NCBI GenBank assembly: GCA_963737155.1
Contig: CAVTRN010000001.1
Span: 1-64,000, forward strand
From: Nitrospirota bacterium
GTDB taxonomy: Bacteria; Nitrospirota; UBA9217
Direction: 5' to 3'
DNA length: 64,000 nt
Part shown: positions 1-64,000 of the stretch, in pieces
Layout: the number at the start of each line of letters is the position of its first letter
How positions within the stretch are numbered: position 1 is the first letter of the stretch
Made by a program: the position numbers and the translations under genes
Notes under the pieces: model-generated
What the model saw: the letters and a program-made list of their open reading frames with translations, nothing else
Told to the model about the DNA's origin: nothing
The model's database searches: none

Positions 1-150
1 CTATTTGATAATATTTTCTGTTAACAGCATCTTCCTGAAGTTCTCGTCGTCGCCATTCTTTGCAACTCATAAACTTTGAACCTGAATCTTGCACCGCATA
101 CCCATATATGACCATCGTTATTGTATCCATTAGATATCCATTAGATATCG

Positions 151-179
151 TTGACATAACGCAAGAGAAGGCATATATT
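151..179 (+). promoter_or_regulatory. sigma70-type promoter for the 222..1517 gene, preceded by an 11-bp tandem repeat (TATCCATTAGA x2, 124-145)
   Basis: TTGACA(151-156)-17 bp-TATATT(174-179). Confidence 0.7.
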
Positions 180-221
180 CGTGGTATAATATAAAACGAT
201 CATTAATAGCGAAAAGCTAGG

Positions 222-1517
222 GTGGGAATTATGATATCTCCTCTTGCAGATCTAGACGAATTAATTCTCAAGTGCCGTGACGACAAAGCAAAGGCATACA
301 TTGCTGAGGCCGTAGCAAGTTATCGCGGAGGAGCCTTTCGATCTTCCATCGTTGCAACTTGGATCGCAGTTTGCTTTGACGTGATTGATAAAATACGCGA
401 GCTTGCTCTTGCTGGTGACAAGGAAGCAGAGAAGCAAGCAGAGGAAATTGAGAAGACAAGGAAACTGGGTGATATTGCTAATGCACTAAGATTTGAACGT
501 GAAATTCTGGAGCTTGCCCGAGACAAGTTTGAACTCATTTCCCATGTTGAATTTGTAGACTTGGACCGGCTTCAGCAAGACCGAAATCGTTGCGCTCATC
601 CCTCGTTGGTAACGGAAGGAGAGGCGTTCACGCCGTCTGCTGAACTTGCAAGAGTACATATTCGTTCTGCTGTTACCCATTTACTGCAACACCCTCCCGT
701 TCAAGGTAAATTTGCTCTGGAGCGGCTAATAGCTGAGATTGACTCCGAGTATTTCTCGGACAATAAAGACAAGGCCATAGTCGCTTTATCTTCTGGACCT
801 CTTAAAAAACCAAGAGAGTCGCTTGTCCGCAATTTCACCATCATTCTTATAAAAAGGCTCCTGAAAGAAAATGTTAATTTGAAACAACGCCTACGAGTTG
901 CAGCCGCTCTTAATGCCGTAGCAAGCCTTCATTCTGCTTGGTACGACGCAACAATGAAAGAAAAATTATCTTCAATAGTTCGTGCACTTCAAGACGATGA
1001 GCTAGAGAAAGTTATTTTCTTCTTTCAGAATGTGTCAGATGTATGGCAATTCCTCGAGGAAGATGTACGTCAACGTTGTGAAAACTTTGTGTCAGCACTG
1101 CCATCAGCGCTTCTTGTCGATCTCGATTTTCTCTTAACCTTTAAACCGCTTGCCAGCTTCGCTGAGCATCGCCTCACAATCGCCACGCTTGCCGAGATTA
1201 AAAACACTATGTTCTTTGAATTGCCAGCCGAAGTAGCAGAGAAGACTGTAAAAAGTTATCTTGAAGCGAGCACATTTGACGAAGCAAATGAATGGGCCAA
1301 GCAATTAGCGATACACGCTTCTAACTTAACCGCTGAACAGATAACACGAATCATCACCAATGCGGCCAAGAACGATCAAGTTCTCTATAGCTTTGAATTG
1401 GGTGCACTCCTATATTCTTTACGGTCTAGAAAGAAACTATCAGTGGATGCTTTTGATGCCCTTCTTCATCAGAATGGTCTTGGGAAATATGCTCCAGCCC
1501 CTGCACAGCAGGCCTAG
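222..1517 (+). CDS. Hypothetical protein with N-terminal HEPN-like domain (candidate RNase/defence protein)
   Basis: 431 aa ORF (ATG at 231 is an alternative start); EAVASY...AFRSSIV helix and Rx4H motif RNRCAH; helical C-terminus. Confidence 0.6.
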   Translation: MGIMISPLADLDELILKCRDDKAKAYIAEAVASYRGGAFRSSIVATWIAVCFDVIDKIRELALAGDKEAEKQAEEIEKTRKLGDIANALRFEREILELARDKFELISHVEFVDLDRLQQDRNRCAHPSLVTEGEAFTPSAELARVHIRSAVTHLLQHPPVQGKFALERLIAEIDSEYFSDNKDKAIVALSSGPLKKPRESLVRNFTIILIKRLLKENVNLKQRLRVAAALNAVASLHSAWYDATMKEKLSSIVRALQDDELEKVIFFFQNVSDVWQFLEEDVRQRCENFVSALPSALLVDLDFLLTFKPLASFAEHRLTIATLAEIKNTMFFELPAEVAEKTVKSYLEASTFDEANEWAKQLAIHASNLTAEQITRIITNAAKNDQVLYSFELGALLYSLRSRKKLSVDAFDALLHQNGLGKYAPAPAQQA

Positions 1518-1649
1518 CAAGGGATGTCCTAGGTAATCCTGGATCACGCGCAGATGTGAGGCGCAGGAATGACGCAGCGTGTGCACGAAGATGTCGCGTT
1601 TCTGGATGCCCGCTGCGCGTATTTCGTTCCGAAAATCTCCCTGCACCAT
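1518..1649 (-). pseudogene. Tyrosine recombinase C-terminal remnant
   Basis: AAGIQKRDIFVHTLRHSCASHL-RVIQDYLGH: HxLRH and LGH boxes with an internal deletion and no catalytic Tyr. Confidence 0.65.
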
Positions 1650-1988
1650 GCCGATGGTAACAGGGATCTGACCTTCTCATCCCTTTTCGGATAGGCCTCG
1701 TGATGGATAAATCATGCTCAGTTTTTGAGCGTGGCCCAATGCTTCCGCAAAATCTCAAGTGTCGCATGCGGGAGCACAACGTAACGATCCTTCGCGCCTT
1801 TGCCCTGATGGACTTAGATCCCGACATAGCAGATAGGCATGGTGATGGGAGCCCACTTACGGACATTCCTGCAATGGAAGAAGCTCCTCTTAGGTGACGA
1901 GATCGGTGGTTTTGTTATCGAGATGCTCAATGAGCAATCGGACTGCGCGCGTGCAAAAAAGCCTTAGTGGCCTTACTCAGACAGCTCA

Positions 1989-2017
1989 TTGATTTTATTC
2001 ATATCCCATGCTATAGT
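1989..2017 (+). promoter_or_regulatory. sigma70-type promoter of the relE-like/Shedu pair
   Basis: TTGATT-17 bp-TATAGT with TGn extended -10. Confidence 0.55.
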
Positions 2018-2036
2018 CGCTTAACTGATAACTACA

Positions 2037-2366
2037 GTGTCGAAAACTGAGAGTAACCGAATGCCAACACAGTTTCGGATTGAAATAGCCCGTCGGGCCG
2101 AAGTGGCTCTGGAGCGACTGCAGCCTCGGGAGCAACGGCGCATTGGATTTGCTCTAGACAGGCTTACAGAGGTGGGGCTGGCGTCGAGAGACGTATCAAA
2201 ACTCGGCAAGGGAGCGAACGGGGAAGTCTACCTGATCCGAGCGGGGAGAGATTTGCGGATTATCGTTAGAAGGACGGACGACGTATTAGAAGTTCTGGAC
2301 ATAGTGCGGCATGACAAACTGCGGCAAGCATACAACATCTTCCGGCATGGCGGTGGTGCCGAATGA
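2037..2366 (+). CDS. RelE/ParE-family toxin-like protein
   Basis: ~100 aa basic protein (ATG at 2061 possible); VSKL..G..YLIRAGRDLRIIV...LEVLDIVRH pattern; ATGA overlap with next gene. Confidence 0.65.
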   Translation: MSKTESNRMPTQFRIEIARRAEVALERLQPREQRRIGFALDRLTEVGLASRDVSKLGKGANGEVYLIRAGRDLRIIVRRTDDVLEVLDIVRHDKLRQAYNIFRHGGGAE

Positions 2367-3022
2367 AATCTCTGCAGACTATTGATTTTGATCCTACCTC
2401 CTTCACCAAAGAACTCGGAGAATTTGCCTCATTACTTAAAACGAAAGCGGAGCTTTCAGAGCGAGACGATCTACTTCCTCTTTTTAGACGTTCGCCTAAC
2501 CTCATAGCTATGCTAGGTAACTTACATCCAGGGATAACCAGTGTCGATCGCATAGCTTATGAATATGATCTATTTGGTGACTTTGCGTGTGATTTCGTTG
2601 TGGGCGACTCCAAACGTAGCGCTTACTGTTTCATCGAGTTTGAGGACGCAAAGAAGAACAGCATATTCATGCCCTCTTTGAGGGCTACCTCCGATTGGGC
2701 AACGCGTTTTGAGCACGGGTTTAGCCAAATAGTGGATTGGCTATACAAGCTTTCCGACACCGAAAAATCGGAGGCGTTTAAGGATCGGTTTGGCGCGCGA
2801 TCCATCGACGCCATGTGCATACTGGTAGTAGGAAGGTCGGCTTTTCTAACGGAGCCGGAGCACCGTCGCGTGTTGTGGCGCGAGCGGCACGTCGTGGTGC
2901 ATTCACAGAAGATACGATGCATGACATTTGATCAGTTATTTGAAGAACTATCCTTCATTTTGACGACCTATCCCGAAGCAGCTGTAGCAGATGCAAAGCT
3001 ACGCGCTGCAACCAGCAAATAA
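2363..3022 (+). CDS. sduA: Shedu anti-phage nuclease (DUF4263)
   Basis: EY..FGDFACDF..., FIEFE, GFSQIVDW, ILVVGRS, TFDQL motifs typical of DUF4263. Confidence 0.8.
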   Translation: MKSLQTIDFDPTSFTKELGEFASLLKTKAELSERDDLLPLFRRSPNLIAMLGNLHPGITSVDRIAYEYDLFGDFACDFVVGDSKRSAYCFIEFEDAKKNSIFMPSLRATSDWATRFEHGFSQIVDWLYKLSDTEKSEAFKDRFGARSIDAMCILVVGRSAFLTEPEHRRVLWRERHVVVHSQKIRCMTFDQLFEELSFILTTYPEAAVADAKLRAATSK

Positions 3023-3045
3023 TCTGGCACCATGAAAGATAAATT

Positions 3046-3537
3046 ATGTATTGTCCCAAATGCAAAACAGAATATAGAATAGGATATACCTCTTGTGCGG
3101 ACTGTGAAAGCCCTTTAGTCCATGAATTACCGCCGGATCCTCCACCGCCACCGGCTCCAGAATACGTTAATTTCATCAACTTATACTCCCCTCAAAACGA
3201 GATTGAATTGAGCATGCTAAAAAGTATCCTCGATTCGGAGGGTATCAGCTATTTCGTCAGGAACGACAATTTCGGATCCTTGGAAGTAGGTCCTCATATA
3301 GGTCTCTATAATGCAAAGATGATAGAAGTGCAAGATGACCAATATGAAAAAGCCAAAGAGCTTCTGACGGATTATCGTGAGAAGACATATGAGCAAATAG
3401 AAGAACCTTTAAAAAAATATTCCTTGTTCGATAAGATTCGTATGGTAATTGAATTCCTGCTTTTTAATTGGGTAATGCCAGGTAAGATTAAGCATATGGC
3501 AAATCCTGAGGATAGTTCGAATTCAGATAGAGATTAA
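3046..3537 (+). CDS. Zinc-ribbon + DUF2007-like putative signal-transducing protein
   Basis: CPKC...CADC N-terminus, Pro linker, KSILDSEGISYF..EVQDDQYEKAKELL. Confidence 0.7.
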   Translation: MYCPKCKTEYRIGYTSCADCESPLVHELPPDPPPPPAPEYVNFINLYSPQNEIELSMLKSILDSEGISYFVRNDNFGSLEVGPHIGLYNAKMIEVQDDQYEKAKELLTDYREKTYEQIEEPLKKYSLFDKIRMVIEFLLFNWVMPGKIKHMANPEDSSNSDRD

Positions 3538-3591
3538 CCTGCGGGTCGAGAATGACGCGCCAATGGGCGGCGCTTGACCCGAGCGTCATAT
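3532..3591 (+). repeat. Degenerate attC-like cassette recombination site
   Basis: GATTAAC overlapping the stop codon; arms CGGGTCGAG/CTTGACCCG; ends GTCATAT (degenerate GTTRRRY). Confidence 0.6.
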
Positions 3592-3763
3592 GCACCTTCC
3601 AAGTAGTATTTTGTATTGAATTTTTGTCAACATTGCTACATGCTTGTAGGTGGAGTTCGACATCGTTTGATCTGCCATCTCTTGAAGGATTCCGATTGTA
3701 ATCTTGATTTGTTTGTACCATAATAAAAAAATCTACATCCTATACTTTGCAGGAGTTGCAATA

Positions 3764-4174
3764 ATGAAAATACCAACGATTCGAAATATTCTTATGGTAT
3801 TTGGATGCTATTTGTTGTCATTATGGGTTGTTCTTCCGATCGCGATTATACACGGCAAGATAACTAACGGGATTATATATACTGGAACCTTGGGCGCTGT
3901 ACTTATGCATGCCGTTGCGGCAATTCCTTTAGCCATTGTATCGTTTGGTGCGGGCATGCTGATCCGATACGTGTTGGAGGGCTCCTCGCAGAAATACTGG
4001 ATACTCTTATTGGCGTTGCTTTATGCTTCAAGACATTTTATGGGGTTTCACTGGGCGATAAGGCCAGAAGTATCAGACAGGGCTTTACAGATTCTTCAGT
4101 CAATTATTCCAGCAATTACCTGTTATATAGGCAGCAGGGTTCCAGTTAGGACCACCAAAGAGCCGACCTATTGA
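3764..4174 (+). CDS. Multi-TM membrane protein
   Basis: AGGAG RBS, ATG 3764, about four hydrophobic segments. Confidence 0.65.
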   Translation: MKIPTIRNILMVFGCYLLSLWVVLPIAIIHGKITNGIIYTGTLGAVLMHAVAAIPLAIVSFGAGMLIRYVLEGSSQKYWILLLALLYASRHFMGFHWAIRPEVSDRALQILQSIIPAITCYIGSRVPVRTTKEPTY

Positions 4175-4706
4175 GCAACGCGGAGGCAAGATGAATGTCA
4201 GATTGAAATCCGCCTTAAAATATTCTGTGTTTTTTTCCTCGGCCTCGTCGTTGGAGCATTTCTGCTTGAATCTCTAGAGATTTATCTTCGTCCGGCCTAT
4301 CGCAATCTAATCATTAGAACACATCTGAAAACTGAGCAAGAGTTCTGAGCATCTCGTGCTGCCCGCGAAAACAGGCCGCTTGATGCTGCATTCCATCGGT
4401 GGGTGGTAGTCAATGCCGAATCAGAGAATGGTTTCAGTGTTTTTCTTGTACCGAATGGCAAGCTTGATGATAATCCGTATTTGTATCCGCTAGGAATGCT
4501 AGCTCTAAAATCGATGTCGTCAGCGGAAAATGTAAAAGGGGAAAAAGATAGTCGAGGGTTATGACCGAGGAAAGCTTGCAGTTGCCTTGGAAGCCATTGG
4601 ACAGAACGAAGAAGCAGAAAATCAGTGGCACCTTGCACAGCCGTTAATACATCTTAATACAATTCAAGACACAAAAGATGCGGTCCGTTCAATGCTTAAG
4701 TTGGAA

Positions 4707-6082
4707 GGCTCATGGCACCCTTCTGTGGGTAAAAGACCATGGATGGAAGCGATTCATCCAGGGAGTGCAGGCCTGAATGATCTTCAAATCCAGATAGGCA
4801 TTGTCTCGATAGCCGTATGCGCGGCGAATTACATTTCTCGCCTTAGCGTTTGCGGCCTCAATAAATCCAAGCGGCGCTTTATTATCGCAATACGCCAAAA
4901 TACCATCCAGATGCTTTTCCACCATACGTGCGAATTTTTGCATCGGCTTCAGTCGACTCCATTTAAGTTGGTCTACCCAACCTCGAAAGAACTTGCGTGC
5001 CCATGTTATTGATTCATAGCTCCACAAGTGCCCAAACGTCTCTTTCATCAAATGCGCCTTAAACAATCGCTTATTTGCTCGCAATGCGTCATTCAGTTCT
5101 ACCCGCGCATTTCCTCGTACATGGGCTTGACGGGAAAGCAGGATAAACTTTTTCCCCGACAGTCGGCCTTTCATCCATTTCCCGGCCTTTCGGATCTCCT
5201 GTACTCGCACAGCATTAAGAGCTTTTAGTAAGTGTTGGATAACGTGAAACTTGTCGTAAATAATCTGCGCACTCGGACAAGTGCTTGCGAACACTGTTGC
5301 GGAACGGCTTCCACATGTCCATTACAGCATGGGTGATTATATGAGCACGCTCTTTGCCAAACCACTTCCAGAACTTGCTCAAGTTGCGTTCTTTTCGCCC
5401 TTTTCCCACAAACAGCATCTCTGGGCCACGAGGTCCATCCAGGGCGCTTATCATGTGCTTATACTTATGTCCCTTCCCCTTTCCATGGGAAAGTTCATCC
5501 ATACCCAATACGTTTATGCCGTCCAGAGGGCGATTTGCCTGCTCTTCCTGTAACGCCTGTTTATCGATCGCCTTGACCGTATGTCGGTGCAGCATCAGGA
5601 TATCGCCCACGGCCTTGACCGTTGTCACTTTGCACAATTCCTTGGTTACATGCGCCAATTCTGCGGTGACCCGTGGTCCTCGGACATCCACAAAATCAAG
5701 AGGTTCCGATAGAATCCCGCACGCTTTACAGTTGCCGCGATAGCGCTCGAATCGGATAAATGTTGGGGTACTCCAAAACAGTAAATGGCGGACCTCAAAT
5801 TCCTTGCTGTCGTATCCGCCGACGTCTATTACACCACACTTCGCGCATGTATGAGTTTCATGATCCCGAGCTATCGTAACAATGACGGATATACGTTCCT
5901 TTCGGTATCCTATATCGAACTCCGTCACATGATACCCTTGAATTCCTAATAAGCGTGTGAGATAATCTAAATGCATCCGGAAGGCCCCTCCTTGCTTAAT
6001 GATCGCGAGTCATTTGCAAGAAGTTAACGCTTTCCGGGTGTCTTTTCAACGCATTTCAACCCATAGTATCGTGCCAAGAGCC
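4707..6082 (-). mobile_element. ISL3-family insertion sequence
   Basis: Terminal IRs GGCTCATGGCAC / GTGCCAAGAGCC; 8-bp target duplication AGTTGGAA (4699-4706, 6083-6090). Confidence 0.92.
4710..5976 (-). pseudogene. ISL3 transposase, frameshifted (5215..5976 + 4710..5294)
   Basis: Zn-finger, GMDE, MDMW, YDKFH, EAANAK..RRAYGYR motifs; one extra base near 5280 splits the frame. Confidence 0.88.
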
Positions 6083-6148
6083 AGTTGGAAAAGTCCGATT
6101 TATATCTGAATGCCGAAGATAAGATTCTTGGTAAGCAGAAATGATGCA

Positions 6149-6204
6149 TTCCAACACTCGCGTCGAGGAAAAAGCATAAACCGTACCCCTCACGTACGTT
6201 TAGT
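6149..6204 (+). repeat. Degenerate attC-like site
   Basis: TTCCAAC-ACTCGCGTCGAG...CCCCTCACG-GTTTAGT between two co-oriented genes. Confidence 0.45.
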
Positions 6205-6921
6205 ATAAGGTGACAATGAATATTAGACCACTAGCGCTCTTAGTTGCCATCATATCGCTACTATTTATTGCTCCGTCTTTACTAAAAGCGTCAGAGATTG
6301 ATAGCTGTCAAACATATACTCCTGAAGTCATTACGTGTAAACCATATACGGAAAAAGAATTAAATACGATTAAAACAGGTAGTGATCCCAGTTTGATCAT
6401 GGGAGCCGGCATAGTAGACCTCTTCTCAAATCCGCTTTCTACTGTCGGCCAGGAATTACTTAATTTGGGCAGCCGGATTGAATCTCCAAAAGGAATGGCG
6501 ACGGTATCTTTAATAGTCGATCAATTGAATCGCAACTATAATTCGTCATTGAAGCCGTTGCGAGAAAATATCATACAACTAATGCGAGACGATAAAGATA
6601 ATGCTTTGTCCTATTACCTTAATGCTCTATTGCAAGAGGAAGAAGGAGCGAGCCAGGAGTCACTCGCTCTTATCCAAAAAGGAAATGCTAAAATCATCAC
6701 CAGCTACCCAAAGCAAAGATTTCATGCAATCGTAGAGGCAGGTAAAATAGCAAAATGCGAGAAGATTCAGGCACAGCGCTTTGCCCTTTGGAATTCTTTC
6801 AGTACAAGCGTCTTTATAAGATCACGTAAACTGTGCGACAATCTTGTTAAGGCCAATGGCCAAGAAGCAAAAAAGGCATGTTTCGTGATGGGTCAAAACC
6901 TTGAACACGCAAGTATAACTA

Positions 6922-8545
6922 GAGTCTGTATTTTAATGCAAAAAACGCATTGCGCGAGTGCGACCGAGGACGCCGTAAGATGTGGTAATTCCCCCGCATT
7001 CGCGTTTATAGCCTCGCCGTTTGAGGTAGTTTCGTAATAACATAGCCATAATGCTAATTTTGAACGCACTGGTGCTATAAGGGTTGATTGATGATTGAGT
7101 TTTCGTTACTATCGGGCCGTTTGAATCTTGGTGATCAGCAGTCCAGTCATAACCCGAATATTATACGCAATTGCACTCCAGTAAATCTTCGCGTTGAAGT
7201 GTGGTCGTGTCTTCCATTCGCAGCGAAACATATCGAACCCTCTTTTGAAATTCGATATGACAGCCTCGATGCCGCTCCGCCACTTCTTAAGACGCGTTTC
7301 CAGGTTCAGGCTGCTCGTCAAATTCTTGAGCGATCCAACGATCTTGTTGAATACGATATTGACGACCCCTTTATCTTTCGCCAGTTGCTGGTTCAAGAGA
7401 GACGCATAGCCGCCGTCCGTCGTCATATCGCGCGGCACGATGCCATAGTTTTCCTTGATTCGATCAATCACGCTGCCGTATTCCTGAGTGTCGCTGGGGT
7501 TGCCATCAAGAATCTTGCAGTCGATAATCAGCATGCTCGCACCTGTCGCCAGATTGATCTTATGCCCGAACGTCGCTTCACGTTTGCCTTTTACGATGAT
7601 ATCGGTATGATCCTCAAAGATCGAAAACAGCTTGTCCTCGTTCGGCACTTTCTCTCCCAGGATCTCGTGGCGATGCGTCATGCTGTAAACCCTCTCCGCC
7701 TTCGGGAGAAGATTCTTGATTTCGGTCGCAAGAGCCAAAGCCGCATCATCTGCGTACCGAAGCGAAGGCAACACAACAAGCGCGGCCTCAGCCTGATTAA
7801 TGCTGGTTCGAAGCAATTTCAACTGTTTTTCAAAGGTTTCTTTGCGCTTCTCGCCCGGCTTCGTGTTGTTGATCTTGCCGAAATGCTTCTTGGCCTGCTT
7901 CTTGTACCGCCGCCCCGTGATCACTCCACCGGTCTCTTCAGCGAGTTTTACGAGCAGCCGGTCAAAGGTCTTGATGCAGTCCCACATCAGCGAATTGTTC
8001 GTCGGATAATGGACGTTTGTCTCGATTGCCGTGGAATCGGTTCGCGCCTTGCTGAAATCATCAAGTCCTTCCGCTTGGGCAATCTTGTTGATTGCGATCA
8101 TCACTTGCTCAAGCGTTTCCGCTTTGATCATCGAGATGTACTTCTGCCAGACCGAGAAGGATATGGGGGACCTGCCGTTAAGTTTGAGAAACAGCACGCA
8201 GATGCGAGAATCGTGTTGGGCGTACTCCAACTCCCGATATGTCAGCGTCTTCATCTCCTTATACAACGCGCCGCGCAGAATTTGCTCGATTGTGGGGGTG
8301 TCCTTTCTGCCAAGACTTTTTCCCGTGCTGCCCTTGAAGTCCCGTTTGACAAGCTCGTAAATTTCGGGATGCAACGACAAAATCGTGTCGATAACCGCGA
8401 ATTCCGTGTTGACTGCCCAGTGCGGATTCTCAAGCGTGAGTGTCAATTCGTTCAAAAGCTTCATCGTTTCCCCCTTGCTGATTTTGTTACGCCACTATAC
8501 TTTTATCGTGCAGAATCAGCAAGTTAAATGATTAAATACAGACTC
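6922..8545 (-). mobile_element. ISNCY/IS5-like insertion sequence
   Basis: IRs GAGTCTGTATTT / AAATACAGACTC; 6-bp target duplication TAACTA (6916-6921, 8546-8551). Confidence 0.9.
7109..8464 (-). CDS. DDE transposase (ISNCY family)
   Basis: RTDSTAIETNVHYPT, TDGGYAS, WRSGIEAVISNFKR motifs. Confidence 0.9.
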   Translation of the reverse strand: MKLLNELTLTLENPHWAVNTEFAVIDTILSLHPEIYELVKRDFKGSTGKSLGRKDTPTIEQILRGALYKEMKTLTYRELEYAQHDSRICVLFLKLNGRSPISFSVWQKYISMIKAETLEQVMIAINKIAQAEGLDDFSKARTDSTAIETNVHYPTNNSLMWDCIKTFDRLLVKLAEETGGVITGRRYKKQAKKHFGKINNTKPGEKRKETFEKQLKLLRTSINQAEAALVVLPSLRYADDAALALATEIKNLLPKAERVYSMTHRHEILGEKVPNEDKLFSIFEDHTDIIVKGKREATFGHKINLATGASMLIIDCKILDGNPSDTQEYGSVIDRIKENYGIVPRDMTTDGGYASLLNQQLAKDKGVVNIVFNKIVGSLKNLTSSLNLETRLKKWRSGIEAVISNFKRGFDMFRCEWKTRPHFNAKIYWSAIAYNIRVMTGLLITKIQTAR

Positions 8546-8805
8546 TAACTATCATTGATAAGCTGCAAAGCCTTCGTATCCAGCAGGGGGCATTGGATGT
8601 TTCTTCTAATTCAATAGCTCTGATTGAAATCAAGAACAGGAGAGATAAGACGCTTAACTGCGATGGCAGGAAACCCTTTGAGTGGATACCTTATTCTGAT
8701 GTGAATGAAGAAACCGATTTAAAATATGACGAGATCTATTTGGACTCAGGTGAGTGCGCTGCCTTAGAATTCCTATCCGAATTCGCAAAGCAGAAAAAAC
8801 GTGTG

Positions 8806-8856
8806 AACTAACTGCGTATCAGCAGCGTCGTGCCCAAAGGCGCCATGCGATACAAT
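8806..8856 (+). repeat. Highly degenerate attC-like site
   Basis: AACTAAC overlapping the stop codon, followed by an imperfect GC-rich palindrome. Confidence 0.35.
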
Positions 8857-9069
8857 TATCACCTAGAATTCTGCATAGATTTATTGTCAACAGGACTGTA
8901 AGATTGTAGGTGCACCTCTCAATGCCTTAATGTTGATCGAGCTGAATAGTATCGGTTATAACTTGCAGTACGATGTCATCCCCGAAACATTCGAGTTATA
9001 TTTCTAATCAACAATCAAAATATCATTCCGGATTATTTAACGCATACTTTTAAAAACCATTCACTATTA

Positions 9070-9098
9070 TTGACATCGCGTTGAATCGAGCATATTAT
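9070..9098 (+). promoter_or_regulatory. sigma70-type promoter
   Basis: TTGACA-17 bp-TATTAT. Confidence 0.65.
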
Positions 9099-9220
9099 TC
9101 TGTATATACTGTGTGTGGTTTGGCATATTCATTGATGCCTGTTCATACCCTAATTTCGTACTTACCGAGGTGGATACCGTCCCTATAATAACTTGTTAAT
9201 TATTTTAAGAGGGCTCTTTA

Positions 9221-9853
9221 GTGACATATCAATCGTATAGCAGAAACATACGACTCATATTTATCGTTCTTGGATCCTTATTCTTTTTACAGCAATTTGG
9301 AAAAGTCTTATTTGAGAAACAACGACTGATTGTAGTTTTCTTATATTTTGCAATTCGTATCGTGACATTATATCTTCTAATCTTCAGCGTATATGCCCTT
9401 CTTTCAAAGATAATAATTCTTCGTAAGCTAGAGTCTCCGGTTGTATTGATTATCATTGCAGTTGTTTTGGTAGTCTCGTCGTATGGACCGCCTATTATAT
9501 TTTACATAATGTCTCGAAATACAGACTACGTTTTTACAAACAGTCGCCTTGATGCGGCGGAGATAATAAACAAGTCGATGAGCCTTAATGTCTATTCAGA
9601 GGAGCGGTTTCAACTGGCTAGAAATTATTATTTAGATACCGGCACCCGCTTGCCATATTTGGATGATAATAATAGAGAAACAATTTATGCACCCGATGAT
9701 ACAGCATTTAAGCTCTATAAAGCGACGACAAAACTTAAAATTGCTAAGACTAATTTGAAAAACACTGCACTCAGTCTTATTAGCATCTTCGTTGTTTCGG
9801 GCATATATTTTGCGATCTTTTTATGGTTTCGCTTCCCACAAAAGCAAGTTTAG
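9221..9853 (+). CDS. Membrane protein
   Basis: GAGG RBS, GTG start; three N-terminal TMs, soluble loop, C-terminal TM. Confidence 0.65.
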   Translation: MTYQSYSRNIRLIFIVLGSLFFLQQFGKVLFEKQRLIVVFLYFAIRIVTLYLLIFSVYALLSKIIILRKLESPVVLIIIAVVLVVSSYGPPIIFYIMSRNTDYVFTNSRLDAAEIINKSMSLNVYSEERFQLARNYYLDTGTRLPYLDDNNRETIYAPDDTAFKLYKATTKLKIAKTNLKNTALSLISIFVVSGIYFAIFLWFRFPQKQV

Positions 9854-9878
9854 GATCTTTGATTGTAATAATGTAAAG

Positions 9879-9933
9879 ATTTGACATATCGTACCACGCC
9901 GACCGCTTCCGGCGTGTGAACTCGTCGTTAATA
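9879..9933 (+). repeat. attC-like site
   Basis: ATTTGAC-ATATCGTACCACGCCGACCGCTTCCGGCGTGTGAACTCGTC-GTTAATA; classic short attC architecture. Confidence 0.65.
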
Positions 9934-10032
9934 TCAGGTTTTAAACATGTGTACTATTCAATCAGTTATTCCGCATTGATTTGTTGCCAACGCCACTGCA
10001 AGCTTGTGGTTCTGACAAGGACGGGATTACTA

Positions 10033-10329
10033 ATGATATGTCCTCACTGCAATAATCTAATTCCGCTATTAAAAGTAAAAAAGGAATTTAAATGCCCTAC
10101 CTGCGGTTTATTACTTAAATGTGATAACTATTCAAATATGTTACTTAAAGCATTAGCAATATACCTGGTCATAGTATTTGTCTTAGATTTTTTTATTTCT
10201 AATATAGTATTTGTCATTTTATATAACATCGTGATTTTTGCGGTTGTCATGATGAGATACGCGAAAAAGCTGGATTGTCCAGTGCTGAGCGGATATAAAG
10301 ATAAGGCTAATCATGATGACATCGTATGA
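10033..10329 (+). CDS. CxxC-CxxC zinc-ribbon membrane protein
   Basis: CPHC...CPTC followed by two TMs. Confidence 0.6.
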   Translation: MICPHCNNLIPLLKVKKEFKCPTCGLLLKCDNYSNMLLKALAIYLVIVFVLDFFISNIVFVILYNIVIFAVVMMRYAKKLDCPVLSGYKDKANHDDIV

Positions 10330-10381
10330 GGAGTCTTGCAAAGACGGCAGGTCGGTTGGCAAATCGAAACCAGATATAATG

Positions 10382-10440
10382 ATCCAATCACGCCGTCGCG
10401 AGGACCGCTGTAAAAAGGCGCCCTCAGGGTGGCGTTAGGA
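10382..10440 (+). repeat. attC-like site
   Basis: ATCCAAT-CACGCC...GGGTGGC-GTTAGGA, with the next ATG 7 bp downstream. Confidence 0.55.
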
Positions 10441-10446
10441 AATAAT

Positions 10447-10722
10447 ATGATGGCTCAAATTGTTGAAATATCTCATCGTGCCAAATTGGTTATAAGCATC
10501 ACAGCATTTTTGGCACTCCCTAATTTTGTCGGATTTTGGTGTGCTAACGTTTATTTTGGCGGCGACGCATTAAATGGTTACGTACAAAATGCCTATTACT
10601 TCATATGCGCTCATGGAGTTTGTCATGAAGTTTCAAGATCATTCTGGACTTATAGCTACTGGCATGCTCTCAGTGCGGTGAGCGGTATTTTGCTCGTATT
10701 CATTGAAGTATGGGGATTATAA
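10447..10722 (+). CDS. Small membrane protein
   Basis: Two TMs flanking FGGDALNG...HGVCHEVS. Confidence 0.6.
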   Translation: MMAQIVEISHRAKLVISITAFLALPNFVGFWCANVYFGGDALNGYVQNAYYFICAHGVCHEVSRSFWTYSYWHALSAVSGILLVFIEVWGL

Positions 10723-10728
10723 ACAACA

Positions 10729-11159
10729 ATGATTAAGTTTATTTATCAGATTATTATCGCGGGCCATCGCGGAAAAGGCTCAAAGAAATCGAGAAAAGAA
10801 TATTATAAGATGGCTCTGCAGCATTATTTGCAGCGCTGGAGTATACCTTGCGCGGAGATGTTATATCATCGATTCCTATTGAACAAGAGTGCATCGCTCG
10901 TACTTTTGTCCGTCTCAATAATTACGAGCATGCGCAAAAGTACACGACTGATAGCCTTAACTCTTATATAAAACTGAGAGATTCTTATAAAATACTGGAA
11001 GGGACGGGTGGTATATTTGAAACTAGCGTTAACCGAGCAAACGAATTATTAAGGACCATCGAAAAAAAAAAGATCAAATTGAAGTTCATTGTTACAAAAT
11101 ATGGGTATTCGGATTTAGTGGTTGAAGTTGCAACTATCCGAAACCCTACATGCACTTAA
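10729..11159 (+). pseudogene. Frameshifted TPR-like helical protein
   Basis: YKMALQHYLQ continues in another frame as ALEY...IARTFVRLNNYEHAQKY; shift near 10833. Confidence 0.45.
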
Positions 11160-11437
11160 AAAATCGGATTAACTGGTTGATTCATATCATAGTGCCATGA
11201 GCCTTATTCTTGCGGAAACATGATTAATGCTTCTTCCACTATGGAGGAAACCAGTATCAATATTGAATGAGTTGAGGTCATCCAAGATGATCTCCAGCAC
11301 CACCTTTTAAAGGCTGGCCTTTAAGAAAGGGGCGTTTATCAACCGGGAGTCGTTTAAACAGTTAAGGAGCCTATTTGGGCTTGTCAACCAGTAAATCCGA
11401 ATACCCCAAAATATGACTATAAACTTATTCAAAATAT

Positions 11438-11659
11438 ATGGTATTGCCGTTGGCGCATTTTTTGCTGAGTGTGGGTTTTGGTTTATTGTTTTATAAGAGA
11501 CTAGATACAATTCTTACAGATAAAGAGACGGCTCCAGGGGAAATCAAATCAAAAAGAATAATTATTAGTATCACGGCTATTATTGGCGGAATTATGTCTA
11601 TATCCGCAGTTTTTTTTGGCTGGCCACCAGTCAGAGGATATCTAATTCCCCCAAAATAG
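11438..11659 (+). CDS. Small membrane protein (possibly 5' truncated)
   Basis: 73 aa, two hydrophobic segments. Confidence 0.4.
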   Translation: MVLPLAHFLLSVGFGLLFYKRLDTILTDKETAPGEIKSKRIIISITAIIGGIMSISAVFFGWPPVRGYLIPPK

Positions 11660-11694
11660 TTAACAACTTTATTTGACAAAATAGGGAGGCATAT

Positions 11695-11922
11695 ATGTTT
11701 GGATTAGGCTTGCCGGAAGTAATAATTATTATGATAATTGGAATTCTAATTGTTTTGCCGAATTGGAAAATATTTTCAAGGGCAGGTTTTTCGGGTTGGT
11801 GGAGTTTACTGATGATTTTGCCAATTATAAATATCTTACTTGAATATTACTTGGCATATGCAGAATGGCCAATACAACAAGAACTGATAGCTTTAAGAAA
11901 ACAAACAGGTACTGAGAAGTGA
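11695..11922 (+). CDS. Small membrane protein
   Basis: GGGAGG RBS; WKIFSRAGFSGWWSLL..PIIN..LAYAEWP family pattern. Confidence 0.75.
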   Translation: MFGLGLPEVIIIMIIGILIVLPNWKIFSRAGFSGWWSLLMILPIINILLEYYLAYAEWPIQQELIALRKQTGTEK

Positions 11923-12130
11923 TAGCTTATCTTGAACAGACAGGTTTATAATCCCCGACGAAGATTTAAGGACGAATACATGAAATTACCACACCAATCA
12001 TCTTGTAATCCGCACAAGATGAGGGACTCCCTCCGACGCTGCTGGTCAACGTGTAATTTTCATCCCGTATTCTTTACCCTTATCACGATATTGAAATCCC
12101 AACGGTGCAGCCAGGATAACAAGGATAGCC

Positions 12131-12913
12131 ATGAAATCAAGCAATTCCATTAGTATGATACAGCGATTTGCCTTAGTCGCAGTAATACTGACAATCCTTG
12201 CTAGTGTGGCCGAAGCTGGTGCGACAAAATTTAATGTTGAAGATTGGCACCAAGATAACCTATGTGGTCATAAACTAGGTGACCCAGTTCAAGTGAACAC
12301 ACCTGGATGTGATGATGCATATTGCGTAAAGATTTCTGCTTCATCACAAGTATGTGCCTGTTTACTTTCAAAAGAATCGGGTACGACTCAGATAACCTAT
12401 AAAAAGAATGGAGTAGTTTTATTACAGTGGAATGCTAACATTTATCCGTTGGCGATAGCTTCAGGATTACGTGTCGATGCCGCTGGTTTGAATGCTAACG
12501 GAAAAGAAAAACTTGTGGTTGCCACAATGAATAGCGCGAGTAACGGTATGGGGATTGAATACTGGGACGTTCGTGTATTATCTGATGTTGCAATATCTAA
12601 CGCGGTTAGTGTAGAAGATTATGGCATAATGGGCTATTTCACAACGAACGGAAAGCAATGTCGCTTGCTCGTAACCCGATGGATAGAAGGTTGGGAACCA
12701 GGAAGGGGATATGGACTGTACCTGGCTGGCCTATGGTTCCGGTTGCATGGTAACAGCCTAGAGTACACTTATGATCGCCCAGCCATCAAACGACGATATT
12801 TGAATAGTCTTCAGCAACTTAGAGAGCACGGTTTTCAAAAAGATGAGCCAGTGCTGTGGTTCCGTGACCCTACTGCAACACCAATCATTGGTCCATATCC
12901 ATATTTTAATTAA
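12131..12913 (+). CDS. Secreted hypothetical protein
   Basis: AAGGA RBS, signal peptide ending AEA, 260 aa. Confidence 0.7.
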   Translation: MKSSNSISMIQRFALVAVILTILASVAEAGATKFNVEDWHQDNLCGHKLGDPVQVNTPGCDDAYCVKISASSQVCACLLSKESGTTQITYKKNGVVLLQWNANIYPLAIASGLRVDAAGLNANGKEKLVVATMNSASNGMGIEYWDVRVLSDVAISNAVSVEDYGIMGYFTTNGKQCRLLVTRWIEGWEPGRGYGLYLAGLWFRLHGNSLEYTYDRPAIKRRYLNSLQQLREHGFQKDEPVLWFRDPTATPIIGPYPYFN

Positions 12914-13183
12914 GAAGTATATCGAGCGAGTCAATCGCGAGTCTGTTGCCAAAAGACGGCGCATGAAATTCACTTTACAATTATCACCTAGTATTGTGCA
13001 TAGAGATATCGTCAACACGAGTGCTCTCATGTGAAGCCAGGAGAGCCAAAAACACTTGGAAAATGACGAGTTCCGTTTGAAATTTTTAATCAATTGTCCT
13101 TCCTGGTAATTGTAGTGCACTTCTTTGAAACATATCAAAATTCTTTATATGCTAGCAAACCTTAAGATCTCCTGTTGCTTTCG

Positions 13184-13212
13184 TTGACTTTGGCTTGATT
13201 CAGGCATACACT
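13184..13212 (+). promoter_or_regulatory. sigma70-type promoter
   Basis: TTGACT-17 bp-TACACT. Confidence 0.55.
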
Positions 13213-13314
13213 GACATAACGAATGCCACTATTTATTCTATTTATTATTCGTGATTTCTCTCGAACACATGGTCCCTACGTTGCAGTTGACACAATGATT
13301 GGGAGGATCAATCG

Positions 13315-14460
13315 ATGAAAAGAACCCTCATGGCATTCTTGTTTATTGTTTTGATTTGCACGCTTCTGGCGTGCGGCACCAGCACGAGTACGACGACTAG
13401 TGCACCCTACAGTCCGGGAGTCGAAGCCGTTGCAGGAAACGGGCAGGTAGCCATAAGCTTGCTAGAAGTGGCACCGAATGCCCCGACAGTAAGCTCTTAC
13501 GATGTATACTACTCCACTACGGACCCTGTAACGATGTCATCTGGAACTGAGGTGTCAGGGATCACCAGCACATCGACCACAATCACCGGACTTTCCAATG
13601 GCACTATGTATTACTTCATCGCGACGGCAGTGAACACTTACGGCGAAAGTGGGCCATCACCAGAAGCGCGAGCTATGCCGGAGATAAACATAGGGACCGT
13701 GACAATTCTCGCTTCAGGACTGAGTAATCCCTATGGTATTGCCATTGATTCCACCAATGTCTATTGGACGGAGGACGGGAGTACCCCAATTACGATTGGT
13801 CCCGGAACTGTAAAGAAGGTTGGAATAAACGGAGGGACTGTAACGACCCTCTACTCAGGACTGAGTGGTTTTAACGGTGGTCCGCGGAGTATTTCTGTCG
13901 ATTCCACCAGTGTCTACTGGACTGATAATTTAAGTGGAACTGTTAATAAGGAATTGATAAGCGGCGGGACCGTAACGAATCTAACCTCAGGAATGAATAA
14001 TAACATCCAAGGCATTGCCGTTGATGCCACCAGCGTCTACTGGGCTGATGTTTATGGAATAAGGAAAGTAGGGATAAACGGAGGGAACGTAACGACCCTC
14101 GCCTCAGAAACAAGCGGCTGTCCCCGAGGTATTGCCGTCGATTCCACCAGTGTCTACTGGACTGATATGTGTAATTGGACTATTAACAAGGTAGGGATAA
14201 ACGGAGGTACCGTAACGGTCCTTGCCTCAGGATCGTATGCAAAGGCTGAGAATGGTCCCTGGGGCATTGCCGTCGATTCCACCAGTGTCTACTGGACCGA
14301 GTTTAATTGGGGCGGGAGTATTTACAAGGTTGGGATAAACGGCGGGGCAATGACGACCGTTGCCTCAGGACTTGCTGCCCCGCAAAATCTTGCCGTCGAT
14401 TCCAACAGTGTCTACTGGACTGAGCCAGGCAGCGGGACTGTAAAGAAAGTCTCAAAGTAG
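13315..14460 (+). CDS. Lipoprotein with fibronectin type III domain and YWTD-type beta-propeller
   Basis: Lipobox LLAC; ITGLSNGTMYYF..TAVN.YGES; six (IAV)DSTSVYWT(D/E) repeats. Confidence 0.85.
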   Translation: MKRTLMAFLFIVLICTLLACGTSTSTTTSAPYSPGVEAVAGNGQVAISLLEVAPNAPTVSSYDVYYSTTDPVTMSSGTEVSGITSTSTTITGLSNGTMYYFIATAVNTYGESGPSPEARAMPEINIGTVTILASGLSNPYGIAIDSTNVYWTEDGSTPITIGPGTVKKVGINGGTVTTLYSGLSGFNGGPRSISVDSTSVYWTDNLSGTVNKELISGGTVTNLTSGMNNNIQGIAVDATSVYWADVYGIRKVGINGGNVTTLASETSGCPRGIAVDSTSVYWTDMCNWTINKVGINGGTVTVLASGSYAKAENGPWGIAVDSTSVYWTEFNWGGSIYKVGINGGAMTTVASGLAAPQNLAVDSNSVYWTEPGSGTVKKVSK

Positions 14461-14951
14461 AGCTGCGCGGGCTGCCAGTTGGATAAAAATGAGGTCGATT
14501 ACGGTAAATGCCTTTTTGCGGCAATTGCGAATTGACACGAGGTGGTATCTACTTGGCCTTGTACATTGCAGCATTTGTTTACCAGTTGGCGCGGGCTGGC
14601 AATGATAAGTTTCTGTCATATTTATCGTCATTCTGGCATCATTGTAAAGGTTTAACAAATCGAGTCCGATCCCAATCAATGTCCCTTGAGCAACAGTACC
14701 CCAACAATGCATTCGTTCATTAGAGTCTAAAGCATTGTTATCCAGAAAAATAGAGTCGGGGGAATATATTTTCATGATCATTGATCGAATTGACTCTCCT
14801 ATTGCTGAGGATACCTGGCGATATAAGCTTCAGGATGGCAGAATCATAAATACCGGTTGCCCCCGATGGATGATAAACGATGATAAAATTTGACTTGTCA
14901 AATCCTTCAACCGTATCAGGCGAAACAATAGCAAAAAAAGGAGAAGGAACC

Positions 14952-15350
14952 ATGCGCTTTTTTTTGCGGTCGGTCATCATATTATTGGCTGCTGTTTTTC
15001 TTTCCGTCTTAATCCTGTCATGCGGCAGCAGCAATGGCAATGGCAACATTCCTATTGCCGGTGGCCCTTGCACGTACACCAACGATCAAGGGACAGCCAC
15101 TATAACATCCATTAGTACCTCTACAGTCGGTACGGGCGTAGTAGAAGCCTCTTTCGTATTTACTTCCACCGCCCCCAGTTTTACAGCTGAAGGAATCCTA
15201 TACACAGAATCCGGGTTACCCAGTGCTGATGTGATATCCCTAAACGGGATTACTGTTGGTGAAACACTTCCCGCAGATTATGAATTAGAAATCACAGGGG
15301 CATGCACTCCCGGGACGTATACCTTCCCGACTCTTACCAACCTTTGGTGA
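14952..15350 (+). CDS. Lipoprotein
   Basis: GAAGGA RBS, lipobox ILSC, GGPCTY...GACTP. Confidence 0.65.
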   Translation: MRFFLRSVIILLAAVFLSVLILSCGSSNGNGNIPIAGGPCTYTNDQGTATITSISTSTVGTGVVEASFVFTSTAPSFTAEGILYTESGLPSADVISLNGITVGETLPADYELEITGACTPGTYTFPTLTNLW

Positions 15351-15482
15351 CAATAATTTGCTGAAAATCATCCATCTCATGCAAATAAGTTCAAAATCGG
15401 AGATTGCAGCCTTCTTCATGAATATTGCAATGATGAATATCTCTTTAATGTCTTATGGCTATTTGATATAATTCATAGAGCT

Positions 15483-16232
15483 ATGGAAAAATCAAATTTT
15501 GCAGGACTTCCCCTGGTCGTTACTAACAAGATATCACCGATGATTGATGAGATAATCGGCGAACACTCGCAGTACGTTCACTCTATCCATATCGTGGGCA
15601 GCGCTACAGCTCCTGACTTTGATGAAAAGTTGTCCAACATAAATTCGATAGTAGCACTCCGCAATATGAATCTGAATTTCATCGATTTCCTCGCGCCGCT
15701 CGGGAAAAAGTATGCAAAGAAACGCATCGCTGCACCTCTAGTAATGACACCGGAATACATATCCAGATCGCTCGACGAGTTCCCCATAGAATTTCTCGAT
15801 ATCAAACTCATGCATAAAACGGTATACGGAGAGGATATTCTTAACCATATCCAGATCAACAAACAACCTCTTCGTATTCAGTGTGGACGTGAAATAAAAA
15901 TCAAACTCTTCGGTTTAAGGCAGGGGTACCTGTCATCAATGGGAAAGAAGGAGCACCTTACAGAGGGGCTGATCAGATCCATAACCGGTTCCATGTCGCT
16001 TTTCAGGGCAATTATAAATCTTCTTGGAAATGAGCTCCCTATACAGAGGGCAGATGTTATAAATGTCTTCGGGAGAGTAACGGGAATCAATACGGCTATA
16101 TTTGCTAAACTCCTCATGCTCAAGAGTAAATCTATTAAGCCGTCCGATCAGGAACTTCGCATGATGTTCGAACAATACTATAAAGCGCTTGAGTCCGTTG
16201 AAAAGACCCTCGATGACTTCCATGTTAAATAA
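15483..16232 (+). CDS. Nucleotidyltransferase-fold protein (type usually found with LemA/TPM genes)
   Basis: SIHIVGSA...SNINSIV, PLVMT..YI..SLDEFPIEFLDIK...YGED. Confidence 0.7.
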   Translation: MEKSNFAGLPLVVTNKISPMIDEIIGEHSQYVHSIHIVGSATAPDFDEKLSNINSIVALRNMNLNFIDFLAPLGKKYAKKRIAAPLVMTPEYISRSLDEFPIEFLDIKLMHKTVYGEDILNHIQINKQPLRIQCGREIKIKLFGLRQGYLSSMGKKEHLTEGLIRSITGSMSLFRAIINLLGNELPIQRADVINVFGRVTGINTAIFAKLLMLKSKSIKPSDQELRMMFEQYYKALESVEKTLDDFHVK

Positions 16233-17013
16233 ACTCATTCGCTCTGCAATTATTCTTACTATTCTTGCAGCCTTCCCAGTAATCGCATCAACTCCAGAAC
16301 CGCCTGCAGTGCCGAAAAATTATGTTGTGGATCTCGCAGGCGTCATCAATAGTAATACTCGGAGCCAATTGAATACAACGCTGCAAGATCTAGAACATAA
16401 AACCACAGCACAAGTACTGGTTCTTACTATCCAAAGCCTCGATGGTCAAAGCATTGAGGAGTTCTCATTCAACACTAAAGAAAAATGGAAACTTGGGCAA
16501 AAGGGTAAAGACAATGGTGTCCTTCTCGTAGTCGCTGTAAAAGACCGGAAATATCGATTTGAAGTTGGCTATGGCCTTGAGAGCTTACTTCCAGATAGCC
16601 TAGCTGGAGAAATTGGCAGAGAGATTTTGGCTCCGAATTTCAGACAAGGCGATTATAGCGTCGGAATTCAAGCTGCGATTGCCGCGGTGATTAGAGTCAT
16701 TTCTAGGCAGGAAAGTGGAAATACTGTAGGCGTCTATGAATCACATGTAAACAACGTAGACAATGATGCACAGATAAACATACCAGGCGTACTATTGTGC
16801 CTTTTAGGTCTCGTTCCGATTTTTCTAATTTTTGTTAAGTGGCCTCTTGACGCAAACAAAAAAGAATTAAGAGAACTGTGGATGGGTTCAGGAGGTGGCG
16901 GACACGGTAGTGGCGGTTTTGGCGGTGGTGGGTTTGGTGGATTTGGAGGTGGTAGTTTTGGCGGTGGTGGAGGCGGAAGTGGAGGAGGTGGCGGAGCATC
17001 AGGAGGGTGGTAA
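16222..17013 (+). CDS. TPM-domain (YgcG-like) membrane protein with Gly-rich tail
   Basis: YVVDLAG, WKLGQKGKDNGVLL, FEVGYGLE..LPD, C-terminal GGGGASGGW. Confidence 0.9.
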   Translation: MLNKLIRSAIILTILAAFPVIASTPEPPAVPKNYVVDLAGVINSNTRSQLNTTLQDLEHKTTAQVLVLTIQSLDGQSIEEFSFNTKEKWKLGQKGKDNGVLLVVAVKDRKYRFEVGYGLESLLPDSLAGEIGREILAPNFRQGDYSVGIQAAIAAVIRVISRQESGNTVGVYESHVNNVDNDAQINIPGVLLCLLGLVPIFLIFVKWPLDANKKELRELWMGSGGGGHGSGGFGGGGFGGFGGGSFGGGGGGSGGGGGASGGW

Positions 17014-17125
17014 AAATAGTTATGTTCGTAAGTTGTAATTGTGCAATGATCGGTTAGATTAGATATTTCATGGTGAATTTCACATAAGCTGCCACTCATT
17101 AGGAGTGAACAATAAAGGAGAAATT

Positions 17126-17581
17126 ATGAATAAGATATTAATTGCCCTGATTATTGCAGGAGTCATGTTATTGTTTTCTTCCGGTGCTAATGCTGGCGTG
17201 TACTCGGATGATTTATCCCGATGTTTAGTCGAATCTTCAACACCTTCAGACAAAATGGTTCTTGTGAAGTGGATGTTCACCGCTATGTCTCTTCATCCAG
17301 CCGTCAAATCAATAGCATCTGTATCAAAAAAACAACTTGATATCTCTAATAAAGAAACAGGAGATCTTTTAGTAAAACTTCTAACAATCTCTTGCAAGGA
17401 GCAAGCTATAAAAGCAATAAAATATGAGGGCGCGGCGGCTCTTCACTCGAGCTTTAACGTTTTTGGACAGGTGGCCGCAAAAGAATTATTCTCCAACCCT
17501 GATGTGGCTGCAGGAATGGCGGGGCTAAATAAGTATATGAATTCTGAAGAGATAAATAAAGCCTTGGAAATAACAAAGTAG
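17126..17581 (+). CDS. Secreted hypothetical protein
   Basis: AAGGAG RBS, signal peptide, DDLSRCLV..LVKWMF.AMSLHP..SF..FGQVA conserved-looking pattern. Confidence 0.75.
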   Translation: MNKILIALIIAGVMLLFSSGANAGVYSDDLSRCLVESSTPSDKMVLVKWMFTAMSLHPAVKSIASVSKKQLDISNKETGDLLVKLLTISCKEQAIKAIKYEGAAALHSSFNVFGQVAAKELFSNPDVAAGMAGLNKYMNSEEINKALEITK

Positions 17582-17949
17582 AATATTGACTAACCATTGC
17601 ATTCACTAGGGTATTGCCATGAAATACCGAGATAAACAATTCGATTATTGGCCGAGGTACATGAGATATTTATCAGTATCGCTCATGTTCTTTGCCGGGG
17701 CAACTCAAGCCCGGTAATTTCGCTACTCGGGTCAAGGACGGTAAACAGGCTTGGCTAGTCCAGATGGGCAGCAATATGAGGCGTCTTGGGGGGAGGTCAT
17801 GCAAGATCCTCACGACTTGTATTCCAGTAGGTTCATACGCCCCTGCCAATCTGGGCAGATTTACTTTTGTCCCTGATGAATCACCATCTGGATTGGTTCC
17901 TTCTGTAGAGGTTGAGCCAAGTACCACTATATCGCGTTGCTTTACTCTT

Positions 17950-18097
17950 CATTTCGGAAAAGCTCGTCTTCCACTATATGCGGACGATGCCCGACGCGAA
18001 CGGTGAAGTCAAAATTCTTGAAGGGTTCGTTGAGGACATCACTGAACGCAAACGGTTCGAACTGACCCAAAATGCTAGTGGGCATACTCCTTGCTAA
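17950..18097 (+). pseudogene. PAS/PAC domain fragment of a sensor protein
   Basis: DANGEVKILEGFVEDITERKR is a PAC motif, without the rest of the gene. Confidence 0.5.
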
Positions 18098-18161
18098 ACT
18101 TACTAAACATACATTTTGGGTGTTGAGTAGGGGGTTACTCAATATATGATTAGCTACAAGG

Positions 18162-18803
18162 GTGGAGTACGAAATGAAATTTATAGAATATCGTAAGCTG
18201 TCCTTTCTACATCTTATCCCTCAGTATAATGAGATAGTACTATTCACCATGAGCTTAACCTGCGCACTTCTTCTAATCACCGGAGTACTATCGCATATCT
18301 CTGAAATTGAACTAGCTTTTCCCATACAATTTGATCCTAAAATAATCGTACCAATAATCTTCATAGCAATCTTCATGTCCGGCCTGGTATTGTCTTTATA
18401 TCATGCATTCGTTGATCGTGCTAAAACGGAGACTGAAAAATCGCTTATGTTGTTTTTCGCTGTGTTAGTAAACGTGTTCAGTGGGTTCATGGGCGGCGGT
18501 TACAGTCTCACCCACACAAGTGGGTGGCTTATCGTATTCCCGGCATTGAATATGATCAATAGTATTTTTTTGCTTTTTATGTGGCGAACTGGTGTTCTGG
18601 ACGACTCGAGCATCAGCGATCAACAGGTGTCAAGAAGTCAGGTCATATTGGCCGCCGCAATGGTTTTAATACTGTTTTATTTATGTCACATTATCTACAA
18701 ACTCTTTTGGATACAGACACTATCTATTTGCCTTGTTTATTCAATAAACTTTGTTAAATTTATTGAGTCATTGATATTTCCACCAGTATCACTTACGAAG
18801 TGA
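18162..18803 (+). CDS. Polytopic membrane protein
   Basis: 213 aa, about six TMs. Confidence 0.7.
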   Translation: MEYEMKFIEYRKLSFLHLIPQYNEIVLFTMSLTCALLLITGVLSHISEIELAFPIQFDPKIIVPIIFIAIFMSGLVLSLYHAFVDRAKTETEKSLMLFFAVLVNVFSGFMGGGYSLTHTSGWLIVFPALNMINSIFLLFMWRTGVLDDSSISDQQVSRSQVILAAAMVLILFYLCHIIYKLFWIQTLSICLVYSINFVKFIESLIFPPVSLTK

Positions 18804-18870
18804 AATCAATTGATGATACAAACTATCCGGCTCCAGCGGGCAGCGAATTCGCGCATCTACCCATATTTAG

Positions 18871-20871
18871 CCCATCTTCCGCAGTAAAAAATTCAAAGTT
18901 CCAATAAATCAGTTTCTTAGCTCGCACAATTGGCAAAAGTCGGCACTACATTTTCAACTATCTTCGGTCTGTTCGGTAACGGCAGCTTGAGTCTCTGAAG
19001 AAGCGGCTGTAGGTCCTTCGGCGCCTTGCTCACCACCCGAAGTCTGATTGTCTTATCGCGTGTTGGCAACAACACGTCGAGCGATTTTACAATACGCAGT
19101 TCTTCGATTAGTTTCCTTGGCGCGCTTCCGATGCCGGAACAGGACATCCAGTGCGAGAGCATCCGCCACATGGCGAGTGAGAGGAAACACACAAGGATGT
19201 GCGCCTGGGTGCGATCTTTCTTCTGATGGAAGATTGGTCGCATACCAAGATCGCTTTTGCTTATGCGAAAAGCATCCTCCACCTGCGTCAGCTCGATATA
19301 GGTCTTCCACAGCTCCTGCGGATCGCGTTCGGGCCAGTTCGTACGCAAGAGATAGCTGCCGCTTGTTTTGAGCGCCCAGTTGTATCGTTCTTCGTTTTTG
19401 GTGATTGTGATGCTTAGGCGTGTGTCTTTGCCGCTTCCTGTCTCAGAGACCAGGACTTCGTACAATGATGCCGCACGGCTATTCCGTTCGAGAAGCCTGC
19501 CGATTCTTCGTTCTACCTTCTGCTTATCCCGGAGTTTGCCCGCGCTGGCCTGATTCTGCATTTTTGTAAGGCCTTCTTCCAACCGGGTGATGAACCGGTT
19601 CAGAATCGCTTCTTCCTTCTCTTTGCGTCCTTTTGAACGGCACAGAAGGAACGTTTCTTCGCTGCCGTCAGGTGACGGGCAGAGCTTGATCTCCACATCG
19701 GGCCGGACTGTTTGCCAGTTCTCCATAAGCAACTCACGCTCGAATTTCTTAAGCATGGCCTTGGGCGTGCCGACCAGATATCGGGCTCCCTGCTCGCGCA
19801 TATATTCGAGATTCTCTTCACTCACCATGCCGCGATCCATCACCCATATGCGCTCGGCCTTGCCGTATTTCGTTGCCATTGTCTCGACCATCTCTTCTAC
19901 GGTAGTCACATCGGTCCGGTTCCCATCGAAGACTTCAAAGGCCAACGGCAGTCCCTCTTTGCTCGCCACAAGCCCGATGGTAACCTGGACACAATCAGGC
20001 CGGCCGTCTCGACTGTATCCGCGCTTTGCTTGCGAGTTCCCCGTCATGGCCCCTTCAAAATATGTCGACGTGATGTCGTAAAAGAGAAAATCGAACCGTG
20101 TCCCGAATAGTTCTCCGTACCGCTGCTGCAGATGCCTGCATAGGGCCTCCTTGTGGGGCAGCAGGGCATCAAGTGCCCGGTAGAGCCGGTCATCGTTGAT
20201 CTTCTCTTTGGGCACGCCCAACAGATCATCCAGTGCAGTTGTGCCATACCAGAAGTCGGCCACTTGGAGATCCGAGGATGGTGCGCAGAATCGTGCCAGA
20301 GTCAAAATGCAGGCCATGATCGACCACGGTACTTCTTCTCTTCCAACCTTGATATGCTCTTCACAAAATTCCGAAAGCCTGAGTCTCCTCCACAGCGCAA
20401 GTGCAAGATAGACATCACCAAAGGAGCGCAGGCGATCAACTTGCACTCCTTTAACATTGACGGTCGCCCACGACGGGATATCATCGTTTTCGTCAAATAG
20501 CGAAAGAGACGGTGCTGGTTTCCCGTCCAGGATTCGCCCGATCTCTCCCCATCCCACTCGCTCTTCCCGATCGAGGCCGGGTAGCTTGCCGATGGTAGCG
20601 ACGGTGGTCTGGCGCGGCCCCTTGGCAGTACGAATAGATTCTACAAGTGCCCACGACTCGTATTCAGTTCCATTTTTTTTACGACGGCGTCGACGCAAGT
20701 ACATCTACCTTGTTCTCCTCTGCTCGCATTATCGCTGAAAAGAACGAGGGAGGCAAGAGGGTGGTCGGCACTACACGCGGTTTTCAAAGATCACCATTAA
20801 AAAAATCAATAAGTTGGTTGCTCAAACCGGCTCAAAATAGTTTAAAAGATGATCAAACTGCGGAAGACGGG
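18871..20871 (-). mobile_element. IS1634-family insertion sequence
   Basis: IRs CCCATCTTCCGCAGT / ACTGCGGAAGACGGG; TTAG duplicated on both flanks. Confidence 0.9.
18917..20704 (-). CDS. IS1634-family DDE transposase
   Basis: LYRALD, FYDITSTYFEG, RGYSRD.RPD, VMDRGM, VEDAFRISKSDL.MRPIFH. Confidence 0.93.
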   Translation of the reverse strand: MYLRRRRRKKNGTEYESWALVESIRTAKGPRQTTVATIGKLPGLDREERVGWGEIGRILDGKPAPSLSLFDENDDIPSWATVNVKGVQVDRLRSFGDVYLALALWRRLRLSEFCEEHIKVGREEVPWSIMACILTLARFCAPSSDLQVADFWYGTTALDDLLGVPKEKINDDRLYRALDALLPHKEALCRHLQQRYGELFGTRFDFLFYDITSTYFEGAMTGNSQAKRGYSRDGRPDCVQVTIGLVASKEGLPLAFEVFDGNRTDVTTVEEMVETMATKYGKAERIWVMDRGMVSEENLEYMREQGARYLVGTPKAMLKKFERELLMENWQTVRPDVEIKLCPSPDGSEETFLLCRSKGRKEKEEAILNRFITRLEEGLTKMQNQASAGKLRDKQKVERRIGRLLERNSRAASLYEVLVSETGSGKDTRLSITITKNEERYNWALKTSGSYLLRTNWPERDPQELWKTYIELTQVEDAFRISKSDLGMRPIFHQKKDRTQAHILVCFLSLAMWRMLSHWMSCSGIGSAPRKLIEELRIVKSLDVLLPTRDKTIRLRVVSKAPKDLQPLLQRLKLPLPNRPKIVENVVPTFANCAS

Positions 20872-20919
20872 TTAGTCCCCTAAAGACATACCCATATCTG
20901 ACATTACCATTTGACATTA

Positions 20920-20948
20920 TTGACATGATTCAGAATTAGGCATATATT
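20920..20948 (+). promoter_or_regulatory. sigma70-type promoter
   Basis: TTGACA-17 bp-TATATT. Confidence 0.65.
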
Positions 20949-20984
20949 TTCATCGTCAGTTAGATAAGATAATGGAGCACGCAA

Positions 20985-21308
20985 ATGTCGACATGGATTA
21001 GAAAGAAGAGAGAAGATGGCAGCGGTGGAACTGACATTATATTGTTACCGATCGCTGAACTCATGTTGCCGGCTATGATTCTGCTTGGCCTACTCATAGC
21101 GAGTGGACCCTTTGGGGCGATCCTACTGTCTTGCCTAGGATTCATATTATTCCTTATGGCAAAAGTGTCTCTGCTCGTCAATGGTATCTATATCTCCTGG
21201 GGATCGAAATCAATGTCTCGCGGTTTTCGAGCCTGTTATCGCTTGGGTTATGGGCTTATGATAGTAGGCTTCTTGGCCGCTCTTATTAGCTTGAGTATTG
21301 GCAAATAA
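20985..21308 (+). CDS. Small membrane protein
   Basis: GGAG RBS, three TMs. Confidence 0.65.
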   Translation: MSTWIRKKREDGSGGTDIILLPIAELMLPAMILLGLLIASGPFGAILLSCLGFILFLMAKVSLLVNGIYISWGSKSMSRGFRACYRLGYGLMIVGFLAALISLSIGK

Positions 21309-21507
21309 TATGCGGGGCTCTATCAGATTTAAAACGTAATTAGGGGTCGGATAACTCCGGAACGATGGGTCGGCTTGATCCGGAATACACAGATGTGACA
21401 TGTAGGCGGTATAGCCAAATTGCAACCTACACCCTGAATATTGCTATGGGACCACAGGCTTCAATTGGATATATTGTGAAATCCATTCCGATTACATACA
21501 AAATGGA

Positions 21508-21861
21508 ATGTTAGTCCCTGGTTTCGTTTCGATAATATCTTGTTATAGGGGAATAAGTAAATTGCCTACATGTCCAAACTGTAACAGCAATATCTCTCTT
21601 CTGCAAACAGTGAAGTACTCATCGTGGACTCCGATCATTTGTAATGAATGTAAGTCAAAACTACATTTCGATACAATAAACTATCGAAGAATTACTGTTC
21701 CTCTTCTAATTTTGGTCATTGTGGCTATCAGTTTAAGATTTGTGTTCGCAACAGGCGCGAATATTTCCATAAAAGTCATCGTCTGGGTTTTATTATTTTG
21801 TGCTTTAGTAAAATTTATCTTTGATCTCAAGTCAATAAAGTTGACATTAAAAAGAAAATAA
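21508..21861 (+). CDS. CxxC(20)CxxC-type zinc-ribbon membrane protein
   Basis: CPNC...CNEC plus two TMs (TTG 21562 may be the true start). Confidence 0.6.
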   Translation: MLVPGFVSIISCYRGISKLPTCPNCNSNISLLQTVKYSSWTPIICNECKSKLHFDTINYRRITVPLLILVIVAISLRFVFATGANISIKVIVWVLLFCALVKFIFDLKSIKLTLKRK

Positions 21862-21974
21862 ACAAAACTCTGGTGAATAAAGATAATCTTAAAAGATAAA
21901 AGAGCGACAGTGCATGGGCTAAAAAAAACGTCGTCACCTGCTGGTCGAGTCCATTGCGTAAAAAGGGCGAAGAT

Positions 21975-22418
21975 ATGAGAATGAAACAAAAGAGGATTAT
22001 TTTACTTTTCTGCGTAGCTTCGTTACTTCTTATTTCTGGTATTTCAGGCTACGCAGCAGATAATAATGACGGTCAGGATTGTAAAATGTTCGGAATGATA
22101 GCTAATGATGAGGGATGGTGCGTTCCCGTTATGAAACTGAAAGGGGATCTACAAAAGATATTCGACATCACTGACTGCCATGCGATCTCTGGGTTAACGT
22201 GCAGAATTACATACAATGGGAAATTACCCCTACCAAGCGAAGTTTTCTTCATAGAATTGGACAAGAATGGCAATATCGTCGGGGAAAAAACTCGTTTGAT
22301 ATATCCAAAATTAAAAGCTGGCGAGACAGGATATGCGACTTTTAGATTCAAAAGTGCTTATACAGCTACGATCGTTTTATCTGGGATTTGGAAAGGGCCA
22401 TACATAAACCCATACTAA
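21975..22418 (+). CDS. Secreted hypothetical protein
   Basis: Signal peptide, Cys pairs, followed by an attC-like site. Confidence 0.65.
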   Translation: MRMKQKRIILLFCVASLLLISGISGYAADNNDGQDCKMFGMIANDEGWCVPVMKLKGDLQKIFDITDCHAISGLTCRITYNGKLPLPSEVFFIELDKNGNIVGEKTRLIYPKLKAGETGYATFRFKSAYTATIVLSGIWKGPYINPY

Positions 22419-22474
22419 GCTAACCTATCATTCCACGCTGACTGCTTAACCGCGTGTATAATTCGGCGTTCACA
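22418..22474 (+). repeat. attC-like site (last in the array)
   Basis: AGCTAAC-CTATCATTCCACGCTGACTGC..CGCGTGTATAATTCGGC-GTTCACA. Confidence 0.65.
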
Positions 22475-22707
22475 TGCAATTTCCAAGTAGTAGTCTGCAT
22501 TGATTTATTATCAACGCTACTGCAACCTTGTAGGTGTATCTGAGAATGTCTGCCCATTTTATACTTTGCAGAATTACAGATTGAAGTATGTACTGGCGGG
22601 ATCTGCAGTCAGTGTCCGAAAAATTCGGAATTGATGTCCGAAGCGAATCGGAACGATTGTTCGAACTCGTTTTGAATGGGTGTCCGATCCTATTGGAATA
22701 CGCACTT

Positions 22708-23048
22708 GAAGCAAAATCAACAAACTTCCCTTGAAGTCCGTCAATTTCGGCAGTTCGCATACCCGTGAAGAACCTGACAATATAGTAATCGTGATATTTC
22801 GCGGGCACATGCTTCAGAAACGTTATGACTTCCTCAAGGGCAAGCGGCAAGATAGTCTGTTTAATAATCTTGAGGGGTTTGATATTCAAAAACCTGCGAT
22901 CTATTTTAAATTCCTCGACGGCCTCATTCATAACCATCCGGAATATGACCATGATATTGTTTATCCGGTTATGGCTCATCTTGTTGCCTTTCCTTCCGTT
23001 AAGTTGGCCCAAGCCTGTCCTGAATTGCTTGATCAGACCCACCCTCAT
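22708..23048 (-). pseudogene. Truncated third copy of the tyrosine integrase
   Basis: IKQFRTGLGQLNGRKGNK...YYIVRFFTGMRTAEIDGL..KFVDFA matches the two upstream integrases; arm domain and catalytic C-terminus missing. Confidence 0.85.
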
Positions 23049-23066
23049 TCAACCAAAGCGGCACAT

Positions 23067-23558
23067 TTACCACACTGCCTTCATGGCATCGGGACAAACA
23101 GATCGGTAGGTACACTTGACACAGCTGGACCGAGGATTCCCTCTGGGTGCGGATCTCTTCAAAAGGTGCCAATCCATCTGTTCGGAGATCCATGTGATTC
23201 TCTTAATTGAAGACTGGATAACGGGTGATTCTTTCGTAAACGCAAAACTCTTGTCATTTCCATACCGCAGTTCTGCATTCTTGGCGCCTACGGCCAACAT
23301 CTCTGCCGTAAGTTGCAGGATATCGCTTCTCCGTGCCTTACCACCTATTAAAGCACTCTTATATTCGATCACTTTGTTTCTCTCGACGATATCTGGCTTG
23401 GCGGAGATGCCGTTCTGGTGATCCCGGTATATACGTCTGCTCTTTCCATCCAGATCTTGGCTTTTGATCCAGCCATTGAGCCCCGCGGCCTTACGTTTTC
23501 TCTTAAGATTCACGGATATCATTATTACAGTAATTAGTGCAATAAGAAGAATAAACAT
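23067..23558 (-). CDS. Cas4-like PD-(D/E)XK nuclease, C-terminal part, with N-terminal TM
   Basis: SAKPDIV..VIEYKS..LQL motifs and C-terminal CxxC-x5-C cluster. Confidence 0.75.
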   Translation of the reverse strand: MFILLIALITVIMISVNLKRKRKAAGLNGWIKSQDLDGKSRRIYRDHQNGISAKPDIVERNKVIEYKSALIGGKARRSDILQLTAEMLAVGAKNAELRYGNDKSFAFTKESPVIQSSIKRITWISEQMDWHLLKRSAPRGNPRSSCVKCTYRSVCPDAMKAVW

Positions 23559-23770
23559 ATGATACCTCCGATAGCCAACGCAGTAAGAAGCTTAGCTTGA
23601 TCGCGCTGTACTGACTTTACCCCTTCCGCTTTTGATTTGTGATATGCGACCCCTTTTCGACAATCGCCACTCTTGATCCTCATCCCCTTTGTTTTGTTCA
23701 GATACCACTGCCGTGGGCAATGTTCCCACTGTCCGAACTCCGATGATTTTATAAAACGTTTATTCATCAT
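23534..23770 (-). CDS. Cas4 N-terminal-like small protein with C-terminal TM
   Basis: IKSSEFGQWEHCPRQWYL...KGVAYH (first Fe-S Cys and G..xH motif); start overlaps the integrase stop. Confidence 0.7.
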   Translation of the reverse strand: MMNKRFIKSSEFGQWEHCPRQWYLNKTKGMRIKSGDCRKGVAYHKSKAEGVKSVQRDQAKLLTALAIGGIICLFFLLH

Positions 23771-24956
23771 TGCGTTTATCCTTTCTTTGAATAGGGGTTT
23801 GTTCTGAAAGTTCCGCATTGAGTCTTTTTTCGATAAACATTTCGAAAGCCGATCCATCCTTTCTCGTCAGATTCGGAACGAACTTCGAATAGACCTTAAA
23901 TAGCATCATTGTATTCGCATGTCCAAGCTGACGTGCTATCCATTCGGGGCTTTCCCCTGACGCAATCCATAGGCTGGCTGCAGTATGGCGAGACTGGTAA
24001 GGCGCCCGCGGCGCAAGCCCCGCTTTTTTGAGTGTCGGATACCAAATCCTTCTCGTGATATCATCATGATCCAAGGGCTTTCCGCTTCTAGTGGGAAATA
24101 CGATTTCCCCGTCTCCCGTTATGGTTCTTTGTCGTTTCAAAGCTTCTTCAACTATTGTTGACATCTCGATGTCCCGGCTGGATGATTCCGTTTTAGGCGA
24201 GACCCATTCTCTATTTTCCCAGGTTTCCCTGACATTTATTGTCTTAGCAGCAAAATCGACGTACTTCCATTTTAGCCCATCGATCTCGGCTGTCCTCATT
24301 CCTGTAAAGAACCTGACAACATAGTAGTCATGGTACTTTGCCTTAACATATTTCAGAAACGTGAAGATCTCGTCCATGGAAAGGGGCATGATATCCGGTT
24401 TCCTGGCCTTAAGAGACTTGAGATTCGAGAATGGGTTCTTGATCTCGTATTCTTCCACCGCCTCATTCATAACCATACGTAGTATATCCATGATGTTGTT
24501 TATTCGCGTATTGCCGATCTTCCTTCCCTTTCTTCCATCAAGCTGAGCCAGCGCGGTCCTGAATTCCTTAATCATCCACTTGCTGATTGCTGTTACAGGA
24601 AATCCCATAAAGTACGGGATCAAGTGCCTGTCAAGGGTAGATCTGACGACCCGCTGAAACGAAGGCTTCCAGGATATTTTGTTGTTTTTGTACCAGTTTT
24701 CGGCGTACACAACAAAAACCGCTCCATCGTTCGTCAGGCCGTGTGAGAATTTCTCGGCATTCTCGCTTTTCGGGAAATAGAGGTAATAATCAAATATGCC
24801 GAGGCTGATCTCGCCTTCGATACGTTGCAGGATATCGTTCATCAACTGACGGTTTTTTGATGTGTTCACGAGCGAGGTGTACTCCAAACACCGTATCCCC
24901 TGATATTCAAAATCAAAGTATAGATTGCCGTCTGAATTAACTCCAATCATTCCCAT
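23760..24956 (-). CDS. Tyrosine integrase with arm-binding (DUF3596-like) domain
   Basis: LYFDFEYQGIRC.E, TGMRTAE, PKT, YQSRHTAAS, QLGH..MLFKVY. Confidence 0.92.
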   Translation of the reverse strand: MGMIGVNSDGNLYFDFEYQGIRCLEYTSLVNTSKNRQLMNDILQRIEGEISLGIFDYYLYFPKSENAEKFSHGLTNDGAVFVVYAENWYKNNKISWKPSFQRVVRSTLDRHLIPYFMGFPVTAISKWMIKEFRTALAQLDGRKGRKIGNTRINNIMDILRMVMNEAVEEYEIKNPFSNLKSLKARKPDIMPLSMDEIFTFLKYVKAKYHDYYVVRFFTGMRTAEIDGLKWKYVDFAAKTINVRETWENREWVSPKTESSSRDIEMSTIVEEALKRQRTITGDGEIVFPTRSGKPLDHDDITRRIWYPTLKKAGLAPRAPYQSRHTAASLWIASGESPEWIARQLGHANTMMLFKVYSKFVPNLTRKDGSAFEMFIEKRLNAELSEQTPIQRKDKRNDE

Positions 24957-25111
24957 CAGTACCTGCTCTTTTCTTCAAGGCGACCGGGGACATCGCAACT
25001 CGACATTCACCTTGACTTGCTGGATGCCGGAACTTCAAAGACTGTATTACAGATGCAATTTCATGTTTAACGATTTACATGTCTCCCATATTGCCCATTG
25101 GCCGTTCCTCG

Positions 25112-26392
25112 CTATTTTCGAGGTGACAAACTCCTTCGTATCAACATGATGCCGTCATGACTAGAACGTCCGGTGCTTGAGCTGACTTGATCGTTTGTTT
25201 GGGTCATGCTTCTTATCTCACTTTCTTTGTTATTATTTATCTCTTTCTGCTCAAGCTTTCCATTCAGGAACTTCTCAAAGGCCGACCCGTCCCTTCGCGT
25301 CAGATTCGGGATATATTTCGAATACACCTTAAAGAGCATCGCCGTATTCGCATGGCCAAGCTGACGTGCCACCCATTCCGGGTTTTCCCCAGAGGCAAGC
25401 CACATGCTTGCTGCCGTATGACGGGACTGGTATGGCGCTCTTGGTGCCAGACCGGCTTTAAGGAGCGTCGGATACCATATTCTTCTTGTTACGTCGTCGT
25501 GGTCAAATGGCTTTCCGCTTTTCGTGCGAAACACTAAATCTCCATCACCCGTTATCTCCTTTTGTCTCAGCAAAGCCTCTTCCACGTTTTTTGACATATC
25601 GATATCCCGCACCGAAGTCTCCGTCTTGGGAGAAACCCACTGCCTGTTCTCCCAGGTTTCCCGGACAAGAATTTTTTTGGCTTCAAAATCTATGAACTTC
25701 CATTGGAGACCATCCACTTCGGCTGTTCTCATGCCGGTAAAAAACCTTACAATATAGTAATCACTATATTTCCCAGGCACATGCTCGATGAACTTGAATA
25801 CTTCATGCAGTGAAAGCGGCGAAATGTCCGGCTTTCTCACTTTAAGAGATTTGAGGTTCAAAAAAGGGCTTTCAAACTCGTATTCCTCTGCCGCCTCACT
25901 CATGGCCAGGCGAAAGACCTCCATGATATTGTTGATAGTTTTGTTTCTGATCTTATTACCCTTTCTGCCATCCAGTTGTGCCAGTTCCGTCCTGAATTCC
26001 TTTATCATCCACTTGGTGATTTCTGCTACCGGCTTATCCTTGAAGTACGGTATCAGATGCCTATCAAGGATTGATCGGACACTTCGCTGGAACGACGGCT
26101 TCCATGCTATTTTACTGTTCTGATACCAGGTGTCTGTATACGCTTCAAAGGTCGGCCCGATGATATTTTCCAAGTTTTTGCCAAATTCCTGGGCGTTTGC
26201 GCTCGTGGGGAAATATCGTTTATAGTCAAACATGCCCAGGCTGATCTCACTGTCGATCCTCTTAAGGGTTTCCTTCATTAGCATGGTGTTCTTTCGTGTG
26301 TTTTCAAGACTGGTGTACTCTCTGCACTGCTTGCCCATGTAAGTAAAATCAAAGTAAAGATATCCGGTCTCAGTGCTTCCAATCTTACTCAT
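25112..26392 (-). CDS. Tyrosine integrase with arm-binding (DUF3596-like) domain, paralog
   Basis: Same motif set as 23760..24956; GAGGAG RBS. Confidence 0.92.
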   Translation of the reverse strand: MSKIGSTETGYLYFDFTYMGKQCREYTSLENTRKNTMLMKETLKRIDSEISLGMFDYKRYFPTSANAQEFGKNLENIIGPTFEAYTDTWYQNSKIAWKPSFQRSVRSILDRHLIPYFKDKPVAEITKWMIKEFRTELAQLDGRKGNKIRNKTINNIMEVFRLAMSEAAEEYEFESPFLNLKSLKVRKPDISPLSLHEVFKFIEHVPGKYSDYYIVRFFTGMRTAEVDGLQWKFIDFEAKKILVRETWENRQWVSPKTETSVRDIDMSKNVEEALLRQKEITGDGDLVFRTKSGKPFDHDDVTRRIWYPTLLKAGLAPRAPYQSRHTAASMWLASGENPEWVARQLGHANTAMLFKVYSKYIPNLTRRDGSAFEKFLNGKLEQKEINNNKESEIRSMTQTNDQVSSSTGRSSHDGIMLIRRSLSPRK

Positions 26393-26576
26393 TAGCTTCT
26401 TCTCCTCATGATAGGGTTCTCGTCCCTGTCAGCCTCTGGCAATATTCCAAGCCAGTGCTGTATAATAAAGACTGCTGTTACACTCGATGATGCTTCATGT
26501 ATGATCAGATGATTCATAGCTAGCCTCCTCCTTCTGGTTTTGACAATACATATATATTCCGAACTGGAACATATGA

Positions 26577-27422
26577 CTAACGATAGGACCCTACTTCCGA
26601 TCCTTGATGCCGAAATATTTCAGAGACGGATCTCATTAACCTTTCGATATAATTATTTTTTTGCGACTGGCGTAGATTAGTGGAATACGGGTTTCCCAAC
26701 GTTAGTGTTTTTACCGGTCTTCGCCTAACTAATGTAGACGACCCTCCCTTACTCTTCTTCACAGCTGCCTTATTTATATGGCTTATTTCCGGCAAACTTA
26801 TTGGTACGTCTGGATGCTTGGGAATCTCGATGGCTTTAACTGGGCTACTTGCAGGAACTGGGCGTAGTACTGGTATATTATCTTTTGCTATCGACAAACG
26901 TGGTAATTTCCCCGGCTTTGTTAAAGGCTTAATTTCATCATAAAAATGCCGCGTGTTTACCCAACTCATCAGGTGACCAGCATGATTTATGCAATAAACC
27001 TGGATATCTGTATTGAATTGGGATGATTGTATGTTATTGAGACCAAGAACATCGTGCGACAAATTCCGATCCTGCGTAATCAATGCGATATTATGGTCTT
27101 TACGCAGTCTGGCAATTTCGTTATAGAGGACAAAGTCCGCGAACTCCTCTTTTGTCTCAACCAACTCTGTAACTTGCTGAGTCGTTAGGTTTTTAACGAT
27201 AGATGCAGCTTGTTGGGCATCCCTTCGCGTATCAGGCTCGTTAGAATCAACGTGATCATTTATTTCCTTTGTAACACATTGATATATAAAAAGCTTAGCT
27301 TTGCATTGCTTTAGTACCGAGGGCAGAGTCTTGATAAAAAAAGGCTCCGACCTGGGATTCATCAGACTTGAAGTATCAACGATAACCAGGTACCTGCTTG
27401 CGAGATTTATAAGATTTGCCAA
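26577..27422 (-). CDS. PIN-domain ribonuclease-like protein with low-complexity tail
   Basis: VIVDTSSLM, V.KEI, ADFV, LITQDRNL; GGAAGGAG RBS with TTG start. Confidence 0.75.
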   Translation of the reverse strand: MANLINLASRYLVIVDTSSLMNPRSEPFFIKTLPSVLKQCKAKLFIYQCVTKEINDHVDSNEPDTRRDAQQAASIVKNLTTQQVTELVETKEEFADFVLYNEIARLRKDHNIALITQDRNLSHDVLGLNNIQSSQFNTDIQVYCINHAGHLMSWVNTRHFYDEIKPLTKPGKLPRLSIAKDNIPVLRPVPASSPVKAIEIPKHPDVPISLPEISHINKAAVKKSKGGSSTLVRRRPVKTLTLGNPYSTNLRQSQKNNYIERLMRSVSEIFRHQGSEVGSYR

Positions 27423-27724
27423 TGTAGTAACTCCTTCCTATATCCAAAAGGTTAAGTCAAACAAGCTCCGTGACATACACTGAGTCTCCATTTATTGTCA
27501 ATATGGTCAGCCAGACCAATTAAAGGTACTGGCCAAATGTTTCCGGTTTCGTTTTTATGACTCTCTTGGGTATTTGAAGATGTAGCCTCCTATTTTCAAA
27601 AATATTTAAATATTTATGTTGTTATTTAGAACATAGCAGACATCTTCAAATCTGTCAAGAAATATTTATTGATATATTTAAATAGATATGCTAAACATGG
27701 GGGACTTAACGGGAGGAACACATT

Positions 27725-27892
27725 ATGAGCGATCGAAATACTTTTACGGTAAGAATCAGGCCAGACCTAATGAAATCCATGAAAATGCTCTCGGTGGAAA
27801 AAGATACTACCATGTCCGACTTGATCGAGGATGCTATAGAGGATTATTTGAAGAAAAGCGGAGTGGATATTAAGAAGCAGACAAAGAAGTAA
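27725..27892 (+). CDS. Ribbon-helix-helix DNA-binding protein (absent from ORF track)
   Basis: GGAGG RBS; MSDRNTFTVRIRPDLMKSMKMLSVEKDTTMSDLIEDAIEDYLKK, 55 aa. Confidence 0.8.
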   Translation: MSDRNTFTVRIRPDLMKSMKMLSVEKDTTMSDLIEDAIEDYLKKSGVDIKKQTKK

Positions 27893-27915
27893 TGCGACTA
27901 TTTTTGATATGTTAT

Positions 27916-28036
27916 ACTAGTACACTGTCAAACTAATTTCTGATAGTATTAGATCCTTTCGTCTGTCACCCCGGCTGCTTTTTAGCCGGGATTTACGGAG
28001 GGGGACTATCAACAATTAAGTTAACGGTGTACTAGT
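27916..28036. repeat. ~120-nt imperfect palindrome (REP/MITE-like, possible bidirectional terminator)
   Basis: 32-bp arms 27916-27947 / 28005-28036 (26/32 match) with inner stem CCCGGCT/AGCCGGG, between convergent genes. Confidence 0.6.
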
Positions 28037-28116
28037 GTTTAAATTTATCAATATTATTGACCGGACAAAAAGTCAAACAGTATAGGACTGATCCCGAGAT
28101 GTTCCCTAGATCGATT

Positions 28117-29112
28117 TCATAATGAACCAGCTTTACTTTCCAACAATCCAACGTTTTTTGCATCTTTTACTTGCAGGCTCCTGAAAAATCGGAGAGCGTA
28201 ATAACTTTTAGTGGGCTTCCTAGAAGGATAGATCATGGGTTTTGCTATATCTGGAGGCCGATAATCCTGCTTATTCATAATGCACAACCCAATATGAGAA
28301 TTCCATACAAACAATGGCCATCCTAGTTCAATTTTTACGGTCTCGTACAAATCCTCATAAGATATCAATTTCGCCAGCTCGTCCTTTTCCTTAAACTTAA
28401 TAATTGCTAAGGCTGATCGTTTTTCATCGGCGTTAAGATTATTCCAAGCCATTTGTATTTCATCATTAAAATACGGCTTAACTTTCGATGCGTAAAACAC
28501 ATCAGCAGCTTGACGTGCTAGTTCATTCGGATATTTTGCTTTGACTTTATCCATAATCTTTTTTGCTCCATACATGGTCAGATATGCCGGAATACGCCGC
28601 CATCCAATTTTTTTTAACAATCTTGCATCAACCAACGATTTGCTAGGGTAGAGACGCTTTCTATCATGGTATTTTATTAATACTTCCATATCCTTATCCG
28701 CTCGAGTTGCATGAAGATACCTCAAATCAGCCACAATACTCGCATATTTCTGTGGAGCGTTATTTATGATCCACACCATCCACGATCCGCGAGCGATCTT
28801 ATGTTCATAATGATCGTCAAAGCGTTTCCATGTGCTTTGTTGATAATTATGCAGTTGGTGGCCTATGCGTAAAGTAGCTAAGTGAATCATTTCAGCACAG
28901 GTACCGCCAACCGATATTCTTATGTTAAATTTCTGGTGACGCATGATAGCGCCTGCACGAAATCGCGTACCGCATATTTCACAATGTGCGATAGGGGATT
29001 TTTTATTTAAGCTAACAATGCGCAGCACTTTCCACCCTTTCAGTGCTCTCGCTATGGAAGTAGAATGGGTTATCGACAACATGTTTTTTTTAAATACTTC
29101 GCGTTTGCCCAT
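28117..29112 (-). CDS. Hypothetical basic protein with N-terminal Zn-finger-like motif
   Basis: CEICG...H...VGGTC, 331 aa, GAGG RBS. Confidence 0.65.
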   Translation of the reverse strand: MGKREVFKKNMLSITHSTSIARALKGWKVLRIVSLNKKSPIAHCEICGTRFRAGAIMRHQKFNIRISVGGTCAEMIHLATLRIGHQLHNYQQSTWKRFDDHYEHKIARGSWMVWIINNAPQKYASIVADLRYLHATRADKDMEVLIKYHDRKRLYPSKSLVDARLLKKIGWRRIPAYLTMYGAKKIMDKVKAKYPNELARQAADVFYASKVKPYFNDEIQMAWNNLNADEKRSALAIIKFKEKDELAKLISYEDLYETVKIELGWPLFVWNSHIGLCIMNKQDYRPPDIAKPMIYPSRKPTKSYYALRFFRSLQVKDAKNVGLLESKAGSL

Positions 29113-29348
29113 TTTTCCTCAATACTGACGGAGGGTAATATTCCGACTGGGAAACTGAACTTCTACAGTTGCAACGATAATACTCTGATTCTTCCAGACG
29201 TATTAACGTAGTCGCTCGTTAAAACTTACCCAGAATTCAACTCGGAGTGAGCGGACCATGAGGCGAAAATACCAGAGAAGATGAGTAAAGTCGAACATGA
29301 TAGACCTGGACTCGAGATGTTCCTACCCCAAGATGTTCATAAAAGTAT

Positions 29349-31310
29349 TTATTCTAATGTATAAGCTTCAGCAAGTAATGCCGACATAAAGCCGTGTTCT
29401 CGGGAATCTGGAGTTCCTACTACCATTGCACGGTCAAGGCCTTGGTTGATCGTTTCGCAAGACGTTTCCGGGAGGAGGATGCATGCGTGACATGCTGCTA
29501 AATTGACCAGTCTGGAGCCCTGTCCCCCAAGATATTCGGAGCATACTGGATCAGCCGAGCACCACGAGGCCCGACCGAGGGCACGCTGCATTACTAAGCC
29601 TAGGCGCTCAGGACGACCAAGCCGAACGAGCCCCCCCAAAGTTCCTTCAGAATCACCTGCTGCTGTATAAACGAGGAGGGAAGCCATAGGCGCGGCATGG
29701 TCGGCTGAAATGTAGAGACGTTCGCGTAGCGATGCGCTGCTGTAACCACATTCAAAGACGAGTTGGTTAATGAGAATATGTGCGAGGCTATGCACTAATA
29801 GATACCTGGATGCCCAGTTTCGATTCGCCGCTTCGAGAGGCGGAAGAGTCTGGAAGATGCCAGCGAGACGTGAAATGAAACTGTCATCGAGCCGATTATC
29901 TATCCATGCAGCATGTTCTCTCTGCCATGCGTCAATTTTATTCTCCTGCAACTCGAGATAAATTCCCTCACCGAAAACCTCAACTGCCGGGAGCCAGCGA
30001 TCCTGCGGCTGCACAGGCGGAAATCGAAACATCTGACTCATGGCGGTATCAGGCATGCCCGCAAGTGGGGCAATGTTCTGCTCCAAACGATCAAAGCCAT
30101 AAAATGCACGTGTCTCGCGTAAGCGTTCGACAAGATTAACTTTCGCGATCCATATATCCAGGTTCTCAGGAACGGCAGCGGAAATCACGCGCAAATTGGG
30201 AACATGTACTGGATCATTGACGCTGTTGCGTATAATATTGAACTCAGAACGTCGAAACTGAAGGAGTTCCAGCTCGGGATTCGCTGGAGTAGCGGCACCA
30301 CTGGGAATACTCGCACTCGGGGCGAAAAGACTTTCCAGAGCAGCCTCAACTTGCGCACTTTCATTCGCTATACGACGTGCAGTAAGTCCGGCTTGGATCA
30401 GGGCAACAGTGCCCGTCCGGTTGCCCATATTCCAAAGCGTTCTCGCAACACCTAATGTTCCGGCGTCTTGTTCAATCTCCGTACGCAATCGTGATATGGC
30501 ATCATCTTGAAGACGAATGTCGGGAAGAGCGATAGCAGAGATGGTACGCGGAAAGTAAAGATTTGTCTGGTTGATGAGAGCGCCAATAAGTGGTCGGCTA
30601 CAATTTGATTCAGCAGCCCCTTCTCCAAGCCAAGGTCGATCACCCGGGCAATTAATACCGATCTTTTGAAAGGAGCTCTGCTCACCACTTTGCACATCTG
30701 GCTTCATAGTAGTACCGGCAAGATTCCGCCCCCGTCGGCCGGGAGACCCCTCCGGACAGCTGCGGCATTCTACCTTTATACTTGAAAGTTCTGAACCACC
30801 GCGATCAGTTAAAATCAGGCTGCCATCCCCAGCACACTGGCAACCGATCCACGCTTTCCAGGGAAACTCACAGAGATGCCCGGCATCACAGACAGAAATA
30901 AAGCGCACCGGCTGCCAACGTCCGCCTCCGGGAGGATTCGCAATGCGCGCAGAGTCCAGATTGAAGCGATGCATCTCGCCTGTTTTCGTGTGTCGATACC
31001 AACGGGGAAAGCGTAGTGCGGGTATATAGAGATTTGCATTAGGAGGGGGATTCTCACCGCGCCTTACATGACGATAATCTGGTGGAGAACAAAAACGGTC
31101 CACGTGCAACAGCGCGGACAAGCGAGGTTCGAATCGCTCAAACTCAGTGCGGTCTCTGCAAGCAGTCATCGTCCCAAGGGTTTGGTCCCACTGCATGAAC
31201 CAATGGTCCAATCCAGCAACGACATGAGGTACGCCCCGGCGATCAGTGTAAATGCTTCCCGGACCAAACGGGGCGATAAGCTGACCAATTCTGATTTGCT
31301 TGTTACCCAT
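29349..31310 (-). CDS. drmB: DUF1998 protein, DISARM DrmB-like
   Basis: R.GQLI.PFGPGS, PVRF..VC..GHL.EFPW, HSLAH, CSADPVC, ACHAC..LPETSCE. Confidence 0.9.
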   Translation of the reverse strand: MGNKQIRIGQLIAPFGPGSIYTDRRGVPHVVAGLDHWFMQWDQTLGTMTACRDRTEFERFEPRLSALLHVDRFCSPPDYRHVRRGENPPPNANLYIPALRFPRWYRHTKTGEMHRFNLDSARIANPPGGGRWQPVRFISVCDAGHLCEFPWKAWIGCQCAGDGSLILTDRGGSELSSIKVECRSCPEGSPGRRGRNLAGTTMKPDVQSGEQSSFQKIGINCPGDRPWLGEGAAESNCSRPLIGALINQTNLYFPRTISAIALPDIRLQDDAISRLRTEIEQDAGTLGVARTLWNMGNRTGTVALIQAGLTARRIANESAQVEAALESLFAPSASIPSGAATPANPELELLQFRRSEFNIIRNSVNDPVHVPNLRVISAAVPENLDIWIAKVNLVERLRETRAFYGFDRLEQNIAPLAGMPDTAMSQMFRFPPVQPQDRWLPAVEVFGEGIYLELQENKIDAWQREHAAWIDNRLDDSFISRLAGIFQTLPPLEAANRNWASRYLLVHSLAHILINQLVFECGYSSASLRERLYISADHAAPMASLLVYTAAGDSEGTLGGLVRLGRPERLGLVMQRALGRASWCSADPVCSEYLGGQGSRLVNLAACHACILLPETSCETINQGLDRAMVVGTPDSREHGFMSALLAEAYTLE

Positions 31311-31327
31311 TCTTAGGCTCCATTATT

Positions 31328-34300
31328 CTAAGGTAAATTCTGAGAAGGATCAAGCGGAGTGCCTGACGTCCGATTAATGGGCACCGCTACAGCCGAGTAG
31401 CCTTGGGTGATATTTAGTTCGGCACTGCGGTCTACTTGGCGCATACTGCTTGGCACTACGACACCACGCCGCTTCTGAAGCAAAGTCGCAAACTGCCCTG
31501 GCCACAGCATAAGGTATTCCCCATCCATGGCCGGAGGAAATTCCTCCCACTCTTGTGGATTCTGCTGCCATTTCCATTCCAGCTCGTTTAGAATCCTCTC
31601 CAATTCAGCCAAGGATCGTGACTGATCTTCAGGTGTCTGAACAGTTTGGCAGCGGTCGCAGAGCAGTTGATAGCCAGCTTCAAGAGAGCTTAGGTAAGCA
31701 GAATAATTTTGGACAGACGCGTCTTTGTACTGTCGGGACCAAGCGATCAGAGCGCCCGGCAATCCGCGTTGTATAGCGGACAACGCAAACGGGGTAGCCG
31801 TAGTCGGTTCGACACGTTCGTAGAGGCGACGATGGTAACTGTGGAATTGTTCAAAATGGGAACGGTCGCGGCTTTTTGATGGATTGTATATCATCAGAAC
31901 GAGTCCAGGCCGTTCCCACCATCTGCGACCGATTCGTCCGGTAACCTGAATATAGGTCGCCGTAGTCTTCGGTTGGCCGACAACGCCCATCAGCGAAAGC
32001 CGGTCAATATCCACTCCCACCTCGATAATATTGGAGGCAAGACAGGCGTCAATCGCATCACCATCGTTTGTTCCATTATATGGAGCTGATAGGCGGTCCA
32101 TCATACCCACAATTTCAGCTTGTGAAAGGCGACTTGTAAGTTCCTCTACGATCCGAAGATTTCGTCTTCTGTCAGTGAATCCCTCTCTGTTGAACATGAA
32201 CTTGAGTCTTGACCGAATATCGGAATCGAAAAGAGTCTTAGCTCCGCTAAGTTCACGGATGCTGTTGTAGAAGGCGAGCAAAGTCCACCAAGGATCTCGA
32301 TTTTCAGGAGTGAAGGACCACGGAGCAAACAGTGCTGTTGAGAATGAGCGTACCTGGGTGGTTAGCACTGAGCCGTAGTCGCTTGCATGAATGCCGAGGT
32401 ATAGTCTTCCGTCACGCAGTTGCTTTTGCTCATCCCGTGCATATTCACCAAAAAACGAATCGCCCATCAGCAGACCAGGGTTAGGGAACAACTGAGTTTG
32501 AGGGCGGGCATAGAGAGTCTTCACCTGATCAGCGGCACCGCGAATAGTCGCGGTTGAAGCAATAATTTTCGGCTTAATCCATGAATCATCCTGCTTAATC
32601 GAACACAATCGCTCAAAAACACCCTCATAAAGAGCATACATGGTTCCCAAGGGTCCGGAAATGAGATGCAACTCGTCTTGAATTATAAGACCTGGTGGGT
32701 TGCTTACCTGTTGGAGCACGCCCCCAATAAAGCGCCTACCAAATAATGAACTGGCACCAGGATGAGTTGAATCTCCTGGCCGATAGGAGATCATGGCAAG
32801 CTTATCAGCAGTAGCAATAACAAGCGATGGCGAGTTCCGGTAGATCCTTTCGTCAATTACTTCAACCGGCAAATATTCAAACTCTGCGCCAAAAAAACAA
32901 TCGGGGTCGGGACACTGCAAACGAGGACCTTCTGTCGGATCATCCGTAATCCCCTTCGTCCTGCGCGCATTCCAATCTGCGTCTGACAATCTGGGCCGAA
33001 CCGAAGGCTTCGCTCCATCATACCGCCCAATCTCCGCACGGCACCATGGACACTCAGTCAGCACGAGCGGATTTCCTGCTACAGTACCCCGCCTGAATTC
33101 TGCGATTTCATTTCTGGCTTCTTTGATTTTGTTAGGCGAGCCGTCTCCGCCGATCCATAAGCCAAGTGAAAACAATCTTCCAGGAATATTGCCCATCCCA
33201 TGGTATGCCGGATTACGTCTCAGATATTCCATCGCGCAGATCAAACTAGCAGCTCGCTGAAATTGCTGGGTCGTGAGCATTCTTAAAGTGTAACGCATAA
33301 GTACGTTAGTGCCATCACATCTCGGACCCGTATCTCCATCACCCATCATTAAACGCTCGTGAAACATATAGAAGGCCATTACCGCGAGATAAGCTTCCGT
33401 CTTGCCCCCCCCTGTAGGGAACCAGATCAGATCTACTGTTTCGCGGTCTTCCAGATTATCACAGAGACCATCTAATGACATCAGCAGAAACGCGATCTGA
33501 AATGCGCGCCATGACCCAAGGCGGCTCTCATCTTCGGCTCGATCGTCATAAACGTTCCGCGGGGACCGGTTGCTACCTTGTGGTAGCACAATCCGAAGGC
33601 CCTGATTCCATCCCAATGGTCGCCGGGGCAACTGTTTCGTAGCAATCTGTTGAAGTAGCATGGCTAAATTGGTGAGGCGAAAGGCACGACGGACACCGGC
33701 ATCATTCCTTAGCAGCCTTATTCCTGCGTTGATTCGGTCGAGGCACATCGTACACGCGATAAGATGGCGCTCCGCAACTGCTGCAAGATGCGGTACAAGC
33801 GTACCAGCCTCCTGTAGCTTCAGATTAATCCAAGTGGCGTAACCGGCAGCAAGATCCTCAAGTGACTGCCATGCAGGACCGGCACCTTCATCAGGAAGGG
33901 CTGCTAAATCGCGCATTGAGAGCCTGACCGGATTGCCGTCAACTTTGATCTCAGGCGTCATACTCGGCAATTGAACGGCCGGCAAAACATCTGCGAAGAT
34001 TACTTTAGGCGTCTCCCCGGGTTCGGCGTTCCAACCGGCAGCGCAGCCATGGCCTATGCCCCAAGTAGCTGACTCCCGGTAAAGAAGCGCGAGTGATTGT
34101 TCCTCCGGGTCGAGATGGGCAAACGGTCGCCGGCTTTCGGGATATTTCTCAAACTGACCTCGATGAATATTCACTTCAAAGAATGTTTGGTAAAGAATGA
34201 ATTCACGGGCTTCCTGTTTTCCCGCAGATAATGACGTATTTCGGAGCACGATTGTAAGCAACCAAAGATCATCACGATTCTGAACCTGTCGTGGGAATAA

Positions 34301-35068
34301 CTCTACCCGAAGTTTGAGAGGGCAACCTTCAGGCATTGTGACATCCCTCCGGATGACTTTTCCCGAGATGAATTCTGAACGGGCAAAAGTCAATGAAGTA
34401 TCGGGAATCACAGCCGGGAGTCGACGCCATACAGGAGCCTCCATCGCCCTGCCATCCTCCGCCAGCCATCTCCGTTTGCACAATTCATATCGACCGTTTA
34501 AAGCAAAGGGTGTTGACTCTTCATACTGCCATGAAAATCGTCTGCTCTGGGGTAACCTCACAGTAACCTGGCCATCTTCATCTAAATGTACACAGAACGA
34601 GATTCCAATCGTCGAGGGGTGACGAACATCAGGACTGGTGACCTCGAAGTCATCAGCGGTATCGCCCTCATTCTCGGATAAGCCAAAATTGTTGACATTG
34701 TCATTATCGCCGGAATCAACTCCACCAGCATTTTCAGTAAGACCCTCGTCTAATTCTGGTTCGGTACCTACTTTATCCGTAGCCTGCAAGGCAGCCTGAT
34801 CAGGTGGCATGACGGAACCTGCCTGAATGTTGGCTGGATGAAGAAGTCCCGCACCATATTTTCGATGCGGAGATTCACGCTCAAAATAAAGCACCTCCTG
34901 CAAGTCTGTATCAGGTGACGGTCTCCAAGCAATTGGACCCCGTCGCAAAGGGACGCGATCAGTGAAATCACGGTTTACGAACTCAATCGCGGTTGCCTCG
35001 TTCAGCCGGTATGAAGGTCCTACCAGCTCTCCACGAATCCAGGCAATCATCTCGGATCGTTCTCTCAT
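31328..35068 (-). CDS. drmA: SF2 helicase, DISARM DrmA-like
   Basis: WRAFQ, FPTGGGKTEAY, QDELH, ASTAT, ELTSR, GVDI, QVTGRIGR; ATGA overlap with upstream gene. Confidence 0.9.
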   Translation of the reverse strand: MRERSEMIAWIRGELVGPSYRLNEATAIEFVNRDFTDRVPLRRGPIAWRPSPDTDLQEVLYFERESPHRKYGAGLLHPANIQAGSVMPPDQAALQATDKVGTEPELDEGLTENAGGVDSGDNDNVNNFGLSENEGDTADDFEVTSPDVRHPSTIGISFCVHLDEDGQVTVRLPQSRRFSWQYEESTPFALNGRYELCKRRWLAEDGRAMEAPVWRRLPAVIPDTSLTFARSEFISGKVIRRDVTMPEGCPLKLRVELFPRQVQNRDDLWLLTIVLRNTSLSAGKQEAREFILYQTFFEVNIHRGQFEKYPESRRPFAHLDPEEQSLALLYRESATWGIGHGCAAGWNAEPGETPKVIFADVLPAVQLPSMTPEIKVDGNPVRLSMRDLAALPDEGAGPAWQSLEDLAAGYATWINLKLQEAGTLVPHLAAVAERHLIACTMCLDRINAGIRLLRNDAGVRRAFRLTNLAMLLQQIATKQLPRRPLGWNQGLRIVLPQGSNRSPRNVYDDRAEDESRLGSWRAFQIAFLLMSLDGLCDNLEDRETVDLIWFPTGGGKTEAYLAVMAFYMFHERLMMGDGDTGPRCDGTNVLMRYTLRMLTTQQFQRAASLICAMEYLRRNPAYHGMGNIPGRLFSLGLWIGGDGSPNKIKEARNEIAEFRRGTVAGNPLVLTECPWCRAEIGRYDGAKPSVRPRLSDADWNARRTKGITDDPTEGPRLQCPDPDCFFGAEFEYLPVEVIDERIYRNSPSLVIATADKLAMISYRPGDSTHPGASSLFGRRFIGGVLQQVSNPPGLIIQDELHLISGPLGTMYALYEGVFERLCSIKQDDSWIKPKIIASTATIRGAADQVKTLYARPQTQLFPNPGLLMGDSFFGEYARDEQKQLRDGRLYLGIHASDYGSVLTTQVRSFSTALFAPWSFTPENRDPWWTLLAFYNSIRELSGAKTLFDSDIRSRLKFMFNREGFTDRRRNLRIVEELTSRLSQAEIVGMMDRLSAPYNGTNDGDAIDACLASNIIEVGVDIDRLSLMGVVGQPKTTATYIQVTGRIGRRWWERPGLVLMIYNPSKSRDRSHFEQFHSYHRRLYERVEPTTATPFALSAIQRGLPGALIAWSRQYKDASVQNYSAYLSSLEAGYQLLCDRCQTVQTPEDQSRSLAELERILNELEWKWQQNPQEWEEFPPAMDGEYLMLWPGQFATLLQKRRGVVVPSSMRQVDRSAELNITQGYSAVAVPINRTSGTPLDPSQNLP

Positions 35069-36792
35069 GCATTTGCCTTTCCGGAAAACCAATTGTAGAG
35101 CATTTCCTGTGAATTCTTGTCACACAGAATTCTAACGGATTCTGTGGCACGAGTCAGGCCGGTATAAAATAAATCTCTGTGAAAATCCTGCTCGTCGAGA
35201 ACAACGTCAGTAAGGATAATAATCTTGTTCTCCATACCCTTAAAAGCATGAACGGTTGCGTAAGAGGTAAAATCTCCATCCTGCCACGCCGCACGGAGTT
35301 TATAACCTCCGGCTATCAGTTGTGAAGCAGCACTCGTATGATCAGCCCGAAACGAGAGGAGCGTAATCTCAGATGCCTTGTAGCCTTGCCTCTTGAACTC
35401 TTTAAGCCACTTCCGAAGCATATCCAACTGCGCCAGCTCACTATTATAGAAAAATATGTCGTAGTTCTGAACACCGCCTCCGCCTCGAAGATAACCGGAA
35501 TAGACAGATCCGCTAAGACCAGCAAGCCGAACTGCACTGTCCCCCACGATTCGATAATTTCGACAGTTCTCGGATAGCTTCCACTGTACCGGCCGGGTTG
35601 AGTTGTTAAGGCTGGCCAGGGTCTGGCACATCTGCTCGCGCTCTGCCAAAACTTGATAGTCGAAGTCTCCAAAAAGTGCAAATGCACCTTTGTCCACTCC
35701 ACCTTGAAGAAATTGTACAAGACATTGCCAAAGCCGGGATCTTGCGAGAATATCCTGAGCTTCGTCGAGGACAAGATATTCAAATGTGGCAACAGCCTTG
35801 AAATCCGGGTCTGTGAGACGACCCTCCAGCTCTTGAGGCAATACAATTTCCCAATAATCTTTGGAAGGCTTATTCGGGATATCAATTCCGGTCATTTCAG
35901 CCATAACCTGGATTGTGCGGCCAACAACAAGATTCGGGAGTCTTGGAGTTGTCTGTTCGATCCTTTGTTTTATCCAATCACCGACGAGCTGATTAAAACA
36001 GAGCAAAGCCACTCTACGTCCTTTTTCGGCCGCTCGACGGGCAATCTCCATTGCGATCAGTGTTTTTCCAGTACCTGCTCCTCCGGAAGCGACAATACGC
36101 TCGTTTAACTGGGCAAGCATCAGAACCGGCTTCTGTTGCTCTCTTAGCAAACGGTCCATCTGCTCCTCACGACGGGCAATCTCCTGCCTAGCTTCCGGAC
36201 GATACTTTTGCACAGGCAAGCAATATTTAACAAGAGTGTCAATTTGTTGCTGGGACAGCCCTTTGTCGAGAGGCTTTAGATTTTCATCTGCCGCGATACT
36301 CTGCTCAATTCTAGACTTCAGATCTTTACAAAATGCATCAGCAGCCTCAAATTTCCGAATTGCTCGCGAATCCATGAGCTCCCATGGTTGAACTGCGAGG
36401 TTAGGCGACAAATCAAATGGGGCTAGCGGAAAAATACAGCAATGAACGACAGGAACTCGCTTGAATTGTGGAGAGAGTTCGGAAAGTCGGCGATAAAAAG
36501 TATACCGACCGTCACACGCCTGCTTGAAGGGAGAACGACTGATTGTTTCAGGGTGCCACCGAAAGCCGTCGAAGGAAATGTTTTCATGGGATTTAACTTC
36601 GATGCAAAGAATGCCTCTATCCGGGATAATAACAATAAAATCAATTTCAGTCCGAAGGCCTCGGTTCCACGGTGAAAGGTCAAGGGAATGCAACGCAACC
36701 CAGTCATTCGGCCCAGCTGAGAGCAGATTGAAGACGTATCGCTCGCCTGGAGGTGTTTGTTCATCCATGAAGGATGGAATCAATCGCGCCAT
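35065..36792 (-). CDS. NERD nuclease + SF1 (UvrD-like) helicase fusion
   Basis: EIDF..IEVKS, GGAGTGKT, DEAQD, NCRN, TVHAFKGME, YTGLTRA. Confidence 0.88.
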   Translation of the reverse strand: MARLIPSFMDEQTPPGERYVFNLLSAGPNDWVALHSLDLSPWNRGLRTEIDFIVIIPDRGILCIEVKSHENISFDGFRWHPETISRSPFKQACDGRYTFYRRLSELSPQFKRVPVVHCCIFPLAPFDLSPNLAVQPWELMDSRAIRKFEAADAFCKDLKSRIEQSIAADENLKPLDKGLSQQQIDTLVKYCLPVQKYRPEARQEIARREEQMDRLLREQQKPVLMLAQLNERIVASGGAGTGKTLIAMEIARRAAEKGRRVALLCFNQLVGDWIKQRIEQTTPRLPNLVVGRTIQVMAEMTGIDIPNKPSKDYWEIVLPQELEGRLTDPDFKAVATFEYLVLDEAQDILARSRLWQCLVQFLQGGVDKGAFALFGDFDYQVLAEREQMCQTLASLNNSTRPVQWKLSENCRNYRIVGDSAVRLAGLSGSVYSGYLRGGGGVQNYDIFFYNSELAQLDMLRKWLKEFKRQGYKASEITLLSFRADHTSAASQLIAGGYKLRAAWQDGDFTSYATVHAFKGMENKIIILTDVVLDEQDFHRDLFYTGLTRATESVRILCDKNSQEMLYNWFSGKANA

Positions 36793-38390
36793 TGGTCTAT
36801 CAGATCCAGTTCACGGACGACTTTGAGTTCTGTTCCAGGAGCGCTGAAGCCCTCCTCGATTCCCTGTACCCTAAGAAAAAACAACAAGAAGCCTTTTATG
36901 CCACTGACTGCAGGTATAGCCAAATTGAAACCCACGCTCGCGACAGCTTTCTGCCGAATTTCAGGAAGTAGCGACCTGAGAATCGTCATCAGGTGTTCTT
37001 CAACACTCTCCTGCTCCTGGAAACCTGCATGGATAGCTTCGCCCCTGGACCGGCGTACTTCATTCCATGCAAGCTTATAAAATGGAATTCTGGTATTCTG
37101 CTTATTGTTTTCATCGTGGCCATCGATCCCCAGCACAGCCAGAAGAATCTTGAAGTGCTCTAGTTGCTGCGGAGCATGTATAACAGTGCTGGGTGGTTTA
37201 CACCAATGTCGGATAGCGTAATCCAGATAGACCAAATCGAGGCCGTTATTCCGGAGACGTCCGATTAAACCCGAGGGATCTGCCTTCCATTCAATTTCCA
37301 ATCGTGTCTTCCATATTTTGCTATAATAACCGTGTTCGGCTTGCAGTCCTCCGAGTTCTACATCATCCAGAACGGGGATGATAATAAACATGCCTTCAAA
37401 AAGCTTTTCGCCGGGTATTCTGAGATCGACGGATTCATCTGTTGCCGTATTTGGGTCGAAACTCAAAACCTGAGAATGCGGCGGATAAAGGATCCCGTGT
37501 TCCTCATCGATTTGAATAAGTTTGGCACGTCGTTTCTCTTGCTGGGAATTTACTTCTTTGAAGACCGCTAACTCATCTGACTCTGGAGTATATATTTCAG
37601 CATCATAAGGATCTTCACCCAACCGAGTAGAACGGGTAGTCCAACCAACGGGGCCGCTTTCGCTACCTTGAGCAGCCGCAGGCTGTCCTTCATTAGGCGA
37701 TGAGACCGGATCATATCCGAAACTCGCATCATTACCGCACCCTGACCAGACAATTTGAACGAGCGTACTGAAGCGAGGCGCGGTAAGGAGAGCATCAGGA
37801 GCCGAACCCCAACCGTAAGGACGAAGGGGACCTATCTTTATCAACACGTCGAATGGGGAGGTCTCACGGTAATCCCGCAACGAGTGCAGAAAATCTGTTT
37901 CTGAAAGTGGAGGATTCTCGGGAGGAACGAGGATCGACTCAAAATGTGATTGTGCGCGACGGTGGCAGTAGATTTTGAAAGTACGCCCCTGGGATCGTAG
38001 TTCACGAATGGTTGATCGAAATCTCTGGCGGATAGGATTCTCACTTGATGGAAGATCTTCCAGCGCTCGTAACACTATATCGTATAGTAACCTTATATCG
38101 GCCCCCCAGCGGTTTTGAACGGCATCAGCTTGTCCGAGAAAAGTTGCTACGTTATCAAATATCGAACGATCGAAGGTTACCGGAACGGTGAGCCACTCGG
38201 ACAGTAACGTCCTAAGTCTGTCGGAGACTTCAAGAGCAACCCGGTCGTCTGAATCACGCAACTTTAACACAATTTGACGCAAACCGCGACGCAGTTGCCC
38301 GAAGCTGGCAGAGGCAACCTCACACCGTTCTACTGTATAAATCTCCTGCCTTTCAAGGAAATCGAAAATTTGCGACGCGGCAATCGACAT
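36780..38390 (-). CDS. Hypothetical protein (possible DrmE-like C-terminal part)
   Basis: ~536 aa, overlaps both neighbours; WK..L...IRHW...HAP...W..VRR pattern. Confidence 0.6.
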   Translation of the reverse strand: MSIAASQIFDFLERQEIYTVERCEVASASFGQLRRGLRQIVLKLRDSDDRVALEVSDRLRTLLSEWLTVPVTFDRSIFDNVATFLGQADAVQNRWGADIRLLYDIVLRALEDLPSSENPIRQRFRSTIRELRSQGRTFKIYCHRRAQSHFESILVPPENPPLSETDFLHSLRDYRETSPFDVLIKIGPLRPYGWGSAPDALLTAPRFSTLVQIVWSGCGNDASFGYDPVSSPNEGQPAAAQGSESGPVGWTTRSTRLGEDPYDAEIYTPESDELAVFKEVNSQQEKRRAKLIQIDEEHGILYPPHSQVLSFDPNTATDESVDLRIPGEKLFEGMFIIIPVLDDVELGGLQAEHGYYSKIWKTRLEIEWKADPSGLIGRLRNNGLDLVYLDYAIRHWCKPPSTVIHAPQQLEHFKILLAVLGIDGHDENNKQNTRIPFYKLAWNEVRRSRGEAIHAGFQEQESVEEHLMTILRSLLPEIRQKAVASVGFNLAIPAVSGIKGFLLFFLRVQGIEEGFSAPGTELKVVRELDLIDQWRD

Positions 38391-39406
38391 CAACCTGTTC
38401 TCCTTTTAAGAATCAAAACTTTGACGCTATAAGGCAAAGCGGGAAGGCGGGCAAACATCTCACGATCTTCAATATACCACTGACGCAAACCTGCTATTTT
38501 GTTCCCAAGGGCCTCCAAATCGTTGCGTTCGATAGTCCGGTGAAACACCCCGACGATGTCAGATCGTTGAAATTTTGAATCGCCAATGACCTTCAGGAAT
38601 GATGCATTACCATCAGCGACGACCAAAGCCGGAGCAGATGCACCACGGTCAACCTGTTCTGTCCTCGCATTAAAAAAGGTAATGCGGGAAGCAAGGCTGG
38701 ATTTTGACCATCCATGAATAGTCAGGAGTGACGCGAGGTTATGCTCTCCAAGCGTAGAGCGAAAACGGATTGAGGTGCACACTTCGCGGGTTGCGTTTTC
38801 ACCGGTGGCTCGGCCAGAAAGGCAAAGACCCGAAAATGATCTTCTGAGGTTATCCGGATTTATTTTCGCCATCTCAATAATTTGAGAATATGCGTCCTCC
38901 GGTAAAACACCCTGATCATTACTTAATTGAATTGGAGGCTCTCCGTCTATTTGCCAATCGATCGAATGTCGGGGATCTTGCCACCACGTTCCACCTTGGT
39001 TCGAGTACACGAGGTGTCGCTGCCGCAAATCGGTTTGTTCCGATATTTTATAGCGCCTTCGACCTTGATGCCGCACCCAGCCAGTCGCTTCAGAAGCAAA
39101 GCCACATCCAATTCTCTCCGGATGGCAGCGACTTGAACAGTCCTGACAATAGTTGAGATACTGACGCGCATATCTAAGGAGCGCATCAAAGTGTCCATCT
39201 ATATCATTTGCATCAGGATTCCCTAAATCTCTTATAAGAGCACCAAACGTAACAAGACCGGCCGCAGCCGAGTCGCACGGCATAGAAATAAGAGCAATTC
39301 TCCGCGGTTCTGAAACATGTGCCGGCCAAACATAGCCAAATTGAATCAAAAATCTAACCCATGTTGGAATTGGCCGCCACTGTAGATTGGATTCAACAAA
39401 TAACAT
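38390..39406 (-). CDS. Hypothetical protein, first gene of the DISARM-like operon
   Basis: 338 aa, CxxC..C..C cluster, TGATG coupling to next gene. Confidence 0.65.
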   Translation of the reverse strand: MLFVESNLQWRPIPTWVRFLIQFGYVWPAHVSEPRRIALISMPCDSAAAGLVTFGALIRDLGNPDANDIDGHFDALLRYARQYLNYCQDCSSRCHPERIGCGFASEATGWVRHQGRRRYKISEQTDLRQRHLVYSNQGGTWWQDPRHSIDWQIDGEPPIQLSNDQGVLPEDAYSQIIEMAKINPDNLRRSFSGLCLSGRATGENATREVCTSIRFRSTLGEHNLASLLTIHGWSKSSLASRITFFNARTEQVDRGASAPALVVADGNASFLKVIGDSKFQRSDIVGVFHRTIERNDLEALGNKIAGLRQWYIEDREMFARLPALPYSVKVLILKRRTG

Positions 39407-40150
39407 AGGCCTTAAGGACCGATAAAATATTGAAATTCATCAACTGCTCATTTACGATTGCTAGGCCAAGATACAATGATGTTCATTTTAGAAATCCGAG
39501 ATGTTATCTCGCAATTTTTTCTATCATGTGGTGGAACTGCATTCCCTATTTGCCTTTATGCCTCAGTTCTGGCGTGCCCTTCTTTAGCACCCTCAAAATA
39601 ATAGTCATCGGGTATCGTGCTGCTTCCCGAACAGATATTGACCGGTTCTGTTCTACGTCAGTACGGATATAATAATGGCCGGTCTTTAGCGATGTGCGCT
39701 ACTACTGTGTGCGAGTAAGGCATGTCATCGGCGAACACTTCGAATCTGTCGTGGAAAGATTCTCTGTTACTATGCGTTTTCTGTTTCGCGGGAAGGTCAT
39801 TATAGTTAAGACGTTCCACCATGTTATAAGAGGTTGCTTTATCGAGAACTAGTTTAGATAAAAGCACCGATATGAATCGTTGTCAATGTTTCAGAATAGA
39901 ATATTTATATGGTAGAAGCAAATATGTTACATTATATTACATTTGGGAGTAAAAAGACAGGTTCGCCTACTGGGCCTTACTTTAAAGGTTATATATATCC
40001 TCTTCTCCGCTTGATAGTGAGTATGAAGTTTCACAAGATCGTTTGAGGGATAAAGTGCGTATAAAAATCATTATCCGTGGCCTAGCCTCGTCTTTTTTTC
40101 ATATACTCGATTATCTGTTCCTCTAAAAATTTTTTTATTTTACCATCCTG

Positions 40151-41374
40151 TTAAAGTCTGAGTAACCGGATATCGCCGATAAAGCTTTCCAAAGTCTGAA
40201 GATGGGGTTGGATTTTTTTTGAATAGGACTGCGTAAGGGGAGCCGGAATGACAAGCTGGACCCCGGCCTGAGACATCTCTTTGAATTGAGTCTCGGAAAT
40301 GCCCTCCTGCAATGTCAGGAGGTGCTTTTGCTTGATACGGTCCGCTTCGTTGAGTATCTGCCGCCAGCGATCCTTGCAAGTCGTCTTGACGGCAAGCATC
40401 CTTAATTTATCTGCTGAAAATATGGCATTTTTATAAGCCGTGACAGACGGAAAAAGAAAATCCGGCGTCTTTCCGCCTTCCGATTCAGGACCGTGCGAAA
40501 AATCCTCGTCCTCTTTCAGCCCCTCCTCGATGAAAATCTCTTTGGTGTGCAATTCAAGAGACCGGCCTGAACGCGCTTTTCTCCGCTGAAGTATGGTCTG
40601 AGCTTTTGCTATAAACTCATCGATAGTTGTAAATCCCTCTTTTATCCAGGGAAGCTCTATAGCCTCCTCGACGCTAAGGAATATCTCATACTCGCAATTA
40701 CGCCTTTTAATCAGGCGTATGTCGGGATTCAATCCATGAGCCGGCCTGTATTCAACCGTCTTCTTGATGATTTCAATACCGGTCGGAAATTGTTTAAGCC
40801 ATGCCTTGGGTATCTCTTCCAGTCCCAGCCGGCAAGATGTCTTCGTTTTCTCTTTCTCGGAGAACAGGCCCAACAGACCGTCATGCGAAGCCCAGAATCT
40901 GAACTTGCCCGGTTCGATAGGGCCGACCCGGTCCTCTACCAGATCTTCTTCTGTCTCGTGTCGGCAGACCCAGACATGGCATTCAGTCGCTTCGCCGTTC
41001 TTATCAAGGACGAAAGCAAATATGGTCAATGCCCCGGTGCTTTCAGGATCTAACAGAGGAGAGCTTCCACCGCCGAAATTCGTAAGCCTTGTTTCATTTC
41101 TGGTTCCTCCGTGAAATTTATTGTTATACCAGATAGCACGGACATTGCGGACATCTGCGTGAGAATCGACAGACAAGTCGAACCGTATATCGGGGTTTAA
41201 ATTTTTTGGCTTTTTTAATGAGGGGAAAATCTTGAAGAGGAACTCTTTGGGGATATAGGGTCCGGCTTGGTGTGTACCGTTGGCAAGAGTATCGTTCGCG
41301 GACAGCCGTTTTACATACCAGATGAAATCAGGACCTGTGAAATCATCCATCCAATCGGTTAACTCTGTCAGCAA
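40151..41374 (-). CDS. EcoRII-like type II restriction endonuclease
   Basis: KRLSANDT.A..THQAGPYIP effector domain; RRKARSGRSLE, PDFLFP, LAVKTTCKDRWRQIL.EA. Confidence 0.92.
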   Translation of the reverse strand: MLTELTDWMDDFTGPDFIWYVKRLSANDTLANGTHQAGPYIPKEFLFKIFPSLKKPKNLNPDIRFDLSVDSHADVRNVRAIWYNNKFHGGTRNETRLTNFGGGSSPLLDPESTGALTIFAFVLDKNGEATECHVWVCRHETEEDLVEDRVGPIEPGKFRFWASHDGLLGLFSEKEKTKTSCRLGLEEIPKAWLKQFPTGIEIIKKTVEYRPAHGLNPDIRLIKRRNCEYEIFLSVEEAIELPWIKEGFTTIDEFIAKAQTILQRRKARSGRSLELHTKEIFIEEGLKEDEDFSHGPESEGGKTPDFLFPSVTAYKNAIFSADKLRMLAVKTTCKDRWRQILNEADRIKQKHLLTLQEGISETQFKEMSQAGVQLVIPAPLTQSYSKKIQPHLQTLESFIGDIRLLRL

Positions 41375-41826
41375 GTAACCCCCCTGATTTGAGACTTGCC
41401 AGAACCTTTTAAAATCCAGATGGACGTTTTATCTATAACTTCATCGAACGGCCTTCTGGCTTTACCTTTTAAAGAGCATTCCCAGATGATCAAAACCCGC
41501 CATCCCAGCTTTTTGAGCTCGGCTAACACCTCAACGTCTTTTTCCTGATTCCTGTTTATTTTAGTTTTCCAGAATTCAGGCCGCGAAGAAGGCCATTTGA
41601 ACAGATGGCAATCATGGCCGTGCCAGAAACATCCGTGGATGAAAACAACAGCGTGATATTTCGGCAAAACTATATCCGGCTTGCCTGGAAGCTTTCTATA
41701 ATGAAGCCTGTACCTGAATCCCTTGGCGTAGAGCCCTTTCCTGACTGTCAATTCCGGCTTCGTATCTTTCCCGCGAATGCCGGACATCATCTCGCTTCGC
41801 TTCTTGGTCGAGACTATATCAGCCAA
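41368..41826 (-). CDS. vsr: Very short patch repair endonuclease
   Basis: [35 protein letters not shown]. Confidence 0.95.
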
Positions 41827-42907
41827 CGGCTAGGCACTCCGCTTTGGGGTACGTCCTAGTTTTCTTGCGTTCGCATATCCAAGGGAGCATATGTCGTGCG
41901 ACAGTCTCCACCACAGGAACGACAACGGCGTTGCCGAACTGCCTGTAGGCCTGATTATCGGAAACCGGAATATTGAACTTGCTCTGGCCCGGCTTATCGA
42001 AGCCCATCAGACGGGAACATTCGCGCGGCGTGAGGCGGCGAGGATTGCGCCTTTTCTGCTTGACAAGGATCTCCGAGCCGTCCTTGTAATACCTAGCCGA
42101 CAAGGTCCTGGCTACATCATCCGGGCCGACAAGGCTGAAACCGAAACCATTTCCCGCTTTCCGGTGTTTCTCGGCATATGCCTGGAGATATTTCCAAAGC
42201 TTATCCGATAACGTATACTTGGGCAGGACTTTTCCTTTTTCGCCGCCGATATACTTCATATTGCGGCCATTGATAAGCTCTGAACCGTCTTCGGGATGCA
42301 AGATGCTTTCAAGCCGAGGACCATCCACTGGATCAGGTAAAACGAAATTATCAAAAGTAAAACCATTCTTCTCTCTGAAGCCGACGATAAAGATCCGCTC
42401 TCTGTGTTGCGGTACCCAAGAACGGGCATCGATGACACGATAGCTGACGTGATAGCCCAAATCTTCGGTGAGCGTCTTATGGATAACCTTGAAAGTTTCC
42501 CCTTGGTCGTGGTTCACCAGATTCTTGACATTTTCCAGAAGAAAGACTTTCGGTCGGTGACAGGCGATAACCCTGGCAACATCGAAGAAAAGAGTGCCTT
42601 GAGATTCGCAGAGGAAGCCATGAGGCCTGTTGAGGGAGTTTTTCTTGGAGACGCCGGCAATGGAAAAAGGCTGGCAGGGGAAACCGGCTAAGAGTACGTC
42701 GTGATTCGGAATGCTCTCAGCCGGGATTTTGGTTATATCCCCCGCTATTTCATGATCACCTTTGAAATTGGCTTTATAGGTTTGTTGGCTAAAAGTGTTC
42801 CATTCACTGGTAAAAACGCATTCGCCGCCCAGAGGTTCGAATCCTAGGCGCAGGCCGCCGATGCCGGCGAACAAGTCAATAAAGGTAAACCTTTCCCGGT
42901 CGGTCAA
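41819..42907 (-). CDS. dcm: DNA cytosine-5 methyltransferase (Dcm/M.EcoRII-like)
   Basis: [44 protein letters not shown]. Confidence 0.93.
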
Positions 42908-42960
42908 TTCGTGGACCCTCCTTCTTGGGGCTTGATTTTATGCCAATCGCACCGTTTTGT

Positions 42961-42991
42961 CAATTCTTTAGACCAATTCTTTAGACCAATT
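42961..42991. promoter_or_regulatory. 13-bp tandem direct repeat in the divergent dcm / repressor intergenic region (candidate operator)
   Basis: CAATTCTTTAGAC x2 + CAATT. Confidence 0.45.
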
Positions 42992-43068
42992 GTACGCTTC
43001 TTTTAACCAAGAGTCAAGTATTAAGGATTTACTTGCTTTATGGGAATAAGTATGGTATAAAAGATAGC

Positions 43069-43737
43069 ATGCATCCTATTCAAGAAAAACTCTTCGAACT
43101 GTCGAATAAGAAAAACCTTGCCGAACTGAGTCTCAGGGAGATGGCCGGCGCAATCGGCCTGCCTCACGAATCCCCCCAGAAAATCAAGCACCATCTTCTT
43201 CAGCTCCAGAAGAAAGGGCTTGTTACCATAGATCGCGCCAAGGGTACGATGGAGCGTGCATCATCGACGCCTGGCTGGGCAAAAGGCCTCCTACACACGG
43301 CTTCCCATCTTTTTTCCATCCCTGTCATCGGAACCGCGAATTGTGGGCCGGCCACCATCTTTGCCGAGCAGAATTTCCAAGGGATACTTCGCGTATCGGG
43401 CAAGCTAGTCGGGCGCTCGAAGCCGACGGGACTCTACGCGATCAAAACCGATGGATCGTCCATGAATCGCGCCGAAGTCAATGGAAGGCACATCGAGGAT
43501 GGAGATTATGTCATCATCAATAAAAATGATGTCGATGTGAAGAGCGGGGATGTCGTCTTGGCAATTATCGACAACAAAGCGACCATCAAAAGGTTTATCG
43601 ACGACCGTGCAAACGGGCAGATCGTCTTGATGGCCGATTCCTCGTATGATTACGAACCTATTTACCTCCATCCCGATGATGATTTCAGCATCAGCGGGAA
43701 AATTGTTGCGGTAATTAAAAAACCGGTTCGCGCATAA
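43069..43737 (+). CDS. LexA/CI-like S24 peptidase repressor, probably leaderless
   Basis: HTH SLREMA..HHLLQLQKKG; ANCG cleavage site, GSSM Ser, TIKRF Lys; TTGCTT-17-TATAAA ends 7 bp before the ATG. Confidence 0.85.
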   Translation: MHPIQEKLFELSNKKNLAELSLREMAGAIGLPHESPQKIKHHLLQLQKKGLVTIDRAKGTMERASSTPGWAKGLLHTASHLFSIPVIGTANCGPATIFAEQNFQGILRVSGKLVGRSKPTGLYAIKTDGSSMNRAEVNGRHIEDGDYVIINKNDVDVKSGDVVLAIIDNKATIKRFIDDRANGQIVLMADSSYDYEPIYLHPDDDFSISGKIVAVIKKPVRA

Positions 43738-43790
43738 GAGAAGAAACAAATGGTTATCAAACAAAAAGATTATTATTAAGGGATAAAAAT

Positions 43791-44843
43791 ATGGCATACG
43801 AAATAGACTACATTCCCGTTGGAGATGGAGAAAAAGGTGGCGATGCAATAGCATTGCGCTTTGGGAACCTTGCGGGACCGCGTGCGGAACAGGTAGTGGT
43901 TGTTATTGACGGCGGTTTTCAAGATTCCGGCGAAGAGTTGGTAAACCACATAAAGACTTTCTACAAGACGGACTTGGTGGATGTTGCGGTTTCAACTCAT
44001 CCGGATGCAGACCATGCATCGGGGCTTTCTGTTGTTATGGAAAAACTTCGCGTAAGCACGTTAGTCATGCATAGGCCATGGGAACATGCAGCGGATATAA
44101 AAGGGATGTTTAAAAACGGGCGCATTACCGTTGCCGGGCTTGAGGACAGAATAGAGAAATCGCTCCAGTATGCAAGTGATCTGGAAGCACTGGCAACCAA
44201 AAAAGGGGTACGCATAGTGGAGCCGTTTCAGGGGGTGACAGGCTTTAATGGCGCTTTGCATATCCTAGGGCCGTCACAGGAGTATTATGAAAGCCTTTTG
44301 CCTCTTTTCCGCGCTACTCCTGAACCGGTAAAATCTATCGGGATCTTTGCTCCGATAAGAAAAGCAGTGGAAGAAGCTATCAAGTGGGTCCAGGACCAGT
44401 GGGACATCGATCTGCTCGACGATGATGAAGATACGACATCTGCCGAAAACAGTACAAGCGCGATCATGCTCTTTAATCTCGATGGCCATAAGCTATTGTT
44501 CACAGGCGACGCGGGAAAAAACGCTTTACATCTTGCGGCCGATTATGCAGAATCACAGGGAATCCAGCTCACCGATCTCCAGATATTGGATGTGCCTCAC
44601 CATGGCAGCAGAAGAAACCTGAGCAGTGGGGTGCTGAAGAGAATCAAGGCTAAAACTGCGTCTATCTCTGCACCAAAGGCCTCACCGAAACATCCTTCTA
44701 AAAAGATCATCAATGCTTTGAAAAAGCACGGTTCGAAAGTTTATGTTGTAAAAGGCCAGAAGCTTTGTCATCCCTACCAAGCACCGGAGCGTGGCTGGTC
44801 TTCCGCAACCGAAGAACCGTTTCATGATTATGTCGAAGAGTAA
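43791..44843 (+). CDS. MBL-fold hydrolase (ComEC/Rec2-like)
   Basis: VG.GDA, IDGG, THPDADH, FTGDAG, VPHHGS. Confidence 0.88.
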   Translation: MAYEIDYIPVGDGEKGGDAIALRFGNLAGPRAEQVVVVIDGGFQDSGEELVNHIKTFYKTDLVDVAVSTHPDADHASGLSVVMEKLRVSTLVMHRPWEHAADIKGMFKNGRITVAGLEDRIEKSLQYASDLEALATKKGVRIVEPFQGVTGFNGALHILGPSQEYYESLLPLFRATPEPVKSIGIFAPIRKAVEEAIKWVQDQWDIDLLDDDEDTTSAENSTSAIMLFNLDGHKLLFTGDAGKNALHLAADYAESQGIQLTDLQILDVPHHGSRRNLSSGVLKRIKAKTASISAPKASPKHPSKKIINALKKHGSKVYVVKGQKLCHPYQAPERGWSSATEEPFHDYVEE

Positions 44844-44857
44844 GCGGATAAAGGCTT

Positions 44858-45547
44858 ATGACCGATAACGACAAAAATACTATGGCAAAAAAAGAATCGC
44901 TCAAAGAAAAAAACACTCCGCTTATCGTCATCTTTATCGTCTGGTGCTTGGCTCTCTACGCCGTATTCGTGATTTCACCCTCGGATTTTTGGGATAAGCT
45001 GCAGTCCACGTTCAAGGAGATCAACGCGAAAGACGGTCTCATCTTCATTATCTCGCCGATTCTGACGTTAATCCTTACAGGACTGGTCAGTTCTGATAAC
45101 AAGGCCAAGCTCGTATTCTGGAAATGCAGGTACGCGCTACCGGGGCATCGGGCATTCTCTACGGTGATCCGACATGATGTCAGGATCAATAAAAAGCAGC
45201 TGGCGCAAAAGATGGGATCGTTTCCAAAAGGCCCCAAAGAGCAGAACAGCCGATGGTATTCAATTTACAAGCGATACTCGGTAGCTCCGATGGTCCTCCA
45301 CGCTCATAAGCAATTTCTTCTCTCCCGAGATCTTTGTTCTATTTCTTTTCTTTTTTCATTTATCGGCCCTTGGGGTCTTCTTCTCTTCGGCCACAAGTTA
45401 TCCTGGGTGCTATTCTATGCGTCGGTGATGTTCGCGCATTATCTCCTATTCATGGTAGTATCTCGAAACCATGGCAATCGATTTGTCTGCAATGTTCTGG
45501 CTGAGTTTATGGCAGATAACAATCCAGGTCCTGCTGCAGGTCAGTAG
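44858..45547 (+). CDS. Four-TM membrane protein
   Basis: 2 TM, soluble loop KAKLVFW..LPG.RAFS..EQN..WY..Y, then 2 TM. Confidence 0.75.
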   Translation: MTDNDKNTMAKKESLKEKNTPLIVIFIVWCLALYAVFVISPSDFWDKLQSTFKEINAKDGLIFIISPILTLILTGLVSSDNKAKLVFWKCRYALPGHRAFSTVIRHDVRINKKQLAQKMGSFPKGPKEQNSRWYSIYKRYSVAPMVLHAHKQFLLSRDLCSISFLFSFIGPWGLLLFGHKLSWVLFYASVMFAHYLLFMVVSRNHGNRFVCNVLAEFMADNNPGPAAGQ

Positions 45548-45569
45548 ACGAAGAGGGGGGGTCAATATT

Positions 45570-45764
45570 ATGCCGATGCCGGACACCGTTACAGAAATCA
45601 AGGACAAGAAAAATAATTTTACTTTTCGTGTTCGCGCCTATCGGAAAATCACACCCCAAGAAATGACAGAATCTTATGCGGACTGGTATCGGCAAAGAGA
45701 CAAGCGCTGGTCCTATAAGAACAAGATCATCGAGGTTGTCTCGATCATTGGATATGACGAGTAA
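45570..45764 (+). CDS. Small hypothetical protein
   Basis: GAGGGG RBS, 64 aa, TAATG coupling to next ORF. Confidence 0.5.
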   Translation: MPMPDTVTEIKDKKNNFTFRVRAYRKITPQEMTESYADWYRQRDKRWSYKNKIIEVVSIIGYDE

Positions 45765-46009
45765 TGCTGGCTGCTCACATTTCAGGAGATCAAATAATGG
45801 GTATTCCGTATTTCATAAAGGCGACGCGAGCCTGTGCGGTTTGTACTTATTGGAACGGGAATCGCAGCAGATTTAGAGCAGGAATGGCGGTTGATTCAGA
45901 AAGCTCCCTTGGGTTGTGCCAGAACAGGAAATCGAATAAATATGGGGAGAATACGACGGCCGGGAAAAACAATTGTCCTGAATGCGTGACTTTATCAAAT
46001 TTAGAGTAA
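45764..46009 (+). CDS. Small Cys-rich protein
   Basis: CAVCTYWNG..C..C (ATG 45797 after AGGAG is the likely start). Confidence 0.5.
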   Translation: MLAAHISGDQIMGIPYFIKATRACAVCTYWNGNRSRFRAGMAVDSESSLGLCQNRKSNKYGENTTAGKNNCPECVTLSNLE

Positions 46010-46419
46010 TCTCGCTAAAATCTGGCTAAAGAATATCCTCCGGAATCGTCTTTTCCGTGGAAAATTATCCTTTATGTTCCCGTACGGTTGCGATAGAATT
46101 TCCGAGACTTGCAAGTAATCAGGTGGTTGGGTTCCGGCAGGCTCAAGGACCAAAATCCTCCGTAGGCAACTCCATATCGGTTCGATTCCGACTGTCGACG
46201 ACCTTCGGGTCATGAAACCCAATGGTTCTTTTATTTCTTTTATTTCATTGTTCGAAAGCCTACTAATACTCGCATTTTTTAACTGGAAGCAGGATATTCG
46301 TTCGATTCACGAATGTGGCACTCTTCACCTGCGGCGGTGGGAATCATACCTGAGCACATACTTGATATTTTTCAGATTATTTGGCTCAAAGTTACGATCA
46401 CGGTATGATAGAATTAACG

Positions 46420-48165
46420 TTATTCTTCATATTTGATGTCAACTTTTATACCTAGCAGTTTTTCGGAATCAGACTGATCTGTTAAAACCAACACTGTATT
46501 TTGCTCTATTATATTCTCGTATTCATCTTTTTTTAGGTATCTTTTTATTTCTTCAAGTTGGTTCTGATTTATGCTCGCAATGTACTGATGTCCCTGTTTA
46601 TTGTTTGTAAACATCTCGGCAACGATCCTAAAAAGAGCAGTTTTCTGTATTTCGTCAATTCCATCAAACAAACGGCTATCATGAAACACAAAATTCATAT
46701 TATGACCGTAACCTTTAAATAATAAGGTCAAGTCATAGCAAAATATTTTGACGTGATTTATCCCGTCGGACGCATCCGCATCAATTCGTGCGTCAATATT
46801 ATACCGTATTTGGTTTTCTCCCTCATTATTGTAGACTGTAATACCTGATGAAGCTTCTGGATAAAACTGCTTGGCCAGGGATCGGAAAAAATCTCGAACC
46901 CCGTCAATTATAGCCCTCGAATCCTCTAAATAAGAGTCTGTTCTACGAACTGCTTCAAGCATTTCTTCTCGAATTTCGAGATCAGTATTATGATACTCTG
47001 CGATCAACTTGTCATATTTTATAAGGTTATCTTTCTTCATACGTAAATCAGATAGGCGCTGAGTCACTTTTACAAAAACATCTAGCGCCTGATGTGCCCC
47101 TAAGTATTGTAACATTCTATCCAGATCATTACGCAATTGCTTGTGAAGGTCTGTTTTACTCTTTAGCAGCTTCTCAATGCGGCGTTTCTGTTCAGTAAGT
47201 CTTTTCTGCCGGTTCTTTATGAGACTCTCATAAAATAACTTTACTTGTTCAAGACTATAGGTTACTTGATCAGGGAATAGTATTCCAGCCTCTGCATAAA
47301 TTTTTTCAATACCGTCTGTTCCTACCTCTGGTGCCACTTTTAAGCTTTTATCAATATTCTCTATTTGATAGCCAAGCAAAACTACATTATTATTAATCTC
47401 GGTCAAATCTTTTTCAATTCGATCTGCTGTCCACTTAACTTCATAATAATCGTCCGCAACTCGAAAATATTTTATGTCAGTCTCAACCTTCGAAATCTTA
47501 TCGTCGAGATCTTTCGCTGCAAGCTGAGGGTCCGCACTCCCTGCAAAAAAATTCTTCAGCAGCTCATCATTTTTGATATTATCCGTTAATGTTTTTACCC
47601 TGTCCTTTTCTTTTTTATAATTTAGCTTTTCTTGTGCTAAATTAAGATCAAGCCCCAACAAGAAGGCATTATTAAGCATCTTCTGATAATCGGATCCAAC
47701 CTTTAAGGATTGGTCGTAAGATACATATGATTGCATATATGGGCGAATAAAAAAAGGAAGCAATGATCGGAAAGACAAATATTTGATTTCCTCAGGCATA
47801 TCAAAACAGAGCTTCTCGAGTATGTCATTGAACTTCGTAATCCTCAATTCATTGTTATTTAAATAAATGACTCCGGGATTGTTTGTCCCTCGCCGTGCAG
47901 TATAATTTTCAAGTTTCGCTTCAAATTCAAGAAAAAATTCCCAGTCTGGCAATTCTTTACAAAAAGACTTGTAGTGCTTTTCGGAAGCGCCAAGACAAAA
48001 ATGGATAATTGAAATAAGTATAGACTTACCGACACCGTTATAAGTTTTTCCTTTTTCAGTTGAGTCCTGTTTGCTATGTTTCGCCACAACAAAACTCAAA
48101 CCATTATAATTGAACTTAACAGGCCTGAAAGAGGATTTATTGGCATTAATAGAAAGTAATCTCAT
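46420..48165 (-). CDS. lmuB: Lamassu/ABC-3C SMC-like ATPase (DUF2326)
   Basis: YNGVGKS Walker A, coiled coil, DASDG, HDSRLFDGID. Confidence 0.85.
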   Translation of the reverse strand: MRLLSINANKSSFRPVKFNYNGLSFVVAKHSKQDSTEKGKTYNGVGKSILISIIHFCLGASEKHYKSFCKELPDWEFFLEFEAKLENYTARRGTNNPGVIYLNNNELRITKFNDILEKLCFDMPEEIKYLSFRSLLPFFIRPYMQSYVSYDQSLKVGSDYQKMLNNAFLLGLDLNLAQEKLNYKKEKDRVKTLTDNIKNDELLKNFFAGSADPQLAAKDLDDKISKVETDIKYFRVADDYYEVKWTADRIEKDLTEINNNVVLLGYQIENIDKSLKVAPEVGTDGIEKIYAEAGILFPDQVTYSLEQVKLFYESLIKNRQKRLTEQKRRIEKLLKSKTDLHKQLRNDLDRMLQYLGAHQALDVFVKVTQRLSDLRMKKDNLIKYDKLIAEYHNTDLEIREEMLEAVRRTDSYLEDSRAIIDGVRDFFRSLAKQFYPEASSGITVYNNEGENQIRYNIDARIDADASDGINHVKIFCYDLTLLFKGYGHNMNFVFHDSRLFDGIDEIQKTALFRIVAEMFTNNKQGHQYIASINQNQLEEIKRYLKKDEYENIIEQNTVLVLTDQSDSEKLLGIKVDIKYEE

Positions 48166-48398
48166 TTTTCCAATACCCCATCATTTTCTTTAATTGCGTT
48201 TATGGTATATAGAAAGATGATAGCAAGCACTAATTTATCAAAACTGATTCTCACAGTATAAACACCTTCGTTAAAGTCTTTATTGTATTGTTCCCATATT
48301 TCATCGATACTCTTCGGTTTCGATAGATTGCCCAGAATGTAGCTACCTAAACCGATAATAGATTCTGATAAATTAATATGTTTAGTCGGCAATAGCAT
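48162..48398 (-). CDS. lmuC: ABC-3C middle component (LmuC-like)
   Basis: 78 aa MLLPTKHINLSESIIGLG...LYTINAI, coupled to both neighbours. Confidence 0.75.
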   Translation of the reverse strand: MLLPTKHINLSESIIGLGSYILGNLSKPKSIDEIWEQYNKDFNEGVYTVRISFDKLVLAIIFLYTINAIKENDGVLEK

Positions 48399-49303
48399 TA
48401 GTGTTTGGTAGGCTCTTCAAAAATATCGCAGACCTCAAAATACTTGGCCATTATAACAAGGACAGCATTCTGATACGCTGAACCGGCTTTTGGACTTGCC
48501 TCGGCAAGAATATACATGAATAATTTATCGCCTTTTTTAGTTTTCTTGCCCAAAAGATACAACCTAAGCAGTTTATCCTTGAGTTCCTCAGCAAGAAAAT
48601 CGCCGTTGTTTTTTAAATACTCTTCAAGGCAACCAACTTGAATGTAAGCACTGTTGAGATAACTCGCAATAGTTTTTGATAACTTGTTAAATTTTATTTT
48701 TTTCGACCAGTCAGGGATATTATAAGACGTTCCGCCCTTTGGAATTAGCGAAATACTCATAATATGTGCTACAACTTCATTAAGAACACTATAATCTAGA
48801 ATCTTAATGTTTTGCGGGTCCGGCAAGAATCCGACAACATTCGTAATTTGATCTTCCTCCAATTTAAACAATATATTTTCTAAATGCTTTGTAGTAATGA
48901 ATCCCGCCTTTTTCAACTTATGATTCTTTTTAATCTTCTTGAGGTTTTTCTCGCTGTCTGCATTCACACCCTTGTACTTGTCATTAACTACAAAATAAAA
49001 CTCATTTACTGGGCTCCATTGCTTTTTGAGGCCATCAAAATCCTTTAACAATTTTTTTACAACAGCGGGATAAGATTGCTGTATCTCTTCTGGAGCAAAG
49101 ACCTGATAAAAAATTCCTTTCGATTTGATATACCCATCATTTTTTCTATCTCCGATATTCCCCCACGGTTTAATTTGTTGAAAATCATGCTCCGCATAAT
49201 TCATAATCCTAGTAAACAGATCTTCGAATGCATTGCCATCGGATTGATTTATTCTGTTACGGAATAAAATTCTCGCGAGTGTCTTCTCAACACTGTTCAT
49301 CAC
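48398..49303 (-). CDS. lmuA: Lamassu/ABC-3C effector with PD-(D/E)XK nuclease
   Basis: GNAFEDLF, GDRKNDG, YQVFAP; C-terminal KIKFNKL...YFEVCDIFE. Confidence 0.8.
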   Translation of the reverse strand: MMNSVEKTLARILFRNRINQSDGNAFEDLFTRIMNYAEHDFQQIKPWGNIGDRKNDGYIKSKGIFYQVFAPEEIQQSYPAVVKKLLKDFDGLKKQWSPVNEFYFVVNDKYKGVNADSEKNLKKIKKNHKLKKAGFITTKHLENILFKLEEDQITNVVGFLPDPQNIKILDYSVLNEVVAHIMSISLIPKGGTSYNIPDWSKKIKFNKLSKTIASYLNSAYIQVGCLEEYLKNNGDFLAEELKDKLLRLYLLGKKTKKGDKLFMYILAEASPKAGSAYQNAVLVIMAKYFEVCDIFEEPTKH

Positions 49304-49617
49304 ATACCTTACACTTTAGATATTTTTGAAATATTCACTACAATGTTCGATCTTCTATTTGTAATTTCTCTGAGCCTCTCAAGTCATCCATGAACATAAT
49401 GCATGGTACTCCTGATATCCGCGTGGGGCGAAGCAGAGCTTGAGCAGCTTTCGCATCTTCGCAAGTTTCCACGATCTGAGTAGCAAATCAATGCCTTGAC
49501 ACTTCGTAATGTGTGAATTTAATCTCCGGAATGCTACAACGCCCCCAAAGTTTTTGAGATATAGTCAGGGGTAGTATCTTGAAAAGTTAGGTCGCGAACG
49601 AGCAAGAAATCAAATAC

Positions 49618-50994
49618 TTATGGTTTGTATAACGGCACCTCTGATCTTTTATTTATACTATTTCCGAAACTTGACCCAAACGACTGCTGAGCTTCGATAA
49701 CAATGGTGTGGCTAAGTGGTCGGCGAACAGATTCTGGTGTAACACCAGCTTTCAAAGCATGCATGACACCGACCGCTTCAAGATAATTTTCCACAATAAA
49801 GAGTTTGCCCGGTGCAAACGGCAAAGCATCCAATCTGTTCTTCATGCGGTTCTTATTTTCTCTGACTGCTATTATCGGTATCCCCTGCTCCAGAGCAGCT
49901 AAAGTCGGAAGGCCGATGCATCCATCTGGAATAACAAGACAAGATATATCTGTCGAGCTCAAGACCCCCGCGCGTCCAAAATCCGCCGGATTCGTCACTA
50001 GCCTGGGGCTCTTATGAAGCCCCTTGAGGATGCAATGCAAAAAAGTCAACGAGATTGCTTCAGCGGCTTTTCTGGGCTCGACAATTCCTAAGTCGAGATT
50101 CATAATGTCCTTCGATTCCATCATAGGTGAATGGGCCGATGGGGTATTAAACAACATGGAAATTGCATGAGTCAGCATTGCTTCTACCCCACCCCACGGG
50201 TTTATTGTCTCTTCAGAAAAATATTTTAGATGGGTAGTGTTGGTTAAATTTATAAGCGATGATATGGCGACGGCATCATACTGAGAACGGTATTCGGTCA
50301 GAAGTTCACATAACCGCTCAAGATATTCTATCCGCCCGACAGCTCTCCCCGAGCTTGAAACGAGGGCATCCATCTGGATTGTTTCTTCCATCTTTACAAC
50401 TAAGGGACAATCCAATCCCATGGACGCACGTACAGCAGAGACTGAGTTTACCGTGGCCTCACAGAAATACTCGTCTTCATGTTTGTCCATAACAAGCATT
50501 ATCCTGTTTGATCTTACTTTCTGCAGGCCCACTGTTCCCATCAGTATACGTGCTATGATGCTGCCTTCCACGTAGAGCCCATTTTCCGGCAGTTCATTGA
50601 TGTCGGACGCATTAACCACGTTCGGATGAGTTATGAGTGAATCGCATGCCGAGGCCAGGAGCCGCGCCACAGGGCCTCCATCTCCGGAATGGCCGCCAAT
50701 CTCTGCATCTATGCCGGTGGGGATGAGCAAAACAGTATTGAAGTGGTCAGAATTCTCATAGCTTCTCCGGTTAAATTCAAAGATGGAACTCTGCGACGGC
50801 ACAAAGTTGTAATGGACATCGGACATGACTCCGAGCTCACAATGATACCCCGTGTTGTCAGTCTGCGTAACAACAAAGCGAACCGGTATTTTCCCAAGAG
50901 GGATCTGCTTTAATACCTCATTTGAAAGATATGACAATATCCCTTCATGATTGTGGTTATTAGGTATGGCAACTTCCTGCTCATAAAGTAACAT
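49618..50994 (-). CDS. DUF3326 family protein
   Basis: IPTGI.AEIGGH.GD, LITHPNVVNASD, YVEG, NPWGGVEA.LTH, AHSP, PRKAAE; GGAG-ATG overlapping nspC stop. Confidence 0.85.
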   Translation of the reverse strand: MLLYEQEVAIPNNHNHEGILSYLSNEVLKQIPLGKIPVRFVVTQTDNTGYHCELGVMSDVHYNFVPSQSSIFEFNRRSYENSDHFNTVLLIPTGIDAEIGGHSGDGGPVARLLASACDSLITHPNVVNASDINELPENGLYVEGSIIARILMGTVGLQKVRSNRIMLVMDKHEDEYFCEATVNSVSAVRASMGLDCPLVVKMEETIQMDALVSSSGRAVGRIEYLERLCELLTEYRSQYDAVAISSLINLTNTTHLKYFSEETINPWGGVEAMLTHAISMLFNTPSAHSPMMESKDIMNLDLGIVEPRKAAEAISLTFLHCILKGLHKSPRLVTNPADFGRAGVLSSTDISCLVIPDGCIGLPTLAALEQGIPIIAVRENKNRMKNRLDALPFAPGKLFIVENYLEAVGVMHALKAGVTPESVRRPLSHTIVIEAQQSFGSSFGNSINKRSEVPLYKP

Positions 50995-52171
50995 TTTTAA
51001 TCTCTCCGCATCGTGAAATGAAATCCTCGTAACCAAATTCCTTTTTTAATTCCAAATGCCCGTCCTGCGTATACGCATAGATCGAGGGCAAATTGACACC
51101 GTTGAACATGTGCGCCTTTACCATAGTATAGGCCCCCATATATTGAAAGACAATCCGGGAACCTAATTCGAGCGGTTCCGCAAATCTATATGTGCCGAAG
51201 ACATCACCTGCAAGGCATGTGCAACCCGCAAGGATATACTCGTGTGGTCCATCGGATGATTCCTGCATGATTTCGGGCCGATACTGATACTCGAATATCT
51301 CCGGCATATGGTTAACAGTAGTATCGAGAACGGCTACTTTTTTTCCATCGCTCTCGAAAATATCGATAACGCTCGATACAATATATCCCGCCTCTTCAAC
51401 TACACCTTGGCCGGGCTCGATAAAAACATCGAGTTTGTATTTATCCTTTATGAGCCCTATGGCCGCGTAAAAGTCGGCCGGATCGGCCTCGTTGAACAGA
51501 TATCCTCCCCCCAGATTGATCCAGGAGATGTCAGACAAAAGACGGGGGATTTGGCGATCCAAATACTTCACGGTTGCGAGCAACGGCCCATAGGTTTCGG
51601 AGTTGCTATTCGTGTGGAAGTGAATACCTTGTATTTCGCTGCAAAGCCGCTTATTCTTTTCAAGAGCTTTTTGGAGTTGTGTTAGCGGAACTCCAAGCTT
51701 GGAATGTTTTCTGCAAGGGTTATATCGTTTGTCTTCAACAAAAGACAGTTGAGGATTGATTCTTAATCCACAGCTTGCTTGCACAGATGCCTGCCTCGAA
51801 AACCGTTCCCACTGGGAGAGCGAGTTGAAACTGATGTTGTCGGCTACTCCAGTAATATCCTCTATTTCGCAAGGCTTATATCCGGGTGTTACCATGTGAA
51901 CAGTTCCGGAAGAACCAAGAACCTCTCTTGCTAGTTTTGCCTCAAACAGGGAGCTTACCGAAAAACCATTTAAGTGAGGAACCATCAAGGGCAGCGCATC
52001 ATAGACAGCAAAGGACTTTAATGAAAAAAACACCTTGCAGCCAGCTTTCAGATTATCCGCTTTTAGCATCTCTAGTGATTGAATGATAGTTTGTTCATGA
52101 TATATGAATGCCGGCGTCTGTTTGATGCCCGAATATATTGAAATGTTTTTTTTCGTTATTCCGTTGTACAT
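50981..52171 (-). CDS. nspC: Carboxynorspermidine decarboxylase-like PLP enzyme
   Basis: TPAF, SLKSF (PLP Lys), RINP, SKLGV, HFH, NLGGG, EPG, TCLAGDVFG, YTMVK..FNG. Confidence 0.85.
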   Translation of the reverse strand: MYNGITKKNISIYSGIKQTPAFIYHEQTIIQSLEMLKADNLKAGCKVFFSLKSFAVYDALPLMVPHLNGFSVSSLFEAKLAREVLGSSGTVHMVTPGYKPCEIEDITGVADNISFNSLSQWERFSRQASVQASCGLRINPQLSFVEDKRYNPCRKHSKLGVPLTQLQKALEKNKRLCSEIQGIHFHTNSNSETYGPLLATVKYLDRQIPRLLSDISWINLGGGYLFNEADPADFYAAIGLIKDKYKLDVFIEPGQGVVEEAGYIVSSVIDIFESDGKKVAVLDTTVNHMPEIFEYQYRPEIMQESSDGPHEYILAGCTCLAGDVFGTYRFAEPLELGSRIVFQYMGAYTMVKAHMFNGVNLPSIYAYTQDGHLELKKEFGYEDFISRCGEIKNVTL

Positions 52172-52906
52172 TTAGGCACCCTTCGGTATAGATATGTTAA
52201 AAGGAGGCCCATCCAACTTCTTAAATCTGCAAAAAGCTCTCGCGACTGCAGCAAATTCGTGATTTGCAGCCATGAGCGTGCTAAATATGTTTTTCTTATT
52301 TGTTAAGATACCTTGTTGCGCATTATGATATGCATGCAATAAAGCAAAATATTCTGAAAGAAGCTCTTCAACGATAAAAGTTCTGTGCCTTTTTGTATAG
52401 AACGGTGCATGCAATTTAACAATATCAATTGTAAGTCGCCCCATTTTACTGCTATTCTTCGCTTTAGGAATACCTAGCTCCTCGAAATTTGACTCATCCA
52501 CAATAAAGTCAATGTGGTCTTCTGGATCTATTTTAGGATCACTTGGATCAATTAAAAGAGTTTTCCCCCTCTTAGAAGAGCTTTTTTTTAAATAAACAAC
52601 TTTGGGATTATTGCTATCATTTGTCAGTTCAACTGGAAATTTGTCGGATTTACTTCCATTACACTGAGCACATGCTAACAAAAGATTCTTCCAATCGTTC
52701 TTTAAAAATTTAAAAATAGACTTCGGCTGAAAATGCTCGACTGCTTTTGAATGGCCCTCGTCTGGGATTAACTGTTCACAATAACAGCACTTCCCTTTCT
52801 GCATTTGCCAAAGGGTTTTTACAACTTTTTGCTTGTTGTAATGAGTCCCCTTCTGCGGAGAATTTTTCAAAATATCAGGCGCCAGAGCCCGGTTAACTTT
52901 TATCAT
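52172..52906 (-). CDS. ptuB: HNH endonuclease, Septu PtuB-like
   Basis: KCCYCE, VEHFQPKS, W.NLLLAC..CN..K.DKFP, LIDP. Confidence 0.85.
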   Translation of the reverse strand: MIKVNRALAPDILKNSPQKGTHYNKQKVVKTLWQMQKGKCCYCEQLIPDEGHSKAVEHFQPKSIFKFLKNDWKNLLLACAQCNGSKSDKFPVELTNDSNNPKVVYLKKSSSKRGKTLLIDPSDPKIDPEDHIDFIVDESNFEELGIPKAKNSSKMGRLTIDIVKLHAPFYTKRHRTFIVEELLSEYFALLHAYHNAQQGILTNKKNIFSTLMAANHEFAAVARAFCRFKKLDGPPFNISIPKGA

Positions 52907-54203
52907 TGAATATTTTTTGTTCTAATGTTTTGATGTTTTCCCGCATTGCTGTATATATATCTGCCTGCACATCTCTTACGAATTCCGTATCGCCAGTCGG
53001 CTGTATTGCGTTCCTTAAATATTCTTTTATCTCGTTATATTTTCTATTTTCTTTTGCCGTACGCTTTTTCCCTTTGCCAGCCAATTCCGATATTTCTTTC
53101 AATACATTTTCCAACTCCTCATCAGTTTTTACCAAATGCCCAAATGGTTTAGAAGCCAGTAGTTGATCATATTGTAATCCTTTGAACCCGATAATTTCTT
53201 TTTCACTAAAAATATAGTCTTGAATTTTGCTCTGTTCTGGTACAAAAGAGAAATGTATAACCTTTGATCCACTAAATTTGGATCCCTTGGGCTTGACTAA
53301 TTGGCCAATACTGCCTACGATCAATGGCGAGTGAGAAGTTGTAATGAATTGCACATTGGGGAAAGCCTCTCGTAACCTATGAACAATATTTCTCTGCAAT
53401 TTAGGATGTAAATGCAATTCGACTTCATCAAGCAAAATAATTCCACTAATATTCTTCGGATTGCTTTCTTTCTGACGCCGCCCTGCGTGGTAGATTTGCC
53501 AGCCGATGAAATCCAATAGCCATGTGAATGTTGTGCGGTATCCATCCCCGAAGTCTTCAAGAAAAACGTCTCCCTTGGGGGTTTTGACAACAATGCCATT
53601 AGGTGAGCTGTCTAAAATAATATTTTGTTTCGATGTATTAAAGATGTCAAGCATTAAAATGCTTTCGATTAATTTCAGCAATTGATGCTGTCGTTTCTTA
53701 TTCTGTCTATTTAATATTAATTCAGGATTCTGCAAGGATGACGCATAATTGAACATGGTATATACAGCTTCTAATATAGAATAATCGCTAAAGCTGTTAT
53801 CACCCGGGATCGATCTCTGAATTCCATACCCACAAACAAAAACTTTACGTCTGAGATCTTTCCCCCTTATCACATTCTGATAGATTGTTTCAAAACCTTT
53901 TTTACTTTCCAAAACAGTTTCTATGATTAGTGATTTTTTTGTTTTAGGATCGAAAAGAGTGATTTTGATTATTCCTCTTCTCGATAAGTCTCTAATGAAG
54001 CTGCCATATAATTCTTTCATGAGCGCTGCACCGCTCAACTCGTCGCAAAGACCTATTGCAATACAGCGCAAGAAACATGTCTTTCCAGATGCATTGTCGC
54101 CAAGAATAGTATTCCACCGCGCGGGAATGCCACCATTTTCGAATGAAATCTTTATCTCATCGAAACATCTAATATTCTTTATGTAGACTTTGGAAATATA
54201 CAT
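52893..54203 (-). CDS. ptuA: ABC/AAA_21 ATPase, Septu PtuA-like
   Basis: GDNASGKT, YG.QR, FGDGY, ILLDEVELHLHPKLQ, QFITTSHSP. Confidence 0.85.
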   Translation of the reverse strand: MYISKVYIKNIRCFDEIKISFENGGIPARWNTILGDNASGKTCFLRCIAIGLCDELSGAALMKELYGSFIRDLSRRGIIKITLFDPKTKKSLIIETVLESKKGFETIYQNVIRGKDLRRKVFVCGYGIQRSIPGDNSFSDYSILEAVYTMFNYASSLQNPELILNRQNKKRQHQLLKLIESILMLDIFNTSKQNIILDSSPNGIVVKTPKGDVFLEDFGDGYRTTFTWLLDFIGWQIYHAGRRQKESNPKNISGIILLDEVELHLHPKLQRNIVHRLREAFPNVQFITTSHSPLIVGSIGQLVKPKGSKFSGSKVIHFSFVPEQSKIQDYIFSEKEIIGFKGLQYDQLLASKPFGHLVKTDEELENVLKEISELAGKGKKRTAKENRKYNEIKEYLRNAIQPTGDTEFVRDVQADIYTAMRENIKTLEQKIFNDKS

Positions 54204-54434
54204 ATTTAAAAAATTGTTGTTATTTAATCTACTAACTTCGCTTAGCACTCTAAGCTAAGCAGATTTATAAGGTAAGTTAACGCATTTTCTGATATTATTG
54301 TTGTAAAAAAATGAGCGAAGAAGTACTAATAGAAAAAGACTATATCATGGTTGAAGAAGAAAATGCAAGCGGATTTGCTCCTGCACATTGCGGTATCCTG
54401 GCTTATTAATGTCTTTACTCAATGAGGTGCGAGA

Positions 54435-55619
54435 ATGCCGAAGAAGGTCAGCATCGTCACAGGGCCAATAGTTGGCCTTCGCTCTACAAAATTTATTGAA
54501 GAAACTACTGCGTTTGCGAAGACTGCCGGCGAAAAAGTCGTTCATTTCAACTTATTCAGCGAAATACTCGATCATTGTGGCATCGTAGCCCGTAATGCTT
54601 ATGAAGAGATTCTGCATATTGGCAATCTGTTCAACGGCTATGAATATCAATTCAGGTGCATGCGCGAAAAAGCTTATCTGTCTCTTGCCAGAAAGATTGA
54701 TCGCCTGGGGAAGGACGTCAGTGTCATTATCAGGACTCCCGCGTCGATAGAATGGCGGGGATACAACTTGATTCTGAAGGACCACCGGATTATTGCGGAA
54801 GCAATAATGCCGGACCTGATTGTAACCCTTATAAACGCCGAATGGAAAATAAAAGATCATTTAGCAGGGAATTATGGCAAGCATGTTTTAAAAGTGATTG
54901 CACAGCAAAAGGAACTGACAGTCCCCAAAATACTGGAGTGGCTGGCTTCTGAAGTATCGGCCAGCGAAGACTGGGCTGAGTGGGCAAGTCACCTGACGAA
55001 AAAGAAAGTGAAACACATCGTTTTCGGAATGGAAACGCCAGGCTACAAGGACAGAAAGAAATATGTTCGCGATGTTGAAGGCCTCGCGAAGCTGGTAACG
55101 CAGAAAGATGTTCCCACTTTTTACACATCGTATTCCATGACCGTAGCGACTGAACCTGTAAGAAAGAAAATAAACGACGTTATCTGGAAGCTGCGAGCAT
55201 ACGGCGTAGTCATTGATCCTGCATCGATAGAACTCGGGACCAATGTCGACAAAGAACACGAGAATATAGTTTTCGCCTATACCATTTGCAGAGACCTGCG
55301 ATGGGATGTGCAAAAGGTTGACGCAGTGGTTGCCATCCACCCTTATGATGAAATGCCGCCACTCAGTACGGGCATGATGGACGAACTCGGTCATGCCCGC
55401 GCGTATGGGAAAGACAGATATTTAATACTTCCAAAAGGTGGAGGTAGCCCATTCACGCGAGATAATTACGTGCCTGCCAACCATGTCTTTAAGACAGAGG
55501 CAGAGTTCTTTAATTTTGCGGAAAATAAACGGAGACCTACGCTCAAACCCAAGTACGAAAAGTTCCAGAAAGCATTTGCGACCTGGCAGACAAAACATGC
55601 GAAAAAAGATCAAAAATAA
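54435..55619 (+). CDS. Nucleotide-kinase-like (archaeal AdkA-type, degenerate P-loop) + nucleoside 2-deoxyribosyltransferase-like fusion
   Basis: IVTGPIVGL..., IIRTPAS, PDLIVTLI; C-half YTSYSMT, RDL..VQKVD.VVA, STG...EL..A...GK, SPF. Confidence 0.6.
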   Translation: MPKKVSIVTGPIVGLRSTKFIEETTAFAKTAGEKVVHFNLFSEILDHCGIVARNAYEEILHIGNLFNGYEYQFRCMREKAYLSLARKIDRLGKDVSVIIRTPASIEWRGYNLILKDHRIIAEAIMPDLIVTLINAEWKIKDHLAGNYGKHVLKVIAQQKELTVPKILEWLASEVSASEDWAEWASHLTKKKVKHIVFGMETPGYKDRKKYVRDVEGLAKLVTQKDVPTFYTSYSMTVATEPVRKKINDVIWKLRAYGVVIDPASIELGTNVDKEHENIVFAYTICRDLRWDVQKVDAVVAIHPYDEMPPLSTGMMDELGHARAYGKDRYLILPKGGGSPFTRDNYVPANHVFKTEAEFFNFAENKRRPTLKPKYEKFQKAFATWQTKHAKKDQK

Positions 55620-55633
55620 TTACGGGAGGCATC

Positions 55634-56359
55634 ATGCAGAGATTACTTGTAAGCGTTCGGGGACCGCAGGAAGCAATTGCAGCTATTAAAGGGGGGGCTC
55701 ACATAGCTGATGTCGAATATCCTGCTTCTGCTCTTGGGACCCCATATCCGCTCAATATCCTCACTGTTCGCAATAGGCTGAACAAGGCCGGATATAAGAG
55801 GATACCGGTGTCAACCAATATTGGTGAGGTACCGGGTGTGCGTGCTTCATCTTGCCAGGCGGCCTTGGGCGTAGCAACTGCGGGGGCTGATATCATCAAG
55901 TGCGGCATGGCCGAACTACCGTATGATGCTGCGGTTTATCTCGGCAATCTTATGGTCCGGACCATCAAGAAATTCTATCCGAGAAAAAAAGTTGTGACTG
56001 CCGTGTTCGTCGATGACGACATGAGAAGATACTTTGACCCCTTTGCCGAAGGGATAGCGTTGGTGAAAGAGATCAATGCAGATGGCATCCTTATCGATAC
56101 TTTCAATAAATCGATCGAGAAAGGACTTCTGGATTACTGTATAAAGAAGGATTTGAGAACACTTGCTAAAAAGTGTCACAGGGCTGGGAAGGAAGCCTGG
56201 ATTGCGGGCTCCATTACAAGGGAAGATTTACCGGACCTATGGGCTACGGGCGTTGATGTAATTTGCGTCAGAGGCGCTGCTTGTGAGAAGACAGGAAAAG
56301 GGCGATTTGGCGAAGTTAAGGCAAAAATCGTTAAGGATCTTGTTTCGACCTGTCTATAA
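55634..56359 (+). CDS. mfnB: MfnB/DUF556-family TIM-barrel aldolase-like protein (variant active site)
   Basis: LLVSV...EA..A..GGAHIADV, VSTNIG, GADIIKCG, LIDTFNK, AGS, CVRGAAC. Confidence 0.8.
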   Translation: MQRLLVSVRGPQEAIAAIKGGAHIADVEYPASALGTPYPLNILTVRNRLNKAGYKRIPVSTNIGEVPGVRASSCQAALGVATAGADIIKCGMAELPYDAAVYLGNLMVRTIKKFYPRKKVVTAVFVDDDMRRYFDPFAEGIALVKEINADGILIDTFNKSIEKGLLDYCIKKDLRTLAKKCHRAGKEAWIAGSITREDLPDLWATGVDVICVRGAACEKTGKGRFGEVKAKIVKDLVSTCL

Positions 56360-56446
56360 CCATAGCGGGATTGGGAAGATTGCCTGATAAGATAAATTGC
56401 AATGTTTATCCCTTTATTCTCTCATCACGATTGGCTTTTCGGGCTC

Positions 56447-57481
56447 CTAAAGACCAAAGGCCCGTAAATCATTCTTCACTGCTTCGACACCACTCCAGTC
56501 CGAGATTCGTCGGCGAAACATATAATAGCATGGGGAATCAGGCCATGAAAGCTGCATTGCAGCCTTGAGTGCATCTGCTGGTCGCGCCTGAAGTAGAAGT
56601 TGCTCTGAGGCAGGCGGGATTTCTCTTGGAATTGTGTCCCAAATCGCTGAATCTTTAGAGGTGAGCCCGGCACGTACGCATGCACAAAGCTGTTTCGGAT
56701 GGCTGTAGCTACGCCTTCCGCGCGCCACTGTCGCAGGAAATAGATCGCCTAAAACACTAACGACAGATATATAAGAGCGAAGGACTGAATCGGCAATTAC
56801 ACTGGCCGAGGGACGGATGTCCCGTAGCGTACACCAGTGCTCCCATGACTTCCCCCCGTTTCTCTGACTATCTATAGGTTGATCGAACTGCTGGCGTTGC
56901 CATCCGTTGAACCGGTAGGCGTCGTCATTGGCTCCGCGTGCTGATATATGGCCTATCGAAGTTCCTTCAACAAACCCAAGCAATTTCGATCCCTGAAGAA
57001 GCACCCGTGCCGCTGGTGAGGCTAGAGGATGCGTCGAGGCCTGTCCTTCGGATTCTACTGTCAGAGATGAAAAATATTGGTCAAGAGTGGGGTTATAAGA
57101 GATTTCAATCCATAACAGACGACCATCGGTCGCTTGCCGAACTCCACCGGCTGCAACTACGTGGCATGAAATGTGCCAAGCTCCATTGTCACCTGAGGCA
57201 CCAGGGCCCAAATCCGCCCCATTAATAATTGTCCGATCAAGCCACATACGCCGAATTGCTTCGAGGTTCTCATCGCTATCGGATAAACTTCCTCCCTCTT
57301 CAATTTGAAAGCCGAAAATGCCGCGTTGCATAGTCGCCTCCTGGCGAACCTCAGAAAACAAGGCATTTCGAGTTGTTTCTTTGTCCTTCTTGCGCTGCCA
57401 ATAAATGCGCCCTACGACTACGGCTGTCCCAATCAAAGCGGCAATGAGCACTGCATTTATAATTAGCTGCAGGACTGTCAT
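56447..57481 (-). CDS. Hypothetical protein with N-terminal TM anchor
   Basis: AAGGA RBS, 344 aa. Confidence 0.65.
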   Translation of the reverse strand: MTVLQLIINAVLIAALIGTAVVVGRIYWQRKKDKETTRNALFSEVRQEATMQRGIFGFQIEEGGSLSDSDENLEAIRRMWLDRTIINGADLGPGASGDNGAWHISCHVVAAGGVRQATDGRLLWIEISYNPTLDQYFSSLTVESEGQASTHPLASPAARVLLQGSKLLGFVEGTSIGHISARGANDDAYRFNGWQRQQFDQPIDSQRNGGKSWEHWCTLRDIRPSASVIADSVLRSYISVVSVLGDLFPATVARGRRSYSHPKQLCACVRAGLTSKDSAIWDTIPREIPPASEQLLLQARPADALKAAMQLSWPDSPCYYMFRRRISDWSGVEAVKNDLRAFGL

Positions 57482-57933
57482 ACATCCTTTCTACGTGATG
57501 ATTCGTGCTTCTCCCGATGAGGCGTGAATCCCGGATTTTGAATAAAACGACAAGGAAAATATATTAATTGTCAAGGCGGATTTCGGATTAACGAGCGCCC
57601 CTATGAGACCGCTCAATAGATTAGATTAATAAAGAGGATTGAGTTGTTTCATCTGGTGGCACAAGATTACCTTCCTAAATTGTTTTAAATATGCTCGAAT
57701 TCATGGCATATTTCAGCAACGCTCCTACGCACGATTTCTACTTGTACCATGCATTCAATTAACCAATACAAAGATTTGTAGTTCAGTAAGATCGTTTGGT
57801 TGAAATTATCAACCAGTAGTTCAGTATTCTTTTCTCCGGCCGGTATCGCGGCCACCTACTAATGCACAATCACACCAAGGAAAAAAAACATGTCAAATAT
57901 CAATCGAAACATGTTGAACATTCGCGGGAGATA

Positions 57934-60039
57934 TCATTTTTTCCGTTTTTGTCTGTATCGCGGTGAATGAGTAAGACTCAAATGAGAACGTACAATGACA
58001 TCCATGTGGTTGCTCATGGTAAAGTCTGTATAATCGTATTTTTTAGGAGTTCGTAATTTACGAATGCATAGAGCAAATATAGGAGCAGGGACTATCATCA
58101 AAAGTCGTTTATGTTCAAAAAAAAGAGCCTTAGTTCTATCCTTCTCGTTATCTGTTAAAGCTTCGCTTTTCCCACGTCTAACCGCTATAGCGAAACTGCC
58201 ATATTCGCCGCTTGTATAATCTAATATTTGTCTGAAGTCGTCAGGTGTTAGTTCTTCGTAGTTCTTGCATTCAAAAACAATTTGCCTGCTGCGGTAGTCC
58301 TCGTAAATTCTTTGCCAGAATGTTGTTTTAGTAATGTTAGTTGCTACAACATCTCTTTGATTCAAAGCTGCTGTCGGATTTGGTTTAAGTTCAATGTTCG
58401 TTAAAGATCCAGCGAACAATAATCTGACTGCCCTCGCTACCCACGTTTCAAAGGCACTACTGCCATCATGTCCCGTGGGGATGCCCGATAGTTCCTCAGG
58501 AAGCCTTCCGAGTCGCTTCAGGCGTAAATTGAACGTATCACTTTTTGGCGGGGCAGTATATTCATCGTTTACCTTGATTAACATTTCTGATGGCTCAGAT
58601 GTCACCGATATGTCAAGCGCCTTCCAGTAACAAGGGTGAATAAGGGTTTCACGATTCGGGTCCGCGGTTAGAAGTTCAGACATGGCACCATCATGACAAA
58701 ACAAATAATTACCAGAGCTAGCATCTTTAAGTCCTATAAACCCGACACTGTAAAGGGCCGAAAACATCTCGCTACCGGTTTCAAAAAGAATTAAATCTCG
58801 AGCGGCACTATCTGCATAGTCGTTATGATCTGCGATATATTGCAAATGATCTGATACTGCTCGAAAAGGTTGCAACGCAGGCAGACCGTGAAAGCTTGTC
58901 ACAAAAAGACGAAGTCCCGGTAAAACTTTATCGTACTCTTTACACAAGTCCTCGAGCCTGTACTGTGAAATACTAATCGCGCTCTTTTCTATATCGTTCT
59001 CAATAAGAACATTGCGTCCTTCGCGAGTTGCGTTTACATATGATTCGTTGAGTAGTACCAGAATATCCCTAGGTCGAAATAGTGTAAATCTCAAGCACTT
59101 ATTAAAACCTTCGCGATTCTGAAGTTCGCGCTGAGCGAATCTGTTCCAGACCTTCACTTCATTTTCTACGCTATCTAGTTTAAGTACAATGCGCAACCGG
59201 GCAGCAATAAAATGGAAGAGCGACTCTTCATTCCACTGTAAGCGGAGTGTATGCCCTTCAATATGGCGTGTAAAATCATCGTCGAGTTGTGCAAGAGCTC
59301 GAATCATGTTATCTCTGATAAACAAAATTGGATAAAAAGGAAATCGTCTTTCTCGATATTCTGATGCTGTTCTAGCAAGACCACCAAGAATGGATACGGA
59401 AGGGACATCTGGAACCCATGCTTCATCGAGACGGTCGTAAAGAGCTACGATCCGAAGCTCCGTTTTTTCGAGCGCCTCATGAAGGGAATCAGTAACTTGT
59501 CTAACCTGGTAGTTTGTCGCAATTATTCGTGCAATTTCTTCCTTCGAAGGAGAACCAGATAATGTTCTTTTCAAAATTGCCATGCAATTTGTAATGCCAC
59601 TTCCGGTGCAATAATCTTGGTGTCTTTTAATATACTCATTTAGAAATACTGCATTTTCTGACTTATTAAACAAATAATGTGTAGAAACAGCACTTGTTGA
59701 CCTGAGCAGAAAATGCACTGTCCAGAGTAAACGTGATATAGGACGTAGAAGGCGATATTCTTTGGATATAGATGCGAGAAGCGATTGCATCTCTAGCATT
59801 TCATAATCTTGCGGCTCTTCAGTAATTAATATCGTACCAGTATCAGATGACAAAACATCTTTTAGCCGTTGATATATTGCACTCTTCCCAGTTCCTCGAC
59901 GCCCAACAACATAGCTAAAATCCGTGGTGTGAAGCAAAGCTTGGTAGTCAGCTGTTTCAATAAAACCCTGGCTCAACATTTGCCGATCTGCTTCGGCTTG
60001 TGCTGATCCAAGTAGGTTTCCAATCTTTTTATTTTGCAT
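57934..60039 (-). CDS. Sll1717-like P-loop ATPase with C-terminal restriction-endonuclease-like domain
   Basis: GRRGTGKS, YDRLDEAW, RPRDIL; C-terminal FE..QRD..FECKNY. Confidence 0.75.
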   Translation of the reverse strand: MQNKKIGNLLGSAQAEADRQMLSQGFIETADYQALLHTTDFSYVVGRRGTGKSAIYQRLKDVLSSDTGTILITEEPQDYEMLEMQSLLASISKEYRLLRPISRLLWTVHFLLRSTSAVSTHYLFNKSENAVFLNEYIKRHQDYCTGSGITNCMAILKRTLSGSPSKEEIARIIATNYQVRQVTDSLHEALEKTELRIVALYDRLDEAWVPDVPSVSILGGLARTASEYRERRFPFYPILFIRDNMIRALAQLDDDFTRHIEGHTLRLQWNEESLFHFIAARLRIVLKLDSVENEVKVWNRFAQRELQNREGFNKCLRFTLFRPRDILVLLNESYVNATREGRNVLIENDIEKSAISISQYRLEDLCKEYDKVLPGLRLFVTSFHGLPALQPFRAVSDHLQYIADHNDYADSAARDLILFETGSEMFSALYSVGFIGLKDASSGNYLFCHDGAMSELLTADPNRETLIHPCYWKALDISVTSEPSEMLIKVNDEYTAPPKSDTFNLRLKRLGRLPEELSGIPTGHDGSSAFETWVARAVRLLFAGSLTNIELKPNPTAALNQRDVVATNITKTTFWQRIYEDYRSRQIVFECKNYEELTPDDFRQILDYTSGEYGSFAIAVRRGKSEALTDNEKDRTKALFFEHKRLLMIVPAPIFALCIRKLRTPKKYDYTDFTMSNHMDVIVRSHLSLTHSPRYRQKRKK

Positions 60040-60536
60040 GGTGTTCCTTTTTATTTCATATGTGGGAAGTCAAATGCAAGAGTGGCGCACAATCTGCTGT
60101 TGTTGCCATTATTTATCGGTCTTACGATAGAATGGACTTCCTCTGTAACGGATTCCTATCCCCACAAATATATGCTTGATTCGGTGACATGTCAACAACG
60201 CTGAACGGTGATGTCAATTGGAGGGGTGTCGTAGCGATAATTAATGGGCAGAACGCTCACGAATACAGCTTGAAAATTACATTATGGCCATCAAACGACC
60301 TTCGGGTTGTAGACCCGATGGACTTTTTTGTGCTCCGTTTTTAAGATGGACAGCATATCAACACTCGATACTTTCAACTTGAAGCAAAGTATTCGTCCAA
60401 TTTCCGAACGTTGCACTCCACACCTACTTATGTATAATGCCAATATTATGACAGCGGTATGAAATCCGGTTTGATTCTTGCAATGAGCGTTTCGGCCTTC
60501 GCGGCAGTAGCCAGATTGGCGGCGTAAGTTCATAGA

Positions 60537-61154
60537 TCAAAATGACGTAAATATCTCAGGCCCTTTATTAAACTCGTATTCCATTACATCAGATAAATTA
60601 TCCCATAGATTATGCTCGGACGGATAAAAACGATCAAAAATATCTTTTTTCGTAGCTAGTATTTCGACACTGAGTGGAACCTCATTGACTCGTGTTTTCA
60701 TTGGTTGCGGATTGAAATTTACGGCACCGGGGCAGATGAATTCCCACACATTTGAATATAATTGGTGAATAATTCGGTTCACGGACTTATGATGTGGATG
60801 ATCATACTCTCCTTTTGTATTATGTGTGAAAACTAACGATGGAGCGAAACATTTTTCTTGAATAGCGTTTTTCCAGGCCAGAAATTCATTATCGGATAGA
60901 TTCTTCATGCCTGTATCTTTTTGGCCAAGTGTAAGATATGCCACAATACCAACACCAAGACTCTTTAAGTATTCCATTGCTTTTTTAAACTGTCTGAATC
61001 TTTCTTCGTTTTCAGGCCCTGTAAAAGTGACAACCGTCCAATGCCAATTCGGGTAATACAGCATTGTGCCACCAGAAAAGATTATTTCATCATCAGGATG
61101 CGCAACTGCTATTAGGGCATTCACGCTCTTATCTGTCGGTATATTCCAATTCAT
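60537..61154 (-). CDS. PIG-L/LmbE-family deacetylase
   Basis: VAHPDDE, THN..GEY.HPHH. Confidence 0.85.
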   Translation of the reverse strand: MNWNIPTDKSVNALIAVAHPDDEIIFSGGTMLYYPNWHWTVVTFTGPENEERFRQFKKAMEYLKSLGVGIVAYLTLGQKDTGMKNLSDNEFLAWKNAIQEKCFAPSLVFTHNTKGEYDHPHHKSVNRIIHQLYSNVWEFICPGAVNFNPQPMKTRVNEVPLSVEILATKKDIFDRFYPSEHNLWDNLSDVMEYEFNKGPEIFTSF

Positions 61155-61253
61155 GACTGAATTCTCCGCTTTACTTACCATCACAATAGCCTCACCAGCC
61201 TATGTAAATACAGTCAATAACGTTGCCACAATCTTGCCTGACGCTCGTTTGGG

Positions 61254-62000
61254 TCAGTCCGCGATATTGACGTAGGTGATTGGATTCTGTGCTCCTTGAG
61301 TGAAAAGGTGCCCCACATAGGAATTGATATAATGTTGGCGAAGGGAGTCTTCTGCCAGTGTACCAACAAATTCCCAACGCCCACGGCGGGGGAAACCTTT
61401 TCCATTATATCTGACATTGAACGTGGATCCCGAAGATACCCAACTTGTGATTCGGTAAACCTCACGGACAACTCCCTCGAAAACCGCAAATGCGTATTCC
61501 GCTTTGTCGCGTTTGTTAGCAACTTTCCACGCAGAGCGAGTAGCATCATAGAGTTCGATAGGAGTCATGCCGTAGTGGTATAGCTTGTTGATCCTAATGA
61601 GGATGGAGGGTTCTGTAATCCTGGCTTTACGATGGGTATAGTGTGCGATTAGTTCTTGGAGAGGCATTCGACCATATTTAGCGCCGCGACCGCGGACTGC
61701 ATTGGCAAGGTTATGAATTCCCATCAAGTCAATTACGGCTGCTTCAATTGCAAGAGCAGTCTTTTCGTTCGGAAGACCGTGAGCGAGAATATCTATTTGG
61801 GGCTCGACTCCAGACGAGCGCATCTCCTTGATGATTTTGGCAACGTCGCGCTCCTCCTCAGCGTTAAGATGCGCAAGGGCGCGTCCACCTCGACCTTTTC
61901 CAACATAGAAAACCGTGTCATCGAGCGGGTTAACGTAGAGGTAGACGTAAAACCCAAGCGTACGCGCGACAGACTGAGGAATCTTTGGAGAGAGAGCCAT
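61254..62000 (-). CDS. LEM-3-like GIY-YIG nuclease
   Basis: YVYLY..P....FYVGKG...R...H, EAAVID, LAN.VRG. Confidence 0.85.
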   Translation of the reverse strand: MALSPKIPQSVARTLGFYVYLYVNPLDDTVFYVGKGRGGRALAHLNAEEERDVAKIIKEMRSSGVEPQIDILAHGLPNEKTALAIEAAVIDLMGIHNLANAVRGRGAKYGRMPLQELIAHYTHRKARITEPSILIRINKLYHYGMTPIELYDATRSAWKVANKRDKAEYAFAVFEGVVREVYRITSWVSSGSTFNVRYNGKGFPRRGRWEFVGTLAEDSLRQHYINSYVGHLFTQGAQNPITYVNIAD

Positions 62001-62237
62001 TCGATACCTCCTAGTGCATAACGCTGCAGCTGATAAAAAACTTTAACAAAAAACGCAATAATACAAAATGAATTTTGTACATTCACTAATATTATATGAA
62101 ACTCGACTTCACTTATAATCTTGCGGCCCGAAGCTGTATCTAATACCTCAACTTCCAGTTGAAATGTTGAACTACTGGAGACGAACATCGCGGTGCCCCT
62201 CCCAAGCTTTTCTCCTGTGGTATCAAGCCATCTGATA

Positions 62238-64000
62238 TTATCGGGAGGGATTTGTTTTCGGCCGCGGATTGAAGTCTCCGGGGACCACATTCGGTATGCC
62301 GTTGGCGATGTCCACCGGCGTTACGCCAATATCCTTCAAGCCGTAACCGCTTTTTTGTGGCAGCTCGTTCACGATACGTTCTGGAATCACGGCATAGGAT
62401 CGGGGAAGGGCTCGGACAGAACCCTGAAGACGAGCCTGATCAAAGGCCGAGAGCAAATCGCTCACGTCGCTCGTCATCGAATCGTCCGGTCCCCAATTGC
62501 TCCGGCCGAATTCCCGCTGACCCCGCACGCGTCCCTCGGCCTCTGCGGGTAACTCCGCTAGGGGTTTGAGCCCAAAGAGGACGTCTACGAACTTTACAAC
62601 CGACCCATGATCACCTGAATCGTGCGAGACGACGTGAACGCGGGCATAGGGCGAAATCAGAATTAACGGGACGCGTGGACCATCGGTCACAACGCTCCCG
62701 TCCGGTCCGTAGGATCGGATCGGCGGAGGAACATGATCGTAATCGCCCTCCGAATCATCCCAGGTGATGATGATCACGCAGTTCGGCCAGTATTTGCTTT
62801 GCGCGACGGCATTGACGACTTTGGCCACCAGCGCCTCGCTGATCTGCGCATCGGAATAGGCCGCATGGTCGTCGTCGCCCAGAAAGTTTTTCTGCACATC
62901 GGGATCGGGATCGGCGGGCTTCATTCCGAAGATGTTCCGGTATCCCCCTTTGACAAAAAAGACTCCGCCTTCGTCGGGAAGCCTGGAGTTCATGACATCA
63001 TCAAAGAAATCCTGGAGCCCGTGCAGATTCCGGGTGAGTTCGAGATTATTGGCGATGTAGCCGAAGTACTGCGGCCCGTTATGGTGAGTGATGTAAGAAG
63101 CATGCATTCCGCCGGCGTCGACTGGTCCCTCATCGTCGTCGGTTGGCTCTTTGTCGTAGCCTTCTTCGTACCAGCCCCATGGTATCGCTCTTCCGCCGTT
63201 TTGCCTGAGAAACGCAACATCATCCTTTACATCGGCAAGGTCGTTGTCCGGGTCGCGGTCATGCGAGGTCACTTCAGCCGCGTCTTTTCCTGACATCGAA
63301 AGCGGCAAGGTCGCATACGTCTGATTGAGCTGGATACCGTACGGATGGGGACCGGTGAAGTCACGAGGATTGACCGGCTGCTTGCCACCCGAGGGTGTCG
63401 TGTCCGCTGGAGATCCCCAAAACGGATCCCAGTCATTCAAGACCGGCTCTCCTGCCGTGCTGTCCCCATTGTCCGCATACCGCTCGTCCGGATGCAGTGC
63501 CGCCTGCGTTTGTCCGGTTTGAGCGGCAATAATGGCGAGGTTTCCGGGCGTCGAAGGACCGGTCATCAACTGGAAGACGTGATCGAAGAGCACGAATCGG
63601 TTTGCATAGCGCCACAGGAACGGAATCATATCCCCGTCCATATAGGCCATGGTAAGCTCGCCCATCTGCTTGGCCTGAAGGCTGGGAGCAGCGCCCATCT
63701 TCGGATATTTGTCTTCTTCAACTTGAGCGAACTTATCCATTTTCGCCGCGCCGTCAACGATGTCCATCTTTGCTACGATCCGAGAATGGGAGTGATCGAC
63801 GTCATCGGTGTCCGCCGCGTATTCGCGGGGTCCGATGCGGAACGGTTGGATCGTGGAGACCGTTCCGTCGGTGCCGATGAGCTGCTGATGGAATCCCGGG
63901 GTTTTTTCCGGAGGCTGCGAAAAGATCCCATCTGCCCCTGGAAACGTGCCGAAATAAGAATCAAACGAGCGGTTTTCCTGGTAGATGACGAAGACGTACT
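62238..64000 (-). CDS. Phosphoesterase family (phospholipase C/acid phosphatase), 5' end outside window
   Basis: Frame open to the window edge with YQENRSFDSYFG; GPSTPGN, TWDDSEG.YDHV.PP, GPRVP...ISP. Confidence 0.9.
   Translation of the reverse strand, partial: YVFVIYQENRSFDSYFGTFPGADGIFSQPPEKTPGFHQQLIGTDGTVSTIQPFRIGPREYAADTDDVDHSHSRIVAKMDIVDGAAKMDKFAQVEEDKYPKMGAAPSLQAKQMGELTMAYMDGDMIPFLWRYANRFVLFDHVFQLMTGPSTPGNLAIIAAQTGQTQAALHPDERYADNGDSTAGEPVLNDWDPFWGSPADTTPSGGKQPVNPRDFTGPHPYGIQLNQTYATLPLSMSGKDAAEVTSHDRDPDNDLADVKDDVAFLRQNGGRAIPWGWYEEGYDKEPTDDDEGPVDAGGMHASYITHHNGPQYFGYIANNLELTRNLHGLQDFFDDVMNSRLPDEGGVFFVKGGYRNIFGMKPADPDPDVQKNFLGDDDHAAYSDAQISEALVAKVVNAVAQSKYWPNCVIIITWDDSEGDYDHVPPPIRSYGPDGSVVTDGPRVPLILISPYARVHVVSHDSGDHGSVVKFVDVLFGLKPLAELPAEAEGRVRGQREFGRSNWGPDDSMTSDVSDLLSAFDQARLQGSVRALPRSYAVIPERIVNELPQKSGYGLKDIGVTPVDIANGIPNVVPGDFNPRPKTNPSR

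Follow-up and report, generated by a model that had tools for sequence, protein, structure and literature searches.

A PtuAB lineage linked to a decarboxylase and a DUF3326 protein: a candidate third Septu architecture

Results

In the window, by which we mean the whole 64,000-nt stretch of DNA that was analysed, the sequence and the list of open reading frames (ORFs) place four consecutive ORFs on the minus strand in the order ptuA, ptuB, NspC-like decarboxylase gene and DUF3326 gene (Table 1). The ptuA frame runs from an ATG at 54203 to a stop at 52893, and this start agrees with the N-termini of homologues, which an alternative upstream GTG at 54248 does not. The ptuB ATG at 52906 gives a 14-nt overlap with ptuA, the ptuB stop codon (52172-52174) abuts the decarboxylase ATG (52169-52171; TAAATG) in a 0-nt junction, and the decarboxylase stop codon (50981-50983) overlaps the DUF3326 gene by 14 nt, the start of the latter at the ATG at 50994 being in agreement with the family alignment. 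The spacer-free arrangement described by the first-pass annotation, with its 14-, 0- and 14-nt junctions, is thereby borne out. The sole sizeable non-coding gap of the block lies at 54204-54434; promoters there are assumed, because a consensus promoter scan of the gap scored no better than shuffled sequence.

Table 1. Genes and features of the block in the window
Feature	Position	Strand	Description
ptuA	52893..54203	-	Septu-type ABC ATPase, 436 aa
ptuB	52172..52906	-	HNH nuclease, 244 aa
NspC-like fold-type III PLP decarboxylase	50981..52171	-	396 aa; Pfam domains
DUF3326 gene (PavB-like)	49618..50994	-	458 aa; Pfam PF11805
Divergent intergenic region, ptuA/p394	54204..54434	.	Presumed promoters
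p394	54435..55619	+	Adenylate-kinase fold and deoxyribosyltransferase fold; accessory partner of the linked PtuA clade
MfnB-like class I aldolase (4HFCP_synth family)	55634..56359	+	241 aa; accessory partner of the linked PtuA clade
p344	56447..57481	-	No known family; possible further accessory gene

PtuA has the ABC-type ATPase character of Septu, with Walker A and B motifs; it matches PADLOC at 1.1e-54 and the Pfam families AAA_15, AAA_21 and AAA_23, and its residues K41 (Walker A), D259 and H291 are invariant in an alignment of eight homologues from linked loci, meaning loci where ptuAB stands with decarboxylase and DUF3326 genes. As in Septu, an HNH nuclease gene follows directly downstream: PtuB matches PADLOC at 3.4e-26 and Pfam HNH, and C40, Y42, C43, E44, H58, N74, C79, C82 and N83 are invariant across 15 linked PtuBs.

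The decarboxylase carries the two domains of fold-type III PLP decarboxylases, Orn_Arg_deC_N (PF02784) and Orn_DAP_Arg_deC (PF00278), with K52 presumably serving as the PLP lysine. The nspC model TIGR01047 matches it over its whole length at 327.1 bits, below the 409.05-bit cut-off. The DUF3326 protein matches PF11805 at 8.1e-90 over residues 87-423, and its homologues are 50-68% identical across phyla. Its AF2 model (pLDDT 87.7) has no fold match in the PDB, no precedent in Pfam, PADLOC or the PDB ties DUF3326 to defence, and a search of 40 relatives, 14 of them of the same genus, did not find the gene. A canonical AdoMetDC and a spermidine synthase are encoded elsewhere in the genome. The window had been said to lack both a reverse transcriptase and carboxynorspermidine dehydrogenase (CANSDH), and profile searches of the genome agree. 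For CANSDH, a PF03435 search gave no credible candidate, its sole match being a partial Rossmann hit of 27 bits over 69 profile positions on contig 2. No reverse transcriptase lies within 780 kb of ptuAB, the sole RVT_1 matches of the genome falling at C1:831546-832601, and an Rfam search of 44000-62000, covering curated families only, returned no msr/msd RNA match at E<=0.1.

Up to three extra genes (MfnB-like, p394 and p344) accompany ptuA, spanning 54435-57481 in the window. An MfnB-like aldolase gene and/or p394 is added in about half of the PtuAB loci, often upstream of ptuA; the former adjoins ptuA in the window, L007, L013, L041, L043, L045, L046 and L051, and the latter in the window, L007, L043 and L052. 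The MfnB-like protein, the only PF04476 member in the genome, matches that Pfam family at 3.3e-39 (135 bits, cut-off 22.4) but not the NCBIfam MfnB equivalogs (117 bits, cut-off 341). p394 has no match in Pfam or NCBIfam, and searches did not find it in the 40 relatives or anywhere in five genomes whose loci do not contain it. Foldseek relates its AF2 model (pLDDT 85.9) to archaeal-type adenylate kinases in the N-terminal domain (E 4e-8, TM 0.7), the fold that MfnE has, and to nucleoside 2'-deoxyribosyltransferase (E 6e-5, TM 0.6); it differs from MfnE in the fused deoxyribosyltransferase-fold domain and in its linkage to ptuA. p344 matches nothing in Pfam, PADLOC, the PDB or the Atlas, and homologues stand beside the system in L041, L046 and L031; its N-terminal stretch is hydrophobic, and it may be a membrane protein with an N-terminal anchor. 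A defence-island setting is indicated by EcoRII restriction-modification (R-M), by an ABC-3C system and, beside sister loci, by R-M systems of types I and III, and all genes of the block are accessory and island-borne.

A neighbourhood search in unrelated genomes found the tightly packed unit again. PtuA, PtuB, decarboxylase and DUF3326 recur together in 8/18 evaluable genome loci, where evaluable means that 3.2 kb or more is available upstream (8/25 when only the adjoining gene must be visible), in at least five phyla. Judged by the titles of their records, the linked genome loci belong to deltaproteobacteria, Zixibacteria, Planctomycetota, Bacteroidota and Verrucomicrobiota, and the unit is also present on at least six metagenome contigs. 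Ascertainment was not neutral, because the PtuA query alignment was made from linked PtuAs and the metagenome scan used a single peptide pattern. The same gene order is kept in at least 14 further loci, with gaps between PtuB and decarboxylase genes of -29 to +43 nt, one value of -139 nt being set aside as an over-long ORF start call. The operon in the window shows a step in GC, from 0.36 for ptuA (0.36-0.37 for ptuAB) to 0.44-0.48 for the decarboxylase and DUF3326 genes, and the present pairing here is therefore probably recent. Other loci (L033, L028, L016 and L044) are uniform in GC at very different levels, 0.30 to 0.58, which fits long residence as a unit.

The first gene of the pair is not fixed. 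A decarboxylase gene lies directly upstream of DUF3326 in 26/29 full-length genome loci, of which 10 have an NspC-like orthologue and 16 an AdoMetDC-fold gene in its stead, and the two types alternate even inside the linked PtuA clade. These enzymes are unrelated and interchangeable, and therefore it is the function that is conserved rather than the gene. The four-gene system put forward by the first-pass annotation accordingly stands as a recurrent unit and falls as a set of strictly four genes, given the exchangeable decarboxylase and the up to three further genes.

The linkage is confined to one lineage of PtuA. In a tree of 88 PtuA rows, all 14 linked PtuAs (14/14) fall inside a single clade of 27 rows (support 83; an inner clade of 24 rows, 97*), a clustering of the linkage label beyond that of 500/500 shuffles. 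The remainder of the clade consists of 10 rows that end at contig ends and three unlinked rows, the latter longer forms of 593-876 aa, so that 14 of the 17 members that can be judged on their downstream side carry decarboxylase and DUF3326. None of the 61 rows outside the clade is linked, 26 of these having at least 3 kb downstream. The linkage holds among PtuAs of 30-40% identity, in different phyla and with either decarboxylase family, and partial tree incongruence suggests that re-assortment re-created the same pairing.

The converse does not hold. Routine occurrence of the enzyme pair away from ptuAB had been named in the first-pass annotation as speaking against its reading, and such occurrence was observed: the pair stands without ptuAB in 10/18 evaluable genome loci, and ptuAB is absent from 66/66 viral loci. 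Therefore the dependence is one-sided, the PtuAB clade going with the enzymes and not the reverse. In 4/5 genomes with an unlinked pair, no PtuA-like gene was found anywhere (E<=1e-10). Linked and unlinked rows are mixed in the DUF3326 tree (10 changes; mean of the shuffles, 10.1), and near-identical DUF3326 sisters differ only in what lies upstream (L014 and L015; L041 and L026). Directly upstream of the pair and on the same strand we saw the PtuAB clade (15 loci), c5 (4), HDOD (2), c15 (2) and no others. c5 is a multi-pass membrane protein that stands in the place of ptuAB in its four loci, which resembles effector swapping. Among pairs without PtuAB that lie in defence islands, L015 adjoins a type III and L021 a type I R-M system.

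Discussion

Classical Septu (type I; the Doron systems, PADLOC) consists of two genes, ptuA and ptuB. The PtuAB described here resembles it in the combination of ABC ATPase and HNH nuclease, in the overlapping genes, in the intact motifs and in the strong PADLOC matches. However, its gene context is not that of a self-sufficient two-gene system, since decarboxylase and DUF3326 lie downstream in most of the clade members judged and MfnB-like or p394 genes often lie upstream. Septu type II, which is retron type I-A (Ec78/Eco7), is described as joining a reverse transcriptase, an ncRNA and PtuAB (PMC8565338, PMC12640716), and it is the closest parallel to the one-sided dependence: there, too, PtuAB is reported to be tied to an extra module that also exists with other effectors (PMC8565338). 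The difference is that the extra module here is metabolic.

What such a module might produce is suggested by a pavettamine biosynthesis cluster, in which a triamine intermediate is described as requiring two proteins, PavA with its NspC-like domain and the DUF3326 protein PavB (bioRxiv 10.64898/2026.06.12.731819, a 2026 preprint that has not been peer reviewed). The common feature is an NspC-like decarboxylase adjoining a DUF3326 gene, PavB being compared here at the level of the family. PavA is reported to have a Rieske domain in addition, whereas the decarboxylase of the window has its two decarboxylase domains only, and no cupin that could be a counterpart of the JmjC-like PavC was found among the scanned neighbours. 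The earlier suggestion that NspC and DUF3326 would make an amine or polyamine thus gains experimental backing from the reported triamine role of PavA and PavB, and by this analogy the decarboxylase and DUF3326 protein of the window most likely make a polyamine. The window enzyme is also akin to NspC of the CANSDH and NspC pathway in its full-length TIGR01047 match, but it scores below the equivalog cut-off and has no CANSDH in its genome, and DUF3326 appears to take the place of that dehydrogenase.

With moderate confidence, we therefore regard the locus as a third Septu architecture, in which decarboxylase and DUF3326 form a polyamine-type metabolite module to which PtuAB is coupled, often with the MfnB-like aldolase or p394 in addition. 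The anatomy of the unit, its recurrence across phyla, its clade-specific linkage, the exchange of one decarboxylase for an unrelated one and the accessory, island-borne character of the genes are the observations on which this reading stands. PtuAB is reported to be cytotoxic and to be inhibited by ATP and ADP (PMC13376987), and the retron-Septu literature describes the retron partner as holding the toxic PtuAB nuclease quiescent. By analogy, and in line with the gating suggested by the first-pass annotation, the amine product, or the flux through the module, would play the role that msDNA and reverse transcriptase have in retron-Septu, the metabolite keeping PtuAB silent in healthy cells. A phage might then perturb the metabolite by shutting off the host, by draining the substrate or because replicating DNA sequesters the metabolite, whereupon the nuclease would be released and the infection would abort. 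Phage-borne pairs of AdoMetDC-fold and DUF3326 genes may in this scheme also act as a counter-measure.

The strongest competitor of this coupling, possible but in our judgement rather doubtful, is co-travel: the pair would be a mobile polyamine cassette of islands and phages, upstream of which one Septu lineage settled for expression or co-transfer, the two units working independently. The self-sufficiency of the pair, its wide occurrence without PtuAB, bona fide phage contigs included, the intermixing in the DUF3326 tree with its sister loci that differ only upstream, the GC step in the window and the other defence genes near many loci would all follow from it. A hot spot should, however, gather many kinds of defence system and many Septu lineages, and what we saw upstream was limited to the PtuAB clade, c5, HDOD and c15. 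Co-travel also sits poorly with a linkage that survives deep PtuA divergence and changes of phylum and decarboxylase family, with re-assortment that seems to have re-created the same pairing, and with the presence of the pair in 0/26 ordinary Septu loci with downstream context.

An improbable alternative assigns the primary role, against phage or in stress, to the polyamine module, which might for instance make an unusual polyamine that interferes with the packaging of phage DNA or with translation; PtuAB would be a second, synergistic layer. In this case one could understand the presence of the pair in defence islands also at loci without PtuAB (L015, L021), and its accessory nature in a genome that has a canonical spermidine route, and phage replication is reported to require polyamines (PMC9992855). 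Nevertheless, carriage of the pair by most viral loci is difficult to reconcile with a product that acts against phage, and the dependence of one PtuA clade on the pair would be left unexplained. Self-marking, the other possibility raised by the first-pass annotation, in which host DNA or RNA would carry the amine as a mark and PtuAB would cut unmarked nucleic acid in the manner of R-M, is very improbable: the modelled deoxyribosyltransferase and kinase folds of p394 would suit nucleotide chemistry and PtuAB is reported to cleave DNA and tRNA (PMC13376987), but the four core genes include no nucleic-acid transferase, about half of the loci lack p394 and the MfnB-like gene (for p394, searches of five such genomes found no copy anywhere), and a phage-borne pair would mark phage DNA too.

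If the coupling of PtuAB to the module holds, a metabolic module would stand in the place of the retron, beside the stand-alone and retron-linked forms of Septu, and bacterial immunity would here be wired to polyamine-type metabolism, of which there are few cases. For DUF3326 there would be a second context, independent of the 2026 PavB result and in agreement with it, and the service of two unrelated decarboxylases would narrow down its likely reaction. A wider reading, which we consider unlikely, is that decarboxylase and DUF3326 form the sensor or signal core of an unrecognised anti-phage family, in which a polyamine-type molecule, elaborated by MfnB-like and p394 enzymes in some members, would control swappable effectors such as PtuAB or c5, and that many large environmental phages carry AdoMetDC-fold and DUF3326 genes partly to hold an 'all is well' signal.

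Small AdoMetDC-fold genes have been described on phage genomes, some of them encoding amino-acid decarboxylases rather than AdoMetDC (PMC9992855). No DUF3326 partner is mentioned for these speD/AdoMetDC genes in the available text of that report, whereas in our data the AdoMetDC-fold/DUF3326 pair is present in 54/66 viral loci, bona fide phage contigs among them. Were the coupling true, this near-constant viral pairing would suggest a partner for many phage 'speD' genes that occur without spermidine synthase. The AdoMetDC-fold gene of the pair shares 17-25% identity with the AdoMetDC of the host itself.

A Septu operon with two enzyme genes

The association of PtuAB, the Septu nuclease pair, with a decarboxylase and a DUF3326 protein is a form of Septu not previously described as far as our literature search reached. 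No paper was found that links Septu or PtuA to polyamine genes, decarboxylases or DUF3326, although supplementary gene-neighbourhood tables could still contain the association; the co-mentions of Septu and spermidine were in structure papers on retrons and PtuAB. Neither the decarboxylase nor DUF3326 matches any model in PADLOC-DB 2.0.0. As the first-pass annotation had described, the four genes are consecutive on the minus strand without spacers, two overlaps flanking a junction with zero bases between the ptuB TAA and the decarboxylase ATG. In homologue alignments the ptuA ATG and the start of the DUF3326 gene agree with the N-termini of their respective families, and the ATPase motifs of PtuA and the HNH motifs of PtuB are intact. 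D105 and H123 are among the invariant positions of DUF3326. The predicted family assignments of all four genes are firm.

Features of the operon and its surroundings
Feature	Position	Strand	Remarks
EcoRII restriction-modification: EcoRII-type restriction enzyme, 152-aa ORF, C5 cytosine methylase	40151-42907	minus	
LexA-like S24 repressor	43033-43737		after the EcoRII restriction-modification genes
ABC-3C system, complete, three genes: DUF2326 ATPase, MC6, CTD10	46420-49303	minus	PADLOC PDC-M68A/B
DUF3326 gene	50994 down to 49618	minus	8.1e-90; 14-nt overlap with decarboxylase gene
Decarboxylase, fold-type III PLP	52171 down to 50981	minus	closest to TIGR01047 NspC, 327 bits, below the equivalog cut-off of 409 bits
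ptuB	52906 down to 52172	minus	PADLOC PtuB 3.4e-26; 14-nt overlap with ptuA
ptuA	54203 down to 52893	minus	PADLOC PtuA 1.1e-54
p394	54435-55619	plus	unannotated family
701-aa AAA-type ATPase, PIG-L deacetylase-like gene, GIY-YIG nuclease-like gene	57934-62000	minus	40-43% GC

The two partners missing from the window, a reverse transcriptase and a carboxynorspermidine dehydrogenase, are not supplied nearby either: the genome's only reverse transcriptase matches lie about 780 kb away, and no credible dehydrogenase candidate was found in it. A Rfam scan of 44000-62000 returned zero RNA matches, and promoter and terminator counts across 49200-57900 equalled those of shuffles. No RNA dataset with the window was found in a search of sequencing runs, where soil-metagenome DNA contigs alone shared 0.13-0.25 of its words. 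The GC content of ptuAB is 0.36-0.37, and that of the enzyme genes on either side 0.44-0.48.

Recurrence and confinement to one PtuA clade

With the DUF3326 protein as query against one genome per prokaryotic species, 36 loci from many phyla were recovered (50-68% identity), of which seven hold DUF3326 fragments and were left out of the counts. Of the 29 full-length loci, 26 have a decarboxylase gene immediately upstream, NspC-like in 10 and of the AdoMetDC fold in 16, the latter a gene of about 125 aa (Pfam AdoMet_dc, 3e-13). The gene-neighbourhood search proposed at first pass bore the association out: in eight genome loci (L007, L013, L014, L016, L022, L028, L033, L038) PtuA-PtuB stands directly upstream of the decarboxylase on the same strand, in deltaproteobacteria, Zixibacteria, Planctomycetota, Bacteroidota and Verrucomicrobiota according to record titles. 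This amounts to 8/18 loci when at least 3.2 kb must be available upstream, and to 8/25 when the neighbouring gene alone must be visible.

The same linkage was seen from the side of PtuA. An alignment of the eight linked PtuAs served as query, metagenome contigs were scanned with one peptide pattern, and the best 80 of the matches were listed. Among the 19 best of these (28-41% identity), a decarboxylase and/or DUF3326 follows PtuB in six (L041, L044, L047, L048, L051, L055); both are absent in three with downstream room (L054, L057, L059), whose PtuAs are longer (593-876 aa), and the remaining ten contigs stop too soon for a call or, in two cases, lack a visible PtuB. The enzymes are beside none of the 61 weaker matches within the best 80 (24-33% identity). 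At L047:3934-7387 one PtuAB is followed by two tandem DUF3326 genes, the first preceded by a mere remnant of an AdoMetDC-fold gene.

In a quick-method tree of 88 PtuAs (LG+G4), all 14 linked rows fall in one 27-row clade (support 83; 97 for a 24-row clade inside it). The clade also takes in three unlinked rows and 10 that could not be judged; none of the 61 rows outside is linked, 26 of them with at least 3 kb downstream. The linkage label changes 7 times on this tree against a shuffled mean of 13.2, with 0/500 shuffles as low, in a sample that is not neutral, since linked PtuAs made up the query alignment. Linkage to the enzymes is thus a property of one PtuA clade, whose linked members are 30-40% identical and come from hosts with GC from 0.30 to 0.58.

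One-sided dependence

The dependence does not run the other way. A DUF3326 tree of 33 rows does not separate linked from unlinked ones, the label changing 10 times against a shuffled mean of 10.1. DUF3326 sisters that are nearly identical differ only in what stands upstream: PtuAB in L014 but a membrane protein in L015, and PtuAB in L041 but not in L026. In four of five genomes having the pair without PtuAB there is no PtuA-like gene at E<=1e-10. The pair thus occurs routinely without ptuAB, the first of two observations that the first-pass annotation had said would refute its proposal. We take the enzyme module to be autonomous and this Septu lineage to have joined it, in the way that PtuAB joins retrons (PMC8565338). 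AU tests of PtuA against DUF3326 trees indicated partial incongruence: two groups gave p=0.0018 and p=0.038, a third 0.43. These tests are informative only in part, as the groups were named once the trees had been seen, long branches are involved and the 11-row PtuA tree is nearly unresolved; the outcome fits modules re-assorting and then being paired again.

PtuAB is also not the only operonic partner of the module. A multi-pass membrane protein of about 400 aa with a central coiled-coil region, c5, replaces it directly upstream of the AdoMetDC-fold and DUF3326 genes in four loci (L005, L015, L021, L024); in two of them it follows restriction-modification genes, of type III (L015) and type I (L021).

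The first-pass annotation had proposed a four-gene defence system in which an amine gates PtuAB or marks self DNA. This proposal is supported in part: the operon, its recurrence and its confinement to one PtuA clade favour a metabolite-linked system. The pair is, however, autonomous without ptuAB, and the unit is not limited to four genes where further ones join. PtuAB is toxic and is kept quiescent by ATP, ADP or a retron partner, according to the accessible part of PMC13376987. In the present system the amine, or flux through the enzyme module, might restrain PtuAB until a phage disturbs it.

Chemistry of the pair

A 2026 preprint that is not peer reviewed (10.64898/2026.06.12.731819) provides a biochemical precedent: PavA, with an NspC-like decarboxylase domain, and PavB, a DUF3326 protein, are both required for N-(5-aminopentyl)pentane-1,5-diamine, en route to a hydroxylated polyamine. 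PavA has a Rieske domain, whereas the window decarboxylase is without one. Elsewhere in the genome stand an ordinary AdoMetDC and a spermidine synthase, which makes the NspC-like/DUF3326 pair an extra pathway. The DUF3326 structure model is confident (pLDDT 87.7), and its fold has no PDB match at E<=0.001 (TM at most 0.22), a flavodoxin-like sub-domain being the sole part that resembles lumazine synthase; the fold thus gave no reaction mechanism. A PDB sequence search with DUF3326 likewise gave no match.

The AdoMetDC-fold partner might suggest a true AdoMetDC with DUF3326 as aminopropyltransferase. This reading is rejected: the partner shares only 17-25% identity with the AdoMetDC of the host, and at what we take to be the processing motif it has T-S-N/T in place of the host's E-S-H. 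Nor can the C5-N-C5 triamine described in 10.64898/2026.06.12.731819 derive from SAM. Some phage AdoMetDC homologues have turned into ornithine or arginine decarboxylases (PMC9992855). The most economical interpretation would have two unrelated decarboxylases complete one and the same DUF3326-dependent reaction.

The pair on phages

DUF3326 is encoded on 66 IMG/VR viral contigs (L124-L189). On 54 of them an AdoMetDC-fold gene stands no farther than about 2.2 kb away, in most cases immediately upstream; PtuA, PtuB, NspC, the MfnB-like gene, p394 and p344 are on none of the 66. Two contigs inspected (241 kb and 187 kb) are bona fide large phages, with genes for tape-measure, adaptor and structural proteins. 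DUF3326 had no match in INPHARED (GenBank phages) or PLSDB plasmids. Many phage 'speD' genes stand without a spermidine synthase, and DUF3326 may be the partner that they lack.

Accessory genes and the defence island

Further genes, namely the MfnB-like aldolase, p394 and p344, belong to the system, optionally. The aldolase gene adjoins ptuA in eight loci (the window, L007, L013, L041, L043, L045, L046, L051) and p394 in four (the window, L007, L043, L052); one or both occur in 9/17 clade loci with a visible gene upstream of ptuA, and neither was ever beside DUF3326 loci without PtuAB among those compared. p344 is present in four loci. The first two are considered optional because, of five linked genomes without them nearby, none has p394 and one has the MfnB family.

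No family could be assigned to p394, which has about 300 homologues (58-91% identity) in bacteria of many phyla and in Thorarchaeota, and none was found on viral contigs. Its conservation is unusually high (P0001-P0120, homologues). Its model (pLDDT 85.9) combines two folds, that of archaeal adenylate kinases and, after it, that of nucleoside 2'-deoxyribosyltransferases. PDB sequence searches gave chance-level matches alone for p394 and none for p344, and an Atlas search with p344 gave no usable match.

The whole system is accessory DNA inside a defence island: DUF3326 and p394 were found in none of the 40 relatives searched (14 of the same genus; most 84-100% complete). The ABC-3C system, at 34-38% GC, lies directly downstream of the DUF3326 gene. 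The AAA ATPase, PIG-L and GIY-YIG genes are not kept in related loci. In L013, L014, L010 and L035 the system adjoins PLD-SNF2 helicase and Eco57I-type methylase genes, which may represent Hma-like systems; a preprint (10.1101/2024.01.29.577857) describes Septu embedded in systems of that kind.
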